This document shows, piece by piece, positions 1 through 64,000 of a stretch of 64,000 bases of DNA (the stretch's first letter is position 1; each line of letters starts with the position of its first letter). Below the pieces are notes generated by a model that did no database searches, had not been told where the DNA came from, and worked only from the letters and a program-made list of their open reading frames with translations. Origin of the DNA: an uncultured Gemmatimonadales bacterium (GTDB taxonomy: Bacteria; Gemmatimonadota; Gemmatimonadetes; Longimicrobiales; RSA9). The position numbers and the translations under genes are program-made. Location of the stretch: positions 64,001 to 128,000 of the forward strand of contig CAWCUS010000003.1 in the NCBI GenBank assembly GCA_963798845.1. The letters are read 5' to 3'.

Positions 1-1
1 G

Positions 2-427
2 GTGGTCTGGGATCTCCGCGCCCCGCCGCCGGAGGTGGTCAACAACGAGCGGCGCCTGGGCCGCCGGGTCGTCGACCAGGTTGCCCACCAGATCGCGGAG
101 ACCTTCCCGGTGGACCGGATGGCGGCGCAGCTGCGTTCGGCGTGGGACCAGGTGCCCGGACTCGACGACATCCGCGCCGACCTGGCCGACCGCGCGGCCG
201 GCGCCCGCGCCCGCGCCACCGATGCGCGCGCGTACCTGGCCGAGCGCCTCGAGGGCCTGCACGTGCCGCATGTGCCCACGCTGGACGAGGTGCGCGAACG
301 GGTGCGCAACCGTTTCGACCAGGTGCCGGAGGTCTCCATCGACGAGGTCGCCCGGAGAACGCGTCGGATCCTCCTGGAAGCGCTGTCCGTCCAGCTGCTC
401 GCGACCACGGGGCCGCTTCCGGCGTGA
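2..427 (+). CDS. C-terminal part of a probable acyl-CoA (fatty acid) desaturase family protein, 5' truncated by window edge
   Basis: Open from window start; VWDLRAPPPEVVNNERRLGRRV resembles the C-terminal extension following the desaturase domain in bacterial acyl-CoA desaturases (recalled similarity; His boxes not in window). Confidence 0.5.
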   Translation: MVWDLRAPPPEVVNNERRLGRRVVDQVAHQIAETFPVDRMAAQLRSAWDQVPGLDDIRADLADRAAGARARATDARAYLAERLEGLHVPHVPTLDEVRERVRNRFDQVPEVSIDEVARRTRRILLEALSVQLLATTGPLPA

Positions 428-535
428 TCGGCGCAGGCGCGGCAGGTTCCGCGACGTCCACGCCAGCGGCGCGGAACGGCCGGCTCCGTCGACGCTGAAA
501 CCCGTCCAACACAGACACCTCACCTCTCGAACGCC

Positions 536-1009
536 ATGGCCAATCCGACTGCGACCATCGACACCAACCGCGGCACCATCCGGGTGGAGCTCTTCGAGGA
601 CCGCGCGCCCGGGACCACCGGCAACTTCATTGAGCTCGCCGAAAAAGGCTTCTACGACGGGGTGATCTTTCATCGCGTCATCGAGGGCTTCATGATCCAG
701 GGCGGCGACCCGGAGGGGAGCGGCCGTGGCGGGCCGGGCTACACCATCCCCGATGAATTCCACCCCGAGCTCCGTCACGACGGGAAGGGGATTCTCTCCA
801 TGGCGAATGCCGGTCCCGACACGGGCGGCTCCCAGTTCTTCATCACGCTGGCGCCCACCCCGTGGCTGGACGATCGCCACGCGGTCTTCGGCCGCGTGAT
901 CGAGGGGATGGAGGTCGTCGACGAGATCGGGAGCGTGGACACCGGCGCGGGCGACAGGCCGCGCAAGGAGGTCCGCATGGAGACGGTCACCGTCGAGCGC
1001 GGAGACTAG
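536..1009 (+). CDS. Cyclophilin-type peptidyl-prolyl cis-trans isomerase
   Basis: [49 protein letters not shown] signature motifs. Confidence 0.97.
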
Positions 1010-1770
1010 GCCGGGCGCGACCTCTCGGGAGCCAGCTCCTCCCCCGTCAGCGGCTCGACCAGGCCGTGCGCGCGGAGCAGCTCGGCGTCCGCCAGGATCT
1101 CCGGGATCGCACCCGTCGCCGCGACCCGGCCGCCCGCCAGCACCAGCGCCCTGCCGCACGCGGCCGCGGCCAGATCCAGGTCGTGCGTGGCGAGGATCAG
1201 CGTTTCTCGCCGTGAGCGGAGCAGCCGTGCTACCGTTGCCCTCGCCCTGGCATCCAGTCCCGCTGTGGGCTCGTCCAGTACCAGGATCGACGGACGCGAG
1301 ACCAGGACCGTGGCCAGCGCGGCCAGGCGCCGCTCTCCTCCGCTGAGGTGATGCGCCGCCCGCTCCGCGTGCGCGGCCAGCCCCAGTGCCTCCAGTTGCG
1401 CGCGCGCCCGAGACTCCGCCTCGGGCGCCGACTCGCCGGCGTTCAGCGGCGCGAACGCCACATCCTCCAGCAGTGTCGGGAGGAAGAGCTGGTCGTCCGC
1501 GTCCTGGAAGACGAAGCCCACCCGCCGGCGCACGGCCCGGACCGATGCGTCGCTCACCACCATGCCCTCCACCACCACACGCCCGCTCGTGGCCCGCAGA
1601 AGCCCGTTCGTGTGGAGCAGGAGCGTGCTCTTCCCCGCACCGTTGGCGCCCAGGACCGCGACCCGATCCCCCGCGCCGACCCCCCACGTCACCCCGGACA
1701 GGACGGGATTCCCGCCCGGGTAGGCGAAGTCCACGTCCTCGAATCGGAGCACTTCCGCCATTGCGCTCAT
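1006..1770 (-). CDS. cbiO: ECF-type Co/Ni transporter ATPase (CbiO/NikO)
   Basis: Walker [10 protein letters not shown]-loop [16 protein letters not shown] signature, LDEPT; start ATG at 1770 overlaps the cbiQ stop (ATGA). Confidence 0.9.
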
Positions 1771-2528
1771 ACCAGCGCGCTCGCCACGATGGCCCCGACC
1801 AGGACCGCCAGCACGCCCAGCTCGAGCATCGGCCGCCCAACGGCTTCCGGCGCCCGCAGGACGGGGAGCGTCCCGTCGTACCCGCGGCTGAGCATGGCGT
1901 GGTAGACCCGCTCGCTCCGATCCAGGCTCCGCTGCACGGCCGCGGCCGTGACCCCGACCAGCACGCGACGACGTGAGGCGCTGCCGGCACCCGCGTTCCG
2001 ACTCCTCGCCGCCCGCCGCAGCCGGTCGACCTCGTCCGACAACGTGTACAGGAATCGGTACGCGAGCCCCAGCGACGACGTCACCACCCGCGGCAGCCGC
2101 AGGGCCCGCAGCGCCACGATCAGGTCGTTGAAGCGCGTGGTGCTGACCAGCACCACCGCCGCCCCGATCGCGACGGCCGCACGACCTGCCGCCGAGCCGA
2201 ACCGCAGCAGCCCGGCGTCGGTTACGGTCACGCCCCCGACACGGAGCACCGGGGCGCCCGGGACGAGAAAGAGGATCGCGACGGAGACCAGGATGACCAG
2301 GGCCAGCGGCGGTGCCAGCCGGGTCAGGAACGGGCGGGGTCGGATCCGGGCGAGGGCGGCGAGGGCGAGCACGAGCGCGGCCAGCGCGCCCAGCTGCGGC
2401 CATGCACCGAGGGGGAGGAGGGCCGCGCCGGTCGCCACGAGGACCGTGCCGACCAGGCGCACGGTGGGGGAACGGCGCGTCAACGCCGAGTCAACGTGCG
2501 CGTATTCGTCGATATGGTGGAAGCTCAC
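1767..2528 (-). CDS. cbiQ: ECF-type Co/Ni transporter T component (CbiQ/NikQ)
   Basis: Hydrophobic; YRFLYTLSDE, AARSR and AMLSRGYDG motifs; translationally coupled between cbiM and cbiO. Confidence 0.9.
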   Translation of the reverse strand: MSFHHIDEYAHVDSALTRRSPTVRLVGTVLVATGAALLPLGAWPQLGALAALVLALAALARIRPRPFLTRLAPPLALVILVSVAILFLVPGAPVLRVGGVTVTDAGLLRFGSAAGRAAVAIGAAVVLVSTTRFNDLIVALRALRLPRVVTSSLGLAYRFLYTLSDEVDRLRRAARSRNAGAGSASRRRVLVGVTAAAVQRSLDRSERVYHAMLSRGYDGTLPVLRAPEAVGRPMLELGVLAVLVGAIVASALV

Positions 2529-3442
2529 GCCGCCCCGCGCGGCCGACCCGCCAGCCGGAACACGATCCAGCCCACCAGGAACACCACGGCCACCCCGATC
2601 AGCCCGGCCAGCCAGGCCCCTCCAACGGGCGACGCGTACCGGGCCAGCGGCGACGCCGACGCCCCGGTCGGCGCGTGCAGGCCCACCGCCGCCGCTGCGT
2701 TCTCGAGGGCATCAGGCAGGCTCGACGCCCACGTGGCGGCGGACAGTGCCACCACCACCGCTGCCGCCCCCGCCACGGCCACCACCCGCCCCCGCCGCGT
2801 CACGGGCGCGTCCGTGCGCAGAAGCTCCGGGCGCGATCGCAGCACCGTCGACAGCACGCCCGCCGTGATCACGGCCTCGGTGACGCCCACGACAACGTGC
2901 GCTCCACCCACAGCCATCACCGCGGTCCGCATGGGTACCACGCCCGACAAACCCAGCTCGACCCCCACCGCGGTCCCAGTCGCGAGCGCCGACACGAACG
3001 CCGCCGCGGCCGCCGCGGCGATCCGGCCGCGCCCGCGATCCCCCAGCGCCAGCACCCCCCACCGATACACCAGCCAGCCGCCGCCCGCGCCGATCACGGC
3101 GAGGTTGAACGCGTTGGCCCCCAGCGCCGTGATCCCGCCATCCTGGAACAACAGCGCCTGCACCAGCACCACGGAGAACATGGCGAGCATCCCCGCCCAC
3201 GGGCCGGCGATCGCCGCCACCAGGACCCCACCCAGCAGGTGCGCGCTCGTGCCCGCCCCCAGCGGGAAGTTGAACATCTGGGCGGCAAACACGAATGCGG
3301 TCGTGGCGCCCAGGACCGGAGCCTCGCGCTCGCCCAGCGTCCCGCGCGTCCGGTGGGCCGCCATGCCGAGCGCCACGGCGCTCATCGCCGCCGTCCCCGC
3401 CAGCACCGAAGGGCTGAGGAATCCGTCCGGAATGTGGGCCAC
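2525..3442 (-). CDS. cbiM: ECF-type Co/Ni transporter S component CbiM/NikM fused to a PDGLE-like domain
   Basis: N-terminal HIPDGFL metal-binding motif, GTSAHLLGG, LFQDGGITALGAN; C-terminal SSLPDALE. Confidence 0.9.
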   Translation of the reverse strand: MAHIPDGFLSPSVLAGTAAMSAVALGMAAHRTRGTLGEREAPVLGATTAFVFAAQMFNFPLGAGTSAHLLGGVLVAAIAGPWAGMLAMFSVVLVQALLFQDGGITALGANAFNLAVIGAGGGWLVYRWGVLALGDRGRGRIAAAAAAAFVSALATGTAVGVELGLSGVVPMRTAVMAVGGAHVVVGVTEAVITAGVLSTVLRSRPELLRTDAPVTRRGRVVAVAGAAAVVVALSAATWASSLPDALENAAAAVGLHAPTGASASPLARYASPVGGAWLAGLIGVAVVFLVGWIVFRLAGRPRGAA

Positions 3443-3467
3443 GAATCGATCTCCTCGGGAGTTCGAG

Positions 3468-3500
3468 TTGATCGTAACCGCCCGGCCGCCCCGCGATCAA
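3468..3500 (-). promoter_or_regulatory. Putative cbiMQO promoter embedded in an inverted repeat (possible metalloregulator operator)
   Basis: Minus strand TTGATC-N18-TACGAT; perfect inverted repeat TTGATCG-N19-CGATCAA spans both boxes. Confidence 0.45.
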
Positions 3501-3634
3501 GCCGGAAAACGCCGAGCCTCGCTGTGGGGGAACCTCCCTCCGCCCGCTCCCGATCGGCCCCCCGCACTCTCGCCCCGCCCCGGGCAGCGGCGTATTCTCC
3601 CTCGGAACTGCAACGAGACCACAGGGAGCGAGCC

Positions 3635-4507
3635 GTGCCCCCCTACACTGCGGAAGATCTCGTCGATCTCCTCGAGCTGGAGCCGCTGGAGTACAACATC
3701 TACCGCGGCCGCAACCGGGACATCGGCACGCCCCAGATCTACGGCGGCCAGGTGCTCGCCCAATCCCTGGTGGCCGCCAGCAGGACCGTGGACGAGGACC
3801 GCCCGATCCACTCGCTGCACGGCTATTTCATCCTGCCGGGCGAGCTCGACGCCCCCGTCGTGTACTTCGTCGACCGCCTCCGGGACGGAGGGAGCTTCAC
3901 CACTCGAAGAGTGACCGGGATTCAGCGAGGGAAGGCCATCTTCAACATGTCGGCATCCTTCCATCGCGAGGAGCCCGGGCCCGACCATCAGACGCCCATG
4001 CCGGCTGTGCCGGACCCGGAGGATCTTCCCTCCGAGCTCGACCTGCTCCGCGCCATGCGCGACCGAATCCCGGAGAAGCTCCGCGACGTCCTCACACAGG
4101 ATCGCCCGCTGGACTGGCGACCCGTGGACCCGGTCGACCCGTTCGACCCGGAGCCGCGCCCGCCCCTCCGCCGCACCTGGGTCCGCGCCATGGGCAGGGT
4201 GGACTCCCCGCTCCACCACCGGGCGATCCTCGCCTACGCCTCCGACTACGGAATCCTCGGTTCTGCCCTCCAGCCCCACGGCATCACGTACCGCCGCGGC
4301 AATGTGATGGTCGCCTCACTCGACCACGCCATCTGGTTCCACCGCCCCTTCCGCGTCGATGAATGGCTCCTCTACGCCATGGAGAGCCCCTCCGCCGCCG
4401 GCGCACTCGGCTTCGGGCGCGGCGCGTTCTACACCCGCGAGGGAGTGCTCGTGGCGTCCGTCGCCCAGGAGGGACTGGTCCGGGTGCTCGACGGGACCGG
4501 GAAGTAG
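3635..4507 (+). CDS. tesB: Acyl-CoA thioesterase II
   Basis: IYGGQVLAQS, HSLHGYFILPG, RDGGSFTTRRV, ASLDHAIWFHRP, SVAQEGL; GTG start after GGGAG. Confidence 0.95.
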   Translation: MPPYTAEDLVDLLELEPLEYNIYRGRNRDIGTPQIYGGQVLAQSLVAASRTVDEDRPIHSLHGYFILPGELDAPVVYFVDRLRDGGSFTTRRVTGIQRGKAIFNMSASFHREEPGPDHQTPMPAVPDPEDLPSELDLLRAMRDRIPEKLRDVLTQDRPLDWRPVDPVDPFDPEPRPPLRRTWVRAMGRVDSPLHHRAILAYASDYGILGSALQPHGITYRRGNVMVASLDHAIWFHRPFRVDEWLLYAMESPSAAGALGFGRGAFYTREGVLVASVAQEGLVRVLDGTGK

Positions 4508-4596
4508 GCACGCACGGGAACGGCGGGCGAGGCCGTCGCCTGCGACCCCGTCCCGCCGCCTCTCGCCGTCACCGCGGCGCCACCGCCGCTCGACCG

Positions 4597-5526
4597 CTAT
4601 GCTGCCGCGGACTCCGTCTCGGCCCGGCGCGTGCTGTGTCCAACCAGCACGGGGACCGGCGACGCACGCACGACCTTGTCCGCCACGCTCCCGAGCACCG
4701 CACGCGCCACGGTGCTCCGGCGGTGCGTCCCCACCGCCACCAGGTCGCACCCCAGGTCGTCGATCGCGGTCAGGATCCCGCGCGCCGGGTGGTACGCCCG
4801 CACCAGATGCGCGCGGCTGTTCAGGTCCGCCGGGAGACGCGCTTGCGTGGCCGCCAGCCCTTCCTCCGCCTCCCGCTCCCGCGCCGCGCTCAGGTCGCGG
4901 TCCATCTCCGCAGCGTGCGGGATGTAGGGCGAAGCCAGGCCGCCGGGCACGGACACGACGCGGAGCACGGTGAGGCGAGCGTCGAAGAGTCGTGTGAGCG
5001 CGACCGCGTGGTCCACGGCCGCCTCGGCGGCCTCCGTCCCGTCCGTCGCGGCGAGAACGTGCCGCGGAGCCGCGTCCGGCGGCACGCCCTCGCCGTTCTC
5101 CGGACGCACCAGGAGCACGGGGACCGAGGCGTGCCGGACCACGTTGTCCGCTACGCTCCCCAGCCACGCCCGCTCCACGCCGCCGCGCCCGTGCGTGGCC
5201 ATGACCACCAGGTCCGACTCTCTCCCGGACAAGTCCACGATGGACGCCGCCACTTCGCCTTCCATCAGCGCCGCTCGCGTCGCGATTCCATCATCCCGGA
5301 GCCGGCGCGCCCGCTCGTTGAGGTAGTCGACCTCGCGCTCGTGCAAAGCCGTCTGCCATTCGTCCAGCGCCATCACCGCCATCTCCACCGCGTACCGGTA
5401 CGTGGCGGCGTGCACGAGAGTGAGAGTGAGATCGGCGCCGGCGAGGCGCGCGATGGGACGCGCCCAGGCCAGCGCATGCTCGGAAAAGGTCGAGCCGTCC
5501 AGTGGGACCAGCACGCGACGATACAT
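4597..5526 (-). CDS. Tandem-domain universal stress protein
   Basis: Two USP domains: VLVPLDGS...MATHGRGG...LGSVAD and VLAATDG...VGTHRR...LGSVADKV. Confidence 0.93.
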   Translation of the reverse strand: MYRRVLVPLDGSTFSEHALAWARPIARLAGADLTLTLVHAATYRYAVEMAVMALDEWQTALHEREVDYLNERARRLRDDGIATRAALMEGEVAASIVDLSGRESDLVVMATHGRGGVERAWLGSVADNVVRHASVPVLLVRPENGEGVPPDAAPRHVLAATDGTEAAEAAVDHAVALTRLFDARLTVLRVVSVPGGLASPYIPHAAEMDRDLSAAREREAEEGLAATQARLPADLNSRAHLVRAYHPARGILTAIDDLGCDLVAVGTHRRSTVARAVLGSVADKVVRASPVPVLVGHSTRRAETESAAA

Positions 5527-5768
5527 GCCCCCTCCTGGCGGACGCCAAGCGGCCCCGCGCTCACCCGTGGTCCAGACGGACGGCGCCGTCGAGCGCCTGG
5601 CCCGGCGGCCGACTACCGGACCCCGACGCCCTGGGCCGCCGGGTGAGCGCCGCCGCTCGCGTTGCCGCCGCTCATGGCCATTCCTCCCTCGGGTCCATAC
5701 GGCCCCGCACCTCGAATATGGGCGCCAGGCCACCGGCCCGACATGATGTCGTGGGCCGCACCGAGCCG

Positions 5769-6491
5769 TCAGACCGCGCCCAGAAGCAGGTCGACGGCGG
5801 CAGAGAAGGAAGGGACGCGTGGGAAGCCGTTGTGCAGCGGCTCCACGACGTCGTGGTGCCAGGGGCGGGCCGCTTCCACCAGGATGGCGCCGGCACCGAT
5901 CTCCAGCGCCGGGTTGATGTCGCTGCGGAGGCTGTTGCCCACCATGCAGGCGCGGACGGGGTCGTGGATGTCGAACTCCGCGAGCGTGCGACGGAGCGTT
6001 TCCGCCGTCTTCACGGGCACCACGCGGACCCTGGCTTCGCCGACCGCGGCCACGGCGCCGGATTCGCGCAGGCAGCCGAGCTGGTAGTCGGTGTCACCGG
6101 ACTGCGTGTACAGGACCGTGGGCAGCCCGGCGGCCAGTCGCTTGAGCGCATCCATCGCGCCGTCGAGCGCCGGCGGCGTGCCGGCGACGGCATCGCCGAG
6201 CGCCCCGCACCGCTCGAGCAACGCGGCATCCAGGGCCCGCCCCGATCGCCCGCACAGCACGCGGTAGGTTTCCCGGAATGCCACGCCCATGCGCCGCGGC
6301 CCGAACCCGAAGCGCACACGCATCCCCGGATCCACGTCTTCATGGTGCACCCGCTCGATGAGGGCGTGCTCGAAGCCTTCCGCTTCCAGGAGGTCGAACA
6401 GGGAATCCCGCGCTTCGGCGAAGCGAGGCGCAGTGTCCACCAGCGTGTCGTCGAAATCGACGAGTACGAGATCGGGCGTTCTTCTCTGCAT
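5769..6491 (-). CDS. HAD-superfamily hydrolase
   Basis: Motif I DFDDTLVDT; motif IV MVGNSLRSDINPA. Confidence 0.88.
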   Translation of the reverse strand: MQRRTPDLVLVDFDDTLVDTAPRFAEARDSLFDLLEAEGFEHALIERVHHEDVDPGMRVRFGFGPRRMGVAFRETYRVLCGRSGRALDAALLERCGALGDAVAGTPPALDGAMDALKRLAAGLPTVLYTQSGDTDYQLGCLRESGAVAAVGEARVRVVPVKTAETLRRTLAEFDIHDPVRACMVGNSLRSDINPALEIGAGAILVEAARPWHHDVVEPLHNGFPRVPSFSAAVDLLLGAV

Positions 6492-6641
6492 GGCCCGCCA
6501 AGTTGAACGCCTCCGCCGGCGTCGCGCAACGGGTTCCAGAGTCGCGGAAGCTGCCTGTTCCACCGTGCGTCGCGGAAGTCGCGCTTCGCGACCACATCCC
6601 CCATCTTCTCCCTGGCTGGCGGAGCGGATCAGTGTTCGGGG

Positions 6642-6890
6642 GTGGCGATACGCCCTTCCCGCGAGCCGCTCCTCGCCCGCGCCCTGGACGACGCCAGGCG
6701 CAGTCTCGAAGTCGTCGACGCGGACCGGCTCCTGACCTTCCCGGCCGAGCGTCGCCTCGGCCACCGGATCGCCGCCTTCTGGTCCGAGCCAGAGAGCCGC
6801 ACCGCCTCCTCCTGGACCGACCACCCGGACATCAACGCGGTCATGCACGCCACGGCCCTCGCCCCGGATGGGTGGCTCGGGTCGGTCTAG
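6642..6890 (+). CDS. Short hypothetical protein or gene remnant
   Basis: 82-aa ORF filling the gap and converging on nei; protein-like composition (FWSEPESR...WTDHPDINAVMHATALAPDG); start uncertain. Confidence 0.35.
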   Translation: MAIRPSREPLLARALDDARRSLEVVDADRLLTFPAERRLGHRIAAFWSEPESRTASSWTDHPDINAVMHATALAPDGWLGSV

Positions 6891-7723
6891 GCACCCAGAC
6901 GGGCTCGCTCCGTTCCCGTGTCCGGGTTGGCCCCTCCCTGGCAGGCGGGGCAGAAGTACGTCGCCCGGGCCGTGTCTCCCTGGCGGAACCACTCGATCGG
7001 GCTGCCGCACTCCAGGCACGGCCGTCCCGCGCGCCGGTAGACCCGGAGTCGCGGGCTCGACGGGAGGGGTCGCGCCCGCAGCGGGATCGACGTGGGCCGC
7101 CCGGTCCGCAGGTTGAGCCGCAGGAGGCGGGCGGCGGTGTCGTAGATACGGGCGAGGTCGTCGGGATCGAGGTCGCTCACGCGCGTGCGCGGGTCCACCC
7201 GCGCGGCGAAGAGCGTCTCGCTCTTCCAGATGTTGCCGATCCCGGCGGCGATCCGCTGGTCCAGGAGCACGTCGCCGATCTCGCGTTCGGCGAGCGCGGG
7301 GTGCCGGGCGCGCCGCACCGCTTCCCCAATGTCGGGAGGGTCCGCGAGGAGGTCGGGACCGAGGCGCGCCAGCCTGGGGTGGCTGCGCAGCGTGGCCGTG
7401 CGCAGCGGCTCGGCCGTGTACGCCCGCTCGCACAGGTAGACGGCGCTGCCGCTGACGAGGGCGGCGGTCGTGCGGGCGGGCCACCGCTGGGCGGCGTGCA
7501 GGCGCGACCACCGCCCGTGCATCCCCAGGTGCACCCGCAGGCTCCAACCGCCCTCCAGATGGACCATGAGGTGCTTGCCCCGGGCTTCCACGGCCGTCAC
7601 CGTCCGACCCGTCAGCTCCTCCACGTCGCCCCGGTCGCGCAGCCAGACCCGGTCGAGCGGACGACCGGCCAGTGCGGACCTCAGGCGAGCCGCGATACGG
7701 TGGACGGTGTCGCCTTCCGGCAC
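6887..7723 (-). CDS. nei: Fpg/Nei family DNA glycosylase/AP lyase
   Basis: N-terminal PEG catalytic motif, RGKHL, HLGMHG, H2TH LLDQRIAAGIGNIWKSE, C-terminal zinc finger CLEC...CPAC. Confidence 0.93.
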   Translation of the reverse strand: MPEGDTVHRIAARLRSALAGRPLDRVWLRDRGDVEELTGRTVTAVEARGKHLMVHLEGGWSLRVHLGMHGRWSRLHAAQRWPARTTAALVSGSAVYLCERAYTAEPLRTATLRSHPRLARLGPDLLADPPDIGEAVRRARHPALAEREIGDVLLDQRIAAGIGNIWKSETLFAARVDPRTRVSDLDPDDLARIYDTAARLLRLNLRTGRPTSIPLRARPLPSSPRLRVYRRAGRPCLECGSPIEWFRQGDTARATYFCPACQGGANPDTGTERARLGA

Positions 7724-7730
7724 GCCCGGA

Positions 7731-10700
7731 TCACTCCGCCGCCACGCGGATGAACCGGTAGTCCGCGACGTAGCCCGCCCCGACCAGCACCGCCTTCAGC
7801 GACGATCTGAACGCCGGTTCCCCGTCCACCTCTTCCAGCGAAAGAGCGCCGCGCGGGTGACGGCGCGCCACGTCGCGCAGCGCCGGCACCGCGCGTGTCA
7901 CCATCTCTCGATCGGCGCCGGAGAAGGTGCGCAGGCGACGGCCCCGCCGGTCGAGGAACAGCGCCGGCACCCCGCCCACGAGCACGACCGCAGCCCCCGT
8001 CGACCTCGTGGGTGGCCGCCCTCCCGTTTCCGTCAGCTCGGGCCACGGCAGGAGCCAGCCGTACGGATTGGCCGGGTCCGAAGCAGCCAGGACGACGACT
8101 CCTTCCTCGCCGGCGTCGTCCCGGATCCCGCGCAGCCGGTCCACGATCCCGGGGTAGGCGAACTGGGCGCCGCCCAGACCCTCCACGAAGTAGCCGCGCC
8201 GGGCCTTCCCCGCCTCTTCCATCGACCGGAGCACCTGGTAGACGGAGGAGAAGCCGCCGCCGAGCGCCTCCACTGCCGCGGTCTCACGCGCCACCAGACC
8301 ATGCCTGTCCAGGAGCGTCGACGCCCACGCAGCCGCCCGCTCCGTCGAGCTCACCGGCCACCGCACCAGGTCCCGAACCAGCGACCACCGGCCGCCCGGG
8401 GACCCGACCCCGCCCGCGTGCAGCGACGAGACCGGCGCCCACGCCGCCCTGCGTCCGTGCCGCCCGACCGGCCCCGGGCGCCCGTGTGAGCCGGGCCAAT
8501 GCCCGGATCCGGGGCGCCCCGGACTCGACCGCGAACGTACGCCAAGCGACCGGAGCGCCGCGAAGGTGTCATTGGTCACCAGGCCCGCCCACACGAGGTC
8601 CCAGAGGGCTTCCAGGACCCGCTCCGCCTCGCGGCTGCCGGCCCCGCCCTGCCCCTCCGGGAGGCCGCCGTCCGGCGCGCCCACCCCCGCCACGAGCTCT
8701 CCATGGAACAATGCGCCCCGCCGCTCCAGGTGCTCGAGGATGGCCTGATGGCGCTCGCCGAACCCCTCCACCCGCTCGCACGCGTCCTCCATCACCGGCG
8801 GCACGAGGAGGCGGTCCACGCGGTCGCGGCGGTAGAGCAGAATGCGGCCGTCGTCGCCGCGGAGCGGCGAGTGCCCCACCCACACCAGCCACCCCATGGC
8901 CCCGAGGTCGTCCAGCTGCGACGGATGGAAGGTGCGCACGCGGGACGGCAGGATCATCCGGACCAGCTCCCGGTAGCTCAGCGGGATTCCCTCCAGCTGC
9001 GCCACCGCTTCCTCCAGCCGCTCGTACGGGTCGCCGGCGGCGCGGTGCCAGACGGGGAGGAAGCGGGCCAGCACGGACGCGGGCACCGGGGCGACCTGAC
9101 CCCGCAGCCTGGCGATCGTGCGCCGCTTGATCTGGCGAAGCACGTCCGGCTCGACCCACTCCTCCGTGTCCCGGCCCGGCCGGAACTCCCCGCGCAGCAG
9201 CCGCTCCTCCACCGACTCCAGCAGCAGCCTCACCTGCGCCGGGACGAGGCCCCAGCGCCCTGCCACTTCCGCCGGCGTGAACGGGCCGTGCGTCCTCGCC
9301 CACCGCAGCAGCAGCGCTTCCACCGGCCGCTCCACCGGCTCGAGAAACACCGCGGCCACCCCGGCCGGCGGCGCTGTGCCCAGCGCGTCCCGGTAGAGCC
9401 CCGCATCCTCGACGGCGATCCACGCATCGCGACCACCGACGCGCACCCGCACCACCCGGCGCGCCCGCTCCAGCTCGTCCAGCCACTCCGCAGGGTCCTC
9501 GGCCGATCGCTCCCGCACTTCCTCCAGCGTGAGGTCCCCCAGCTCCCGCAGGGTGTCGTGCAGCGCGTCGGCGTGGCGAGCCCGGCGAGGCTCCGTCCGG
9601 CGCTGGAGCTGCGCTTCGACTTCCGCGATCACGTCGGCGTCCAGCAGATCCCGCAGGTCCGCTTCCCCCAGCAGCTCACGCAGCAGGGTCACGTCCACGG
9701 ACAGCGCCTGTGCGCGCCGCTCCGCCGCCGGGCTGTCCCCCTCGTACAGGTACGCGGCCACGTACGCGTACACGAGCGACCGGGCGAACGGCGACGCGCT
9801 CCGCGTCTCCGCCTCGTGCACTCGCACCTCCCGCCGCTGCACCGCGCTCAGCACGTCCCTTAGGGCAGGGACGTCGAACACGTCCTGGAGGCAGGACCGG
9901 TACGTCTCCATGACGATCGGGAAGTTGGGGTACTGCATGGCCACGGACATGAGCTTCTGCGCCCGCAGCCGCTGCGCGAAGAGCGGCGTCCTCTGACCGG
10001 GCCGCCGCCGCGGCAGCAGCAGCGCACGCGCCGCGTTCTCCCGGAACTGGCTCGCGAAGAGCGGTGAGCGCGCCAGCTCCTCCAGAAGTCGCTCCTCCAG
10101 CTCCTCCTCGTCAGGGATCAGGAGGTCCGTCCCCGGCGGCTCGTCTCCGTCGGCGATGGTAAGGACGATGCCATCGTCGCTCCACACCGCCTGGACGTCA
10201 TAGCCCACGCGCTCGCTCACGATGCCGCGGATCGCCAGCGCCCACGGCGCGTGCACCCGGGCGCCGAACGGCGTCATGATGCACACCCGCCAGTCGCCGA
10301 GCTCGTCGCGGAACCGCTCCACCGTGATGTCCCGGTCCGTGGGAAGCGTGCCCGTGGCCTCCCGCTGCTCGGCCAGGTAGTCGAGGAGGTTGCGAGCCGC
10401 GAGCGGATCCAGGCCGTCCGCGCCGGTGAGGCGGCGGAGGGCGTCGTCCTCCGCCATGGTCGACAGCTCCCGCGTGAACGCGCCCACGGCGCGACCCAGC
10501 TCCAGCGGACGACCCGGCCCCTCCCCCTTCCAGAACGGCAGCCGACCGGGCTCCCCCGGCGCCGGCTCCACCAGCACCCGGTCCCGCGTGATCTCCTGGA
10601 TCCGCCACGTGCTGGCCCCCAGCGTGAAGGTCTGCCCGGGACGGCTCTCGTGGACCATCTCCTCGTCCAGCTCCCCCACCCGCGGACCGCCCTCGCCCAT

Positions 10701-12329
10701 GTAGACGCCGAACAGGCCCCGGTCGGGGATCGTCCCCGCGTTCACCGCCGCGAGCATCCTCGACCCGCGGCGCCCCTCGATGACGTCGCGCTCCCGGTCC
10801 CACGTGATGCGCGGGCGCAGCTCACTGAACTCGTGCGACGGGTACAGTCCACTCAGCATGTCCAGCACACCCGTGAGCGCCGCGTCGGGCAGATCCCGGA
10901 AGCTCGCGGCCCGCCGGACCAGCGTCGCCAGCTCGTGCACCGGCCACGGCCGGACCGCAGCCATGGCCACGACCTGCTGCGCCAGCACGTCCAGCGGGTT
11001 GCGCGGGACGCGCAGCGCTTCGATCTCCCCCTCCCGCATGCGTCGGGCGACGACCGTCGCCTCCAGCAGGTCGCCCCGGTGCTTCGGGAACACCCGCCCC
11101 TTGCTGGGCTCCCCCACGTGGTGCCCGGCGCGCCCCACGCGCTGCAGGCCGCTCCCCACGCTTCCGGGGCTCTCGACCAGGATCACCAGGTCCACCGCCC
11201 CCATGTCGATCCCCAGCTCCAGCGAGCTGGTGGCGACGATGGCCGGGAGCGTCCCCCCCTTCAGCGCCTCTTCGATCTCCCGGCGCTGCTCGTGCGCCAG
11301 GCTGCCGTGGTGCGCCCGCACCAGCTCTTCCCCCGCCAGCTCGTTCAGCCGCTGGGCCAGCCGCTCGCACAGGCCCCGACTGTTCACGAACACCAGCGTG
11401 GTGCGGTGCGCCTTGATGAGCTTCAGGATCTCCGGATACACCGCCGGCCAGATCCCGTACTGCCGGGTCACCTCCTCCTCTTCCGCCAGCATGAGCGACG
11501 CCGGCTCCGCGCCTTCGTCCGGGATCACGTAGCCGTGACCACCCCCGTCTCCGCCCACCTCCCGACCACCGGGGCCGGCGCCGTCGCCATTCCCCACAGC
11601 CACCACCGGCCGCGTCATGTCCTCCACCGGCACGACCACGCCAAGGTCCAGCGCGGGCGGGATGTGCGTGTCCACGATGCTCACCGGACGATCGCCACCG
11701 AGGAAGCGCGCCACTTCCTCCGCCGGCCGCGCCGTCGCCGACAGCCCGATCCGCTGCGGGTCCGATTCCGCCAGCGCGCACAGCCGCTCCAGCGACAGCG
11801 CCAGGTGGGCTCCCCGCTTCGTGGCCGCCATGGCGTGGATCTCGTCCACGATCACCCAACGGACTGTGCGAAACGTCTCTCTCGCCTGGGAGCCCAGCAG
11901 CAGATAGAGCGATTCGGGCGTGGTGACCAGGATCTCCCCCGGATCCCGGGCTTGACGACGACGGTCCGATTGCGACGTGTCGCCCGTCCGCACGTCCACA
12001 CGGGGAGCCCGAAACGGCACCGCCAACTGTGCCGCCGCACGCTCCATCCCCGCCAGCGGCGTGCGGAGGTTGCGCTCAATGTCGTAGACCAGGGCCTTCA
12101 GCGGGGACACGTACACGACCCGCACTCCCGGCTCCGCGTCCTCGGCATCCCGTCCGAGCCGGTCCAGCGCGAACAGGAACGCAGCCAGCGTCTTGCCGCT
12201 ACCCGTGGGGGCGATCAGCAGCGCGTGGTCGCCCCCCTGGATCCGCTCCCACCCCGCCGCCTGGACGGGTGTGGGCGCGGCGAAGGCCGCGTCGAACCAG
12301 CGGCGCGTCGCGTCGGTGAAATAATCCAA
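7731..12329 (-). CDS. lhr: Large helicase-related ATP-dependent DNA helicase Lhr (long form with C-terminal domain)
   Basis: APTGSGKT, SPLKAL, DEIH, LSAT, SSLELGIDMG, QRVGRAGH; C-terminal RRGYFVEGLGGAQFA and DPANPYG; TTG start after GGGAGA. Confidence 0.95.
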   Translation of the reverse strand: MDYFTDATRRWFDAAFAAPTPVQAAGWERIQGGDHALLIAPTGSGKTLAAFLFALDRLGRDAEDAEPGVRVVYVSPLKALVYDIERNLRTPLAGMERAAAQLAVPFRAPRVDVRTGDTSQSDRRRQARDPGEILVTTPESLYLLLGSQARETFRTVRWVIVDEIHAMAATKRGAHLALSLERLCALAESDPQRIGLSATARPAEEVARFLGGDRPVSIVDTHIPPALDLGVVVPVEDMTRPVVAVGNGDGAGPGGREVGGDGGGHGYVIPDEGAEPASLMLAEEEEVTRQYGIWPAVYPEILKLIKAHRTTLVFVNSRGLCERLAQRLNELAGEELVRAHHGSLAHEQRREIEEALKGGTLPAIVATSSLELGIDMGAVDLVILVESPGSVGSGLQRVGRAGHHVGEPSKGRVFPKHRGDLLEATVVARRMREGEIEALRVPRNPLDVLAQQVVAMAAVRPWPVHELATLVRRAASFRDLPDAALTGVLDMLSGLYPSHEFSELRPRITWDRERDVIEGRRGSRMLAAVNAGTIPDRGLFGVYMGEGGPRVGELDEEMVHESRPGQTFTLGASTWRIQEITRDRVLVEPAPGEPGRLPFWKGEGPGRPLELGRAVGAFTRELSTMAEDDALRRLTGADGLDPLAARNLLDYLAEQREATGTLPTDRDITVERFRDELGDWRVCIMTPFGARVHAPWALAIRGIVSERVGYDVQAVWSDDGIVLTIADGDEPPGTDLLIPDEEELEERLLEELARSPLFASQFRENAARALLLPRRRPGQRTPLFAQRLRAQKLMSVAMQYPNFPIVMETYRSCLQDVFDVPALRDVLSAVQRREVRVHEAETRSASPFARSLVYAYVAAYLYEGDSPAAERRAQALSVDVTLLRELLGEADLRDLLDADVIAEVEAQLQRRTEPRRARHADALHDTLRELGDLTLEEVRERSAEDPAEWLDELERARRVVRVRVGGRDAWIAVEDAGLYRDALGTAPPAGVAAVFLEPVERPVEALLLRWARTHGPFTPAEVAGRWGLVPAQVRLLLESVEERLLRGEFRPGRDTEEWVEPDVLRQIKRRTIARLRGQVAPVPASVLARFLPVWHRAAGDPYERLEEAVAQLEGIPLSYRELVRMILPSRVRTFHPSQLDDLGAMGWLVWVGHSPLRGDDGRILLYRRDRVDRLLVPPVMEDACERVEGFGERHQAILEHLERRGALFHGELVAGVGAPDGGLPEGQGGAGSREAERVLEALWDLVWAGLVTNDTFAALRSLGVRSRSSPGRPGSGHWPGSHGRPGPVGRHGRRAAWAPVSSLHAGGVGSPGGRWSLVRDLVRWPVSSTERAAAWASTLLDRHGLVARETAAVEALGGGFSSVYQVLRSMEEAGKARRGYFVEGLGGAQFAYPGIVDRLRGIRDDAGEEGVVVLAASDPANPYGWLLPWPELTETGGRPPTRSTGAAVVLVGGVPALFLDRRGRRLRTFSGADREMVTRAVPALRDVARRHPRGALSLEEVDGEPAFRSSLKAVLVGAGYVADYRFIRVAAE

Positions 12330-12485
12330 GGTTCTCCCGGTCGGCTGCGTCCGTCTCGCGCGCGTGAGGCCGTTCTCCTACCCCGCCCCCGCCACGCCGG
12401 GTCCCCCCCGACCCACCCGTGCCGCAGGCGGCTTGGCGCCCTCGCTCCATTGAGCAAAACGCCCACTCCCGCTATCCTGCGCCCC

Positions 12486-13226
12486 ATGCTCGACAATGCG
12501 TTGGTCCGCCAGGGCAACTGGCTGTTCCGGTGGCGCAGCTACCTGCCCGTGCCAGTGCTCCTCGGCCTCATGGTCTGGGTGCTCTTCGCCCCCGAGGCGC
12601 GGGCGGTGGCCATGGGCAGCACGGCCTGGCAGGGCGTCTGTCTGGCCATCGGCGCGGCCGGTCTGGCCATCCGCGTCTGGGTGGCCGGGCAGGTGCCGAA
12701 GGGAACGTCCGGGCGGAACACGGCAGAAGGGCAGGTCGCCGACACGCTCAACAGCACCGGACCGTACTCGCTCGTCAGGCACCCGCTCTACGTGGGCAAC
12801 TTCCTCATGTGGGTGAGTGTGGCGCTCTTCACGCAGACGCTCTGGGCGATCCTCCTGGCCATCGGCTTCTTCTGGTTCGTTTACGAACGGATCATGCTCG
12901 CCGAGGAGGAGTTCCTGCGCGCCAGGTTCGGCGAGCGCGTGGCGACGTGGGCCGCGGCCACCCCCGCCGTCTTTCCCGCTCTCACCCGCTGGCGCCGAGC
13001 CGAGCTGCCGTACTCGTGGAAGACCGCGCTTCGCCGCGAGTACTCGGGGATGTTCGGGATGATCCTCGCGCTCGCCCTCATGGAGGTCCTCCGCGAGCTC
13101 AACCTCACCGGCACCGTCTGGCTCACCACGCTCTGGCGCGTCCTCCTTCCCGCAGCCACCGCACTTTACCTCCTCCTCCGCACGCTCAAGCGCCGCACCG
13201 GACTGCTCCGCGTCGAAGGCCGCTGA
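12486..13226 (+). CDS. ICMT/PEMT-family membrane methyltransferase (lipid A phosphate methyltransferase LmtA-like)
   Basis: GNWLFRWRSYLP, GTSGRNT, TGPYSLVRHPLYVGN, YERIMLAEEEFLR, LRREYSG. Confidence 0.8.
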   Translation: MLDNALVRQGNWLFRWRSYLPVPVLLGLMVWVLFAPEARAVAMGSTAWQGVCLAIGAAGLAIRVWVAGQVPKGTSGRNTAEGQVADTLNSTGPYSLVRHPLYVGNFLMWVSVALFTQTLWAILLAIGFFWFVYERIMLAEEEFLRARFGERVATWAAATPAVFPALTRWRRAELPYSWKTALRREYSGMFGMILALALMEVLRELNLTGTVWLTTLWRVLLPAATALYLLLRTLKRRTGLLRVEGR

Positions 13227-13281
13227 CCAGCTCACCTGCCGCCCTTTCAGAAGGCCGGCGCCGAATGCTGCCGTCCGCCAT

Positions 13282-14169
13282 TCACCGTCCTGCTTCCCCG
13301 GTCCCGCTGACGTCCCCTCGCCGCACCGTGATGTGGTACACCGGCTCCAGCTGCTCCAGCGTCACCAGCACCTCGCCCCGCGACTGCGCCTCATGCAACA
13401 CTCCGCCGAGGATCGCCTCCAGCTCGCGCGACTTCCTCGCCGCCACACGCTCCAGCGTTCGGCGCGCCACTTCCTCCAGTGCTGGCTTCGCCTCCGCCAA
13501 TGCGGCCGCAATGGTCCGCGCGACATCCACCGGCAGCACCTGCGGCGCGGCGTAGCCGGAGTACGCCACATCGACCGTGGTACCATACTCGTGCGCGCTC
13601 ATCCCGGCAGCGGCGTTCACGTTCGTCCGGCGCAGCGACGCCTGGTCCTCCGCGGTCCGCAGCGCGCTCGAGATCTCGAGTCGTAGCGGCGGCAGCTCCA
13701 ACTGCTGAAGGCTACCCTGGAATGCGGCCCCGATTCGCTCCAGCAGCGCCTTCGTCGCCGGCGTGACGAACGGCTGCGAAGCATCCAGGTCCCGCACCAC
13801 CCAGTACCGCCCATCCTCGAGGCGGACCAGCCGACCGGCGGCCACCAGCGAGTCCAGCGCCGACCGGTCGCGCGCCCGCACGCCGTAGAGCCTGGCACTG
13901 GCGAGGTTCTCGGCATTCGAGTATCGCCGCAACGCCGCCTTCTCGTCCGGACGCAGGAGGTGGACGGGGCGAAGCCGGGCCTCGACGCTGTCCGCCAGCG
14001 CTCCGGATTGCGCAACGACCGCCGCGAGCGCCGCGGCAGCGCCCGTCGCCCCTTCCCGCCCCGCAGCGGGCGTCGAGTCCGCCACCTCGTTCGACGCGCC
14101 GTGCCCGCCTCGCTCCGCTCCTCCACAGGCGGCCGCCACGAGGATCATCACCAGCCCCACCCCTCTCAT
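13282..14169 (-). CDS. DUF5715-family lipoprotein (peptidase M15-like fold)
   Basis: Lipobox-like VAAAC; SSALRT...NVNAA...SAHEYGTTVDVAY; EQLEPVYHITV. Confidence 0.7.
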   Translation of the reverse strand: MRGVGLVMILVAAACGGAERGGHGASNEVADSTPAAGREGATGAAAALAAVVAQSGALADSVEARLRPVHLLRPDEKAALRRYSNAENLASARLYGVRARDRSALDSLVAAGRLVRLEDGRYWVVRDLDASQPFVTPATKALLERIGAAFQGSLQQLELPPLRLEISSALRTAEDQASLRRTNVNAAAGMSAHEYGTTVDVAYSGYAAPQVLPVDVARTIAAALAEAKPALEEVARRTLERVAARKSRELEAILGGVLHEAQSRGEVLVTLEQLEPVYHITVRRGDVSGTGEAGR

Positions 14170-14310
14170 CCTTGCCGTCTCCTCTCCCTGTCGCGCTCCC
14201 ACGAGCCTGGACGGTCCGCGGGCGTCCGGTTCGGCTCCGGTTCCCGCATGGACCGATCCACGCCCGCCCCCCAGATTGATGTCAGCCCGTTCCCCCGAAC
14301 CACTCCACCC

Positions 14311-17220
14311 ATGCAACGAATCGCTTACGTCGTCGCCGCCGCTCTCGCGGTATGCGCGCTGCCCATCCGGACGGCAGCACAGGCGCCCCCCTTCTCCGTT
14401 GGCCCGTGGCAGCGCGTCGACACGGAGCACTTCACCTTTCTTTTCCCGGAAGACATGGAGGAGTGGACGCTCCCGATGGCGGCGCGCATGGAAGCCGTGC
14501 ACGACGCGGTCGAGGGCTTCGTCGGGCACGCCCCCGAGGGCCGCACGACCGTTCTCGTCGACGACCCGACGAACGTGTCCAACGGCTCCATGCTTCCCGG
14601 TCCGCTCCTCTTCCTGTGGCCCACACCGCCGTCGCCGCGCTCGACCATTGGCGAGAACCGGGGCTGGAGCGAGATCCTGGCCGTGCACGAGTTCACCCAC
14701 GCCGCACACCTGACCCGCCCTTCCCGCAACCCGGGAGCGCGCCTGTTCTGGAGCCTGTTCCCCGTCCCCGTCACGCGCATCATGGCCACCACGCCGCGCT
14801 GGGTCACGGAGGGGTATGCCACGTACGTGGAGGGGAAGCTGACGGGGAGCGGACGCCCCCACGGCGCATGGCGCGCCGCCGTACTTCGGACGTGGGCGCT
14901 CGACGGCCGGCTCCCGTCCTACGACGCCGTGAGCGGAACCGGCGGATACTGGGGCGGCTCGATGGCCTATCTGGTCGGCTCCGCCTACCTCCAGTGGCTG
15001 GTCGAACGCGAGGGCCGCGGCGAACGCGTCCTGCCCGATCTCTGGGCGCGCCTGACCGCCCGCGACGTGCGCCGCTTCCGCGAGGCCTTCGTCGGCGTCT
15101 TCGGCGCCCCACCCGACGAGATGTACGGCCACTTCAAGGTGGACCTCACGGCCAATGCGCTGGCCGTTCGAAGCGCCATCGACGCCGCCGGCGGGGAGGT
15201 GAGCGGGGAGTTGTTCCAGCGTCTCCAGGGCTCCACTGGCGACCCCGCGGTGTCCCCGGACGGCGAGCACCTGGCCGTCGTCCTCCGGCCGCCGGACGAG
15301 CCGTCGCGCCTGGTCGTCGTGTCCACCACCCCGGACACGCTCACCACCGGACAACGCGAGCGCGAGGCCAGGGTGTTCGAGCGCGATCCGGAGGATGTCC
15401 GCCCCGTGGCGGGCTATCCGAGAGCTCAGAAGCCGGAGGCCACGCTCCGGCCGGCGTTCGGCCAGGAGTACCACAGCCCGGCCTGGCTCCCCGATGGCAG
15501 CGGCGTCCTCGTCGTCCGCAACGACATCGCGGACAACGGCAGGATGCGCCCCGATCTCTTCCTCTGGCGCTGGGAGGACGGCAGCATCCGACGGATCACT
15601 CACGGCGCCGCTGTCCGCAGCCCGGACGCGTCCCCGGATGGCCGCTGGGCGGCCGCGGTCCGCTGCGTCCACGGCCGCTGCGACCTCGTGCGCGTCGATC
15701 TCGCCTCCGGCCGCGTCACCACCCTCGCCGCCGCCGACCCCATGACCCCGTTCGACCACCCCCGGGTGTCACCGGACGGACAGACCATCGTCGCCAGCGT
15801 CCAGGACCCGCGCGGCTGGCAGCTCGTCGCCCTCGATGCCGATGGCTCGGACATCCGCGCCCTCGGCCCGGCAGATGGAGCCAGCCGCTTCGACGCCGAT
15901 TTCCTGGCCGACGGCCGGTCGCTGGTCCTGACCTCCGACCACGGCGGCGTTCACGACCTGGAGATCCTCGATCTCGAAACCGGCGACGTCCGGGCGCTCA
16001 CACGCGTGCTCGGTGCAGCCGTGGCGCCGGCGCCCGGCCCCGGAGCGGACGTTTTCTTCCTGTCCCTCCACAGCCGGGGCTGGGACATCCGCCGCATTGC
16101 GCTCGACTCCGCACCGGGCGGCCCGCCCGTGTTCCTCCCGCGCACCCTGGCCCCGGCCGTCCCTGCCCTGCGGGAGCCGGGCGACACGTTCGCCCCCACA
16201 CCCCTCGGGCCCCTCCACCCCTACGGCCTGGGGCCGCGCTTCCGGGCCCTCCTTCCGATGACCAGCCTCGCCGTCGACGGCTACGCGGGCGGCCTGGCGC
16301 TCGCCGGCACCGATCCCATAGGCCGGCTATCCTGGCAGCTCCAGGGGATGTACGGAACGGATGACGCCTGGAAAGGAGCGTCCCTCCGCGTGCTCTGGCG
16401 CGGCACGCGCCCCTGGGTCGGGTTCTCCGGCTTCTGGGCCGACCAGCTCCGAACGCGCGACGTCCTCCTGCCGCCGCTCCCGCTGGGCGCCGACACTCTC
16501 GCCCCCGGCGCTCGGCGCATCGGCCTGCGCTACCGCGGCGGCGAAGCCACGCTCGAGCTCTCGAGGCGCGGCCTGGCGCACCGCACTCTGGCTCGCTTCG
16601 GCGGCTCCGCCGGTGTGGTCGACGCGAGCGGACTCCAGGAAGCAGCCCGCTATCTCGCCTTCGGCGACGTCGCCCTCACACTCCGTCAGAGGCCCTTCGG
16701 CTGGGGCTTCGACGAGTCGCTCGCCCTCCACGGATCCGTCGGCCGGACCGGATCCCTCGACTGGCGACGCTGGCTGGGCTCCGCCAGTCTCGCCCTCGCC
16801 GGCGATCACGGCCACCTCGCCCTTTCCGGCACGGCAGGCCGCACGGACGCACCCCTCGGATCCATGGAGGAGTTCCAGATCGGCGGCGTGCCGCCGATCC
16901 TCTTCGAGGCCGCTCTCCTGTCCCAGCGCGTGGCCATGCCGGCGCTGCCGGACGCTTTCCTCCGCGGCCGGAGCATCCGCACGGCCCGCGCGGAGCTCGG
17001 CGGCGTGCTCCCGTTCACGCCGTTCTACTGGGTCGGCGAGGCGGAGCAGGACGGGCGGGGCTGGTACTCCGTTGCGGGCGGCGAGCTGACCGGAGGCACT
17101 CCCGCGCTCCCGTTCCTCCGCCTCCCGGCAGCCGACGTCCACGCGGGCGTCGCCCGCACGCTCTCGTCGCCGGACCGCGGGGAATGGCGCGGCTGGCTGG
17201 TCCTGGGATTCAGGCCCTGA
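14311..17220 (+). CDS. Secreted multidomain protein: gluzincin-type metallopeptidase + PD40/TolB-like beta-propeller + probable C-terminal beta-barrel
   Basis: Signal peptide; HEFTH and WVTEGYATY; repeats PAVSPDG, PAWLPDG, PDASPDG, PRVSPDG; amphipathic strand-like C-terminus (GWLVLGFRP). Confidence 0.75.
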   Translation: MQRIAYVVAAALAVCALPIRTAAQAPPFSVGPWQRVDTEHFTFLFPEDMEEWTLPMAARMEAVHDAVEGFVGHAPEGRTTVLVDDPTNVSNGSMLPGPLLFLWPTPPSPRSTIGENRGWSEILAVHEFTHAAHLTRPSRNPGARLFWSLFPVPVTRIMATTPRWVTEGYATYVEGKLTGSGRPHGAWRAAVLRTWALDGRLPSYDAVSGTGGYWGGSMAYLVGSAYLQWLVEREGRGERVLPDLWARLTARDVRRFREAFVGVFGAPPDEMYGHFKVDLTANALAVRSAIDAAGGEVSGELFQRLQGSTGDPAVSPDGEHLAVVLRPPDEPSRLVVVSTTPDTLTTGQREREARVFERDPEDVRPVAGYPRAQKPEATLRPAFGQEYHSPAWLPDGSGVLVVRNDIADNGRMRPDLFLWRWEDGSIRRITHGAAVRSPDASPDGRWAAAVRCVHGRCDLVRVDLASGRVTTLAAADPMTPFDHPRVSPDGQTIVASVQDPRGWQLVALDADGSDIRALGPADGASRFDADFLADGRSLVLTSDHGGVHDLEILDLETGDVRALTRVLGAAVAPAPGPGADVFFLSLHSRGWDIRRIALDSAPGGPPVFLPRTLAPAVPALREPGDTFAPTPLGPLHPYGLGPRFRALLPMTSLAVDGYAGGLALAGTDPIGRLSWQLQGMYGTDDAWKGASLRVLWRGTRPWVGFSGFWADQLRTRDVLLPPLPLGADTLAPGARRIGLRYRGGEATLELSRRGLAHRTLARFGGSAGVVDASGLQEAARYLAFGDVALTLRQRPFGWGFDESLALHGSVGRTGSLDWRRWLGSASLALAGDHGHLALSGTAGRTDAPLGSMEEFQIGGVPPILFEAALLSQRVAMPALPDAFLRGRSIRTARAELGGVLPFTPFYWVGEAEQDGRGWYSVAGGELTGGTPALPFLRLPAADVHAGVARTLSSPDRGEWRGWLVLGFRP

Positions 17221-17320
17221 GCGCCGACCGGGGCGTGTGCCCCGTTCGTAGCGCGTATGCGAAGTGGCGCGGCCCCGTGGGGACCGCGCCACTCGCCTCG
17301 CAGGTACCACGTTGTACCGG

Positions 17321-18403
17321 TCAGTTCGCCGAGAGCCAGTTGCTGGTGGCGGTGAGGAGGTCCTCCACCCAGTGCGGGTTGTGCACGCCCAGGCTCCGGT
17401 CCTCCATGATCATGTTGTAGTTGAGGAACGCCTTCACCAGGTCCGTATCGTACGTCCCCGGGACCGGCTCCCCCCCTTCATCCACGATCCCGTGGTCCTC
17501 CAGCTTCCCGGCCACGGTCGCGAGCAGCCCGGCGATCTTGTCCTGCAGGCCGAACTCGCCGCTCGGCGTGCCGGAGTGGCAGGCGTTGCAGCGCCCGTCG
17601 TTGAGGACATCCCCGTTGTCCAGCGTCACCCGCCACGTGTGGCCGCCCGCCTGCACGTCCACCGCGTCCTGCATGTGACAGCCCACGCACCCGAACTGCG
17701 TGTGCGCGTCGAAATCCGTCTGCGCCGGCATGCTCACCCCCGGCAGATCGAATGCGCCCATCCCCGACATCACGTTGGACTGCGGACCGTGGTGCACGCC
17801 GAAGCGATTGCTGGTGATCGTGAACGTCTCACCCGAGATGTTCCCGGGATTGCGCGCCTGATGGCAGTGCGCGCACAGGTTCGCGCCCGGAAAGGCGAGG
17901 CTGTCCAGCGAAGCGTTCGGGGTCGCCAGATCACTCATGGCGAACGTGCCGCCCACGATCAGGTCCACCGGCTGCGCCGTCGTGAACGACCAGTCCGCAT
18001 CCGTGTACGTCTCGTGGATGTTGTGGCACGTCCGGCAGCCGATCCGCGTCAGCAGGTGGATCTCGTCCGCCTGCAGCGTGTCCTGGATCGGCTCCTCGTT
18101 CACCGCGACGAAGCCGTTGTGCGTGTGACACGTGTTGCACGGCGCGTCGTCCCGCAGCCATGTCGTCCCGGAGCCGTGCGCCGACGTCTGGTACTGCACC
18201 TCACGCCCCACGATCGTCACGTCCGACGTGTGGCAGTCCGAGCACGTGTTGAGCGCGTTCTGCCCCGCGGGTCCCTGCGGCCCCTGGGGACCCTGCGGGC
18301 CCGCGGCTCCCTGTGGGCCGGCCGGGCCCTCCGGCCCCTCGCATGCAGCAAGCCCGAACAGGAGCAACACCGATCCGAGCAGGAGAGGGAGTTTCTGCCG
18401 CAT
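17321..18403 (-). CDS. Hexaheme c-type cytochrome lipoprotein with collagen-like stalk (paralog 1)
   Basis: Lipobox LAAC; nine G-x-y triplets; six CxxCH (CSDCH, CNTCH, CRTCH, CAHCH, CVGCH, CNACH); C-terminal EDRSLGVHN helix region. Confidence 0.92.
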   Translation of the reverse strand: MRQKLPLLLGSVLLLFGLAACEGPEGPAGPQGAAGPQGPQGPQGPAGQNALNTCSDCHTSDVTIVGREVQYQTSAHGSGTTWLRDDAPCNTCHTHNGFVAVNEEPIQDTLQADEIHLLTRIGCRTCHNIHETYTDADWSFTTAQPVDLIVGGTFAMSDLATPNASLDSLAFPGANLCAHCHQARNPGNISGETFTITSNRFGVHHGPQSNVMSGMGAFDLPGVSMPAQTDFDAHTQFGCVGCHMQDAVDVQAGGHTWRVTLDNGDVLNDGRCNACHSGTPSGEFGLQDKIAGLLATVAGKLEDHGIVDEGGEPVPGTYDTDLVKAFLNYNMIMEDRSLGVHNPHWVEDLLTATSNWLSAN

Positions 18404-18564
18404 GGGTTCAGCTTCCTTTCGCTGGTGGTCCTATCCCGCGCTGCGGGCGGCTCCGGGGCGGCCGACGCTCCACCCCCACCGCCGCCGTGGAGGTGTCCGG
18501 TCGACCGGATTTCGCAGGATGCAGGTACCGAGCCGCTGGTCCAAACACACGTGCCCCCGCATGA

Positions 18565-18600
18565 CGAAGCGCCGCACCCCGGGAGGGGCACGGCGCTTCG
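18565..18600 (-). terminator. Stem-loop between the two cytochrome genes
   Basis: CGAAGCGCCG...CGGCGCTTCG inverted repeat about 30 nt after the paralog 2 stop; weak U tail. Confidence 0.5.
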
Positions 18601-18630
18601 CTCCTGCTGACCTTCGGGTCGGGAGACCCG

Positions 18631-19707
18631 TCAGTTCGCCTTCAGCCAGTTCAGCGTGGCCGTCAGCACGTCCTCGGCCCAGTGCGGGTTGTGCACGCCC
18701 AGGCTGCGGTCCTCGAGGATCATGTCGTAGTTCAGGAACGCCTTGACCAGCGGCGTGGCATAGGTGCCCGGAACCGGCGAGCCGGCCGCGCTCAGGATCC
18801 CCTTCTCCACCAGCTGCGCCGCGACGGCGTCGAGCTTCTGCTGGATCTTTTCCTGGAACCCGAACTCGCCCGACGGCGAACCCGAGTGGCAGCCATTGCA
18901 GCGGCCGTCGTTCAGGACCTCGCCGTCATCCAGCGCGACGCGCCACGTGTGGCCTCCCGCCTCCTGACCAACCGCGTCCTGCATGTGGCAGCCCACGCAC
19001 CCGAAGGCCGTGTGGCCATCGAAGTCCACCGACGCCGGCATCGGCGCGCCCGGCAGGTCGTACGCCCCCTGCCCCGACAGCACGTTCGACTGCGGCCCGT
19101 GATGCATCCCGAAGTGCGTGCTCGTCACGCGGAACGTCTCCCCCGACAGGTCGCCCGGGTCCCGCGCCTGATGGCAGTGCGCGCACAGGTTCGCACCCGC
19201 GAAGTCGCCCACCGCCGCGTTCGGCGACGCGTTCAGCGCGTTGATGTCGAACGTGCCCCCCACGATCAGGTCGACCGGCTCCGTCGTGGTCAGCGCCCAG
19301 TCCGCGTCCGTGTACGTCTCGTGCACGTTGTGGCAGGTCCGGCAGTTGATCCGGGTCAGCAGATGGATCTCGTCGCCAGCCAGCGTGTCCGGGTTCGCCG
19401 CGTTCGCCGCAATGAACCCGTTGTGCGTATGGCACGTGTTGCACGGCGCATCGTAGCGCTCCCACGTGTCACCCGCGCCGTGCGCCGACGTCTCGTACTG
19501 CGCTTCCCGCGCCACGATCGTTACGTCCGACGTATGACAGTCCGAACACGTGTTCAGCGCGTCCTGCCCCGCCGGCCCCTGCGGCCCCTGCGGCCCCGTG
19601 GCGCCCTGCGTGCCACCAGGTCCCGCAGGACCCGCAGGCCCTTCACAGGCCGCCATGCCCAGAGCCAGGAACATGGCTCCGAGCAGGAGAGGTAGCTTCT
19701 TTGTCAT
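18631..19707 (-). CDS. Hexaheme c-type cytochrome lipoprotein with collagen-like stalk (paralog 2)
   Basis: Start MTKKLPLLLG, lipobox MAAC; nine G-x-y triplets; six CxxCH (CSDCH, CNTCH, CRTCH, CAHCH, CVGCH, CNGCH). Confidence 0.92.
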   Translation of the reverse strand: MTKKLPLLLGAMFLALGMAACEGPAGPAGPGGTQGATGPQGPQGPAGQDALNTCSDCHTSDVTIVAREAQYETSAHGAGDTWERYDAPCNTCHTHNGFIAANAANPDTLAGDEIHLLTRINCRTCHNVHETYTDADWALTTTEPVDLIVGGTFDINALNASPNAAVGDFAGANLCAHCHQARDPGDLSGETFRVTSTHFGMHHGPQSNVLSGQGAYDLPGAPMPASVDFDGHTAFGCVGCHMQDAVGQEAGGHTWRVALDDGEVLNDGRCNGCHSGSPSGEFGFQEKIQQKLDAVAAQLVEKGILSAAGSPVPGTYATPLVKAFLNYDMILEDRSLGVHNPHWAEDVLTATLNWLKAN

Positions 19708-20085
19708 TGATCTCGTCTCCCTGTCGGGTAGTCGAAGAAATGATGCTGAGTCCTTCACCTTCCCTGCCCCCCTGCCGTGGCCCGCTCCCGCATCCATCAC
19801 CTTCGACTTACCGAAGGGTAGGAGGCACGGACCCCCCCGTCGCATCGCTACGCGGCGGCGTGCTCACACCCCAGGGCTCAGGGACGTTCGAATTATCGGC
19901 CCGGTTCCAGCACCACGCTATCCGGAAACCCGTGGAAACTGCCTTGGGAATTTTCCCTACAAACGGCAGCCCTCAGACAGCGGGGCAAAGTCCCACTCGC
20001 CGGTCGGGGTCTCCTCACGCACGCGCCCGCGCGCAAAAGCATTGGCGGAAACGTGCACCGGTGGGAGAGGGCGCGCGGCCGGGGG

Positions 20086-20838
20086 TCAGTAGACGGTCCA
20101 GGTCAGTCCGGCCAGCAGCATGACGTCGTGCTGCTGCTTGCCCCAGTAGTTGCTGATGGCATCGCGGACGAGGAGGTCGACGCCGATTCCGGAGAGATGG
20201 AAGGTGAGGCCGGCTCCGACGTTCCCTGTGAGGACGGTTCCGCTTTGTGGCAGCACCATCTCGCCCTCGTACCGGTCGATCTCGCTGTTGTCGAACGCGT
20301 ACCGCTTTCCGCCGATCCCGGCAGTGACGTACGGCTGGATGCCGAGGGGCAGCCGGAACGCGGTAGGCAGGCCGATGTCGAAGCTGCCGGTTGTGATGCT
20401 CGTGGCGACGCGGAAGGGAGTGCGCTCGACGCGGGCCGGTCCGGCGGTGCTGGCGGGGATGAGCACGGCATAGGTGACGGCCGTCTCGTCGCCCAGCGTC
20501 GTGAGAAACTCGCCGCGCAGCCAGAGCCGGCTTCCGGTGGGCTCCACCTCGGCCGTCACGCCTACGAGCGGCGCCTGGAGCACGGCGGCTTCGGTCCACT
20601 CCATTGGGTCGGTGCCGAAATGCGGGAACTCCTCGTAGAACCAGTCCGCCGGCGTCAGGAGGCCAGCGCGGGGTGTCACCCTGACCTTCACGAAGTGCTG
20701 CGCCGTCGCGGAGCCGGGCAGGAGCACGGCCACGGCGACCAGCGCCAGCGCCAGCGCGGTGCCGCAGCGGTGCTGCTGCCGTGCCGGCCTCTCCGTCGGT
20801 CCGTTCCGCCGCCCGCATCGGGTCATGGGCTTCTTCAC
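20086..20838 (-). CDS. Probable small outer-membrane beta-barrel protein
   Basis: Signal peptide (LALALVAVAVLLPGSATAQ), PYVTAGIGG and NVGAGLTF strands, aromatic C-terminus LAGLTWTVY; start uncertain. Confidence 0.65.
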   Translation of the reverse strand: MKKPMTRCGRRNGPTERPARQQHRCGTALALALVAVAVLLPGSATAQHFVKVRVTPRAGLLTPADWFYEEFPHFGTDPMEWTEAAVLQAPLVGVTAEVEPTGSRLWLRGEFLTTLGDETAVTYAVLIPASTAGPARVERTPFRVATSITTGSFDIGLPTAFRLPLGIQPYVTAGIGGKRYAFDNSEIDRYEGEMVLPQSGTVLTGNVGAGLTFHLSGIGVDLLVRDAISNYWGKQQHDVMLLAGLTWTVY

Positions 20839-21109
20839 GTCGTGTGGTACCTGGGGCCCCGAAGAATGACTGCGCCCGGCCCCGCCAACAAGCCGTCCCC
20901 CGCCGATCGCGGGAGTTTCCCCACCGGTACGTCGGTTTCTCCGTAACGTTCCGGCCGTCCGCTTCCGGGTTCTCCCCTATCTCCGGAGCGCCAAACGGGT
21001 GATAGTATCCGTGAGAAGTGCCCGATCGCGTCCGCTGCCGGGTTGAGCGGAGCCGATGAGCGCGGTTGGCGGACGGGCGATGAGCGAGGGGCGATACGCG
21101 GGAGCGGCG

Positions 21110-21532
21110 ATGATCGACGCCAGGGGAGTCAACCACATTGGGATCGCGGTCCGATCACTGGAAGCGCAGCGGCCCTACTACGAGGAGGTGCTCGGGGCCA
21201 CGTACGAGGGGGAGGAGGAGGTGGCGAGCCAGAAGGTGCGGGTGGCGTTCTACCGCCTCGGGCCCGAAGAGTCTCCCGTCCTGCTGGAGCTTCTGGAGCC
21301 CACGTCGCCGGACTCGCCCGTGGCGCGTTTCCTGGAGAAGCGTGGAGAGAGCGTGCACCACGTGGCATACACGGTTGTGGATCTCGACGCGCGGCTGGCG
21401 TCGCTGGCGGCGCGGGGGATTGCGTTGATCGATGAGCATCCTCGTGACGGCGCGCACGGCAACCGGATCGCCTTTCTCCACCCGAAGAGCACGGGCGGTG
21501 TGCTGACCGAGCTCTGCGAGCCGAAGGCCTAG
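21110..21532 (+). CDS. mce: Methylmalonyl-CoA epimerase
   Basis: VOC fold NHIGIAV, ELLEP, HHVAY, FLHPKSTGGVLTEL; alternative start 21080. Confidence 0.93.
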   Translation: MIDARGVNHIGIAVRSLEAQRPYYEEVLGATYEGEEEVASQKVRVAFYRLGPEESPVLLELLEPTSPDSPVARFLEKRGESVHHVAYTVVDLDARLASLAARGIALIDEHPRDGAHGNRIAFLHPKSTGGVLTELCEPKA

Positions 21533-21573
21533 CACCGGATGACGACCCCGACGACGAAGCGAGTGTAGCCGCC

Positions 21574-23103
21574 ATGTCACCCAGCCTGCCATTCCCGGTC
21601 CTCACTGCCGAGGAAGCCGCCGAGATGATCCAGCACGGCATGACCGTCGGCTTCTCCGGATTCACACCCGCCGGGGCCGCCAAGGCGGTGCCCACCGCAC
21701 TCGCGCAGCGCGCCCGGCGGCTGCACGGGATTGGCGAGCCGTTCCGGCTGCGCATCCTCACGGGTGCGTCCACCGGCCCGGCGTTCGACGACGCGCTTGC
21801 GGACGCAGATGCCGTGGCGTGGCGGGCGCCGTACCAGTCCTCGCGTCCCCTGCGCCAGCGCATCAACAGCCAGGAGACGCAGTTCGTGGACATGCACCTG
21901 TCGCATGTGCCGCAGATGCTCGAGTTCGGTTTCTTCGGCCAGCTCGACTTCGCCGTCATCGAGGCGACGGAGGTCACGCGCGACGGTCGCGTCTACCTCA
22001 CCACTTCCGTCGGGGCCTCGCCGACGCTCCTCAAGCACGCCGGGCGGGTCATCATCGAGATCAACCGCCACGCCTCGCCCCGGCTCGGTGAGATGCACGA
22101 CATTGGAGTGGTTCCGCCTCCGCCGCACCGGAACCCGATCCCGATCTTCCACCCCATGTCCCGCATGGGCGTGCCGTACGCGGCCGTGGACCCGCGCCGG
22201 ATCGTCGGCGTGGTCCACACCGACGCGCCGGACGGCGTGGCCCCGTTCGAGGAGCCGGACGAGACGAGCCGCAGGATCGCCGATCACGTCGTCTCGTTCC
22301 TCCTCGGTGAGCTGCGGGCGGGCCGGATTCCGGACGAGTTCCTCCCGGTGCAGGCCGGCGTCGGCAACATCTCCAACGCGGTGATGGCGAACCTGGGCCT
22401 CAGCCCGGTGCCGCCGTTCTACATGTACACCGAGGTCATCCAGGACGCCCTGATCGACCTGATGACGGAAGGACGCCTGCTGGGCGCGTCGACGTGCGCG
22501 CTCACGCTCTCAGACGACACCATGGACCGCGTCTACGAGGCCATGGACTTCTTCTCGCCCCGCATGGTCCTGCGACCCCAGGAGCTGTCGAACAACCCCG
22601 GGATCATCCGACGTCTGGGCGTGATCGCCATCAACACGGCGCTCGAAGCGGACATCTACGGCAACGTCAACTCGACCCACCTGCTCGGGACACAGTTGAT
22701 GAACGGGATCGGCGGCTCCGGCGACTTCGTCCGCAACGCGTACCTGAGCGTGATGGTCTGCCCCAGCACGGCGAAGGGCGGCACGATCTCGACCATCGTG
22801 CCCATGGTGACCCACGTGGACCACAACGAGCACTCCCTCCAGGTGCTCGTGACCGAGCAGGGCCTCGCGGATCTCCGAGGCAAGGGCCCCCTGGAGCGGG
22901 CGCGCACCATCATCGACCAGTGCGCCCACCCCGGCTATCGCGATTACCTGCACGACTACATCGACAGCGCGCCCATGGGCCACATCCGGCACGACCTCTC
23001 GCGCTGCTTCGAGCTGCACCGCAACCTGGCCGAGCACGGCGCCATGCTCCCGAAGCCGAGCGCTTTCGGACCCGCCGTGCCCAACCCGAACCCACGCTCC
23101 TGA
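21574..23103 (+). CDS. Succinate CoA-transferase (acetyl-CoA hydrolase/transferase family, ScpC/Cat1-like)
   Basis: GFSGFTPAGAAKAVP, DMHLSH, QAGVGN, YTEVIQD, NGIGGSGDF, VTEQGLADLRG. Confidence 0.92.
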   Translation: MSPSLPFPVLTAEEAAEMIQHGMTVGFSGFTPAGAAKAVPTALAQRARRLHGIGEPFRLRILTGASTGPAFDDALADADAVAWRAPYQSSRPLRQRINSQETQFVDMHLSHVPQMLEFGFFGQLDFAVIEATEVTRDGRVYLTTSVGASPTLLKHAGRVIIEINRHASPRLGEMHDIGVVPPPPHRNPIPIFHPMSRMGVPYAAVDPRRIVGVVHTDAPDGVAPFEEPDETSRRIADHVVSFLLGELRAGRIPDEFLPVQAGVGNISNAVMANLGLSPVPPFYMYTEVIQDALIDLMTEGRLLGASTCALTLSDDTMDRVYEAMDFFSPRMVLRPQELSNNPGIIRRLGVIAINTALEADIYGNVNSTHLLGTQLMNGIGGSGDFVRNAYLSVMVCPSTAKGGTISTIVPMVTHVDHNEHSLQVLVTEQGLADLRGKGPLERARTIIDQCAHPGYRDYLHDYIDSAPMGHIRHDLSRCFELHRNLAEHGAMLPKPSAFGPAVPNPNPRS

Positions 23104-23104
23104 G

Positions 23105-23392
23105 ATGATCGTCAGAGTGATCCTGCTGCGGCATGTGTCGCCGGAGAAGGCGGACGAAGTCAAGCCGCTCCTCCTGGAGATGCGCGCCCTCGCCCTCGCC
23201 CAGCCCGGCTATATCTCCGGGGAGACGCTCATGAACGCGGACGACCCGGAAGAATACCTGGTCATCAGCACGTGGGCCGACATCGACCACTGGAAGACCT
23301 GGCTGAAGAACCCGGAGCGGATCATGGTCCAGCGCCAGATCGACGGTCTGCTCGGACGGGAGACGCTCTACCAGGTCTACTACAACGCATAG
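23105..23392 (+). CDS. Antibiotic biosynthesis monooxygenase (ABM) family protein
   Basis: [17 protein letters not shown] pattern; starts 1 nt after the upstream stop. Confidence 0.8.
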
Positions 23393-23408
23393 AGAGCGGG
23401 ACGGGACG

Positions 23409-24965
23409 ATGGACACCATGGAACGGCGGATCGACGACCTCCTCGAGCGACGCCGGGCCGCGCTGGCGGGCGGCGGCGAGGAACGCGTCGCCCGGCACCA
23501 CGCCCGCGGTCGGCTCACGGCCCGCGAGCGCCTGGCGCTCCTCCTGGACGAGGGCTCCTTCGAGGAGTTCGACATGCTGAAGGAGCACCGCTGCACCAAC
23601 TTCGGCATGGACGCGCAGACCGTCCCGGGCGATGGCGTGGTCACCGGATACGGCACCATCGACGGTCGTCTGGTCTACGTCTACGCCTTCGATGCCACCG
23701 TTTTCGGCGGGTCGCTTTCTGAGACCGTGGCCGAGAAGATCTGCAAGGTGATGGATTTCGCCGAGCACAACGGCGCTCCGCTCATCGGGCTCAACGACTC
23801 TGGCGGCGCCCGCATCCAGGAAGGGATCGAGAGCCTGGCCGGGTACACCGACATCTTCCTCCGCAACGTCATGCTCTCCGGCGTGGTCCCCCAGCTCTCG
23901 GGCGTATTCGGCGCGTGCGCCGGTGGCGCCGTCTACTCTCCCGCCCTCACCGATTTCACAGTGATGGTGGAGGGCGGCTCATACATGTTCCTCACGGGTC
24001 CCAAGGTCGTGAAGATGGTGACCCACGAGGACGTGGACGAGGAGACGCTGGGCGGAGCCGCCGTCCACACCGGGCGAAGCGGCGTGGCACACCTCGCCGC
24101 GCCGTCGGAAGCGGAAGCGCTGCAGCTACTCCGCACCCTGCTCTCGTTCATGCCCTCGAACAACCTGGGCACGCCGCCTCGCCGCGACCCCTCGGACCCG
24201 CCGGACCGGGAGGTGCCGGAGCTGAACGCCGCGCTGCCGGCGGACGCGGACAAGCCCTACGACATGAAGGAGGTCATCCGCGCCACCGTGGACGACGGCG
24301 AGCTTCTGGAGGTCCAGCCGAGCTTCGGCGCCAGCCTCGTCGTCGGCTTCGCTCGCTACGCCGGGATGCCCGTGGGCGTGGTCGCCAACCAGCCCGCGCA
24401 CCTTGCCGGTGTGCTGGACAACGACGCGTCCGTCAAGGGCGCCCGTTTCGTCCGCTTCTGCGATTGCTTCAACCTACCCGTGGTCACGTTCGTGGACGTG
24501 CCGGGCTTCATGCCGGGAACCGTGCAGGAGTACGGCGGGATCATTCGAAATGGGGCCAAGCTCCTGTACGCCTACGCCGAGGCGACCATTCCCAAGGTGA
24601 CCATCACCACCCGCAAGGCGTATGGCGGCGCGTATTGCGTCATGAGCTCCAAACACCTCCGGGGCGACCTCAACTACGCCTGGCCGAGCGCCGAGATCGC
24701 CGTCATGGGGGCTCGCGGCGCCGTCGGCATCCTCTACGCCCGCGAGATCCGGGACGCGGGAGAAGCGGGCGGCGCGGTGACCGCGGACAGGGAGGCCGAG
24801 TACGCCACCCGCTTCCAGAACCCGTACGAAGCTGCCAGGCGCGGCTATGTGGACGCGGTCATCCGCCCCGCCCAGACGCGCGTGCGGATCTGCAAGGCGC
24901 TTCGGATGCTCGAGAACAAGCAGGCCAGCAACCTGCCGAAGAAGCACGGCAACATCCCGCTCTGA
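23409..24965 (+). CDS. mmdA: Acyl-CoA carboxyltransferase, probable methylmalonyl-CoA decarboxylase alpha subunit
   Basis: [48 protein letters not shown]; context with delta, gamma and beta subunits. Confidence 0.85.
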
Positions 24966-24976
24966 GGACATGGGCC

Positions 24977-25387
24977 ATGGGGTTCGACAACGTGGTGGCC
25001 GGGAACGGCGTTTCAATGGCGCTCATCGGCATGGCCATCGTATTCGCCGGCCTCGTCCTCGTCAGCGCCTTCCTGGCCGTCATCCCCAGGCTCCTCGACC
25101 GCGGCGAGACCCGCGTCCGGGACATGGCCCGTCGCGGCGCCGCCTGGCGCGCCGAGCACGCGCGCTCTACCGCAGGTACGGCGGGCGCCCGCATGGGCGG
25201 CGAGCAGGCGGTGGCCGGGATGGAGGCCCTGTCGCCGGAGGCCCGCGTCGCCGTCGCCTACGTCCTCCAGGCCGAGCGGGAACGAGAGCTTTCAATGGAC
25301 AGACAGCAGATCACGCAACGAGACGGCCAGGAGCAGCGCGTCTGGACCGCGATCGGGAAGATGCGCACCCTTGCAACACGGCTTTGA
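24977..25387 (+). CDS. OadG/MmdD-like decarboxylase anchor subunit
   Basis: Single N-terminal TM helix GMAIVFAGLVLVS, VAVAYVL helix, C-terminal W..GKMR; position between alpha and biotin carrier. Confidence 0.75.
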   Translation: MGFDNVVAGNGVSMALIGMAIVFAGLVLVSAFLAVIPRLLDRGETRVRDMARRGAAWRAEHARSTAGTAGARMGGEQAVAGMEALSPEARVAVAYVLQAERERELSMDRQQITQRDGQEQRVWTAIGKMRTLATRL

Positions 25388-25391
25388 CCGC

Positions 25392-25841
25392 ATGCGCCGC
25401 TACGAGCTCGATATCAACGGAAACCACGTCACCGTCGCCGTACTCTCGTTTTCGGCCACGGCGGCCGAGATCGAATTGGACGGCACCCGCTATACGGTCC
25501 GCGTGGACGACGTGGTCACGGATGGCGAGCACCCGTTCCCCTCAGCGACCGCCCGCTCCTTCACGCAGCCGGCGCCCGACCCGCCGCTGCCCGCGCGAGC
25601 GCCGCGTCCCGCCGGAGTCGGTACCGACCCCGGCAGCGTCGTCGCGCCGATCCCCGGGCAGATCCTCGAGATCCTGGTCCGGGAGGGGGACCAGGTCCGC
25701 AAAGGACAGCCGCTCCTGAAGATGGAAGCGATGAAGATGGAGAACCTGGTGAACGCCCCGGTACCCGGCACCGTCGCCCATATCCGGTGCAATCCGGGCG
25801 ATGCAGTGGGCCAGGGCCAGGAGCTGATGGTCATCGGCTGA
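25392..25841 (+). CDS. mmdC: Biotin carboxyl carrier subunit of Na+-translocating decarboxylase
   Basis: Pro/Ala linker, APIPG, biotinylation motif EAMKMEN. Confidence 0.88.
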   Translation: MRRYELDINGNHVTVAVLSFSATAAEIELDGTRYTVRVDDVVTDGEHPFPSATARSFTQPAPDPPLPARAPRPAGVGTDPGSVVAPIPGQILEILVREGDQVRKGQPLLKMEAMKMENLVNAPVPGTVAHIRCNPGDAVGQGQELMVIG

Positions 25842-25844
25842 GCC

Positions 25845-26972
25845 ATGGACACCTTCGACCAGTTCCTGGCGCAGAGCGGCTTCGCCAACCTGACCGCCGG
25901 CAACCTGCTGATGATCGCCATCGGCTGCCTCTTCATCGGGCTGGCCGTGGTGAAGCACTACGAGCCGCTGCTCCTGCTGCCCATCGGGTTCGGCATCATG
26001 GTCGGCAACCTCGCCGTCGCCCCCGGGATGAACCTGGGCGTCTACGACCGCGGCAGCGTCCTCTACTACCTCTACTTCGGCGTCACCCAGGGGATCTACC
26101 CGCCCCTCATCTTCCTGGGCATCGGCGCCATGACCGACTTCTCGACGCTCCTTTCCAATCCCAAGCTCGTGCTCCTCGGCGCCGCCGCACAGATCGGCAT
26201 TTTCGCCACCCTCATCGGCGCGCTCTACCTCGGCTTCACCCCCGCCGAGGCCGGCGCCATCGGGATCATCGGCGGCGCCGACGGCCCGACCGCCATCTTC
26301 CTCTCGGCCAAGCTCGCGCCCCACCTCCTCGGCTCGATCGCCATCGCCGCCTACTCCTACATGGCCCTCGTCCCCGTCATCCAGCCGCCGATCATGAAGC
26401 TCCTGACCACCCGGAAGGAGCGGCTCATCCGCATGCGCGCCCCGCGTCGTGTCTCCCGGCGCGAGAAAGTCATCTTTCCCATCGGGACGCTCATCATCTG
26501 CGCCCTCATCGCCCCCGGCTCCCTCATCCTGATCGGCATGCTCATGTTCGGGAACCTGCTGAAGGAGAGCGGCGTCACCGAGAGGCTTGCCCAGACAGCC
26601 CGCACCTCGATGATCGACATCGTGACGATCCTCCTCGGCTTCTGCGTCGGCGCCAGCACCCAGGCCCAGACGTTCCTCACCACCCAGTCCCTCGGCATCT
26701 TCGCCCTCGGCGCCGCCTCCTTCGCCGTCGCCACCGCCGGCGGCGTCCTCGGCGCCAAGGCCATGAACCTCTTCCTGAAGGAGAAGATCAACCCGCTGGT
26801 CGGCGCCGCGGGCGTTTCAGCCGTGCCCGACTCCGCCCGCGTCGTCCAGATCATCGGGCAGCAGGAAGACCCCAACAACTTCCTCCTCATGCACGCCATG
26901 GCCCCCAACGTCGCCGGCGTCATCGGCTCCGCTATCGCCGCAGGCGTCCTCTGGAGCGTCCTGGTCAGCTGA
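25845..26972 (+). CDS. mmdB: Na+-translocating decarboxylase beta subunit (OadB/MmdB)
   Basis: YEPLLLLPIGFG, GAMTDF, IIGGADGPT, AAYSYMALVP, GVSAVP, HAMAPNVAGVIGSA. Confidence 0.93.
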   Translation: MDTFDQFLAQSGFANLTAGNLLMIAIGCLFIGLAVVKHYEPLLLLPIGFGIMVGNLAVAPGMNLGVYDRGSVLYYLYFGVTQGIYPPLIFLGIGAMTDFSTLLSNPKLVLLGAAAQIGIFATLIGALYLGFTPAEAGAIGIIGGADGPTAIFLSAKLAPHLLGSIAIAAYSYMALVPVIQPPIMKLLTTRKERLIRMRAPRRVSRREKVIFPIGTLIICALIAPGSLILIGMLMFGNLLKESGVTERLAQTARTSMIDIVTILLGFCVGASTQAQTFLTTQSLGIFALGAASFAVATAGGVLGAKAMNLFLKEKINPLVGAAGVSAVPDSARVVQIIGQQEDPNNFLLMHAMAPNVAGVIGSAIAAGVLWSVLVS

Positions 26973-26993
26973 CCCCCCCCGGAGCCAGCCCCT

Positions 26994-27305
26994 CCCTCTG
27001 CGAGCCCGAAGGCCCGAGCCCCCCTGCGAGGCCGAATGGCCGAGCCCCTCTGCGAGGCCGATGGCCGAGCCCCCCTGCGAGGCCGAATGGCCGAGCCCCC
27101 TGCGAGGCCGAATGGCCGAGCCCCTCTGCGAGGCCCAATGGCCGAGCCCCTCTGCGAGGCCGAATGGCCGAGCCCCTCTGCGAGGCCGAATGGCCGAGCC
27201 CCTCTGCGAGGCCGAATGGCCGAGCCCCTCTGCGAGGCCGAATGGCCGAGCCCCTCTGCGAGGCCGAATGGCCGAGCCCCTCTGCGAGGCCGTCAGGCCG
27301 AGCCC
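26994..27305. repeat. 26-bp tandem repeat (about 12 copies, VNTR-like)
   Basis: Unit GGCCGAGCCCCTCTGCGAGGCCGAAT repeated head-to-tail with no spacers; right-hand copies identical, left-hand copies carry indels or substitutions. Confidence 0.95.
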
Positions 27306-27745
27306 TTGAACAACTCCGTCAAATCCAGCGATTCCACCCGCGTCCGCGATGCCAACGACACGTATTCCACCGCCAGCGCCTCCTTCCCGGCGCCGAGCAC
27401 GGTGCTCACCAGACCGAACGCCTCCGGATACTCCGACGGCTCCAGCGCTTCCACCACCCGGCGCCACAGGACTTCCTCGAACACATTGAACGCGGCGTGC
27501 ACTTCCTGCAGACCGTAGCCCGCCGCGTGTCTGGCTCGCGCTACCGCCTGCGCGTGCCCGACCATCGGCACGAGCGTCCGGTCCCGCATGCATTCCGCCG
27601 CCAGCTCGTGCAGACGCGCGATCCGCTCCCGCCGCTCCGTTGCCGTGCTGGACGCGTAGTGCTTCAGCTCCGGACGGCCCAGCCCCCGCACCGCTTCGTC
27701 GAGAATTTCCTCTCGCTCCTCCGCCAGCAGCTCCAGCAGCGTCAT
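27293..27745 (-). CDS. Hypothetical all-helical protein (RsbRD N-terminal/globin-like sensor domain)
   Basis: MTLLELLAEEREEILDE..., VARARHAAGYGLQEVHAAFNVFEEVLW pattern typical of RsbRD_N-like domains. Confidence 0.6.
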   Translation of the reverse strand: MTLLELLAEEREEILDEAVRGLGRPELKHYASSTATERRERIARLHELAAECMRDRTLVPMVGHAQAVARARHAAGYGLQEVHAAFNVFEEVLWRRVVEALEPSEYPEAFGLVSTVLGAGKEALAVEYVSLASRTRVESLDLTELFKGSA

Positions 27746-27972
27746 CCCCCGCCTCCGGTCTCGTGGTCCCCTGCCTCCCTCGAAGCTAGACCGCCACTCC
27801 CACCCCGGCGAGTGCTGCCGCGTCGGCGGCGGTCCGCGCGTGTGCGCGGACGATCCATCACCACTGCCGAAACGCCTGTTTTGGGGCACGATTCTTCCCA
27901 CACGTCCCGCCGGCCCGGAACCTGGAGCCGGGCTCCCGAGTGAATACGTGTCAACCTGAATCGAGAAGCATC

Positions 27973-29136
27973 ATGAAACACCCGTATGCAACGGCAGCGC
28001 TCGCTGCGCTCATGGTCTCGAGCATCGCTGCCTGTGACAGCAATCCTTCCGGCCCCGGTAGCACCACCGACGCGCCGTTCACCGTGACCATGCAGTCGCA
28101 GAGCGCGAACGGCGGCTCGGCCATGCTGCGCCTGATGGCGAATGGGCGCGTCGCGCTGGCGAACGTCGAATCGATCACGCTTCCAATCGGAGACGTGGAA
28201 GCGCGGACGGCCGCTGGCGAGTGGGTGAGCGCGGGGACCGTGGACGAGAGCATCGACCTGTTCGGCCTTCCCGCGGACGGTGTCGTGCTACTCGACAGCT
28301 CGCTCCCGGAAGGATCGTACGACGCGCTTCGCTTCTATCTGAGCGGCGATCCGACCATCACCCTCGCCGAGGACGTCACGGTCGGCAGGACGACGTACGC
28401 GGCCGGAACGCACACCCTGGTGATCCCGAGCGCGGACCAGAACGGCATCCGCCTCGCGGCGAGCTTCGACGTGGGACCCGAAGGGCAGGACCTCACCGTC
28501 CTCTTCGACGGCGACCAGACCGTGAACCACGTCACTGCCACCGGCTCCGGGAAGATCATGATCGCCCCCGTACTCGAGGTCCGGAACCAGGAAGGCGAGG
28601 ACGTCGGCGGGATCGATGAAGGCGAAGGCGAGGGTGCCGTCCAGTTCGCGGACTCCGTCGCCTCCACCATCGAGAACGGCCTCACGCTCGCCGACGGCAC
28701 GGTGGTCCTCATCGACGAGGACACCCGGATCGAAGGCGACATCCTGAGCCTCGCCGCCGTCGCCGACGCCCTCGCCAGCGGCGAAGGCGTCTACGCCGAA
28801 GGCGTCGGCTCTTACGACACCGACGGCGCGTCCATCATCGCGAGCACCATCGAGTTGGAGGCCGAGAACGAGCCCGACCACCTCGGCGGTTCCGTGGGTG
28901 AGGTCAATCTCGAGGCGGGCACCTTCACCGTCGTGAACGACTCCGAAACCACCACCGTCGTCATTGCCGACGACACCGAGCTCAGCTTCGAGGACGGCCT
29001 CGCCGATCTCCAGGGCGTCATCGATGCCATCGGCTCCGGCACCACCGTCTACGTCGATGCCGAAGGTGCATTCCAGAGCGACGGCACCTTCGCCGCCAGC
29101 GAGGTCACGTTCAACACGTCCGCCGCGAGCGACTGA
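27973..29136 (+). CDS. Acidic lipoprotein with DUF4382-like and tandem DUF5666-like domains
   Basis: Lipobox IAAC; LPEGSYDALRF, IPSADQNGIRL, FDGDQTV, APVL; two repeats ending A..IEL/ASEV with TTRI/DTEL-type motifs. Confidence 0.7.
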   Translation: MKHPYATAALAALMVSSIAACDSNPSGPGSTTDAPFTVTMQSQSANGGSAMLRLMANGRVALANVESITLPIGDVEARTAAGEWVSAGTVDESIDLFGLPADGVVLLDSSLPEGSYDALRFYLSGDPTITLAEDVTVGRTTYAAGTHTLVIPSADQNGIRLAASFDVGPEGQDLTVLFDGDQTVNHVTATGSGKIMIAPVLEVRNQEGEDVGGIDEGEGEGAVQFADSVASTIENGLTLADGTVVLIDEDTRIEGDILSLAAVADALASGEGVYAEGVGSYDTDGASIIASTIELEAENEPDHLGGSVGEVNLEAGTFTVVNDSETTTVVIADDTELSFEDGLADLQGVIDAIGSGTTVYVDAEGAFQSDGTFAASEVTFNTSAASD

Positions 29137-29150
29137 ACGGAGGCGGGATG

Positions 29151-29195
29151 AAAAGAGAACCCCCGGCGCCGGATAAGATCCGTTGCCGGGGGTTC
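29151..29195 (-). terminator. Intrinsic terminator (minus strand; may also stop the converging lipoprotein gene)
   Basis: Minus strand GAACCCCCGGC-AA-CGGAT-CTT-ATCCG-GC-GCCGGGGGTTC followed by TCTTTT. Confidence 0.8.
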
Positions 29196-29442
29196 CATTG
29201 TACTGGCGAGTTCGGGTTTTCTCGTTTCGGTGGCAGTGCGTTTGGCGCACGCCCTCGCCCGTCCTCTTACCCTCTCCGCGCGACCCGCGGTTCAGGTTGC
29301 CCCTTGGCCTGGGGCTCCGACTGCGGCCAGTCACCTCACAGTCGGCTCGTCGGTTCCGAACTCCCAACGAGCGCCCCCGTCGAGCGTCCTCTCGGGAAGC
29401 GACGGAAGAGGCCTCGGTCGCTGGCCTGCTGTCCGCCTGAAC
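29151..29442 (-). ncRNA. Candidate stand-alone structured non-coding RNA (about 290 nt), family not recognised
   Basis: Closing helix GTTCAGG/CCTGAAC around five hairpins, a second branched domain, G-U pairs valid only on the minus strand, upstream promoter and downstream terminator. Confidence 0.55.
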
Positions 29443-29444
29443 AC

Positions 29445-29473
29445 AAGATGCAATCGCGCAACCGCCGATGCAA
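29445..29473 (-). promoter_or_regulatory. Putative sigma70-type promoter for the candidate ncRNA
   Basis: TTGCAT-N17-CATCTT; same TTG-N17-CAnnnT pattern as promoters at 49905-49933, 61826-61854 and 61917-61945. Confidence 0.5.
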
Positions 29474-29503
29474 GGATTTCTTTTGTCGCTGTAACTGCAT
29501 TAG

Positions 29504-29695
29504 CACCAACGTCTTACGAAATCAGCATCCACAGATGCGGAAAACCGCGGACAGCCACATCGCCGCATCCGCCCCACCACCAATGACTTCGGAGTTTGTA
29601 ACAGATGTGATCCACACGATTTCTGAAGTTCTCCACTACCAACGACAGGGTTTTCCCCACACGATGCCCCGGATTTCCACAGAGCCGGTGGAAAG
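29504..29695. promoter_or_regulatory. Cluster of DnaA-box-like 9-mers with an adjacent IHF-like site
   Basis: GCATCCACA 29525, TTTTCCGCA (rc) 29536, TGATCCACA 29608, TTCTCCACT 29629, TTCCCCACA 29653, ATTTCCACA 29673, CTTTCCACC (rc) 29687; CACCAACGTCTTA 29504; locally AT-richer. Confidence 0.5.
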
Positions 29696-29778
29696 ATGCC
29701 CCTTCGCCGCAGCCGCATCTCACCGCTCAGTCCGCGCTTTCCCGTTCCTGGCGCGTCGGGCGGACGGTGCAGAGGCGC

Positions 29779-31230
29779 TCAGCTGCCGAGCCCCTCCTCG
29801 ACGATGGCCTCGCGGGCGATCTGCTCCTCGAGGCGCTCTTCCGCGGAGAGTTCGGGGACGCGCCAGCGCTCGCGAACGAACCAGCCGAGAGCCAGGAGTG
29901 CGCCCATGACGTTGGAGATGGGATAGGCCCACCAGATCCCCTGCTCGCCGAGACCGCCGCGGGAGGAGAGCGTCCAGGCGAGGGGGAAGAGGAAGACCCA
30001 GAGGGAGATGACGGTGATCAGGAGCGCGCTGCCGGTGCGTCCGGCGCCGCGGAGGGAGCCGGTGGTTACCTGCTGGACGCCGAGGAACCCGAAGGAGAGC
30101 GCCATGATGTGGATGAATCGGGTCCCCACCCGCACGACCTCGGGGTCGCCCGGGACGAAAGCGCGGGTAATGGGCGCGGCGAGGAAGAAGAGCAGGATGC
30201 CGGCGGCGGTCATCCCGGTGAACGCCACGGCCATGGCGGTGCGGGCGGTTGCCCGCGCCCGGTCCGGGGCTCGCGCGCCAATGTTCTGGCCGACGAGGGT
30301 GGTTGCGGCCATGGAGAGTCCGAGGGCGGGAATGATGATGAAGCTGAGGATGCGGGTCCCGATGCCGTAGGCCGCGACGACGGTCGTCCCGAAGCCAGTG
30401 ACCAGGAGCATCATGACGGAGAAGCCGAGGCCTCGCGCGGACTGCTCGAGAGAGGAGGGGAGCCCGAGCTTGAAGATGCGTGAGACCAGGGCCAGGTCGG
30501 GCACGAGATCCCGCCGATGGAGGTGAATGCCGAACCGGCCGGTGGTGAGCACGCGGATTCCGACCACCGCCGCGAGGCTCTGGGTCGCGACGGTGGCGAC
30601 GGCCGCCCCTGCCACGCCGAGCTCGGGGAACGGTCCCATCCCCAGGATGAGGACCGGGTCGAGGAAGAAGTTGAGCAGGACGGTGCCCGCGACGATGAAG
30701 AGCGGGGTCCTCACGTCGCCCACGCCCCGCATGAGTGACTGGACGACGAAGTAGAGGAACACTGCAACGAGGCCGAGGAAGGATATGGCGAGGTAGCTGG
30801 TGGCGAGGCGTCCCACTTCGGGGTCGGGAGCGAAGCCCCGCATGATCGGCCCGGAGATGTAGTAGCCGAGGACCGAGAGCCCGATGGACACGGTGCCGAC
30901 GGCCAGAAGCGTCTGCGCGGCGACGTGGTTCACCGCCCGCATGTCGCCGGCCCCGTAGTACTGGGCGACCAGGATCGCCCCGGCGATGGACAGACCTCCG
31001 CCGAGCGAGATGATCACGAACAGAACGGGAAAGCTCACGGAAACGGCGGCCACTGCGGCGGCGCCGAGGCGGCCTACCCAGAACGTGTCGATGAGCTGGT
31101 ACACCGTCTGGAGGACGTTGGCCGCGACGATCGGCACGGCCAGCGCGAGGAGCGCCTTCCAGATCGGCCCCGTGGTCAGGTCACGGCGCCCTCCGCCGCG
31201 GCCGGCTCCCGGCTGCCGCGCGCCCCGCAT
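29779..31230 (-). CDS. MATE family efflux transporter
   Basis: DLTTGPIWKALLALAVP, DTFWVGRLG, RGVGDVRTP, LGVAGAAVAT, VGQNIGA; start approximate. Confidence 0.92.
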   Translation of the reverse strand: MRGARQPGAGRGGGRRDLTTGPIWKALLALAVPIVAANVLQTVYQLIDTFWVGRLGAAAVAAVSVSFPVLFVIISLGGGLSIAGAILVAQYYGAGDMRAVNHVAAQTLLAVGTVSIGLSVLGYYISGPIMRGFAPDPEVGRLATSYLAISFLGLVAVFLYFVVQSLMRGVGDVRTPLFIVAGTVLLNFFLDPVLILGMGPFPELGVAGAAVATVATQSLAAVVGIRVLTTGRFGIHLHRRDLVPDLALVSRIFKLGLPSSLEQSARGLGFSVMMLLVTGFGTTVVAAYGIGTRILSFIIIPALGLSMAATTLVGQNIGARAPDRARATARTAMAVAFTGMTAAGILLFFLAAPITRAFVPGDPEVVRVGTRFIHIMALSFGFLGVQQVTTGSLRGAGRTGSALLITVISLWVFLFPLAWTLSSRGGLGEQGIWWAYPISNVMGALLALGWFVRERWRVPELSAEERLEEQIAREAIVEEGLGS

Positions 31231-31550
31231 CCTCCCGGTTCGCGGCCGCCCGCCCGAGCCACGATTCACTCCACCCTCCCGCTCGCGGCGTCGTAGCGGC
31301 CGCGCCCGTGAGCTGCGATAGCTCCCCGGCGTGTCGTGTCTTCCCGGGCGTGCCAGCCCCCAGGGGTGGGCGGGCCGGCCGCCGACGGGCGGCTCCGCGG
31401 CCGCATCTTCGTTGGTGTCCCGGCCTCCCATCGCTGTCGATTTCCGGTTCACGCCAATGCCGCGCCAGGCGGCCCTGGTCCGCCGCCGTGTGCAGGTATC
31501 GCGCCGCGACGCCACCACCGGTTCCCGCGCGCCGGGGTTACTTTTCGGAC

Positions 31551-32810
31551 ATGAGCGAAGCCACCACGGGAATGGGGCCGCGGAAGGCGGGGGGAAGCGG
31601 CGTCGGAGCCGCAGGTGCGGAGCAAGGCCCGGCCGGCGGTGGCAGGGGAGCCTCGGAAGGCCGGCGGCACCGGGTGCCCGTCGCTCGGATCGTGCTGGTG
31701 CTGGCTGGCTGGCTGGCTCTCTGCTGGACGGCGCTCGGCCTTCTGTTCGCACCGGTGGTGCCCGGGGGCTGGACGCTGATGGTGCTCCTCGCGCTCGCGT
31801 CGGCGCTTCCCATCGTGGTGCTGGCCCGGGGATTCGCGAGCAGGGTCTACCCCGGGGCCGGCGTTCGCGTCTGGGTGCTCCGGCCCTTCTGGTACATGCA
31901 GATGGCGCTCCCGCTACTGCTGACCGCCGCCGCCGCGGGCGCGGTGGTGGGCGTGATCGTCGGAGGTCCCGGGCGGGTGGGGCGGGGCTTCGTCCTCCTC
32001 ATGGCCGGGGTACTCGCGGTGGTCGGGCTCTGGGGGTACGCCGGGTCGCGGCGCCTGCGCGTGCAGCGGCTGACTTTTCGCTTCCCCACCCTCCCGCCCG
32101 GCCTGGACGGGCTCCGCATCGTCCAGCTTTCGGACCTTCACGTGGGGCCGCACACGCCCCGCCGGCACCTCGAGCGCGTGGCGCGCTCGGTGATGGCCGC
32201 AGGGCCGGATCTCGTGGCTTTCACCGGCGACCAGGTCGACGACTACGCCGAGGACGTCGCCCATTTCGCCAGGGCGTTCCGCGGTCTCCGTGCTCCGCTC
32301 GGGGTGTACGCGGTTGCCGGCAACCACGACGTCTACGCCGGCTGGTCGGCGGTGCGCCTCGGCATGGAGGCCATGGGCATTCGCGTCCTCGTGAACGAAG
32401 CGGTGGCGCTCGAGCGCGACGGCGCGCGGCTGTGGCTCGGCGGGACGGGCGACCCGGCGGGATCGGCCTGGCACCGTGACGGCGGGGCGGCGGCGGCGCC
32501 GGATCTCCAGCGGACGCTGGCCGGCGTTCCGCCCGGGGCCTTCGCGGTGGTCCTGGCCCACAATCCGGTGCTCTGGCCTCCGCTGGCGGAGCGCGGGGTG
32601 CAGCTGACTTTGAGCGGCCACACCCACCACGGCCAGCTGTCGATTCCACGGCTCCGCTGGAGCCTTGCCTCCCCATTCGTGGAGCACGCCATGGGCACGC
32701 ACCGGCGGGGAGATTCCGTACTGTACATTTCGCCCGGCACGAACTACTGGGGGCTGCCCCTCCGGATCGGTGCCCTGCCCGAGGTCACCGTTATCCAGCT
32801 GGCGCGCTAG
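31551..32810 (+). CDS. Membrane-anchored metallophosphoesterase (YkuE/YaeI-like)
   Basis: N-terminal TMs; SDLHVG, TGDQVD, GNHD, LAHNP, SGHTHHGQ; start approximate. Confidence 0.9.
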   Translation: MSEATTGMGPRKAGGSGVGAAGAEQGPAGGGRGASEGRRHRVPVARIVLVLAGWLALCWTALGLLFAPVVPGGWTLMVLLALASALPIVVLARGFASRVYPGAGVRVWVLRPFWYMQMALPLLLTAAAAGAVVGVIVGGPGRVGRGFVLLMAGVLAVVGLWGYAGSRRLRVQRLTFRFPTLPPGLDGLRIVQLSDLHVGPHTPRRHLERVARSVMAAGPDLVAFTGDQVDDYAEDVAHFARAFRGLRAPLGVYAVAGNHDVYAGWSAVRLGMEAMGIRVLVNEAVALERDGARLWLGGTGDPAGSAWHRDGGAAAAPDLQRTLAGVPPGAFAVVLAHNPVLWPPLAERGVQLTLSGHTHHGQLSIPRLRWSLASPFVEHAMGTHRRGDSVLYISPGTNYWGLPLRIGALPEVTVIQLAR

Positions 32811-32943
32811 CTCGCGGCGATTCCCGGCTCACCTCCCGAAAGTACCCGAACCGGGCTACATTTCCGGAATCCCGCCGGCGGTCGGGACGATCCGGGCGCC
32901 GGGGCTCCCACGCGGAGCCGAAGACCCCCGAGCCACCGGAGCC

Positions 32944-34377
32944 ATGCGCCCGTTCTCCCTGATCCCGATCGCGGCCGTCGCCGTGCTTACTGCCGCCTCC
33001 CTGACGGCACAGCAGCCCGCCGGCGACGACGGCGGCGCTCTCACCATCCCGTTCGAGCGGGTGACCCTCGACAACGGGCTGAACGTGATCCTCTCACCTG
33101 ACCACACCACTCCGCAGGTGGTGGTGGACGTGTGGTACCACGTGGGCTCGAAGAACGAGGAGCCGGGGCGGACGGGCTTCGCACACATGTTCGAGCACGT
33201 GATGTTCACCGGCTCCGCCCACGTCCCCTACGGCCTCCACGACAGGCTCACGGAGGGGGTGGGCGGCTACAACAACGGTTCCACCAACAACGACCGGACC
33301 AACTACTTCGAAAGCGTTCCGTCGAACTACCTGGAGTCTGCGCTCTGGCTGGAGTCGGACCGCATGGGATACCTGCTCGACAAGCTGGACGAGGCGAAGT
33401 TCGTGGCGCAGCGGGACATCGTGCAGAACGAGCGTCGCCAGGGGGTGGACAACCAGCCGTACGGCCGGGCGTCGGAGATCCTGACCACAGCGGCCTACCC
33501 GCCGTCCAACCCGTACTCCTGGTCGGTGATCGGCTACATGACCGACCTCCAGGCCGCCACGGTCGACGATGTGAAGAAGTTCTTCCGGCTGTACTACGCG
33601 CCGTCCAACGCGACCGTCGCGATCGTCGGCGACTTCGACCCGGCGCAGGCGAAGGCGTGGGTCGAGCAGTACTTCGACGAGCTTCCGGCGGGCGCCGCGA
33701 TCACCCGCCCGAGCGTGACTCGCCCCGTGCTGCCAGCGGAAAAGCGGCTGGTTTTCGAGGACCACGTGCAGGTGCCGCGGCTGTACATGCAATGGCCCAC
33801 CGTGGGCGTGGACAACCCGGACAACCGCGCCCTCCAGTACCTCGGCGAGATCCTCACCGGCTCGCGCACAGCGCGGCTGACCAAGGCGCTCGTGTACGAC
33901 CTGCAATCGGCCGCCAACGTGATGGCCTACAACGGCGGACGGGAGAACGCGGGTGATTTCAACATCGTCATCACGCCCCGCCCGGGGCATACGCTCACCG
34001 AGCTGAAGTCGGCCACGGACTCGGTGCTGACCGGGATCCTCGAGGATGGGCCGACCGCGGACGAGATGGCGCGCACGGCGGCCGGGCTCCAGTACCAGTT
34101 CGTGTCGTCGCTGCAGTCCAACCTCGGGAAGGCGGAGATGCTGAACACGGGGCTAGTCTTTCACGGCGATCCGGCGTTCTACAAGGCCGAGTTCGCGGCC
34201 ATGAAGGCAGTCACCGCCGCCCAGGTGAGAGCCGCGGCCAGGGAGTACCTGACGCCCGGACGTGTCGTGCTGAGCGTGGTCCCGCTCGGCGAGACGCAGC
34301 TCGCCGCCGACGCGGACCAGAGCATCCCCGTGACCGTGTCGCCCGACGGCGGCCATTACATCATGGAGCCCCGCTGA
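32944..34377 (+). CDS. M16 family zinc peptidase, catalytic subunit
   Basis: Signal peptide; WYHVGSKNE, inverted zinc motif HMFEH, NERRQ, YYAPSNA. Confidence 0.93.
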   Translation: MRPFSLIPIAAVAVLTAASLTAQQPAGDDGGALTIPFERVTLDNGLNVILSPDHTTPQVVVDVWYHVGSKNEEPGRTGFAHMFEHVMFTGSAHVPYGLHDRLTEGVGGYNNGSTNNDRTNYFESVPSNYLESALWLESDRMGYLLDKLDEAKFVAQRDIVQNERRQGVDNQPYGRASEILTTAAYPPSNPYSWSVIGYMTDLQAATVDDVKKFFRLYYAPSNATVAIVGDFDPAQAKAWVEQYFDELPAGAAITRPSVTRPVLPAEKRLVFEDHVQVPRLYMQWPTVGVDNPDNRALQYLGEILTGSRTARLTKALVYDLQSAANVMAYNGGRENAGDFNIVITPRPGHTLTELKSATDSVLTGILEDGPTADEMARTAAGLQYQFVSSLQSNLGKAEMLNTGLVFHGDPAFYKAEFAAMKAVTAAQVRAAAREYLTPGRVVLSVVPLGETQLAADADQSIPVTVSPDGGHYIMEPR

Positions 34378-35879
34378 TGCGCACACAGGCAAAGGCAGTC
34401 CGACTCAGCGGCCGCACCGCTGCGGCATTCGCACCGCTCATTCTGGCCGCCGCGCTCGCGGTCACGCTCGGGGGCGCCTCGCCGGCCGCGGGCCAGAAGC
34501 CGCTCGACCGCACTATCGTTCCGCCGCCCGGCCCAGCGCCCGAGCTGCGCGTCCCGCAGTGGACGCACACCACGCTCGCCAACGGCGCCGAGCTGGTCGT
34601 GGTGGCCAAGCGCGACCTGCCGCTCGTGTCGTTCAGCATCGACTTCATCGGCGGCGCCGCCAATTACGAGCCGGCGGGGAAGACGGGTGTGGCGGCGTTC
34701 ACCGCAGACATGCTGAGCGAAGGCACGGTGAAGCGCACCGCCGATGAGCTGAGCGAAGCAGAGCAGATGCTCGGCACCGAGATCCGCGCCGACGTCGGGA
34801 AGGAGAACGGCTACATCGGCTTCACGGCACTGAGCGATCGCTTCCAGCCCGCACTCGCGCTCCTGGCCGACATGCTGGAGAATCCCACGTTCCCGAGCGA
34901 TGCGCTGGAGCGCCTGCGCGGCCGTACCCTGGTGTCGCTGCGCCAGGCCAAAGACCGCCCGAACGCGATCGCTGCGGACGTGTTCGCCCGCGTCGTGTAC
35001 GGCGCCGGGCATCCGTACGGCCGGGTCATGACCGAAGGCACGGTCGGCGCCATCACCCGCGACGACATCGCCGCCTTCCACCAGACCTATTTCCGCCCGG
35101 GCCACGCGGTCATTACCGTGGCCGGGAATGTGGAGCCGGCGGCCGTGAAGCAGCAGGTGGAGCAAGCCCTCGCGGGGTGGAAGACCGGCGGCGCCGCGCC
35201 GTCGTTCGATTACCCGGCGATGCCAGCACCGAAGCCCACCACCATCTATCTCGTGGACAAGCCGAACGCCGCCCAGTCCGTATTCGCGATCGGGCTCGCC
35301 GGTCCACCCCGCGACACGCCCGACTACTACGCCATCGAAGTCATGAACACCCTGCTCGGCGGGCTCTTCCAGTCCCGGCTCAACCATGAGATCCGCGAAG
35401 TGCGCGGCTGGAGCTACGGCGTGGGCTCCGACTTCCACTTCGGCCGCGGGCCCGGGGCTTTCCAGGCCGGGGGCGGCGTGATCACCGCCAAGAGCGACAG
35501 CGCCCTGATGGCGTTCATGCGCCACCTCCAGGGCGTGCGGGGGGAGATCCCCTTCACCGACGACGAGATGGCGCAGGGCAAGGGCTCACTGGTGCAGTCG
35601 CTCCCCGGCCGCTTCGCGTCTGTACAGGGCACCGCCGACGCCATCGGCACGCTGTACACGGACGCGCTGCCGGAGACGTACTACCAGGACTATGCGGCCA
35701 AGATCGACGCGGTCACCCGCGACGACCTCGTCCGGGTGGCACGCACGTACCTCGACCTCGACCACCTCAGCATCGTCATCGTGGGCGACCGCGCCACGAT
35801 CGAGGCGCCGCTCCGCGCCACGGGCGTCGCACCCATCACCCTCCTCGACGTCGACGGCGACCCCGTCACCGACCAGTAG
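34377..35879 (+). CDS. M16 family peptidase, non-catalytic partner subunit
   Basis: Lacks HxxEH; has SRLNHEIREVRGWSYG R/Y motif; start overlaps upstream stop (TGATG). Confidence 0.9.
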   Translation: MRTQAKAVRLSGRTAAAFAPLILAAALAVTLGGASPAAGQKPLDRTIVPPPGPAPELRVPQWTHTTLANGAELVVVAKRDLPLVSFSIDFIGGAANYEPAGKTGVAAFTADMLSEGTVKRTADELSEAEQMLGTEIRADVGKENGYIGFTALSDRFQPALALLADMLENPTFPSDALERLRGRTLVSLRQAKDRPNAIAADVFARVVYGAGHPYGRVMTEGTVGAITRDDIAAFHQTYFRPGHAVITVAGNVEPAAVKQQVEQALAGWKTGGAAPSFDYPAMPAPKPTTIYLVDKPNAAQSVFAIGLAGPPRDTPDYYAIEVMNTLLGGLFQSRLNHEIREVRGWSYGVGSDFHFGRGPGAFQAGGGVITAKSDSALMAFMRHLQGVRGEIPFTDDEMAQGKGSLVQSLPGRFASVQGTADAIGTLYTDALPETYYQDYAAKIDAVTRDDLVRVARTYLDLDHLSIVIVGDRATIEAPLRATGVAPITLLDVDGDPVTDQ

Positions 35880-35889
35880 GCGGCTGGCG

Positions 35890-35915
35890 CCCCTCCGGCC
35901 TCCGGGCCGGAGGGG
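35890..35915 (+). terminator. Stem-loop after the M16 pair
   Basis: CCCCTCCGGCC-TCCG-GGCCGGAGGGG; short U tail. Confidence 0.55.
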
Positions 35916-36031
35916 GCCTTCTCGCCGGCGACCGCGACGGCAGGCGAGGGTCGCGTGCCGGGCAGAAAGCGATGAAACCTGCGCCTTCGCCCGGCCGTAG
36001 AGCCGCTCCACACCCTCATCCCGGATCGCCC

Positions 36032-38491
36032 ATGCTTCGCGAGCTCCGCCAGAACATCAGGATCCTGTGGAAGGAGAAGGCGTTCACCCTCACGGTCCTG
36101 GTGACGCTCGCGGTCTGCGTCGGCGCCAACGCCGCCATCTTCTCCGTCGTCCACACCGTTCTGCTCGCGCCGCTGCCGTACGCCCACGCGGACCGGCTCG
36201 TCACGGTCTACAACAGCTATCCAGGGGCGGGCGTGCCGCGGGCCTCGAACGGGTCGTTCGACTACTTCGTGCGGCGCGAACGGATCGGGTCGTTCGAGGC
36301 GGTGGCGGAGTACCAGATGGCAGGCGCGACGGTGGGCGACCCGGGCTCTACCGAGCGTCTCACGATCCAGCGCGTGACTCCGTCCTTCTTCCCCCTGTTC
36401 GGTGCGAAGCCGGTCCTGGGACGCGGCTTCACGGAGGAGGAGATGGAGCCCGGGAAGGAACAGGTGGTGGTGCTCTCGAACGGGTACTGGAAGGAGCATT
36501 TCGCCGGTGATCCGGGCGCGGTCGGGCGGGAGCTCCGGGTGGACGGTCGGCAGTATCTGATCGTGGGGGTGATGCCTGCCGAATTCCGCATGCCGCAGGC
36601 CGAGCAGCCGCGCTTCTACGTGCCCATCGTCTTTCCGCCGGAGTCGCGGACCATCGACGCATGGCACAGCAACAACTACTCGATGGCGGCGCGGCTCGCC
36701 CCGGGCGTCACCATCGAGCGCGCGGTGGCGGAGAACGACGAGCTCAACCATGCCCTCATCGCCGACTGGCCGATCCCTGGAGCGGAGCAGATCCTCAAGG
36801 ACGCCGGGTACCATACCGAGGTGCACCCCATGCACGAAGAGCTGGTGCGGGACATCCGCCCGACGCTCTACCTCCTCTGGGGCGGCGTCGTCTTCGTGCT
36901 CCTCATCGGCTGCGTCAACATCGCCAACATCATCCTGGCCCGCTCTCAGGTCCGGCTGCGCGAAGTGGCGACGCGCCTGGCGCTGGGCGCGCCGCGTCGT
37001 CGCCTGGCGAGGGAGATGCTGTTTCACGCCCTCCTCCTGGCGGGGATCGGCGGCGTGCTCGGGATCGGCGTGGGGCTCGCCGGGATCAGGCTGCTGAGCG
37101 CGTTCGGCGCCTCGGACCTCCCGCGCGGCCCCGAAATCGGAATGGACGGGTCGGTGCTGCTCTTCACTATCGGCACCGCGCTCGTGGCGGGGTTCATCTT
37201 CGGCGCCATCCCGACCGCACAGCTGCTGCGCGGCAACCTCCAGGCGGTGCTGCAGACGGAGAGCCGCGGCGGCACGGCGAGCCGGCGGACCCTGTGGGTG
37301 CGCAACGGCCTCGTCACCGCCCAGGTCACCCTCGCCTTCCTCCTCCTCATCGGAGCCGGCCTCATGCTCATGAGCTTCCGGCACGCCGTCGCCGTCAACC
37401 CCGGATTCCAGCCGGACGGCGTGCTCACCGGCAGCCTGGCCCTCCCCACCTCCCGGTACCCGGAAGGCGACGACCGGGAGCACTTCGTGGATGAGCTCCT
37501 CGCCGAGCTCCGGGGCGTGCCCGGAGTGCGCAGCCTCGGATTGACCACGCTTCTCCCCTTCAGCGGCAACAACTCGAGCAGCGTGATCTTCCCCGAGGGC
37601 TACTCTCCCCCGCCCGGCGAGTCGGTCCTGTCGCCCTTCCAGAGCTGGGTGGCCGGCGACTACTTCCAGGTCATGCGGATCCCCCTCGTGGAGGGCCGGA
37701 CCTTCCAGGGCGACGATGGTCGCGACGACCGCCGCGTCATCATCCTCGACCGCTGGCTCGCCCACCGCTACTTCGGTGACGCGAGCCCGCTCGGCAAGCG
37801 CATGATCTGGGGCGCCATCCCCGGCCAGGCCGACCCGGAGGACTACTATACCGTGATCGGCGTGGTGGAGACGGTGAAGCAGAACGACCTCACGGCGCGC
37901 CCGGGGGAGCACGTCGGCGCGTACTACTTCCCTTACCGGTCCAACCGCCAGACCAACGTGACCCTGGTGGTTCGCACCGACGGCGACCCGGAGGCGCTCA
38001 CCCCCGTGATCCGCGACCGGATCCGGAAGCTCGACTCGGAGCTGCCCCTGTACTCCGTGAACACCATGCGTGGCCGCATCGACGAGTCGCTCACCAGCCG
38101 GCGTGCCTCCATGCTCCTCCTCCTGACCTTCGCCGGCGTGGCCCTGTTCCTGGCCGTCCTCGGGATATACGGCGTGCTGGCCTACGCCGTGGCGCAGCGA
38201 ACGCGCGAGATGGGGATCCGCATGGCCCTGGGCAGCACGGCCCGGGAGATCTTCGTGCTGGTGGTCTCCCACGGTGCACGCATCACCCTCATCGGCCTCC
38301 TCGTGGGCGGCGCTGGCGCCGTCGGGCTCGGACGCGTCATCCGCTCGCTGCTCTACGACGTCCAGCCGCTGGATCCCGCCGTCTTCGGCGCCGTCGCCGC
38401 CGTGCTGGCGGTGGTGGCGGTGGCCGCGTGCATGCTCCCGGCCTGGCAGGCCACCAGGGTGGACCCGGTGCGGGCCCTTGTGGGCGAGTAG
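36032..38491 (+). CDS. Duplicated MacB/FtsX-type ABC transporter permease (ADOP-like orphan permease)
   Basis: GANAAIFSVV, LLIGCVNIANIIL, RLALGA, YGVLAYAVAQRTREMGIRMALG, ATRVDP; no adjacent ATPase gene. Confidence 0.9.
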   Translation: MLRELRQNIRILWKEKAFTLTVLVTLAVCVGANAAIFSVVHTVLLAPLPYAHADRLVTVYNSYPGAGVPRASNGSFDYFVRRERIGSFEAVAEYQMAGATVGDPGSTERLTIQRVTPSFFPLFGAKPVLGRGFTEEEMEPGKEQVVVLSNGYWKEHFAGDPGAVGRELRVDGRQYLIVGVMPAEFRMPQAEQPRFYVPIVFPPESRTIDAWHSNNYSMAARLAPGVTIERAVAENDELNHALIADWPIPGAEQILKDAGYHTEVHPMHEELVRDIRPTLYLLWGGVVFVLLIGCVNIANIILARSQVRLREVATRLALGAPRRRLAREMLFHALLLAGIGGVLGIGVGLAGIRLLSAFGASDLPRGPEIGMDGSVLLFTIGTALVAGFIFGAIPTAQLLRGNLQAVLQTESRGGTASRRTLWVRNGLVTAQVTLAFLLLIGAGLMLMSFRHAVAVNPGFQPDGVLTGSLALPTSRYPEGDDREHFVDELLAELRGVPGVRSLGLTTLLPFSGNNSSSVIFPEGYSPPPGESVLSPFQSWVAGDYFQVMRIPLVEGRTFQGDDGRDDRRVIILDRWLAHRYFGDASPLGKRMIWGAIPGQADPEDYYTVIGVVETVKQNDLTARPGEHVGAYYFPYRSNRQTNVTLVVRTDGDPEALTPVIRDRIRKLDSELPLYSVNTMRGRIDESLTSRRASMLLLLTFAGVALFLAVLGIYGVLAYAVAQRTREMGIRMALGSTAREIFVLVVSHGARITLIGLLVGGAGAVGLGRVIRSLLYDVQPLDPAVFGAVAAVLAVVAVAACMLPAWQATRVDPVRALVGE

Positions 38492-38568
38492 AGGAGCCAT
38501 GCGGCGCGTGCCCTTCCACGGGGTGTCGCCCCCCCGAGGTGGCCGCCGCGCGGCAGCCGACGCGAGGC

Positions 38569-39417
38569 TCAGAAGTTCGCCGGAATCGTCCAGGCCAGGG
38601 AAATCCCGCCGTCGGCCGACGGAAGCACGGCGGTGGAGAGGAGCAGCCGATCGACCGGGTTGTCCGGGTGCGAATAGGCGTACCAAACCACCTTGTTCCC
38701 GCTGAAGGTCCCGATCGCGGCCCCGGCCATGACGTCACTGGCCCAGTGCTTGTCGTGGTACATCCGGGACACCCCGACCAGCGCCGCGCCGCCGTACATC
38801 ACCCCGCCCACCACGTACTTCCACCCCGGCCAGGCGTCCTCCTCGGCGAGCCAGTGGGTCGTCTCGGCGGTCACCGCCGACGCGACGGAGAACGCAGTCG
38901 TGGCATGCCCCGACGGGAATGACTCGTAGTCCGTTCCCTTCAAGCCGCGGAACAACTTGAAGGAGTATGCCGATGTGTCCGCGGTCACGTACGGTCTCGC
39001 ACGGCCTACAACGACCTTCAGGGTCGTCGTGAACACCGTCGCGAGAAGGAAGGACTCCGTGCCGTGGAGCCCGAGCGCCGACAGGTATGGCCAGCCGCCG
39101 ATCCGGCCCACCGCGTACAGCGACGGCCCGATGATCTCCGGCGCCGGCTGACCCATGTAGCGGAAGAAGGAGGCCGCGTTGTGGGCGAAGGTGTTGTCCT
39201 GGAATACCGGCTCCCGGATCTCGCCCGCCAGGCGGTGGTCCAGCGGGAGCATGGCCGCCGTCGCTGCCACGAAACCGGCCGCGAGCCATGCGTCGTGCTT
39301 GGTGAGGAACGGCTTGGCCGCGTCCTCGGTGCTGTCCCGGACCGACTGGGGGCTCTGGGCCGACACCGCGCCCGCGGGCAGGACTACGATCAGAAACGCG
39401 ACAATGGTGCGGCGCAT
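38569..39417 (-). CDS. PAP2 family phosphatase
   Basis: K...GRARP, FPSGH, SRMYHDKHWASDV; signal peptide. Confidence 0.9.
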   Translation of the reverse strand: MRRTIVAFLIVVLPAGAVSAQSPQSVRDSTEDAAKPFLTKHDAWLAAGFVAATAAMLPLDHRLAGEIREPVFQDNTFAHNAASFFRYMGQPAPEIIGPSLYAVGRIGGWPYLSALGLHGTESFLLATVFTTTLKVVVGRARPYVTADTSAYSFKLFRGLKGTDYESFPSGHATTAFSVASAVTAETTHWLAEEDAWPGWKYVVGGVMYGGAALVGVSRMYHDKHWASDVMAGAAIGTFSGNKVVWYAYSHPDNPVDRLLLSTAVLPSADGGISLAWTIPANF

Positions 39418-39577
39418 GGCTGTCTTCCGGCGGCCGCGGCCATCGCCGCGGCGAGGATTGCATTGTCAGTTCCCGGGCTCGCAATGCAACGCCCGCGCCA
39501 GCCGGGCCGTCACGCCCGCCCGCTCGGTCCGAACGCCATGAATGGGAAAAGAACGAAGGACCGCTTCCGCAGGGCGG

Positions 39578-40534
39578 CTACTTCGGTGCCGCGGCGCCGA
39601 GCGGAACGCTGAGACCGAGCGAGACCCCACCCGAGTCGCTGGCCCCCACGTACGGTCGAACCTCCGTGGTCCAGCGCGACCGCCCGGACACGGCCATGCT
39701 CCGCCCCACCAGCGTACCGATGGCCGCACCCGCGGCCACGTCCGAGAGGAAATGGGCGTCGTGGTAGACCCGCGCGGCCCCGACGCTCCCCGCCAGCCCG
39801 TACGCCAGGAGGTCGACCCAGAGCGACGGCGACTCCGCCGCGATCACCGACGCCACTGCGAACGCCTGCGTCGTATGTCCGGACGGGAACGACTCGTCCC
39901 CCGAGAACGGCACGAACGCTTCAGTCCCCAGCTTCTGCCGCGGCCTCGCTCGCCCGGCCGCCAGCTTGATCAGCGGCGTCACCACCCCTCCCGCCACCAC
40001 GCTCGCAGCCAGCGCCTCCACCGCCGTCCGGCGGAGCGTGGGACGGTGCCACACCATCCCACCGCCGTACAACCCCGCCACCACCCCGAACGAGGCGAGC
40101 TGACCCAGCGGCTCGACCGCGGCGAAATAGACGCTGATTCCCCGGTTCCGACGCCCATCCTCGAAATGCTCCACCGGGCCATCGGCCGCATGCACCAGCA
40201 GCACCGCCGCCAGACCGGAGCCGGGCACCAGCAGCCACTGCGTCGTCGTCCAGCGCGCCGGCGCGGAAAGGCCGTGCAGCACGAGCCCGGCCCCGAAACG
40301 CAGGTCCGCCGAGAGCACCGACTCGCTTTCCCGCGGTCTCGCGGTCGACCCAGGCGAACGGGAGACCGGGACCTGCTGCGTCGCTGACGTGTCGGGAACC
40401 ACGACGGCCGCGGAGGCGGGCGGAATCCCAACCTGTCCGGCGGACGGACTCGCGTTCGCAGCGAAGCCCAGGAGCACGACCAACGGCAACAGGGTTCCCC
40501 GCGCCGGGCGAACGGCGTGCTCGCCCGTTTTCAT
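39578..40534 (-). CDS. PAP2 family phosphatase (tandem paralog)
   Basis: K...GRARP, FPSGH, ARVYHDAHFLSDV; start approximate. Confidence 0.87.
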   Translation of the reverse strand: MKTGEHAVRPARGTLLPLVVLLGFAANASPSAGQVGIPPASAAVVVPDTSATQQVPVSRSPGSTARPRESESVLSADLRFGAGLVLHGLSAPARWTTTQWLLVPGSGLAAVLLVHAADGPVEHFEDGRRNRGISVYFAAVEPLGQLASFGVVAGLYGGGMVWHRPTLRRTAVEALAASVVAGGVVTPLIKLAAGRARPRQKLGTEAFVPFSGDESFPSGHTTQAFAVASVIAAESPSLWVDLLAYGLAGSVGAARVYHDAHFLSDVAAGAAIGTLVGRSMAVSGRSRWTTEVRPYVGASDSGGVSLGLSVPLGAAAPK

Positions 40535-40632
40535 GCGCGCGCGGCGGGAGGATGAAGCGGGTGCATGACGAAAGATCTCTCCGATTCCGCCCGCCCCGCA
40601 ACCCCCGACGCCTCCGTGCGTCGACAAGCCCC

Positions 40633-40676
40633 TTGCCGACGGAACCGTGAAGCCCTAATCGTGTCTATCATCACGA
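40633..40676 (+). promoter_or_regulatory. yeiH-like gene promoter with overlapping Rex-like box
   Basis: TTGCCG-N17-TAATCG; palindrome TCGTGTCTATCATCACGA at 40659-40676. Confidence 0.7.
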
Positions 40677-40694
40677 GATCGGAGGAAACCGACG

Positions 40695-42023
40695 ATGGTA
40701 ACCGCCTCCCGGCCCCAGGCCCCCACGCTTCCGCGCGAACGGTGGTTCACGAGCGAAGACTGGTGGTCTGTCATTCTGGGCCTTTTCCTGCTGGCCGCCT
40801 GCTGGGCGGCCTTCGTGTTGCGCGCGCCGCTCACCACGCTGGGCAGGGCGAAGCCGACTGCGTGGCCGGCCCACCCGCTCGGCCCCCACTTCGCCGAGAC
40901 CTGGCCGGCGTACGTGGCGATGCTGGCGGTGCTCACCGTTCTGACGACCGGCGCGGTGTACGTCATGACGGGGAAGGCGCGGAACTACGTCCTCGGCTTC
41001 CTCGTGCTGTTCGCGGCGTCCACGCTGGTGATGATCCTGGGGGCGCAGGAGCAGCTGAAGACCTACGGCCTCGAGACCGCGTTCTGGGCGCTGGTGATCG
41101 GCCTCGCCGTGGGCAACACCATCCACCTCCCCGTGTGGTTCCAGGCCGCAGCCGGCCGGACGGAGTTCTTCATCAAGACGGGGATCATCCTGCTCGGCGC
41201 CCAGCTCTCCTTCAACGTCATCATCGCCGGTGGCGTGTGGGGGTTCCTGGAAGCGCTGCTCATCGTCTCCGCCGGCTTCACCACCGCCTTCTTCATCGCC
41301 AAGCGTATGGGCTACGACAACCGCTTCGCCGCCGTGCTGGGCGCCGGCGGCTCGGTATGCGGCGTCTCGGCTGCCATCGCCGTCGGCGGGGCCGTGAAGG
41401 CGAACGAGAAGCAGGTCGGCTACGTCATTTCCCTTGTCGTGCTCTACGCGCTCGTGCTCATCTTCCTCCTCCCCGCCATCTCCCGCGGGATCGGGCTCAG
41501 CGAGGTGGTCGCAGGCGCCTGGATCGGAGGCTCCGAGCTCGCAGACGCCGCCGGCCTCGCCTCCGCCGCCATGATCTCCGAGAAGGCGGTCCAGGCCTTC
41601 ACGCTGGTCAAGCTCAACCGCGACGTCATGATCGGCTTCCTCTGCTTCCTGTTCGCCTACCTCGCCGTCACGCGGTGGGACGTCAAGGAGTCCGGCACCA
41701 AGCCGAGCCCGAGGGTCATCTGGGACCGCTTCCCCAAGTTCGTCCTTGCCTTCCTGGTCACCTCCATCGTGATCACCGCCCTCGACAGCAGCATCGGCCC
41801 GGACGTCGCCACCTACATCGTCGCTCCACTGGGCACCATTCGCGGCTGGCTCTTCACCATCGCCTTCCTCTGCATCGGCCTGAACACCCGTATCGAGGAC
41901 GTCCGCGCCATGGGCGCCAAGCCCATCATCGCGTTCACCACGGTCGTGCTGGTCAACGTCAGCGTCGGCTTCATCCTCGCCAACCTCTTCTTCGGCGGCA
42001 TCATCGCCGCGCCGCTCAAGTAG
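40695..42023 (+). CDS. YeiH/PSE family (putative sulfate exporter) membrane transporter
   Basis: SEDWWSV, EFFIKTGIILLG, GSVCGVSAAIA, GAWIGGS, VKLNRDVMIG, RFPKFVL. Confidence 0.9.
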   Translation: MVTASRPQAPTLPRERWFTSEDWWSVILGLFLLAACWAAFVLRAPLTTLGRAKPTAWPAHPLGPHFAETWPAYVAMLAVLTVLTTGAVYVMTGKARNYVLGFLVLFAASTLVMILGAQEQLKTYGLETAFWALVIGLAVGNTIHLPVWFQAAAGRTEFFIKTGIILLGAQLSFNVIIAGGVWGFLEALLIVSAGFTTAFFIAKRMGYDNRFAAVLGAGGSVCGVSAAIAVGGAVKANEKQVGYVISLVVLYALVLIFLLPAISRGIGLSEVVAGAWIGGSELADAAGLASAAMISEKAVQAFTLVKLNRDVMIGFLCFLFAYLAVTRWDVKESGTKPSPRVIWDRFPKFVLAFLVTSIVITALDSSIGPDVATYIVAPLGTIRGWLFTIAFLCIGLNTRIEDVRAMGAKPIIAFTTVVLVNVSVGFILANLFFGGIIAAPLK

Positions 42024-42061
42024 GCGCCGCGACAATACGCTGAAACGGCCTCACGGCACCG

Positions 42062-42088
42062 GCAACGCCTGCCGCGGGGAGGCGTTGC
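42062..42088 (+). terminator. Stem-loop after yeiH-like gene
   Basis: GCAACGCCT...AGGCGTTGC inverted repeat; no clear U tail. Confidence 0.4.
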
Positions 42089-42115
42089 GGTGCCATGGCG
42101 AGGGTGACGTGGGGG

Positions 42116-42159
42116 TTGACGGGGAGCAGCAGCGGCAGTAATCGTGACTTTTGGCACGA
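42116..42159 (+). promoter_or_regulatory. Promoter of the kinase-TauE operon with overlapping Rex-like box
   Basis: TTGACG-N17-TAATCG; palindrome TCGTGACTTTTGGCACGA at 42142-42159. Confidence 0.7.
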
Positions 42160-42311
42160 TAGACTCCGGCCCGCCCCTGCCGGCTCTGAAAAACGGAAGG
42201 TAGACCTTGGAGGCGACGCAGGCGGTTGCGGGGGACGGGAGGGGGAACCCGAGGCCGGCGTCCGAGCGGAAAGCGGACGAAGGGGGTCCCGCGGGCGCGG
42301 AGCGCGCGCTG

Positions 42312-43742
42312 ATGGCGCGTCCGGAGCTGAGCATTCGGACGCGGATCATGGGCGTGTTCGCGCTGCTATTCGTTCTGTGCACCACCATCACGGTGGCGGC
42401 GGTGGTGTTCCTGTCGGCCTTCCAGGCCAAGATCCGGTTCCTGGAGAACGCCGGGAGCTATTCCTTCGAGATCGAGGAAGCGCGGCGCAACGAGAAGAAT
42501 TTCTTCCTGTACGGGACGGGTCTTCCGGAGGCGCTTGCGAGCGCGACGCTGGCGCAGAGCCACCTGGAGCGGAACGTGGACCAGATCCGCTCGGTGGTGG
42601 GTGGTGCGAAGTACGAGGAGATGGAGCGAAGTCTCGCGCGCTACCGAAGCCTGCTGGAGGAGCTGGTCCGACTGGAGGAAGGCGCGGAGAGGGCGACGGC
42701 GTCGTCGTCCCGGGGGATCGAGGTGAGACTGCGGACCGAAGGCGCGCAGCTGCTGAACGACGCCGAGGAAATGATCGCCGGCGAGCGGTCGGCGGTGTCT
42801 GCGATGCTGCACACCTCCATGCTCGCGGCGTTCGCTTTCCTGGGGTTGATGCTGCTTCTGATGGTGGTGTTCGCGGGGTTCGTGATCCGGACGGTGGTGC
42901 ACCCGCTGGAGCGGTTCATGGATTACATCGAGCGGATCGGCGCCGGGAACTACGAGCCGATCCAGCCGGTGCGGCGGTTCCGGGACGAGTTCTCCTCCCT
43001 GGCGCTGGCGTTCAACCGGATGCTGGGGGAGTTCGTGACGCACCAGGAGCAACTGGTGCAGTCGGCGAAAATGGCTGCGGTGGGGACGCTGACGTCGGGG
43101 ATCGCGCACGAGCTGAACAACCCGCTGAACAACATCGGGCTCACGGTGGAGGCGCTGCTGGACGACCTCGACGCCTACCCGGAGGAGGACAAGCGGCGCA
43201 TGCTGGAGCAGGCGTACACGCAGGTGGAGCGGGCGAGCACCACCGTGCGGAACCTGCTGGACTTCACGCGCAAGGACCGCTCCGCCTTCACCACGGTGTC
43301 GGTGGCGAAGGTGGTGGCTTCGGTGCTGCGACTGGTGCAGAACGAGGCGCTGCTGGGCGGCGTGGAGTTCGAGAGCTCGATCCCCGGTGACCTTCCCCCG
43401 GTGCGGGGCAACCCGCACGACCTCGAGCAGGTGTTCCTGAACCTCTGCCTCAACGCGATCCAGGCGATGCCGGACGGCGGCCGGGCGGAGGTCACGGCCG
43501 TGGCGGAGGGCGAGGAGGTGAGGGTGGATGTCGCCGATACCGGTGCCGGGATCGCGCCGGAGCACCTGGATGAGATCTTCGATCCGTTCTTCACGACGAA
43601 GGAGCCGGGAGAGGGCACGGGCCTGGGACTGTCCGTGAGCCACAGCATCATCGAGCAGCACCGGGGCCGGATCACCGTGGCCAGCGAGGTCGGGAAGGGA
43701 ACGACGTTCTCCGTATACCTGCCGGCGGCGGTCGGGAAGTGA
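42312..43742 (+). CDS. Membrane sensor histidine kinase (periplasmic helical sensor, HAMP, NtrB-type HisKA/HATPase)
   Basis: Two TMs, ARRNEKNFFLY sensor motif, AHELNNPL H-box, NAIQAM, DTGAGI, PFFTTK, GTGLGL; alternative TTG start 42207. Confidence 0.93.
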   Translation: MARPELSIRTRIMGVFALLFVLCTTITVAAVVFLSAFQAKIRFLENAGSYSFEIEEARRNEKNFFLYGTGLPEALASATLAQSHLERNVDQIRSVVGGAKYEEMERSLARYRSLLEELVRLEEGAERATASSSRGIEVRLRTEGAQLLNDAEEMIAGERSAVSAMLHTSMLAAFAFLGLMLLLMVVFAGFVIRTVVHPLERFMDYIERIGAGNYEPIQPVRRFRDEFSSLALAFNRMLGEFVTHQEQLVQSAKMAAVGTLTSGIAHELNNPLNNIGLTVEALLDDLDAYPEEDKRRMLEQAYTQVERASTTVRNLLDFTRKDRSAFTTVSVAKVVASVLRLVQNEALLGGVEFESSIPGDLPPVRGNPHDLEQVFLNLCLNAIQAMPDGGRAEVTAVAEGEEVRVDVADTGAGIAPEHLDEIFDPFFTTKEPGEGTGLGLSVSHSIIEQHRGRITVASEVGKGTTFSVYLPAAVGK

Positions 43743-43765
43743 ATCTGCAGCTTGAGTGAAGCGAT

Positions 43766-44692
43766 ATGAATCATCTGGCGATCTATCTCCCCGTTGCGGG
43801 GAGCGCGGTGAGCATCCCGCTCCTGATCGGTCTCGGGGCCGTGGTGGGGTTCATGTCCGGGCTGTTCGGGGTGGGCGGCGGCTTCCTGATGACGCCGCTG
43901 CTCATCATGATCGGGATCCCACCCACGGTGGCGGCCGCCTCGGACTCGAACCAGATCGTGGCCGCGTCGTCGTCGGGGACGTACGCCCACGCCCGCGCGG
44001 GATCCGTGGACACGCCAATGGGGCTGCTGCTCCTCGTGGGGGGCATCGCGGGTGGCTCGCTGGGCGTCGTGCTGATCAAGTTCCTGCGGGCCATGGGGAA
44101 CGCCGACTTCGTGATCACGGTGACATACGTGGTGATGCTCGGCGGGATCGGCGCCTACATGTTCGTGGAGAGCCTGCGCAGCATGCGGACGGGCCCCGAC
44201 GTACGGGAGGTCGCGGCGAAGCCGTCGATGTACGCTCGGGTGGTCCAGGCGCTGCCGTGGAGGATCCGATTCCGCCGCTCGAACGTGCAGCTGTCGGTGC
44301 TGATGCCTCTGCTGCTCGGCGTTCTGGTGGGCACCCTGGCCGCGATCATGGGTGTGGGAGGCGGCTTCATCATGGTCCCGGTCATGGTATACCTGCTTCG
44401 CATGCCGATGCACGTGGTGGTCGGAACCAGCCTCTTCCAGATCCTCTTCACGTGCATCAACGTCACGGTCCTCCAGGCGACGCTCAACCACACGGTGGAC
44501 TTCATCCTCGCCCTCTTTCTCCTCATTGGCTCCGTGGTGGGCGCGCAGCTCGGAGCGCTGGTGAGCAAGCGGCTGAAGGCGGACCAGCTCAAGATCCTCA
44601 TGGCCATCATCGTCCTGGTCGTCACGGGCAAGATGCTCCTGGGGCTGGTCCTGCCGCCGGAGTTCCTGGTCAGTTACGCGGGAGGCCACTGA
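43766..44692 (+). CDS. TauE/SafE (TSUP) sulfite/sulfate transporter family protein
   Basis: SGLFGVGGGFLMTP and AIMGVGGGFIMVP repeats, VVGTSLFQ. Confidence 0.92.
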   Translation: MNHLAIYLPVAGSAVSIPLLIGLGAVVGFMSGLFGVGGGFLMTPLLIMIGIPPTVAAASDSNQIVAASSSGTYAHARAGSVDTPMGLLLLVGGIAGGSLGVVLIKFLRAMGNADFVITVTYVVMLGGIGAYMFVESLRSMRTGPDVREVAAKPSMYARVVQALPWRIRFRRSNVQLSVLMPLLLGVLVGTLAAIMGVGGGFIMVPVMVYLLRMPMHVVVGTSLFQILFTCINVTVLQATLNHTVDFILALFLLIGSVVGAQLGALVSKRLKADQLKILMAIIVLVVTGKMLLGLVLPPEFLVSYAGGH

Positions 44693-45582
44693 TGCCTGGC
44701 CAACGGATGTCCACGGCCGCGGGCGTGCTCGCCGCCTGCTGCGTGGCCGTCGCGATCGTCGTCCCCGCCCCCTCGCGGGTGTCGGCGCAGGAGCCGGGCG
44801 CGACGGCGGCGCCCGACCAGGACACGACCCGCGGGCCGGTGGTGGAACGGGCGCACGAGCTGCCCGGGGAGACGGCTGCCGCCGCGGTCGGTTCCGGCGC
44901 GGTCGTGGTGGAGCCGGCCGAGATCGTGGCCGGGATGTTCTACGCCGGGGCCACCATCCACGTGAGCGCGGTGGTCCCGCAGGGTGCGGCCGTGACGGTA
45001 CTCTGCCACAGCGAAGGTCACCCGCTGACCCTGAAGCGGAAGGGCAAGGCGCTCGGGCTGCTCTGGTTGAACGTGGGCGACGTGTCCTTCGAGGATGTCC
45101 CGACCGCGTACCTGCTGGCCACGTCGCGGCCCCTGACGTCGCTGGCGCCGGATTCCGTGCTCGAGCAGCTCGACCTCGGGTTCGTGGCGCTCGCCTCGCG
45201 CTGCGACGCGGACGCCTCGGACCCTGTACTTTTCAGCGAGCTGGTACGTCTGAAGCAGAAGGAGCGGTTGTGGACGGTGGCGGAGAACACGGTGGCAGTC
45301 CAGCCGGCAGAAGGCGACGCCGGGCTGGCCACGACCGACATCACCCTGCCCCCCAAGGCGGGCCCAGGCGAGTACGAAGTGCTGGTGTACGCCTTCCAGG
45401 ACGAGCGGCCGGAGCTCATCGGGAGCGCGCGGCTCCGCATCCGGCAGGCGGGCGTGACTGGGTTCATCACCGACCTCGCTACGGACCACGGGCTTCTGTA
45501 CGGAATCCTCGCGGCGACCGTGGCGATCGCCGTGGGCCTGCTCACGGGTCTCGTCTTCGGGATGGGCTCGAAGGGGCACTGA
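44692..45582 (+). CDS. TIGR02186-family exported protein with C-terminal TM anchor (usual TauE partner)
   Basis: Signal peptide; FYAGAT, KRKGKALGLLWLN, VPTAY, GLLYGIL..., KGH end; coupled to the tauE stop. Confidence 0.8.
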   Translation: MPGQRMSTAAGVLAACCVAVAIVVPAPSRVSAQEPGATAAPDQDTTRGPVVERAHELPGETAAAAVGSGAVVVEPAEIVAGMFYAGATIHVSAVVPQGAAVTVLCHSEGHPLTLKRKGKALGLLWLNVGDVSFEDVPTAYLLATSRPLTSLAPDSVLEQLDLGFVALASRCDADASDPVLFSELVRLKQKERLWTVAENTVAVQPAEGDAGLATTDITLPPKAGPGEYEVLVYAFQDERPELIGSARLRIRQAGVTGFITDLATDHGLLYGILAATVAIAVGLLTGLVFGMGSKGH

Positions 45583-45589
45583 GAAGGAG

Positions 45590-48574
45590 ATGATGCTGGG
45601 GAGCGTGCGCGCGCTGTTCGGCCGCCGCGGGGCGGATTCCGCCGAGAGGATCCGGAAGAAGCTGACGACCTTCCGGGACCTGGTGGAGAAGAACGACCGC
45701 GTGCTGGAGCTCATCGCCGACGCAGGCGAGAAGCTGGGCGGCGAGTACGTGTTCGACACGAAGTATCTGGACGACCTCGTCCGGGACCTGAAGAGCGCCG
45801 TCCACGGGGTGGTCGAGGACCTCAACACCCTCACCGGCAACCGCTACCCGGAACTGCTCCAGGTCGTGGCGTCCCTCGACGCACGCGTCCGCGCGGCGCT
45901 GGAATGCCGCACCCGAATTCCCGACGGCCCCTACATCGTCCCGGTGGAGGAAGCCGGCTTCGAGCAGGTGGAGGTCGTGGGGGAGAAGCTCGGCCGACTG
46001 GGCGAGATGCAGACCCGGCTGGACTGCCGGATCCCGGATGGGTTCGTGGTCACGACGCGCGGCTGTCGGGACCTGCTCGAACAGGCGGGGGTCCTCGACG
46101 CCGCGGAGTCGCTCCGCTCGCGCCTGGGCGAAGACGGAGCGGCGCTGGAGTCGGAAGCGCTGGAGCTGCAGGCCCGCGTCCTTTCCGCCTCGGTTCCGCG
46201 TGACGTGGCCCGGAGCATCCGGCGCGAGGTGGACCGGCTCCAGGCTCGCCAGCCCGGAGCGCTCTTCGCCGTGCGCTCCAGCGCGGCGGAGGAGGACGGA
46301 GCGCTCACGTTCGCCGGCCAGTACGAGACGGTGCTCGGCGTCGATGCCGACGACGTGGTCGACGCGTACCAGCAGGTGGTGGCGAGCCTCTTCTCGCCCA
46401 ACGTGATCCGCTATCAGCAGCACCACCGTCTTCCGCCCGGCTGCGGTCTGATGGCGGTCGGCTGCCTTTGCATGGTCCCGGCGCGGGCGAGCGGCGTCGT
46501 CTACACCCTGAACCCTTCGGCCGCGGCCGCCCGGGTCCAACTCGTGACCTCAACCTGGGGCCTCGGCAAGGCCGTCGTCGAGGGCGAGGCGCCCGTGGAC
46601 CGGTTCGAGGTGCTGCGGGAGCCGGGCTACCCGGTGGCCGAGACCCGCCTGGCTTACAAGTCGTGGAAGTACGTGGCCCGTCCGGGCCGTGGGACGGTGC
46701 GGGAGCCGGTGCCGGAAGAGCAGCGCGGAGCGCCGTCGCTCACGCCGGCCCAGGTTTCGGAGCTGGCGGACATCGCCTGCCGGATCGAGCGCTACATGAA
46801 GGCGGCCCAGGACATCGAGTGGGCCATCGACGACGAAGGCCGCCTGTTCATCCTCCAGGCGAGGCCGCTCAGCATCCCGGCCGACCGGGACCACGAGCGT
46901 CAGGACCTGTCCGACGTCGTCGCCCGCTACCCCGTCCTGCTGCGCGGGCGAGGAGACGTGGCCTGCCGCGGGATCGGGATCGGCCGCGTCCACGTGGTCG
47001 AGCACGAGGCGACCCCCGGCGACGTCCCTCCCGGCGCCGTGCTGGTGGCACGGACCGCGACGCCCCGGCTCGGCGGGGCGCTGGCAGGGGTGAGCGCGGT
47101 CGTCACCGACCTCGGCAGCGCCACCGGCCATTTCGCAGCCGTCGCCCGCGATTTCCGCGTCCCCACCATCGTCTCCACCGGGGTCGCGACGCGCACGCTG
47201 CTGGAGGGGATGGAGGTGACGGTCGACGCCGAAGAGAACGTGGTCTACGAGGGCCGAATCGACGAGCTGCTCCGGCACCAGCTGCTCATGCGCTCGTCCT
47301 TCGAGGACACGAACGAGTTCCGTCTCCTGCGCCGCGTGCTGCGGACCATTGCCCCGCTCGGACTTCGCGACCCGCAGAGCTCCGGGTTCTCGACCTCCCA
47401 GTGCCGCACCTACCACGACGTGATCCGCTTCGCCCACGAGAAGGCCATCGCGGAGCTCACGGACATCGGGTGGGTCAAGGCGACCGGCGACCAGTCGCAC
47501 CTCCGCCGACTCGACCTGCCGATCCCGCTCGACCTGATCCTCATCGATCTCGGGGGGGGGTTCCGCGTCCGCGCCGGCCACGATACCGCGAGCCTCGATG
47601 ACCTCACCTCACGCCCGCTGCTGCCGCTCCTCGAAGCCCTCACGGCCGAGGGCATCTGGGAGACCGCCCCCGCCGACATGGACATGGACGGCTTCATGTC
47701 CAGCGCGACCCGCTCCATGGCACTCACCGGGCCGCTGGCGAGCCGGCCGACCCAGAACCTCGCCATCGTGGGCGGACGCTACCTGCACCTCAGCCTCCGC
47801 CTGGGCTACCACTTCAACATCGTCGACGCCCACCTCGGGGACACCCCGGCGGACAACTACATCTATTTCCGCTTCGCCGGCGGCGTGACGGAGCTGACCC
47901 GGCGCTCGCGCCGCGCAACACTGCTCAAACAGATCCTCGAGGACCACGGCTTCGTGACCGAGGGAGGCGAGGATCTGGTCATCGGACGCGTGAAGGGCCT
48001 CGCCCCCGACATCATGGAAGAGCGCATGCGCATGCTGGGGCGGCTCATCGGTTTCACGCGGCAGCTGGACGTGTTCCTCAGAAACGACACGCTCGTGGAC
48101 CGCTACGTGGAGCGGTTCATGGGCCGGGCAACACCCCTGGACGACGGGACTTCCGAAAACGGAATGGAGAACGCCATGAGCAGCACTGCCGACGTGTTGG
48201 TGCTGGACGACGAGCCGATGGTGGCTGAGCGTCTGAAGGACCACCTGGACCGGAAGGGCTATCAGGTCGAGGTGTTCACCGATAGCCAGACCGCCATCGA
48301 TCGCCTCGCCGTGCAGCGCTTCGACGTGGTCATCACGGATCTCAAGATGGCCGGGCCGACCGGGCTGGACGTCCTTCGGTTCGTGCGGGACAACAGCTTC
48401 GGGACACAGGTCATCATCATCACCGGATACGGCTCGATGGACGCGGCGAGGAAGGCGGAATACACCGGCGCCTTCGATTTCGTGAACAAGCCGTTCAGCA
48501 TGAAGACGCTCGAAACCATGACCCGCAAGGCCGCCAGGAAGGCCCGGAAGCTCCACGCCAAGGAGCCTCTGTGA
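45590..48574 (+). CDS. PEP-synthase/PPDK-like protein (ATP-grasp + phospho-His swivel domain + unknown domain) fused to a C-terminal receiver domain
   Basis: AVRSSAAEEDG..FAGQYET, QDIEWAI, ILQARP; TGHFAAVARDF; no PEP/pyruvate TIM barrel; C-terminal LDDEP...TDLKM...ITGYG...KPF. Confidence 0.88.
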   Translation: MMLGSVRALFGRRGADSAERIRKKLTTFRDLVEKNDRVLELIADAGEKLGGEYVFDTKYLDDLVRDLKSAVHGVVEDLNTLTGNRYPELLQVVASLDARVRAALECRTRIPDGPYIVPVEEAGFEQVEVVGEKLGRLGEMQTRLDCRIPDGFVVTTRGCRDLLEQAGVLDAAESLRSRLGEDGAALESEALELQARVLSASVPRDVARSIRREVDRLQARQPGALFAVRSSAAEEDGALTFAGQYETVLGVDADDVVDAYQQVVASLFSPNVIRYQQHHRLPPGCGLMAVGCLCMVPARASGVVYTLNPSAAAARVQLVTSTWGLGKAVVEGEAPVDRFEVLREPGYPVAETRLAYKSWKYVARPGRGTVREPVPEEQRGAPSLTPAQVSELADIACRIERYMKAAQDIEWAIDDEGRLFILQARPLSIPADRDHERQDLSDVVARYPVLLRGRGDVACRGIGIGRVHVVEHEATPGDVPPGAVLVARTATPRLGGALAGVSAVVTDLGSATGHFAAVARDFRVPTIVSTGVATRTLLEGMEVTVDAEENVVYEGRIDELLRHQLLMRSSFEDTNEFRLLRRVLRTIAPLGLRDPQSSGFSTSQCRTYHDVIRFAHEKAIAELTDIGWVKATGDQSHLRRLDLPIPLDLILIDLGGGFRVRAGHDTASLDDLTSRPLLPLLEALTAEGIWETAPADMDMDGFMSSATRSMALTGPLASRPTQNLAIVGGRYLHLSLRLGYHFNIVDAHLGDTPADNYIYFRFAGGVTELTRRSRRATLLKQILEDHGFVTEGGEDLVIGRVKGLAPDIMEERMRMLGRLIGFTRQLDVFLRNDTLVDRYVERFMGRATPLDDGTSENGMENAMSSTADVLVLDDEPMVAERLKDHLDRKGYQVEVFTDSQTAIDRLAVQRFDVVITDLKMAGPTGLDVLRFVRDNSFGTQVIIITGYGSMDAARKAEYTGAFDFVNKPFSMKTLETMTRKAARKARKLHAKEPL

Positions 48575-48614
48575 TCACTCGAAGTCGCGAAGCGCACGGA
48601 GGGGGAGCAACCCC

Positions 48615-48992
48615 ATGACCAAGACCCCCAAAAAGGTGCTGCTGCTGGACGACGAGCCCGTGGTCTGCGAACGCCTGAAGCCCGCCCTCGAGAAGCTCGG
48701 CTTCTACGTGGAGTCCTACACCGAGAGCCAACCGGTGGTCGACCGCGTCCTCGAGGAGAGGTTCGACGTCCTGGTCACGGACCTGAAGATGCAGAAGCCC
48801 GATGGCCTGGAGATCATGAACTTCGTCCGCGAGCACTCGCCGGCCACCAAGGTGATCATCATCACCGGCTTCGCCACCGTCGAGACGGCGACGGAGACCC
48901 TCAAGGGCGGGGCCGTGGACTTCATCGCCAAGCCGTTCAAGATCCGGACGCTCTGCGACCGGATCGTTCAGCTCACCCGGGAAGAGGCGTGA
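48615..48992 (+). CDS. Stand-alone response regulator receiver protein
   Basis: LLDDEP, TDLKM, ITGFAT, AKPF. Confidence 0.92.
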   Translation: MTKTPKKVLLLDDEPVVCERLKPALEKLGFYVESYTESQPVVDRVLEERFDVLVTDLKMQKPDGLEIMNFVREHSPATKVIIITGFATVETATETLKGGAVDFIAKPFKIRTLCDRIVQLTREEA

Positions 48993-49017
48993 ACGGGGGC
49001 CTCAAGGCCACGCGGGC

Positions 49018-49830
49018 TCAGACCGTGTAGTCCGGCGCCGCCAGGTTCTCGCGGTCCACCCGCTCGACGCCGGGCACGCTCCCCGCGACCTCGATCACCG
49101 CGTCCACCAGCGACGGAGGCCGCAGCCGGCCCCGCAGGTACACCGCCCCGTCCTGTGCGCGCAGCCGAACCTCGGCGGAGAACGTCCGCTCGTCCGCCGC
49201 CAGCGCCGCCTGCACGCGGCTCGCCAGACCCAGGTCCGCCATTGCCTTCCGGCTCTCGGACGTCGGCTTGAACCGCGGCGACCGCGACGCCAGTACCACC
49301 AGCGCGACCGCGTCCTCCACCTCCAGCGTACGCAGGTTGATGCACAGGTCGTACAGCCGAGGGTCGAGCCAGTCCACGCCGTACAGGAAGCGCGTCCACT
49401 TCTCCCGCTGCCGGTCCAGCTTCTCGATCCGCTCCTCGGCTTCTTCCTCGCTGAGATCCGAGCGCTCCTGCAGCACTCGGTCCCGGAAGTCCGCCGGCGC
49501 GATCAGCCGCACCCGCACGACGTGCGAAATCCCGGGCAGCAGCAGGTGCCCCGCGTTGCCGTGGTACACCAGACGACCCGCCTGCGCGCGCTCCACCAGC
49601 GCCGCCTGCACGTAGGCGATGTACCGCCGCCGCTCGTGCTGCACCCGGTCCCACAGCCGCGGCGGCTCCAGCAGCGCCTTCCGCAGCGCATCCTCCGAGG
49701 CACCGAAGCGCGTCGCTTCATGCACCACTTCCTCACGGCTCACCACCGTATAGCCGAGCTCGGCAGCCACCGCCTCCGCCAGCTCCTGCCCTCCGCTCCC
49801 AGAGCCCCGGGATATCGTAATGATCGACAT
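49018..49830 (-). CDS. Cytidylate kinase-like family protein with C-terminal BON domain
   Basis: ITISRGSGSGG P-loop-like, YHGNAGH, LYGVDW.DPRLYDLCIN; C-terminal GAVYLRG...VPGVERV. Confidence 0.85.
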   Translation of the reverse strand: MSIITISRGSGSGGQELAEAVAAELGYTVVSREEVVHEATRFGASEDALRKALLEPPRLWDRVQHERRRYIAYVQAALVERAQAGRLVYHGNAGHLLLPGISHVVRVRLIAPADFRDRVLQERSDLSEEEAEERIEKLDRQREKWTRFLYGVDWLDPRLYDLCINLRTLEVEDAVALVVLASRSPRFKPTSESRKAMADLGLASRVQAALAADERTFSAEVRLRAQDGAVYLRGRLRPPSLVDAVIEVAGSVPGVERVDRENLAAPDYTV

Positions 49831-49883
49831 AGCGCTTCGTTGCCGCGGCCTCCCTGCCGGCCCCCGATCGGGGCCGGGCCAAT

Positions 49884-49933
49884 TCGTTCCTGCGTTCACG
49901 AATCACTGTGGCCGCTGCCGCGCCCCGCGTCAA
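49884..49933 (-). promoter_or_regulatory. Promoter with Rex-like box upstream of the cytidylate kinase-like gene
   Basis: Minus strand TTGACG-N17-CACAGT then TCGTGAACGCAGGAACGA (49884-49901). Confidence 0.62.
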
Positions 49934-50370
49934 GACGCGGCAGGCGCGGCGGACAGCAGCTTCTCCACGGCGGCCAGGAGCTGGTCGCGGTCGATGGGCT
50001 TGGGGAAGAAGCCGTCCGGCGGCGGGACGGCGTCGCTCTTCCGGATGAACTTTTCATAGCCGTACGGGTCGCCGCCATAGCCGGTGACGGCGGTGATGAT
50101 GACCACGGGAACTCCGCTGAGGGCGGGGTCGTTCTTCACAGTCCGGTAGAAGCGTGTTCCCGAGGCCCTGGGCATGGAGATGTCCAGGGTGACGAGGTCG
50201 GGCTTGTGGCTGCGCAACATCTCCAGCGCCGCCTCGCCGTCGCCGGCGATGAGCGTCTCGTAGCCGGTGTCGCGGAAAAGCATGTCTAGATAGTCGACGA
50301 CATCCTGCTCGTCATCGACGATGAGGATCTTCCTGGCCGGCCCTTGCGCGGCCTGGTCCGGTGCGGGCAT
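49930..50370 (-). CDS. Stand-alone response regulator receiver protein
   Basis: ILIVDDE, TLDISMP, IITAV, PKP. Confidence 0.9.
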   Translation of the reverse strand: MPAPDQAAQGPARKILIVDDEQDVVDYLDMLFRDTGYETLIAGDGEAALEMLRSHKPDLVTLDISMPRASGTRFYRTVKNDPALSGVPVVIITAVTGYGGDPYGYEKFIRKSDAVPPPDGFFPKPIDRDQLLAAVEKLLSAAPAAS

Positions 50371-50413
50371 GGCTCGCCTCCTTGCTGCGGTATCCAAGCG
50401 ACCCGGTCCGCCG

Positions 50414-50944
50414 TCAGGCGCCGGGCGTGGTGCGTTTCAGCGCCTCCAGGGCGCGTCTGAGGGCGTGGGGCTCCGCCTGGGTGAGCTGGCGGCGCACCTC
50501 GTCCTGGAGGGTGATGCGATCCTCGTCGCCGGGGCTCTCTTCGAGGCCGAGGGCGCGCTGGACGCAGCGGACGTAGTCCAGCGGCTTGACGGGCTTCTCG
50601 AGGTAGACGCCGGGCCCCGATATGACGCGGCTCTCGACAATGTCCTCGAGCTCGGCGCGTCCGAGCTCATCGCGGGCGTGGGCGGTGACGATGAGGACGG
50701 GGATGCGGGAGAGCGCGTGGTCCTTTCGGAGCTCGTAGAGGAGCTTGTGGCCGCTCTTCCCGGGCATGACGAGGTCGAGGGAAATGAAGTCGGGTGGCTG
50801 CTGGCGGATGAGGTCGAGGGCCTCGTCGCCGTCCGAGGCGGTTCGGACCTGAAATCCTGCGTCCCTCAGGATCTGAGCGAGGTAATCGCGGACGTCCGGC
50901 TCATCATCCACCACCAGCACGGTCCTGTCCTGTGGCCGCTCCAT
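50414..50944 (-). CDS. Response regulator receiver protein with C-terminal helical extension
   Basis: VLVVDDEP, SLDLVMP, IVTAH, LEKP. Confidence 0.9.
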   Translation of the reverse strand: MERPQDRTVLVVDDEPDVRDYLAQILRDAGFQVRTASDGDEALDLIRQQPPDFISLDLVMPGKSGHKLLYELRKDHALSRIPVLIVTAHARDELGRAELEDIVESRVISGPGVYLEKPVKPLDYVRCVQRALGLEESPGDEDRITLQDEVRRQLTQAEPHALRRALEALKRTTPGA

Positions 50945-50948
50945 GGCG

Positions 50949-52088
50949 TCATCCCTTCGTGTGGTTCTGCCCGTCGGCCCCGTCGGCCTGTTCGGCGGCC
51001 GCGGAGGTGGGCAGCGTGTTGCGAGGCAGCTCGATCCGGAACACCGATCCTTCTCCCTCGTGAGAGGTGAAGGAGATCCGACCCCCGTGCTGGTGCACGA
51101 GGCGGCGTGTGGTCAGGAGCCCGAGGCCGGTGCCACGGTCCGAGCCTTTCGTCGTGAAGAACTTGGAAAACACCTTCCGGCTCAGCTCGTAGTCCATGCC
51201 CTTGCCGTTGTCCGCCACCTCGTAGACCAGGACGCCGTCGTTCTCGGAGACGGTCACGCGGACCACGAACTCGCGGTCCTTGTCGGCCACGGTGCACGCG
51301 TCGATGGCGTTGGAAACCAGGTTGGCCAGGGACGTATGGATCCCGGCCTCGTCCAGCAGCGCCGGGGCGATGCCGTCCTGCGGCTCGAAGTCGAGGCGGA
51401 TGCCGGCGCGGGCGGCACCATCGCGGAACAGATCGACAGCGTTCCTCGCCGGCAGTACCGGGTCGGTGAGGGCGACCACGGCGGGGCGTCCCTTGGCGAA
51501 GTCCAGGAACTCCTTCATGAAGGCGGAGATCCGGTTGACGTTCTGCTCCAGGGTGGTCCAGCCGCGGGCGATGCGCTCGTCGTCGCCGAGCTGGATACCG
51601 GTGTTCACGGCATACATGCCGCCTTCCAGGCCCATGAGGATGTTCTTCACCCCGTGGGCGACGCCGGCCACGGTCTCGCCCACGGCGGCGAGGCGCTCGG
51701 CTTCCCGCTTCTCCCGCTCGAGGCGCTTCACGACGGAGATGTCGGTGGACATCTCAATGACGTAGGGGATGTCGCCGTTGGGTCGGACCAGGGGGACCAT
51801 ATGGACCAGGTAGTCGATCTCCCGGCCATTTCCCATCACGCCCTCCTCCTCCTGCTCCCGGATGGAGCCGTCCGCGAAGGTGGCCAGGGCGGCGCACCGA
51901 AGGCAGGGCTCGTCGCGCCCCTTGTAGACCTGGTAGCAGGGCCGCCCCTGCCAGTCCCCGAACTCCGACTCGAAAGCCAGGTTCGCGTCCACGATCCCGT
52001 AATTGCGCCCGATGACGCTGATGGCGACGGGCACCTCGTCGTAGAGGTGCGTGTGGAGCCAGTCCCGGATCTCGTCCGTGTCCATCAT
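50949..52088 (-). CDS. Cytoplasmic PAS sensor histidine kinase
   Basis: PAS with CYQVYKGRDEPCLRC; AHGVKNIL H-box, NAIDAC, DNGKGM, FFTTKG, GTGLGL; overlaps upstream stop. Confidence 0.92.
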   Translation of the reverse strand: MMDTDEIRDWLHTHLYDEVPVAISVIGRNYGIVDANLAFESEFGDWQGRPCYQVYKGRDEPCLRCAALATFADGSIREQEEEGVMGNGREIDYLVHMVPLVRPNGDIPYVIEMSTDISVVKRLEREKREAERLAAVGETVAGVAHGVKNILMGLEGGMYAVNTGIQLGDDERIARGWTTLEQNVNRISAFMKEFLDFAKGRPAVVALTDPVLPARNAVDLFRDGAARAGIRLDFEPQDGIAPALLDEAGIHTSLANLVSNAIDACTVADKDREFVVRVTVSENDGVLVYEVADNGKGMDYELSRKVFSKFFTTKGSDRGTGLGLLTTRRLVHQHGGRISFTSHEGEGSVFRIELPRNTLPTSAAAEQADGADGQNHTKG

Positions 52089-54193
52089 GGCAGCGATCCT
52101 CCTTCCGTGCCGGGCTGCCGCTCGCGCGTGGCGGCGCGTGCCACGTCCGTGGCTGTCGGGCCGGGCGAGCGCAGGGGCGTGGATGCGGCTGTGGTCCGGG
52201 CGGGCTCGAGCTGCTGGAGGGCGCCGGAACGGTCCGCGTCGTGGCACGTTTCGCAGCGTGCCAGATTCTCGGGATGCTCCCCCGGCTCCGAGCGCAGGGC
52301 CTCCTCGTGGCACGCGATGCACACGCCGTGCATGGCGTCCATGTAGCCCGGGGCGGCGCGCCACCGCTCCTGCGCCGCCGGGATGATCGCGCTCTGCCCC
52401 GCGTCGCGAGCGTGGCACTCCATGCACGCCGTCGACGTGGCGTAGGTCCTGGTCGCGATGCCCGGGGCGTGGCACTGCTGGCAGCCGTCGTTCCCTGCCA
52501 GCGCCTCCACGTGCGACGCATGGTCGAAGACGGCGGTGCTGTCGTACATGTCCCGGTGGCACGCGCCACAGCGGCTCGCTTCCTCGAGCGGGAGATTCAG
52601 GTGATGGCAGGTTCCGCAGCCGTCGTCGCCGCCAGCGCGCTCCACGTGGGCGTCGTGGTCGAACAGGACGGCGTTGCGGTCCCGACCCCCATCGATGAGC
52701 AGCAGCACGGCCTCGCCCGGATCCATCATCCCCGGTCCACCCGTGCCGCCAGCCGCCTCCGTTTCACCCGCTCCGCCGGGGACGTTCGATGCCGGCGATA
52801 CCGCGTGCGCGTGCAGCGTCTCGCTCGCGGCGCCGGCCAGCGCCAGCAGCCTCGCCTGCCCCGGCCGCTCCGAAATGGTCCCGGCCACGGAGCGCGCGTC
52901 CGCCACGGGTACCGGGCGCGGGCGCGCCCCCGAAAGCGGAAGGAACAGGAGCGCGATCACGAAGCCGGCGAGCGCCATCCCGCTGTTCAGGTGGGGGCCC
53001 GCGAGGCGCGGCGGGAGGAGCCCGTGCACGGTGGTGGGCTCGAAGCTCCGAGGCCTGGCGCGGACGGTGTCGGCGGAAACGTCGTCGTACACGCGCAGGT
53101 GCTCGACGAAGAAGATGAAGACCAGCATGAACGCCGACACGATCCCGACGCTCACGGCGAGCTCTTCCCAGCTGGGGAAGTACGGCATGTCCGCAGGCCT
53201 CGCGAACGCCACGACGGAAACGTCCAGCCGGTACAGGATCATGCCGGCCACGGTCATGGCGCCCGCCACGCCCACGCCGCGGATGCTGTTCCGGACCCGC
53301 GGGATGGCCATGAGCACCACGGGGATCCCGGCACTGAGGGCGAGCTCGGCCACGAACAGCACCCCGTGCCAGGACGGCTGAAGCGCACTGACCAGCACGC
53401 CGCGGGCCGCCAGGTCGCCCAGCCGCAGGGCCAGGTACAGCGTGAGCACCACGGCCGCCGCGGCGCCCAGGCCGGACATCTGGCGCCGGTGAAGCGCGTG
53501 GCCGAGGAACCGGTGGGCGAACATGGACTCTGTCACCACCATCGACAGACCCAGAGCTACGGCGGAGACGAAGAAGAGCACGTAGATGATCGGCGAGTAC
53601 CAGAGCGGGTGCAGCCGGTAGGGCGTGATCAGGAAGAGGGAGCCCAGCGACGACTGGTGCAGCGTGGAAAGCATGATCCCCAGGATGACCAGCGGGATCG
53701 TCACCTTCCGGAGCGCGGCCAGAGTCGTGCGGAACGGCCGCCAGCGGAAGAGGGGGTGCTCCAGGATCGCGGGAGCGAACTCCAGCGCCAGGACGGTCAG
53801 GTAGAGCATGACGCACATGGCGACTTCGAACAGCACGGAGTGGTGCTGCCAGTGGAACAGCGGGTGCCAGATGCGCCAGGGGAGACCGAGGTCGTAGAGG
53901 AGCCCCACCGCCACGGCCGCGTAGCCGAGGAACGCCGTGAGCACCGCGGGGCGCGCGAAGGCGTGGTAGCGCTCCAGGTGGAAGATGTACACGGTGGCGG
54001 CCATGACGAACCCGCCAGCCGCCAGCGCAACGCCGGACATGACGTCGAAGCCGATCCAGAGGCCCCACGGGGTCGCGTCGGACAGGTGGGTCACCGCCCC
54101 GAGCCCCCGGGTGTAGCGCACCATGCTGACGGCGACGAGCACGCCGACCAGCGTCCACAATACCAGCTTCAGCCGCACCAGCCGCTCACGCAT
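52085..54193 (-). CDS. NrfD/HybB/HmcC-type membrane subunit fused to a class III (c3-like) hexaheme cytochrome
   Basis: PWGLWIGFDVMSGVALAAGGF, DLGLPWRIWHP, STLHQSSLG; extra TM; two FDHxxH plus six CxxCH (CGTCH, CGACH, CQQCH, CMECH, CIACH, CETCH). Confidence 0.9.
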   Translation of the reverse strand: MRERLVRLKLVLWTLVGVLVAVSMVRYTRGLGAVTHLSDATPWGLWIGFDVMSGVALAAGGFVMAATVYIFHLERYHAFARPAVLTAFLGYAAVAVGLLYDLGLPWRIWHPLFHWQHHSVLFEVAMCVMLYLTVLALEFAPAILEHPLFRWRPFRTTLAALRKVTIPLVILGIMLSTLHQSSLGSLFLITPYRLHPLWYSPIIYVLFFVSAVALGLSMVVTESMFAHRFLGHALHRRQMSGLGAAAAVVLTLYLALRLGDLAARGVLVSALQPSWHGVLFVAELALSAGIPVVLMAIPRVRNSIRGVGVAGAMTVAGMILYRLDVSVVAFARPADMPYFPSWEELAVSVGIVSAFMLVFIFFVEHLRVYDDVSADTVRARPRSFEPTTVHGLLPPRLAGPHLNSGMALAGFVIALLFLPLSGARPRPVPVADARSVAGTISERPGQARLLALAGAASETLHAHAVSPASNVPGGAGETEAAGGTGGPGMMDPGEAVLLLIDGGRDRNAVLFDHDAHVERAGGDDGCGTCHHLNLPLEEASRCGACHRDMYDSTAVFDHASHVEALAGNDGCQQCHAPGIATRTYATSTACMECHARDAGQSAIIPAAQERWRAAPGYMDAMHGVCIACHEEALRSEPGEHPENLARCETCHDADRSGALQQLEPARTTAASTPLRSPGPTATDVARAATRERQPGTEGGSLP

Positions 54194-55076
54194 TGGGACC
54201 TCCATCGGTCTCTGGCGACGGGGGCGACGCCGGCGCACCGCCGCGATCCACCTCGGTCGCGTCCTCCGCTCCCACCTCCGCCACGCCGACCGGGTCGACT
54301 CCGGCCACCGGGATGCCCGCCGCCGTCGCGTCCATGGCCAGACGCATGCGCCGCTGGATTACCCAGTAGATCCCCGTCATCAGCGTCCCCATGCCCAGGA
54401 ACACACCGGGCACCTTGTCGAGGGAAGCCCAGGAGAGGAGCGGCAGGGAGCCATCGCCCACGTGCCCTCCCCAACCGAGGAAGCCCAGCGACGCGTCCGA
54501 GATGTAGAGCACCGAGGTGCCGCCCACTTCCGTCTCGCCCCACACGTGGTCGAGGTAGCGGTGCGGATGCGCGGCGACCCGGGCGTGTGCTTCCCGCAGC
54601 AGGTCGTCGCGGGTGCCGAAGAGCAGCGCCTCCTCGGGGCACGCCTCCACACACGCCGGCTGCTTCCCTTCCTTCAGTCGCGGATAGCACATCTCGCACT
54701 TCCGCACGTACGGCACTGCCTCGTCCCAGTCGTAGCGCGGGATGCCGTACGGGCATGCCACCATGCAGTAGCGGCAGCCTATGCAGAGGGAGGAGTCATA
54801 GAGCACCGGCCCTTCCGGCGACTTCTGCATGGCCCCCACGAGGCACGCGCTCACGCACGCCGGCTCGAGGCAGTGACGGCACTGCTGCTTGACGTACAGG
54901 TCACCCGGACGTCGAAGCACGGTGGAGAAGCGGCGGGCGGAAAGGTCGTCCACCGCCTGCTGCCCGGGCCCCATGCCGTCCGGCGGAAGATCGTTCACGT
55001 CCTTGCACGCCAGCACGCACGACTCGCAGCCGACGCAACGTGTGGTGTCCACCAGAATGGCAGGCGAGCGGATCAT
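54186..55076 (-). CDS. HybA/HmcB-type 4x[4Fe-4S] protein with C-terminal TM anchor
   Basis: CVGCESCVLAC, CRHCLEPACVSAC, CIGCRYCMVACP, CEMC...PACVEACP, GETEVGGTSVLY. Confidence 0.9.
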   Translation of the reverse strand: MIRSPAILVDTTRCVGCESCVLACKDVNDLPPDGMGPGQQAVDDLSARRFSTVLRRPGDLYVKQQCRHCLEPACVSACLVGAMQKSPEGPVLYDSSLCIGCRYCMVACPYGIPRYDWDEAVPYVRKCEMCYPRLKEGKQPACVEACPEEALLFGTRDDLLREAHARVAAHPHRYLDHVWGETEVGGTSVLYISDASLGFLGWGGHVGDGSLPLLSWASLDKVPGVFLGMGTLMTGIYWVIQRRMRLAMDATAAGIPVAGVDPVGVAEVGAEDATEVDRGGAPASPPSPETDGGPNA

Positions 55077-55774
55077 ATCGGTTCACCCTCCTTCCCCAGC
55101 GCTGCGGCGACGCGGGTCCCGGCATCCGGGGGCCAGTGCCAGGCCGCTTCGGACACCAGCTGGGCCAGGGGCAGCAGGAGCATGTGGCTGAGCTTGCTGA
55201 GCGGGACGAGCAGGAAGAGCAGGTCCCCGGCGAGCACGTGAGCGAGAAAGACCGGCTGGAACGCGAAGGGGTTCCAGGCGGGGTGCATGGTCATGAAGCC
55301 TGTGACGAACGTGACGCCGATCATGACCGGGAGCGCATAGTCCTGGAAGCGCCCCAGCGCGCGGGCGGCTCGGATCGTCGCCCGCTGGATGATGACGGCG
55401 AGGGCGGCGAGCACCACGGCCACGGTGAGAGCCGTGGCCACGGCGTTCGGCAGTGCGGGCCAGGACAGGCCGATGGCCCGGTCCCAGAGCGCGATGTGGC
55501 CGGCCAGGAAGAGCGGCACGAGGATCACCGCCACATGAAAGACCATGGTGGTGACGCTGTACGGCCACCGCCGCAACAGCCGGCGGGCGGGGAAGAGCCA
55601 GCCGGCCGTGGTCGCCGCCACCTTGCGGACGGGGAGGTTCTTGTCACCTGCCAGGCGACGCACACGGGCCAGCTCCCACGCCACCAGGGCGAGCTCCCGG
55701 AGCAGCCCCAGGACCATGAACGCCAGCGCCGCCCAGAAGAGCGGACCGCGGGCCCAGCTCAGCCATTCCTGCAT
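55073..55774 (-). CDS. NarI-like b-type cytochrome membrane subunit (HmcE-like)
   Basis: ARGPLFW, FHVAVILVPLFLAGH, AHVLAG, PLSKLSH heme b His pattern. Confidence 0.85.
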   Translation of the reverse strand: MQEWLSWARGPLFWAALAFMVLGLLRELALVAWELARVRRLAGDKNLPVRKVAATTAGWLFPARRLLRRWPYSVTTMVFHVAVILVPLFLAGHIALWDRAIGLSWPALPNAVATALTVAVVLAALAVIIQRATIRAARALGRFQDYALPVMIGVTFVTGFMTMHPAWNPFAFQPVFLAHVLAGDLLFLLVPLSKLSHMLLLPLAQLVSEAAWHWPPDAGTRVAAALGKEGEPI

Positions 55775-55777
55775 GGG

Positions 55778-57166
55778 TCAGCCCTCCCCGTTGCCGTGGC
55801 CGTTGCCGTCGCGGCCGCCGAAGTCGATGACGCGGAGCAGGAGGTCGTGCAGACCCACCACCTCCACCTCGTCCAGGCCGTTGTCCTGGCACAGCTCCCG
55901 GAGCTGCTTCTTGCAGTTGGCGCACGGCGCCACCACGTACTTCGCACCCGTCTCCCGGATCTGGTCCGCCTTGCGCTTGCCCAGCGGCCCCGTGCGGAAG
56001 GCCCGGATCTCGTCGATGGAGACGGTCCCGCCCCCACCACCGCAGCAGTAGTTTCGGGTCCGGTTTGGCGTCATCTCGGCGTAGTCCGCGCAGATCGCGG
56101 CAAGGATCTCCCGCGGCTGCTCCGTGATGCGCCCCACCCGGGCGATGTTGCAGGGGTCGTGATAGGTGACCCGCTCCAGGATCTTCTCGTCCTTCAGCGG
56201 GATCCTGCCGGCTTCCAGCTGCTGGTGCGTGTACTCCATGCAGTTCACCACCTGCGGCGCGTCCGGCCCGCAGAAGGTCGGGACGAACCAGGCCGAGCGG
56301 GTGGCGTGGCCGCACTCCCCGACCATGATCTTCTTCGCCCCCAGCCGCTCCGCCTCCGCCACCACGTTCCGGACGATGCGCTCCATTATCCGGTCGCTGT
56401 AGAACAGGCCGTAGTTGATCCCGTCGTAGTTGTGCGTCCCGATGGTCCAGGAGCCCCCGGTGACATGCATCACGGCCGCGTTCCCCATGAGCGTGTCCGC
56501 TTCCATGATGAAGTCGGAGACGGCGGGGAAGAACGCGAACTCGGCCCCCTCCACGTCGAACGGGTACTTCACGTCCACACCGTAGATGTCGTGGAGCTCC
56601 TCCTCCAGGAACTCGCACGTGTCCTTCAGCGCCGGGAGCGGAATCGCCGACGTGTTCCCCGTCTTTCCGTCCAGCTGCTCGCGCACGGACACGAGCAGGG
56701 CTCGCGGGATGATCCCCACCTCGGCCAGGACCCAGCGCGCCAGGTGCGTGACCAGCCCGTGGTCCAGCCCCATGGGGCAGCTGTCCTTGCACCGGCGGCA
56801 CGCCGTGCAGCGATAGTAGTCCTCCGCCATCCGGTCGATGTACTCGTCCGTGAGCGTGAAGCCACCCCCCAGGCGCGCCTTCAGGATCCCCCACGACGTG
56901 AAGTAGCGGCGGTACACCCGCAGCAGCAGCTCCGAGCGCTCGCAAGGGATGTCACGGTCCTCGCCCGTCGCCTCGTAGAGCTGGCACTCCGCCGCGCACC
57001 GACCGCAACGGGCACTCAACCGCGCGTAAGTCTCCAGCGCCACCTGGTAGCTCCCGTGCTCCAGGATCGCCGAGAACGCCTCAAGGAACCGCCGCGGACG
57101 CTCCGTCAGCCCCAGCGCCCGCTGCTCCACGTGATAGCTGTACTTCGTCGGTGTCGGCACCTTCAC
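55778..57166 (-). CDS. HdrD-like Fe-S/CCG-domain oxidoreductase (HmcF/TmcB-like)
   Basis: CTACRRCKDSCP, GECGH, TYHDPCNIAR, NYCCGGGGG, APCANCKKQ. Confidence 0.88.
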   Translation of the reverse strand: MKVPTPTKYSYHVEQRALGLTERPRRFLEAFSAILEHGSYQVALETYARLSARCGRCAAECQLYEATGEDRDIPCERSELLLRVYRRYFTSWGILKARLGGGFTLTDEYIDRMAEDYYRCTACRRCKDSCPMGLDHGLVTHLARWVLAEVGIIPRALLVSVREQLDGKTGNTSAIPLPALKDTCEFLEEELHDIYGVDVKYPFDVEGAEFAFFPAVSDFIMEADTLMGNAAVMHVTGGSWTIGTHNYDGINYGLFYSDRIMERIVRNVVAEAERLGAKKIMVGECGHATRSAWFVPTFCGPDAPQVVNCMEYTHQQLEAGRIPLKDEKILERVTYHDPCNIARVGRITEQPREILAAICADYAEMTPNRTRNYCCGGGGGTVSIDEIRAFRTGPLGKRKADQIRETGAKYVVAPCANCKKQLRELCQDNGLDEVEVVGLHDLLLRVIDFGGRDGNGHGNGEG

Positions 57167-57181
57167 CGCTCCATGATCGGG

Positions 57182-57532
57182 TCAGCCCCGTGACGGCGGC
57201 GCTTCGGCCCGCGGCATCTCCATGCCCGGCACCAGCTGCCCCCGGATGTACATTTCGAGCAGATCCTCCACGCGCCCCGCCACCCACGAGATCACCTGGA
57301 ACCCACTCGCCCGCACCAGCTCCTCGTAGTGGCCTTCCATCCCGCCGCAAATCAGCGTGTCCACTTCCTGGTCCCGCAGCAGACGCACACGGTCGAACGG
57401 GTCCCGACTGCGCAGCGGGAAGTCCGTCTGGTCCACGACGCCAAGTCCCGAGACGGTGAACACCGCCATCGTGGCGCAGTACTCGAAGCACGGCGCCACC
57501 GTCTCACCCATCCTCGGAATCGCGATCTTCAT
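57182..57532 (-). CDS. NifB/NifX-family (MTH1175/ORP-like) small protein
   Basis: MKIAIP...VAPCFE, VDTLICGGM, GFQVI pattern; GGGAGG RBS. Confidence 0.8.
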   Translation of the reverse strand: MKIAIPRMGETVAPCFEYCATMAVFTVSGLGVVDQTDFPLRSRDPFDRVRLLRDQEVDTLICGGMEGHYEELVRASGFQVISWVAGRVEDLLEMYIRGQLVPGMEMPRAEAPPSRG

Positions 57533-57568
57533 GGTTGCAGGCCTCCCGATGCCTGCCCCGATCCAGGG

Positions 57569-57720
57569 GCAAGCGCCGGACCCGCTGCGGCACGGGCGGG
57601 GAAAATATCGTTAAGTAGTTGGGATACAGCGCGTTGGCGGCACGCCTGTGATCCGGGATGGGGCGCGGCTGCGCGGCCTTTGGTGCAACAGTGGAATGAT
57701 CGGTTGTTTCAGGTGTTACA
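57569..57720 (-). promoter_or_regulatory. sigma54 promoter module: -24/-12 element, IHF-like site and activator UAS
   Basis: Minus strand GGGTCCGGCGCTTGC (GG-N10-GC, 57569-57583); TCCCAACTACTTA IHF-like (about 57612-57625); TGTTTCAGGTGTTACA palindromic TGT-N10-ACA (57705-57720). Confidence 0.7.
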
Positions 57721-59092
57721 GACCTGGAACATGCCCGGGCGGTGCGCTGCGGAAGCCGCCTCCCTCGATCCCGTACTTCTTCATCTTGCGCCAGAGGGTG
57801 GTGCGGCTGATGCGGAGTTCGTGGGCGGTTCGCCCCTGGTGTCCGTGGTTGCGGCTGAGGGCGAGGCGAATGGCGTCGGCCTCGCTGTCTTCGAGGGGGC
57901 GGGCGGGGCGGTGCTGGGTGGCGGTTTCGCCCTGGATGTCCTCGGGGAGGTGGCGGACGTCGATGAAGCGGTTGTGGCAGAGGACGAACGCGTACTCGAT
58001 GATGTTCTCGAGCTCGCGCACGTTGCCGGGGAAGTCGTGGCGCATGAGGATCTCCATGACCGCCGGCGTGACGCCCTGGATGCTCTTGGCCTGCTTGGCG
58101 TTGAAGCGTTCGACGAAGTGGGCGACGAGGTGAGGGATGTCCTCGCGGCGCTTCAGGAGCGGCGGTATGGAGAGGCGGACGACGGCGAGGCGGAAGTAGA
58201 GGTCGTCGCGGAACTGCGAGTCGGCGACGAGGCGGGCGAGGTCCTGGTTGGTGGCGGCGACGATGCGGATGTCGGCGCGGATGGTCTGGACGCTGCCCAG
58301 GGGGCTGTACTCCCGCTGCTGCACGAGCCGGAGCAGCTTCACCTGAGTCTCGTGGGGGAGCTCCCCGATCTCGTCGAAGAAGATGGTGCCGCCCTGCGCC
58401 TGCGTGATCCGCCCCGGCTTGTCCTGACGGGCGTCGGTGAAGGCGCCACGCTTGTAGCCGAAGAGCTCCGACTCGAAGAGGTTGGTCGGGAGCGTTCCGC
58501 AGTTCACGACGACGTACGGCCGGTCGCGACGAGGGCTGAGGTTGTGGATCGCGCGGGCGAGCAGCTCTTTCCCGGACCCGCTCGGCCCCTCGATGAGTAC
58601 CGTGCTGTCGCTGGCGGCGATGTCGGGGAGGAGCGCGAAGATCTTCTGGAACGCCTCGCTTCGCCCGATGATGTCCTCGAACGTGTAGCGGCCGTGGATC
58701 TCGCGGCGCAGCTGCTCGAGGGTGGACATGTCGCGGAACGTCTCGACGGCCCCCAGCAACGTGCCGTCGCGGGCACGGAGCACCGCACTGCTCACCGCGA
58801 TGGGAACGGAGCGGCCGCGCCGTGTGAGGATGCGGGCTGGCCGGTCGATGACCTCGTGGTCCTGCTCGAGGGACTCACGGAGCGGACACGCGCACTCGCA
58901 CAGGTCGGAGTGGAACACGTCGGAGCAGCGCCGTCCGACGGCGCGCTCGGCGGACACGCCCGTGATGCGGGCGGCGGCCGGGTTGAACGACGTGATCCGC
59001 CATTCCCGGTCGACCGTGAAAACGCCCTCCGTGACGCAGCGGAGGACCGTCTCGAAGAACCGGTTCTCGTCTCCCAGGTCCTGTTTGGCCAT
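57716..59092 (-). CDS. PAS-domain sigma54-dependent transcriptional activator (OrpR-like Cys-rich PAS)
   Basis: PAS with CSDVFHSDLCECACP; GPSGSGKE, ESELFG, GAFTDA, FDEIGE, FRDDLYFRL, PGNVREL; Fis-type HTH ISRTTLWRKMKKY. Confidence 0.93.
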   Translation of the reverse strand: MAKQDLGDENRFFETVLRCVTEGVFTVDREWRITSFNPAAARITGVSAERAVGRRCSDVFHSDLCECACPLRESLEQDHEVIDRPARILTRRGRSVPIAVSSAVLRARDGTLLGAVETFRDMSTLEQLRREIHGRYTFEDIIGRSEAFQKIFALLPDIAASDSTVLIEGPSGSGKELLARAIHNLSPRRDRPYVVVNCGTLPTNLFESELFGYKRGAFTDARQDKPGRITQAQGGTIFFDEIGELPHETQVKLLRLVQQREYSPLGSVQTIRADIRIVAATNQDLARLVADSQFRDDLYFRLAVVRLSIPPLLKRREDIPHLVAHFVERFNAKQAKSIQGVTPAVMEILMRHDFPGNVRELENIIEYAFVLCHNRFIDVRHLPEDIQGETATQHRPARPLEDSEADAIRLALSRNHGHQGRTAHELRISRTTLWRKMKKYGIEGGGFRSAPPGHVPGL

Positions 59093-59196
59093 CGGCGCCT
59101 CCCCGGCCGCTACGGCCCCCGCTCCCCGCTCCACCTCCGACTCGGTCCCCGTTGCCGGCGCGAATCGCCAGGCCGCGCCGGCGGGGTGCCCGCCGC

Positions 59197-60798
59197 TCAG
59201 TGCATCTCCCAGTGAATGAACGGCTCCTTGACGTCCACCATGGCGTTGACGATGAGCTCCACCAGTCCGCCGTAGGTGATGCCGCTCTTCTCGAGCGCGC
59301 CGTAGTACTCCAGCATGTCCCGGATCTGCCCCTTGCAGTTGGAGCACGGGGCACACACGTACTTCTTCACGTCCGGCCCGGGCTGGTCCGCGAAGGCGTC
59401 CAGGAACTGCTTGAACTTCATGCGCCCGCCCACGCTCACGCGCCAGTCCGTGAAGTTGTTCGGGCTCATCACCGCGAAGCCGCTCCCGCCGCCGCAGCAG
59501 TAGTTGTCCACGCCGTGAGGCGTCATCTCCCGGAACTGCGGGCAGAGGTAGCGCAGGATTCGCCGCTGTGGCTCCACGATCCCGAGGTTGCGGACGATGT
59601 TGCACGGGTCGTGGAGGGTGACGGGGAAATCGTTCTTGGACGGGTCGAACTGGATCTTCCCGCTGAACACGATCTGCTCCAGCAACGTGAAGCAGCTCTC
59701 GCGCGGCACCGACAGCTCGCCGGTTAGGACGCGGTCCGCGATGGTCACCAGTGCCTTGTGCTGGTGGCCGCACTCGCCCATGACGATGCGGTTCACCTTC
59801 AGCTTTCTCGCCGTCTGCGCGTGGCGCAGGGCGATGCGGGCGAGCTGCATGTCGTCGTAGAAGAGGCCGTAGTTCACGCCGTCGTAGCCCACCGTGTCGG
59901 ACGCCAGCGTCCAGCTGATGCCTGCCGCGTTCAGGACAATCGCGAACGCCCCGGGGTTCTCCGGCCACGCGAGGATCTCGCCCGCGTTGTGGATCAGCAG
60001 GACATCCGCCTCTTCCTCGTCGAAGGGCGTGTGCGCGTTCTGCCCCGTGGCCTCCTCCATGTCCTCGTCGATGAACTCGATGTTGTCCTTCACCACCACC
60101 GGATTCATCCCCGTGGAGCTCCCCACTTCGAGCTGCAGCACGGTCCCCTTCTCGTGCAGCTCCTTCGGGGCCCAGCCCAGCTCCTGGCTGAACAGCTTGC
60201 GCAGCTCGTGCGTGATCAGCCCGTTGTCCACTCCGATGGGACACGCCTGCGCGCATCGCCGGCACATCGTGCACCGGTACGCGAGCTCGTACAGGCGCGT
60301 GATCGTCGCCCAGTTCAGCTCAATGTCCTCCCCCTTCAGCTTCGCCAGCGCCGCGCTCCCCGGCTTCACGTACTTCCGCACCAGCCGGCGCAGGACCTCG
60401 GACCGGTAGGTGGGGCGGTAGATGTCGTTGCGCCCGCTCATCACGTAAACGGGGCACGACTCGTTGCACGTCTGGCAGCTCACGCAGTACTCGGCCGACA
60501 GGATCAACGGCTGGAGGAAGGTCCAGTTGTTCTCCTTCGAGAAGAGCTTCTTCATGCCCGACTCGAAACGGTCCACGCACGCCTGCTTCTCCTCCTCCGT
60601 AGCGGGCTGCGGAATGCTCACCCCCACGAAGCCGTCCAGGTTGCAGACCATCCGCTCCCGGGCCTCCGGCTTGATCTCCTTCCACGCCGGATCCTTGTCG
60701 TAGGGCGGCGGCAGCGGCGGCAGATCCTCCACCGACACGGGGGACAGCACTTCGTTCTCACGCCGACTGATATCCTTCACACTCACGGGGATCTTCAT
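59197..60798 (-). CDS. dsrK: DsrK-like heterodisulfide reductase-related Fe-S protein
   Basis: CVSCQTCNESCP, CTMCRRCAQACP, MGECGH, TLHDPCN, NYCCGGGSGFA, CAPCSNCKGQ; coupled to a dsrM-like gene beside rex and aprBA. Confidence 0.75.
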   Translation of the reverse strand: MKIPVSVKDISRRENEVLSPVSVEDLPPLPPPYDKDPAWKEIKPEARERMVCNLDGFVGVSIPQPATEEEKQACVDRFESGMKKLFSKENNWTFLQPLILSAEYCVSCQTCNESCPVYVMSGRNDIYRPTYRSEVLRRLVRKYVKPGSAALAKLKGEDIELNWATITRLYELAYRCTMCRRCAQACPIGVDNGLITHELRKLFSQELGWAPKELHEKGTVLQLEVGSSTGMNPVVVKDNIEFIDEDMEEATGQNAHTPFDEEEADVLLIHNAGEILAWPENPGAFAIVLNAAGISWTLASDTVGYDGVNYGLFYDDMQLARIALRHAQTARKLKVNRIVMGECGHQHKALVTIADRVLTGELSVPRESCFTLLEQIVFSGKIQFDPSKNDFPVTLHDPCNIVRNLGIVEPQRRILRYLCPQFREMTPHGVDNYCCGGGSGFAVMSPNNFTDWRVSVGGRMKFKQFLDAFADQPGPDVKKYVCAPCSNCKGQIRDMLEYYGALEKSGITYGGLVELIVNAMVDVKEPFIHWEMH

Positions 60799-61709
60799 TT
60801 CCCCACCTCCGACGTCGCGATGTCCACCCAGTTCTTCGATCCGTCCGCGCCGACGTGCTTGGCCGACCACGTCACCTTCTGCTGAAGCAGCTCGAGCACT
60901 TCCGCTTCCAGCTTCCCGCCCACTTCCAGCGGATGGTCCTCCCACCGCACCTGGTGGTACGTGAAGTACTTCGCCACGAAATGCATCATCTGGCTGAACG
61001 GCAGGTACGCCAGGAACACACCGGTCAGCACCACGTGCGCCGCCAGCGGCCCCGGAACCGGCGTGGATGCGTCCCCGGTCAGGAGCGCCCCGGCCACGCC
61101 GAGCGCCCGCATCCCGAACGATGGGACGGTCACAACCGCCCAGACGCCCGTGCCGAACAGCGCCAGCAGGAGCACCAGGTTGAAGTACGCCACCCGGCTC
61201 GTCATCACCCTCAGGTCCCGCATCGCGACCCGACTCACCAGCAGTCCCAGTGCCCCCACGCCGCCGAGAACGAAGGCGACGCCCGCCAGAACGGTCAGCG
61301 CCGTCCCGACCACCGGAGCCGTCGCCGACGCCACGCCCAGCAGCCCCAGCACCGCCGCGAGCAGCGCCAGCCCGGTCAGCCCCATCAGCACGTACAGCCC
61401 CACGTGGAACGGGTACGACGACCACCACAGCTTCCGGTTGTGCTCCCACAGCGCCTTCAGGAACAGAATCTCGGTCAGCATGTAGGACAACTCTCCCCAG
61501 AGCGACTCCTCGCGCGGCTTCTTCCACCACTCGTACTCTTCCAGATACGAGCCGCCGTAGCGGCTTCGGCCCTTCTCCTTCGGCACCGGGGCCAGCTCCC
61601 AACGCAGGTGAACCGGCAGCCTCGCCAGTCGTACCGAGCGGATCACGAACGCGAGGACGAACGTGCCGAAGAGGACGTAACCAACAGCTAGCAGAACGGG
61701 ACCGGACAT
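60795..61709 (-). CDS. dsrM: DsrM-like NarI-family cytochrome b membrane subunit
   Basis: PVHLRWELAPVP, YPFHVGLY, AAHV, YLPFSQMMHFVAKYFTYH, TWSAKH. Confidence 0.75.
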   Translation of the reverse strand: MSGPVLLAVGYVLFGTFVLAFVIRSVRLARLPVHLRWELAPVPKEKGRSRYGGSYLEEYEWWKKPREESLWGELSYMLTEILFLKALWEHNRKLWWSSYPFHVGLYVLMGLTGLALLAAVLGLLGVASATAPVVGTALTVLAGVAFVLGGVGALGLLVSRVAMRDLRVMTSRVAYFNLVLLLALFGTGVWAVVTVPSFGMRALGVAGALLTGDASTPVPGPLAAHVVLTGVFLAYLPFSQMMHFVAKYFTYHQVRWEDHPLEVGGKLEAEVLELLQQKVTWSAKHVGADGSKNWVDIATSEVGK

Positions 61710-61803
61710 CGTGTTCATCTCCGGAGCGCAGTGATCGTGGCGCCTGCTGAACGCCCGCGCCGCCTCTGTTCTCGACATCGCGGGCGTGCGCGCGCGTGCC
61801 CAA

Positions 61804-61854
61804 TCGTGGCAAACGTCACGAATAGAGCTTGCGCTGATCTCTCTCCGGCGTCAA
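61804..61854 (-). promoter_or_regulatory. dsrMK-like operon promoter with Rex-like box
   Basis: Minus strand TTGACG-N17-CAAGCT; box TCGTGGCAAACGTCACGA at 61804-61821. Confidence 0.72.
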
Positions 61855-61895
61855 GTCCCTCGTCCGGCGGGTGGGCGCCGGCGCAGGGCGCGCAA

Positions 61896-61945
61896 TCGTG
61901 CCAAGTGTCACGAGGGTTGACCTTTCGGCGAACAGGCACCAGCAT
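61896..61945 (+). promoter_or_regulatory. rex promoter with Rex-like box (autoregulation)
   Basis: Box TCGTGCCAAGTGTCACGA at 61896-61913, then TTGACC-N17-CAGCAT. Confidence 0.72.
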
Positions 61946-62021
61946 TCACGTTGAATGGCAGAAGTCGGCCGCACGGCCGCCGGGTGGTCGCGCGGCCCTT
62001 TCACGGGAGGCTGTTTCCACA

Positions 62022-62732
62022 GTGGCACGCTTGCGCAGGGTCGTCCTCGAGCGCCTCATCCGGTACTACCGGTACCTGACCGAAGTCACGGCGAAGCGGC
62101 CGCTCCAGACGATCACGAGCGGACAGCTTGCCACGGTGCTGGACGTGGACGCGAGCCAGGTGCGGAAGGACTTCAGCGCGGTGGGACTGGTCGGCGTGAG
62201 CCGCGTCGGTTACGACGTGTGCGAGGTCTGCCGCACCATCCGGAGCGAGCTTGGATTCGACAACACGTACGAGGCCGTGGTGGTCGGCGCCGGCCACCTC
62301 GGCGTGGCGCTGGCGAACTATGGTGGGTTCGACCGATACGGGCTGCGCGTGGTGGCGGCGTTCGACAGCAACCCCGACGTCATAGGCGAGCGGTTCGGCC
62401 AGGTGGCGGTTCGCTCGGTCCACGACCTGAAGGGGTTCGTGGAGGAGCGCCGGATCCCGGCGGCGATCCTGACCACCCCCGCGAGCGTGGCGCAGTCCCT
62501 GGCCGATCTCCTCGTCATGGCCGGGGTGAAGGCCATCTGGAACTTCACCCCCACTCGCCTGAACGTCCCCGATCACGTCCTGGCCCGGAACGAACACATC
62601 TCCGTCGGCCTCGCCGAGATCTCCTTCCACCTCAGCGGCGTTCTCGACCGCGACCGACCCGGCAACACGGTCGGGCTCTGCTGCGCGGAGAACAACGTCG
62701 CCCCTTCCCTGGCGGGCCGCCGCCGCCGCTAG
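62022..62732 (+). CDS. rex: Redox-sensing transcriptional repressor Rex
   Basis: RLIRYYRYL, ITSGQLA, SQVRKDFS, VGY, Rossmann VVGAGHLG, GVKAIWNFTP; GTG start after GGGAGG. Confidence 0.95.
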   Translation: MARLRRVVLERLIRYYRYLTEVTAKRPLQTITSGQLATVLDVDASQVRKDFSAVGLVGVSRVGYDVCEVCRTIRSELGFDNTYEAVVVGAGHLGVALANYGGFDRYGLRVVAAFDSNPDVIGERFGQVAVRSVHDLKGFVEERRIPAAILTTPASVAQSLADLLVMAGVKAIWNFTPTRLNVPDHVLARNEHISVGLAEISFHLSGVLDRDRPGNTVGLCCAENNVAPSLAGRRRR

Positions 62733-62890
62733 CCCGCGAAACGCCGGGCGCCGCCTCGTCGACGAGCCCCGCCCGGCACCGCCAGTGAGCGCACGCCCCC
62801 GATCCCCCGCAACCCCCCGCCGGCCAGGCGCATCCCTCTGGCAACGCGGGACTTCCGCTCCCCGGTCCTCAACCCCCATCAAGGACCCTC

Positions 62891-62943
62891 TTGACAACCT
62901 GCAGTCCTCCCCCCTATAGATCGATTCGTGATTCTTATCTCGA
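62891..62943 (+). promoter_or_regulatory. aprBA promoter with Rex-like box at the start site
   Basis: Perfect TTGACA, 18-nt spacer, TATAGA; box TCGTGATTCTTATCTCGA at 62926-62943. Confidence 0.75.
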
Positions 62944-63103
62944 ATTCGTCGCTGGCCCCCTACCTCGCGGCCAATCGGGATGAATCGCGGGCCCGCCGGC
63001 CGCTTCGGCGCCGGGCCCGATGTTCACTTTCGACCCCCGCGCCGGGCGCGCAGGGTCCACGGAGGAAGCAGGAGTTGGAGCAGGGTGTTTTTTTTGTGGT
63101 TTT

Positions 63104-63121
63104 TCGTGATTGCTTTCACAG
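63104..63121 (+). promoter_or_regulatory. Second Rex-like box in the aprB leader
   Basis: TCGTGATTGCTTTCACAG, 47 nt upstream of the aprB start. Confidence 0.65.
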
Positions 63122-63168
63122 ATCACGACCCCTCTGGCGCGCTGGCCCGCGCGGAAAGGACGGAAGAC

Positions 63169-63636
63169 ATGCCGAGCTTCGTGATCCCGGACAAATGTGA
63201 CGGCTGCAAGGCGCTCGACAAGACTGCCTGTCAGTACATTTGCCCGAACGACCTCATGGTGCTGAACAAGGACACCATGAAGGCCTACAACCAGGACCCG
63301 TCGATGTGCTGGGAGTGCTACAGCTGCGTGAAGATCTGCCCGAACCAGGCGATCGAGGTGCGCGGCTACGCCGATTTCGTGCCCATGGGCGCGAAGGTGT
63401 CGGCGATGCGGAGCTCCGAGGACATCATGTGGACGATCCAGTTCCGCGACTCTCAGATCCGGCCGAAGCGGTTCAAGTTCCCGATCCGCAGGGGCGTGGC
63501 CGAGGGTCAGGCGGATCCGTTCGGTCACTATTCCACCGGCGACAACGACATCAAGAGCCCCACCCTCATGTCCGAGCCGGAGGGGCTGAACACGGAGCGT
63601 GGTCCGCTGAAGTTCGACGCGGTCCCGACGCTGTGA
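63169..63636 (+). CDS. aprB: Adenylylsulfate reductase beta subunit
   Basis: MPSFVIPDKCDGCKALDKTACQYICPNDLM, CWECYSCVKICP, VRGYADF, IMWT, KRFKFPIR. Confidence 0.97.
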   Translation: MPSFVIPDKCDGCKALDKTACQYICPNDLMVLNKDTMKAYNQDPSMCWECYSCVKICPNQAIEVRGYADFVPMGAKVSAMRSSEDIMWTIQFRDSQIRPKRFKFPIRRGVAEGQADPFGHYSTGDNDIKSPTLMSEPEGLNTERGPLKFDAVPTL

Positions 63637-63691
63637 TCGGGAGCGGTTTGCGACGCGGGAATCGACAGCGAATCCAAGGAGACAAGGGACA

Positions 63692-64000
63692 ATGGCGGAC
63701 TTCGAGACTGTAGTCGTCGACACCGACCTCCTGATCTGCGGGGGCGGGATGGCCGCGTGTGGCGCGGCCGTGGAGGCGTCGTACTGGGCGCAGCAGAACG
63801 GTCTGAAGGTGACCGTTGTGGACAAGGCGGCCATGGACCGCTCTGGCGCGGTGGCCATGGGGCTGAGCGCGATCAACCAGTACGTGGATCTGAACAGCGG
63901 GAAGAACACCCTGAAGGACTACTGCGACTACGTGCGCAACGACCTGATGGGGATCACGCGCGAGGACCTGGTGGCGAGCATCGCGCGGCACGTGGATGAC
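63692..64000 (+). CDS. aprA: Adenylylsulfate reductase alpha subunit, 3' truncated by window edge
   Basis: Own translation: MADFETVVVDTDLLICGGGMAACGAAVEA...VDKAAMDRSGAVAMGLSAINQY...YVRNDLMGITREDLV..IARHVD. Confidence 0.96.
   Translation, partial: MADFETVVVDTDLLICGGGMAACGAAVEASYWAQQNGLKVTVVDKAAMDRSGAVAMGLSAINQYVDLNSGKNTLKDYCDYVRNDLMGITREDLVASIARHVDD

Follow-up and report, generated by a model that had tools for sequence, protein, structure and literature searches.

What does an enzyme that starts like a PEP synthase and ends like a response regulator do in an operon with an anion permease? The window, meaning the whole 64,000-nucleotide stretch of DNA analysed here, comes from an uncultured Gemmatimonadales bacterium and contains such an enzyme, encoded by an open reading frame (ORF) of 994 amino acids at 45590-48574 on the + strand. 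Coding-type GC3 (0.91) is found across these positions in the enzyme's frame only.

Domain anatomy of the enzyme

The ORF divides into five parts:

45590..45970, + strand: family-specific N-terminal extension, residues 1-127
45971..46885, + strand: PPDK_N ATP-grasp nucleotide-binding domain, residues 128-432 (Pfam PF01326, E 5.8e-71)
47027..47236, + strand: PEP-utilizers swivel phospho-His domain, residues 480-549, with T512-G513-H514 (Pfam PF00391, E 1e-15)
47267..48175, + strand: C-terminal domain in the place of the TIM barrel, residues ~560-862 (~300 aa), without a Pfam match
48176..48574, + strand: fused receiver RECa, residues 863-994 (Pfam Response_reg, PF00072, over residues 869-977, E 6.5e-24)

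The ATP-grasp motifs and the swivel histidine that an earlier note had picked out by eye are all present (AVRSSA at 227, EEDGA at 234, FAGQ at 241, QDIEW at 407 and LQARP at 422; ATGHFAA at 511), and both domains are matched by Pfam. Among 62 homologues, the ATP-grasp residues R229, S230, S231, E235, E410, Q423, and R425 are invariant, H514 is likewise present in 62 of 62, and T512 in 59. The N-terminal extension also contains conserved positions in this set (F28, R29, L31, N35, L39, A45, G51, F55, and D56). PF00391 is the sole His-carrier domain of the enzyme, with no HisKA or Hpt match at an E value of ≤0.01. Its motifs and domains place the encoded protein among the swivelling-domain phosphotransferases of the PEP-synthase/PPDK superfamily.

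With PEP synthase (EC 2.7.9.2) and PPDK (EC 2.7.9.1) (structures 2ols, 8a8e, and 9dae) the enzyme shares the succession of an ATP-grasp domain and a mobile phospho-His domain bearing a T-x-H motif, and phmmer aligned it with the PDB PEP synthase 2ols from residue 115 to residue 559 (E 2.4e-50). In contrast to those enzymes, it lacks the TIM barrel and adds 114 residues at the N-terminus, a C-terminal domain of unsolved structure, and the fused receiver. It could be read as an ordinary PEP synthase (pyruvate, water dikinase) to which a receiver became attached by chance, as its best NCBIfam matches are PEP synthase models and some sources label homologues "pyruvate, water dikinase." Those matches, however, fall far below the curated cut-offs (298.5 versus 598 for NF005057 and 280.6 versus 739.75 for TIGR01418) and end at residue 562. 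A canonical PPDK and an enzyme-I-like gene are encoded elsewhere in the same genome, and the housekeeping role thus appears to be filled already. This reading, which we regard as hardly credible, is contradicted by the C-terminal domain: PEP-utilizers_C (PF02896) gave no Pfam match in the enzyme at an E value of ≤0.01, the AlphaFold2 (AF2) model of residues 556 to 866 is an alpha/beta sandwich (pLDDT 74.5) and not a barrel, and hhalign against canonical PPS C-termini returned a probability of 0.4%. The absence of the pyruvate barrel, noted from the letters, is thus borne out in three ways.

The domain standing in the barrel's place had been called unknown, and it is a region of ~300 residues without a Pfam or PDB relative. 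A Foldseek search of its model against the PDB gave no match at an E value of ≤1e-3, the best VIA-wide Z was 6.0, and a profile search of the PDB returned one match, at an E value of 1.1. In all proteins of roughly 830-900 aa among the best 150 matches, the domain forms the C-terminal end (about 560-850); about 150 aa follow it in P0029 and in the shorter matches P0073 and P0261. Its motifs include CRTYHDVIRFAHEKA at 605 and RLGYHF at 737, and in a set of 48 sequences of 24-74% identity, C605, H609, D610, R613, H616, H741, N756, R775, and D827 are invariant. That set includes five loci with no receiver in their flanks (L043, L047, L060, L065, and L075), and since Cys, His, Asp, and Arg are conserved there too, the domain is more than a dock for a receiver. 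It is presumed to be the acceptor-binding domain.

ATP-grasp and swivel-His chemistry on an acceptor other than pyruvate is also a feature of rifampicin phosphotransferase and PigC/RedH. Matches to NCBIfam models of these types cover residues 115-434 of the enzyme at 168-188 bits, far below the cut-offs. In such enzymes the substrate-binding domain comes after the ATP-grasp domain and ahead of the swivel domain (rifampicin phosphotransferase structures 5hv1 and 5fbs); in the window enzyme, by contrast, the swivel domain (480-549) precedes the extra domain. That order, together with a score of 179.5 versus a cut-off of 999 for NF041857, sets the enzyme apart from rifampicin phosphotransferase and PigC/RedH.

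A receiver joined to the enzyme

The C-terminal receiver, RECa, is intact, as first noticed: of 51 fused homologues, all have D873, D874, D917, and K967, and 49 have T945. The earlier note had suspected that the letters "MENAMSST" at the junction mark a former start, and that a stop might have been missed near 48160-48180. The first suspicion fits what is found there, as M863 is encoded by an ATG at 48176 with GGAG 6 nt upstream. In the close relatives G010, L001, and L003, enzyme and receiver are separate genes; a stop is followed in another frame by "MSTP..VLVLDDEP," and the receiver gene starts at the position of the window's M863. By this comparison, M863 is what remains of the start codon of a once-separate receiver gene.

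The second suspicion fared differently. The loss of a stop codon through faulty assembly or sequencing would explain why close relatives have two genes and why the fusion occurs in 0 of 80 species-representative loci. However, the same in-frame junction, "..MSS[TNA]ADVLVLDDEP," with no stop inside, occurs in two other genomes, G001 (79% identity) and G026 (68%). A C-terminal receiver is also found on 57 of 119 database homologues from several sources among the matches listed, a list that is biased since the query region included the receiver. An error is therefore very unlikely, and these comparisons point to a real fusion of two genes that is conserved, rather than a stop that was missed. In a tree of receivers, one RECa clade (SH-aLRT 99) contains the fused receivers and, nested among them, the split receivers that are the first of two downstream of the enzyme; the fusion must therefore have been gained or lost more than once. 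As a Rosetta-stone case, the fusion, which places His514 and D917 on one polypeptide, is evidence that the enzyme and the receiver work together.

The operon and its distribution

The enzyme is encoded by the fourth of five genes in its operon. The neighboring genes are as follows:

40695-42023, + strand: YeiH/PF03601 gene, upstream of the kinase
42207..43742, + strand: HAMP-HisKA-HATPase sensor kinase, first operon gene (HAMP 2.4e-09, HisKA 1.3e-13, HATPase_c 1.2e-29)
43766..44692, + strand: TauE/SafE (TSUP) anion permease (Pfam PF01925, E 1.6e-49)
44692..45582, + strand: Alph_Pro_TM/TIGR02186-like protein (Pfam PF09608, E 1.2e-40)
48615..48992, + strand: stand-alone receiver REC2, last operon gene (Pfam E 6.3e-26)
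49018..49899, - strand: cytidylate-kinase-like (PF13189) and BON protein, convergent with the operon (Pfam 3.6e-38 and 6.6e-08)

Pfam calls across the operon agree with the earlier description of a leading HAMP kinase without a DNA-binding regulator, and the second receiver lies where it had been placed, directly after the enzyme. The kinase has two predicted transmembrane segments and the H-box "SGIAHELNNP"; its true start is likely the ATG at 42312, and an orthologue is found at the equivalent place in loci L001-L006 and L008. TauE proteins in the same position are 61-83% identical in loci of Gemmatimonadota, Acidobacteriota, Myxococcota, Desulfobacterota, and Nitrospirota. The start codon of the Alph_Pro_TM gene overlaps the TauE stop codon, and its product has an N-terminal signal-peptide-like segment and a C-terminal transmembrane helix, scoring 69.6 bits with the TIGR02186 model versus a cut-off of 255.

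The receiver tree makes REC2 orthologous to the single receiver found after the enzyme in most related loci. Its D12, D13, D56, T84, and K106 are invariant in 18 orthologues, as are "TGFAT" and "KPFK," and the invariance of these two motifs across phyla implies a conserved protein partner. REC2 and RECa share the alpha-1 motif "DDEPxVxERLK," which is absent from the receivers of a neighboring operon; on this motif, the two likely share a phosphodonor. Both resemble receivers of the CheB, PleD, CpdR, and CheY types in having an intact DD-D-T-K set and no DNA-binding output, and there is none in the operon despite its two receivers. REC2 scored 69.4 bits against the CpdR model (cut-off 180). A literature search on receiver and response-regulator pairings returned no PPS-type dikinase described as an output domain.

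The order kinase, TauE, TIGR02186-like protein, enzyme, and receiver recurs across at least six phyla: it is seen in loci from Gemmatimonadota, Acidobacteriota, Myxococcota, Binatia, Acidithiobacillales, and Desulfobacterota, and Nitrospirota have a rearranged form. Forty-four loci are well flanked, their sequence extending 3 kb or more to either side of the enzyme gene. The distance from enzyme gene to receiver gene is at most 300 bp in 30 of these, with stop and start codons that often overlap, and at most 8.5 kb in 40; the proposed tie between enzyme and receiver is thus borne out by gene adjacency as well as by fusion. One further receiver, in L002, was found by tblastn only. Three of the 44 loci (L046, L062, and L075) lack any receiver, and control by a receiver is therefore not a feature of every family member. 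A kinase is found in 32 and TauE in 27 of the 44. The cytidylate-kinase-like/BON gene is found in 14 loci including the window, accompanying the module in one lineage of loci, and lies within 8.5 kb in 9 of the 44. The earlier note had also drawn YeiH into the transport link, which did not hold up: tblastn matched it in 2 of 80 related loci, and it is not a conserved part of the module.

The link to dissimilatory sulfur metabolism was supported. A dsrA gene was found in 47 of 50 and 23 of 29 homologue-holding genomes, giving 69 of 78 distinct genomes, of which kin are not independent. The background rate was measured within the window's order only, where dsrA is found in 4 of 4 module carriers versus 3 of 57 non-carriers. 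The enzyme and Alph_Pro_TM are found in the same 4 of 61 genomes of that order, with Alph_Pro_TM always just upstream. The window itself contains aprBA, rex, and dsrMKJOP-like genes. DsrD was not found in the window's own genome, in a search in which control genomes were equally silent. Across phyla, then, the module is associated with bacteria having dissimilatory sulfite reductase. As a module that tracks dsr in this way, it is a candidate for a component still missing from the uptake or control of sulfur oxyanions in sulfate reducers, disproportionators, and possibly sulfur oxidisers.

Possible roles of the phosphotransferase

A counterpart in Desulfovibrio, mentioned in the earlier note, can be named, and no described system is closer: the "nitrate cluster" DVU0251-DVU0245/Dde_0597-0605 (Korte et al. 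2014, PMC4001038), which, going by the domain list in Table 3 of that paper, matches the window module in gene content. In the cluster, a TauE permease and a HAMP kinase are accompanied by a small conserved hypothetical protein, by a single-domain receiver, and by a PPDK-like protein whose annotation lists ATP-grasp and mobile domains only; the cluster, too, belongs to a dsr organism. It differs in having a PtxB-like binding protein, a dual-specificity phosphatase, and a receiver encoded separately, whereas the window has a fused receiver, a second receiver, and the cytidylate-kinase-like/BON neighbor. DVU0246 (Dde_0604), the candidate counterpart of the enzyme by that domain list, is 2235 bp, below the family norm of ~850 aa. 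As described there, the cluster is known from mutant phenotypes only: transposon insertion in any of the TauE, hypothetical, receiver, and PPDK-like genes conferred nitrate resistance, and the authors proposed a leaky thiosulfate transporter (PMC4001038). By analogy of gene content, the window module is probably the same kind of system, and if so, it bears on nitrate treatment of oil-field souring.

We consider the best explanation as a whole, with a probability of about 0.5, to be that the enzyme is a two-component-gated phosphotransferase serving the TauE/TIGR02186 permease. The ATP-grasp domain would load His514 on the mobile domain, and the C-terminal domain (~560-862), having replaced the pyruvate barrel, would present the acceptor. 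RECa would have joined the C-terminus by loss of an intergenic stop codon, and the enzyme would act as catalytic output for a two-component system of its own, which consists of the HAMP kinase, RECa, and REC2 and shares its operon with the permease pair. The kinase would phosphorylate D917 of RECa and D56 of REC2, and the receivers may then gate the enzyme, by analogy with other receiver-fused enzymes. In dsr organisms, the product would be required for a sulfur oxyanion, possibly thiosulfate or sulfite, to move by way of the permease.

The enzyme could instead have a metabolic role, phosphorylating the TauE/TIGR02186 solute (a sulfur oxyanion or organosulfur compound) so as to trap or activate it for the dsr/apr pathway, with the receivers merely tuning the rate. 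Superfamily members other than PPS phosphorylate rifampicin, prodigiosin precursors, and phenol, and small-molecule family names appear among the enzyme's own NCBIfam matches. The Arg and His residues that are invariant in the C-terminal domain would suit an anion, the co-occurrence of module and dsrA is tight, and distant family members adjoin a different anion carrier (Na_sulph_symp/CitMHS) and a CBS protein. However, we know of no phosphorylated sulfur oxyanion intermediate in dissimilatory sulfur metabolism, and control by two receivers would be unusual for a housekeeping metabolic step. The Desulfovibrio mutants also grew normally on sulfate and, according to unpublished data cited in PMC4001038, were only "mildly sick" on thiosulfate. 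On balance, we think this role unlikely, if still worth serious consideration.

A bolder proposal, the first of two options in the earlier note, is a His-to-Asp relay, in which phosphorylated His514 would donate to D917 or D56, the C-terminal domain would dock or regulate, and the canonical kinase would be a second input or a phosphatase. HisKA and HPt phosphodonors carry their phospho-His on a helical bundle; that of the enzyme sits in a PF00391 swivel instead, and the unit would be a new kind of phosphodonor without either fold, serving RECa, REC2, or both, or shuttling between them. The receiver is the enzyme's tightest-linked partner, as the adjacent and often overlapping genes indicate, and a relay would also fit the nesting of split receivers within the RECa clade, the two receivers in an operon lacking a DNA-binding output, and the invariant alpha4-beta5-alpha5 motifs of REC2. 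Against it, each transfer by PPS/PPDK-type chemistry costs two phosphoanhydride bonds, the same operon encodes a complete HisKA/HATPase kinase, and the residues kept in the C-terminal domain where no receiver is near fit a catalytic or ligand site of its own. A literature search pairing the PEP-utilizers swivel domain with receivers or response regulators returned nothing relevant. Both the relay and the new donor kind thus seem doubtful to us. We lean toward gating from kinase to receiver to enzyme, the other option in that note, over a swivel-His donor, because a canonical HisKA kinase heads the operon, because RECa and REC2 share their alpha-1 motif, and because the C-terminal domain keeps its invariant polar residues without a receiver nearby. 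Were the relay true, PEP-synthase chemistry would couple the energy state of the cell to sulfur-oxyanion transport in dsr organisms.

The family defined by the C-terminal domain comprises 1575 clusters at 50% identity (813 at an E value of ≤1e-30), and its members, routinely named "PEP synthase," appear to be mislabelled. At least one proteomics study read an annotated "PEP synthase" as a sign of gluconeogenesis (PMC13490349); that protein may be a member of this family and may adjoin a TauE gene.

Gene layout and domains of the enzyme

Because the G+C content of the window is so high (about 70%), genes were called by third-position GC. The PEP-synthase-like enzyme is encoded by a frame of 994 aa with a GC3 of 0.91, and its surroundings are as follows.

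Genes around the enzyme (window positions)
40695-42023, plus strand: YeiH-like gene (PF03601), followed by a 184-bp gap before the kinase
42207-43742, plus strand: HAMP-HisKA-HATPase kinase
43766-44692, plus strand: TauE
44692-45582, plus strand: Alph_Pro_TM/TIGR02186-like protein, its start overlapping the TauE stop
45590-48574, plus strand: the enzyme
48615-48992, plus strand: REC2, a stand-alone receiver of 125 aa
49018-49899, minus strand: cytidylate-kinase-like/BON gene, convergent with the operon

All of the enzyme motifs cited in an earlier note on this DNA were found in the translated frame. The kinase heads a run of TauE, the TIGR02186-like gene, and the enzyme, and the second, stand-alone receiver described in the note is REC2. 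A motif scan of 41900-49200 returned no promoter-like sites and one terminator-like site, which lies within the kinase gene and does not rise above shuffled sequences. The kinase and the permease pair are co-transcribed with the enzyme. A literature search on TIGR02186, Alph_Pro_TM, and PF09608 found nothing relevant. Two tandem PAP2-family membrane phosphatase genes (38569-40627, minus strand) diverge from the YeiH gene and lie outside the conserved neighbor clusters.

Pfam identified PPDK_N (residues 128 to 432; E value, 5.8e-71), PEP-utilizers (480 to 549; 1e-15), and Response_reg (869 to 977; 6.5e-24) in the enzyme, and had no match for residues 560 to 862. NCBIfam PEP-synthase models covered only residues 115 to 562 and reached about half of their cut-offs (298.5 versus 598 and 280.6 versus 739.75). 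Similarly, phmmer against the PDB aligned PEP synthases to residues 115 to 559 and receivers to about 865 to 990, with no match between about 559 and about 865. Elsewhere, the same genome encodes a canonical PPDK and an enzyme-I-like protein. Three more PPDK_N open frames, at C1:711084-714943 and C2:279745-280845, have no PEP-utilizers_C match nearby and are other non-canonical ATP-grasp/swivel paralogues.

A conserved C-terminal domain in place of the barrel

The region of about residues 560 to 862 stands where the PEP/pyruvate TIM barrel would be. An alignment-based AlphaFold2 model of residues 556 to 866 had a pLDDT of 74.5 and a pTM of 0.70; model residues 80 to 140 and 170 to 270 were above a pLDDT of 88, and model residues 1 to 75, which hold the invariant C605-H616 motif, were below 65. 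In the predicted fold, helices pack against an antiparallel sheet, and the arrangement is not a barrel. Foldseek against the PDB gave no hit to this model at an E value of 1e-3 or below; the best of its weak matches were to RecJ, to cyanophycin synthetase, to YbjN-like proteins, and, at a probability of about 0.1, to histidine-kinase CA/ChpT. A VIA-wide search of representatives peaked at a Z of 6.0 (rmsd, 3.8 over 131 residues) with coproporphyrinogen oxidase and bilin reductases, below the noise guide of 7 to 8, and the ESM Atlas returned the family's own members alone. We also built a profile of 48 domain sequences, from the window and 47 of 68 usable related loci (L026, which has an internal stop, and L040 were not included), which matched only one PDB sequence, at an E value of 1.1. 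Using hhalign, this profile aligned to the C termini of eight canonical PEP synthases from related genomes, all carrying the barrel motif IGSNDLTQ, with a probability of 0.4%. The earlier proposal that the TIM barrel is absent and an unknown domain takes its place is thus upheld by Pfam, by hhalign, and by the predicted non-barrel fold. An ordinary PEP synthase is essentially excluded by the NCBIfam scores, the missing barrel, and the hhalign result.

The domain is well conserved. Across sequences 24 to 74% identical to that of the window, C605, H609, D610, R613, H616, H741, N756, R775, and D827 are invariant, and closer homologues additionally share E617, D648, D653, D698, S705, N723, Y731, R761, R771, R772, R774, R824, and Q825. 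The enzyme combines an intact ATP-grasp and swivel-histidine machine with a conserved extra domain. Searched for among 1.84 billion representative proteins, the domain was present in 1575 clusters, 813 of them at an E value of 1e-30 or below. Among the best 150 of the 1575 clusters, it is C-terminal (about residues 560 to 850) in every protein of about 830 to 900 aa; P0029 (987 aa) and the shorter P0073 and P0261 extend about 150 aa past it, and the remaining shorter hits appear to be fragmentary. Three related loci (L046, L062, and L063) encode forms of about 1070 aa that carry an additional region of some 200 aa at the C terminus, and their flanking DNA showed no receiver. In L063, that region weakly matches lectin-like folds (Glyco_hydro_59_C, 2.7e-06; 3keto-disac_hyd, 5.6e-05).

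Fused and free receivers

The fusion of the enzyme to its C-terminal receiver, RECa, was surveyed in 61 genomes of the order to which the window belongs, of which G016, G017, G020, and G038 are flagged as unpublished and were negative in every tally. Among the matches listed, only four genomes had one reaching through the C-terminal domain. These were the window's own genome, with the enzyme and RECa fused; G001, of the same genus (79% identity over residues 1 to 993, no stop); G026 (68% identity over residues 7 to 992, no stop); and G010, with two open reading frames (residues 2 to 861 and 859 to 990). In G010 and in the Gemmatimonadota loci L001 and L003, the junction has a stop, after which MSTP(V/T)E(V/I)(M/L)VLDDEP comes in a different frame, whereas in the window, in G001, and in G026 the frame continues uninterrupted with MSS(T/N/A)ADVLVLDDEP. 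The suspicion of a former start at this point was therefore correct, since the split relatives begin a separate receiver there. M863 (ATG at 48176) retains a GGAG 6 nt upstream, and for this reason RECa may also be translated separately.

The fusion was present in none of 80 related loci from species-representative genomes and in 57 of 119 listed database homologues, a list biased toward fused forms by a query (residues 560 to 994) that included the receiver. Logan contigs from three runs had a depth below 4 and left about 48070-48186 essentially uncovered: pieces end at 48069 and resume at 48187, with no cover at 48081-48154 and almost none at 48155-48191. No RNA run was among those listed. 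An assembly artefact is nevertheless essentially excluded, as G001 and G026 carry the same in-frame junction.

RECa and REC2 are 48% identical and have DDEPxVxERLK (alpha-1) and TDLKM in common; by sequence, an intact fused receiver stands alongside a paralogous free one. The two receivers of the neighboring minus-strand operon are only 26 to 29% identical to RECa and differ there. In a quick maximum-likelihood tree (112 sequences, 130 columns, many forks unresolved), the 57 fused receivers, the window RECa, and five that are the first of two downstream formed one clade (63 rows; SH-aLRT, 99). REC2 clustered with receivers that are the second of two, or the only one, downstream (12 rows; support, 90), from Gemmatimonadota, Acidobacteriota, Myxococcota, Binatia, and Acidithiobacillales. 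Because fused RECa forms are scattered among split ones in this tree, fusion or fission occurred more than once. REC2 orthologues have a mean column identity of 67%, with the phospho-acceptor residues, TGFAT, and KPFK all invariant. A second two-component set adjoins the module (49930-52562, minus strand); its PAS histidine kinase spans 50949-52562, and its two receivers, which lack output domains, lie at 50414-50944 and 49930-50397.

The boldest reading, put forward in the earlier note, is a His-to-Asp relay in which the swivel histidine would donate phosphate to a receiver. We consider it improbable. A literature search pairing PEP-utilizers, PPDK_N, or the dikinase swivel phosphohistidine with a receiver or response regulator found nothing relevant.

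A module co-inherited with dsr genes

Of 587 relatives in species-representative genomes, 80 were kept, and these loci were compared by tblastn with the window proteins and by clustering of all their open reading frames. Four layouts recur among them.

Recurring layouts
A (Gemmatimonadota, Acidobacteriota, Myxococcota, Binatia, Acidithiobacillales): kinase, TauE, TIGR02186-like, enzyme, receiver (plus second receiver), convergent CMK-like/BON gene
B (Desulfobacterota): (kinase, sigma-54 regulator,) Usp, TauE, TIGR02186-like, enzyme, receiver, Usp, Usp, two MshEN/DUF202 proteins, kinase, receiver
C (Nitrospirota): TauE, TIGR02186-like, Usp, Usp, two MshEN/DUF202 proteins, kinase, receiver, enzyme
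D (Thermodesulfovibrionia-type Nitrospirota): upstream DASS-type carrier, CBS protein, and GntR regulator; downstream receiver and kinase on the other strand

Neighbors of the enzyme in the 44 loci flanked by 3 kb or more on each side
Receiver: 30 within 300 bp, 40 within 8.5 kb (plus L002, by tblastn only)
Kinase: 4 within 300 bp, 32 within 8.5 kb
TauE: 1 within 300 bp, 27 within 8.5 kb
TIGR02186-like: 14 within 300 bp, 18 within 8.5 kb

The expected association with tauE was thus seen in 27 of the 44 well-flanked loci. YeiH, which the earlier note had taken as a partner, had a tblastn match in only 2 of the 80 loci and is not a module member. Two tandem MshEN (c-di-GMP-binding type) and DUF202 membrane proteins occur in L013, L025, L036, L037, L071, and others; in the Desulfobacterota and Nitrospirota module, this pair and several universal stress proteins separate the kinase from the permease genes. 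In a distant enzyme branch (about 33% identity; L020, L021, L023, L028, L029, L033, L041, and L045), a Na_sulph_symp/CitMHS-type carrier, a CBS-domain protein, and a GntR/UTRA regulator adjoin the enzyme, with no TIGR02186-like gene; six loci of the branch also have an LCIB-type beta-carbonic-anhydrase-like gene.

Sulfur genes in the window
52085-57166, minus strand: DsrMKJOP-like set
61731-62732: Rex-like redox repressor (Put_DNA-bind_N and CoA_binding), directly upstream of aprB
62980-63636: aprB
from 63725: aprA

On the same contig, dsrA lies 15.5 kb past the window end. It occurs in 7 of the 61 order-level genomes; the enzyme and Alph_Pro_TM occur in an identical 4, all of which have dsrA, versus 3 of the 57 others. 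In the genomes holding the 80 loci, dsrA (E value of 1e-60 or below) was found in 47 of 50 and 23 of 29, or 69 of 78 distinct genomes (68 of the 69 exceeding the curated cut-off), counts to be read with the genomes being MAGs whose absences may reflect incompleteness, kin not being independent, and the background rate coming from one order only. The module is co-inherited with dsr, and the anticipated link to apr and dsr genes holds, with aprBA and DsrMKJOP-like genes nearby. DsrD (PF08679) had no match in the window's own genome, and control genomes were equally silent. The DsrMKJOP-like set, a membrane complex, includes Fer4_11, Nitrate_red_gam-like, and CCG/Fer4 DsrK-like members and an unusual 717-aa fusion of an NrfD-type protein to a multihaem cytochrome c3.

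The similar Desulfovibrio-type neighborhood mentioned in the earlier note has a published counterpart, similar in gene content, in the "nitrate cluster" of D. vulgaris and D. alaskensis (Korte et al. 2014, PMC4001038). The cluster comprises TauE (DVU0251), a conserved hypothetical protein (DVU0250), a PtxB-like protein, a HAMP/PAS kinase, a receiver (DVU0247), DVU0246, which has the PPDK ATP-grasp and mobile domains only, and a dual-specificity phosphatase. Insertions in DVU0246, DVU0247, DVU0250, and DVU0251 abolished nitrate inhibition, and the authors suggested a leaky thiosulfate transporter; rex is described there as the second locus at which loss confers nitrate resistance. A search for the nitrate-cluster locus tags found nothing else relevant. 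For DVU0145-0150, a candidate second Desulfovibrio copy, two papers describe lipoproteins and membrane proteins under DVU0151 and make no mention of a PPS-like gene.

We regard as most likely, with a probability of about 0.5, that the kinase phosphorylates the receivers (RECa and REC2), which would then gate the enzyme as a phosphotransferase, whose product would be needed for permease function. The last step is consistent with the common mutant phenotype in Desulfovibrio. A metabolic role, in which the enzyme would act on the imported solute, seems unlikely, though less so than the relay.

A 2026 proteomics study of Dissulfuribacter thermophilus (PMC13490349) found higher levels of three proteins during thiosulfate disproportionation: TauE (DITHS69_1990), a "transmembrane protein co-occurring with TauE" (DITHS69_1989), and a protein annotated as "PEP synthase." The latter is DITHS69_1988 in Table 2 but DITHS69_1161 in the text, which makes its adjacency to TauE ambiguous.

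Farther off in the window, the plus-strand genes of 21574-26972 make up a set for CoA transfer and a membrane sodium pump of the decarboxylase type (acetyl-CoA hydrolase/transferase, ABM monooxygenase-like, carboxyl transferase, biotin carrier, and OAD_beta). On the minus strand, a large Lhr-type helicase of 1532 aa lies at 7731-12329, and two multihaem cytochrome genes (c7/c3-type, MtrC-like matches) lie at 17321-19845.
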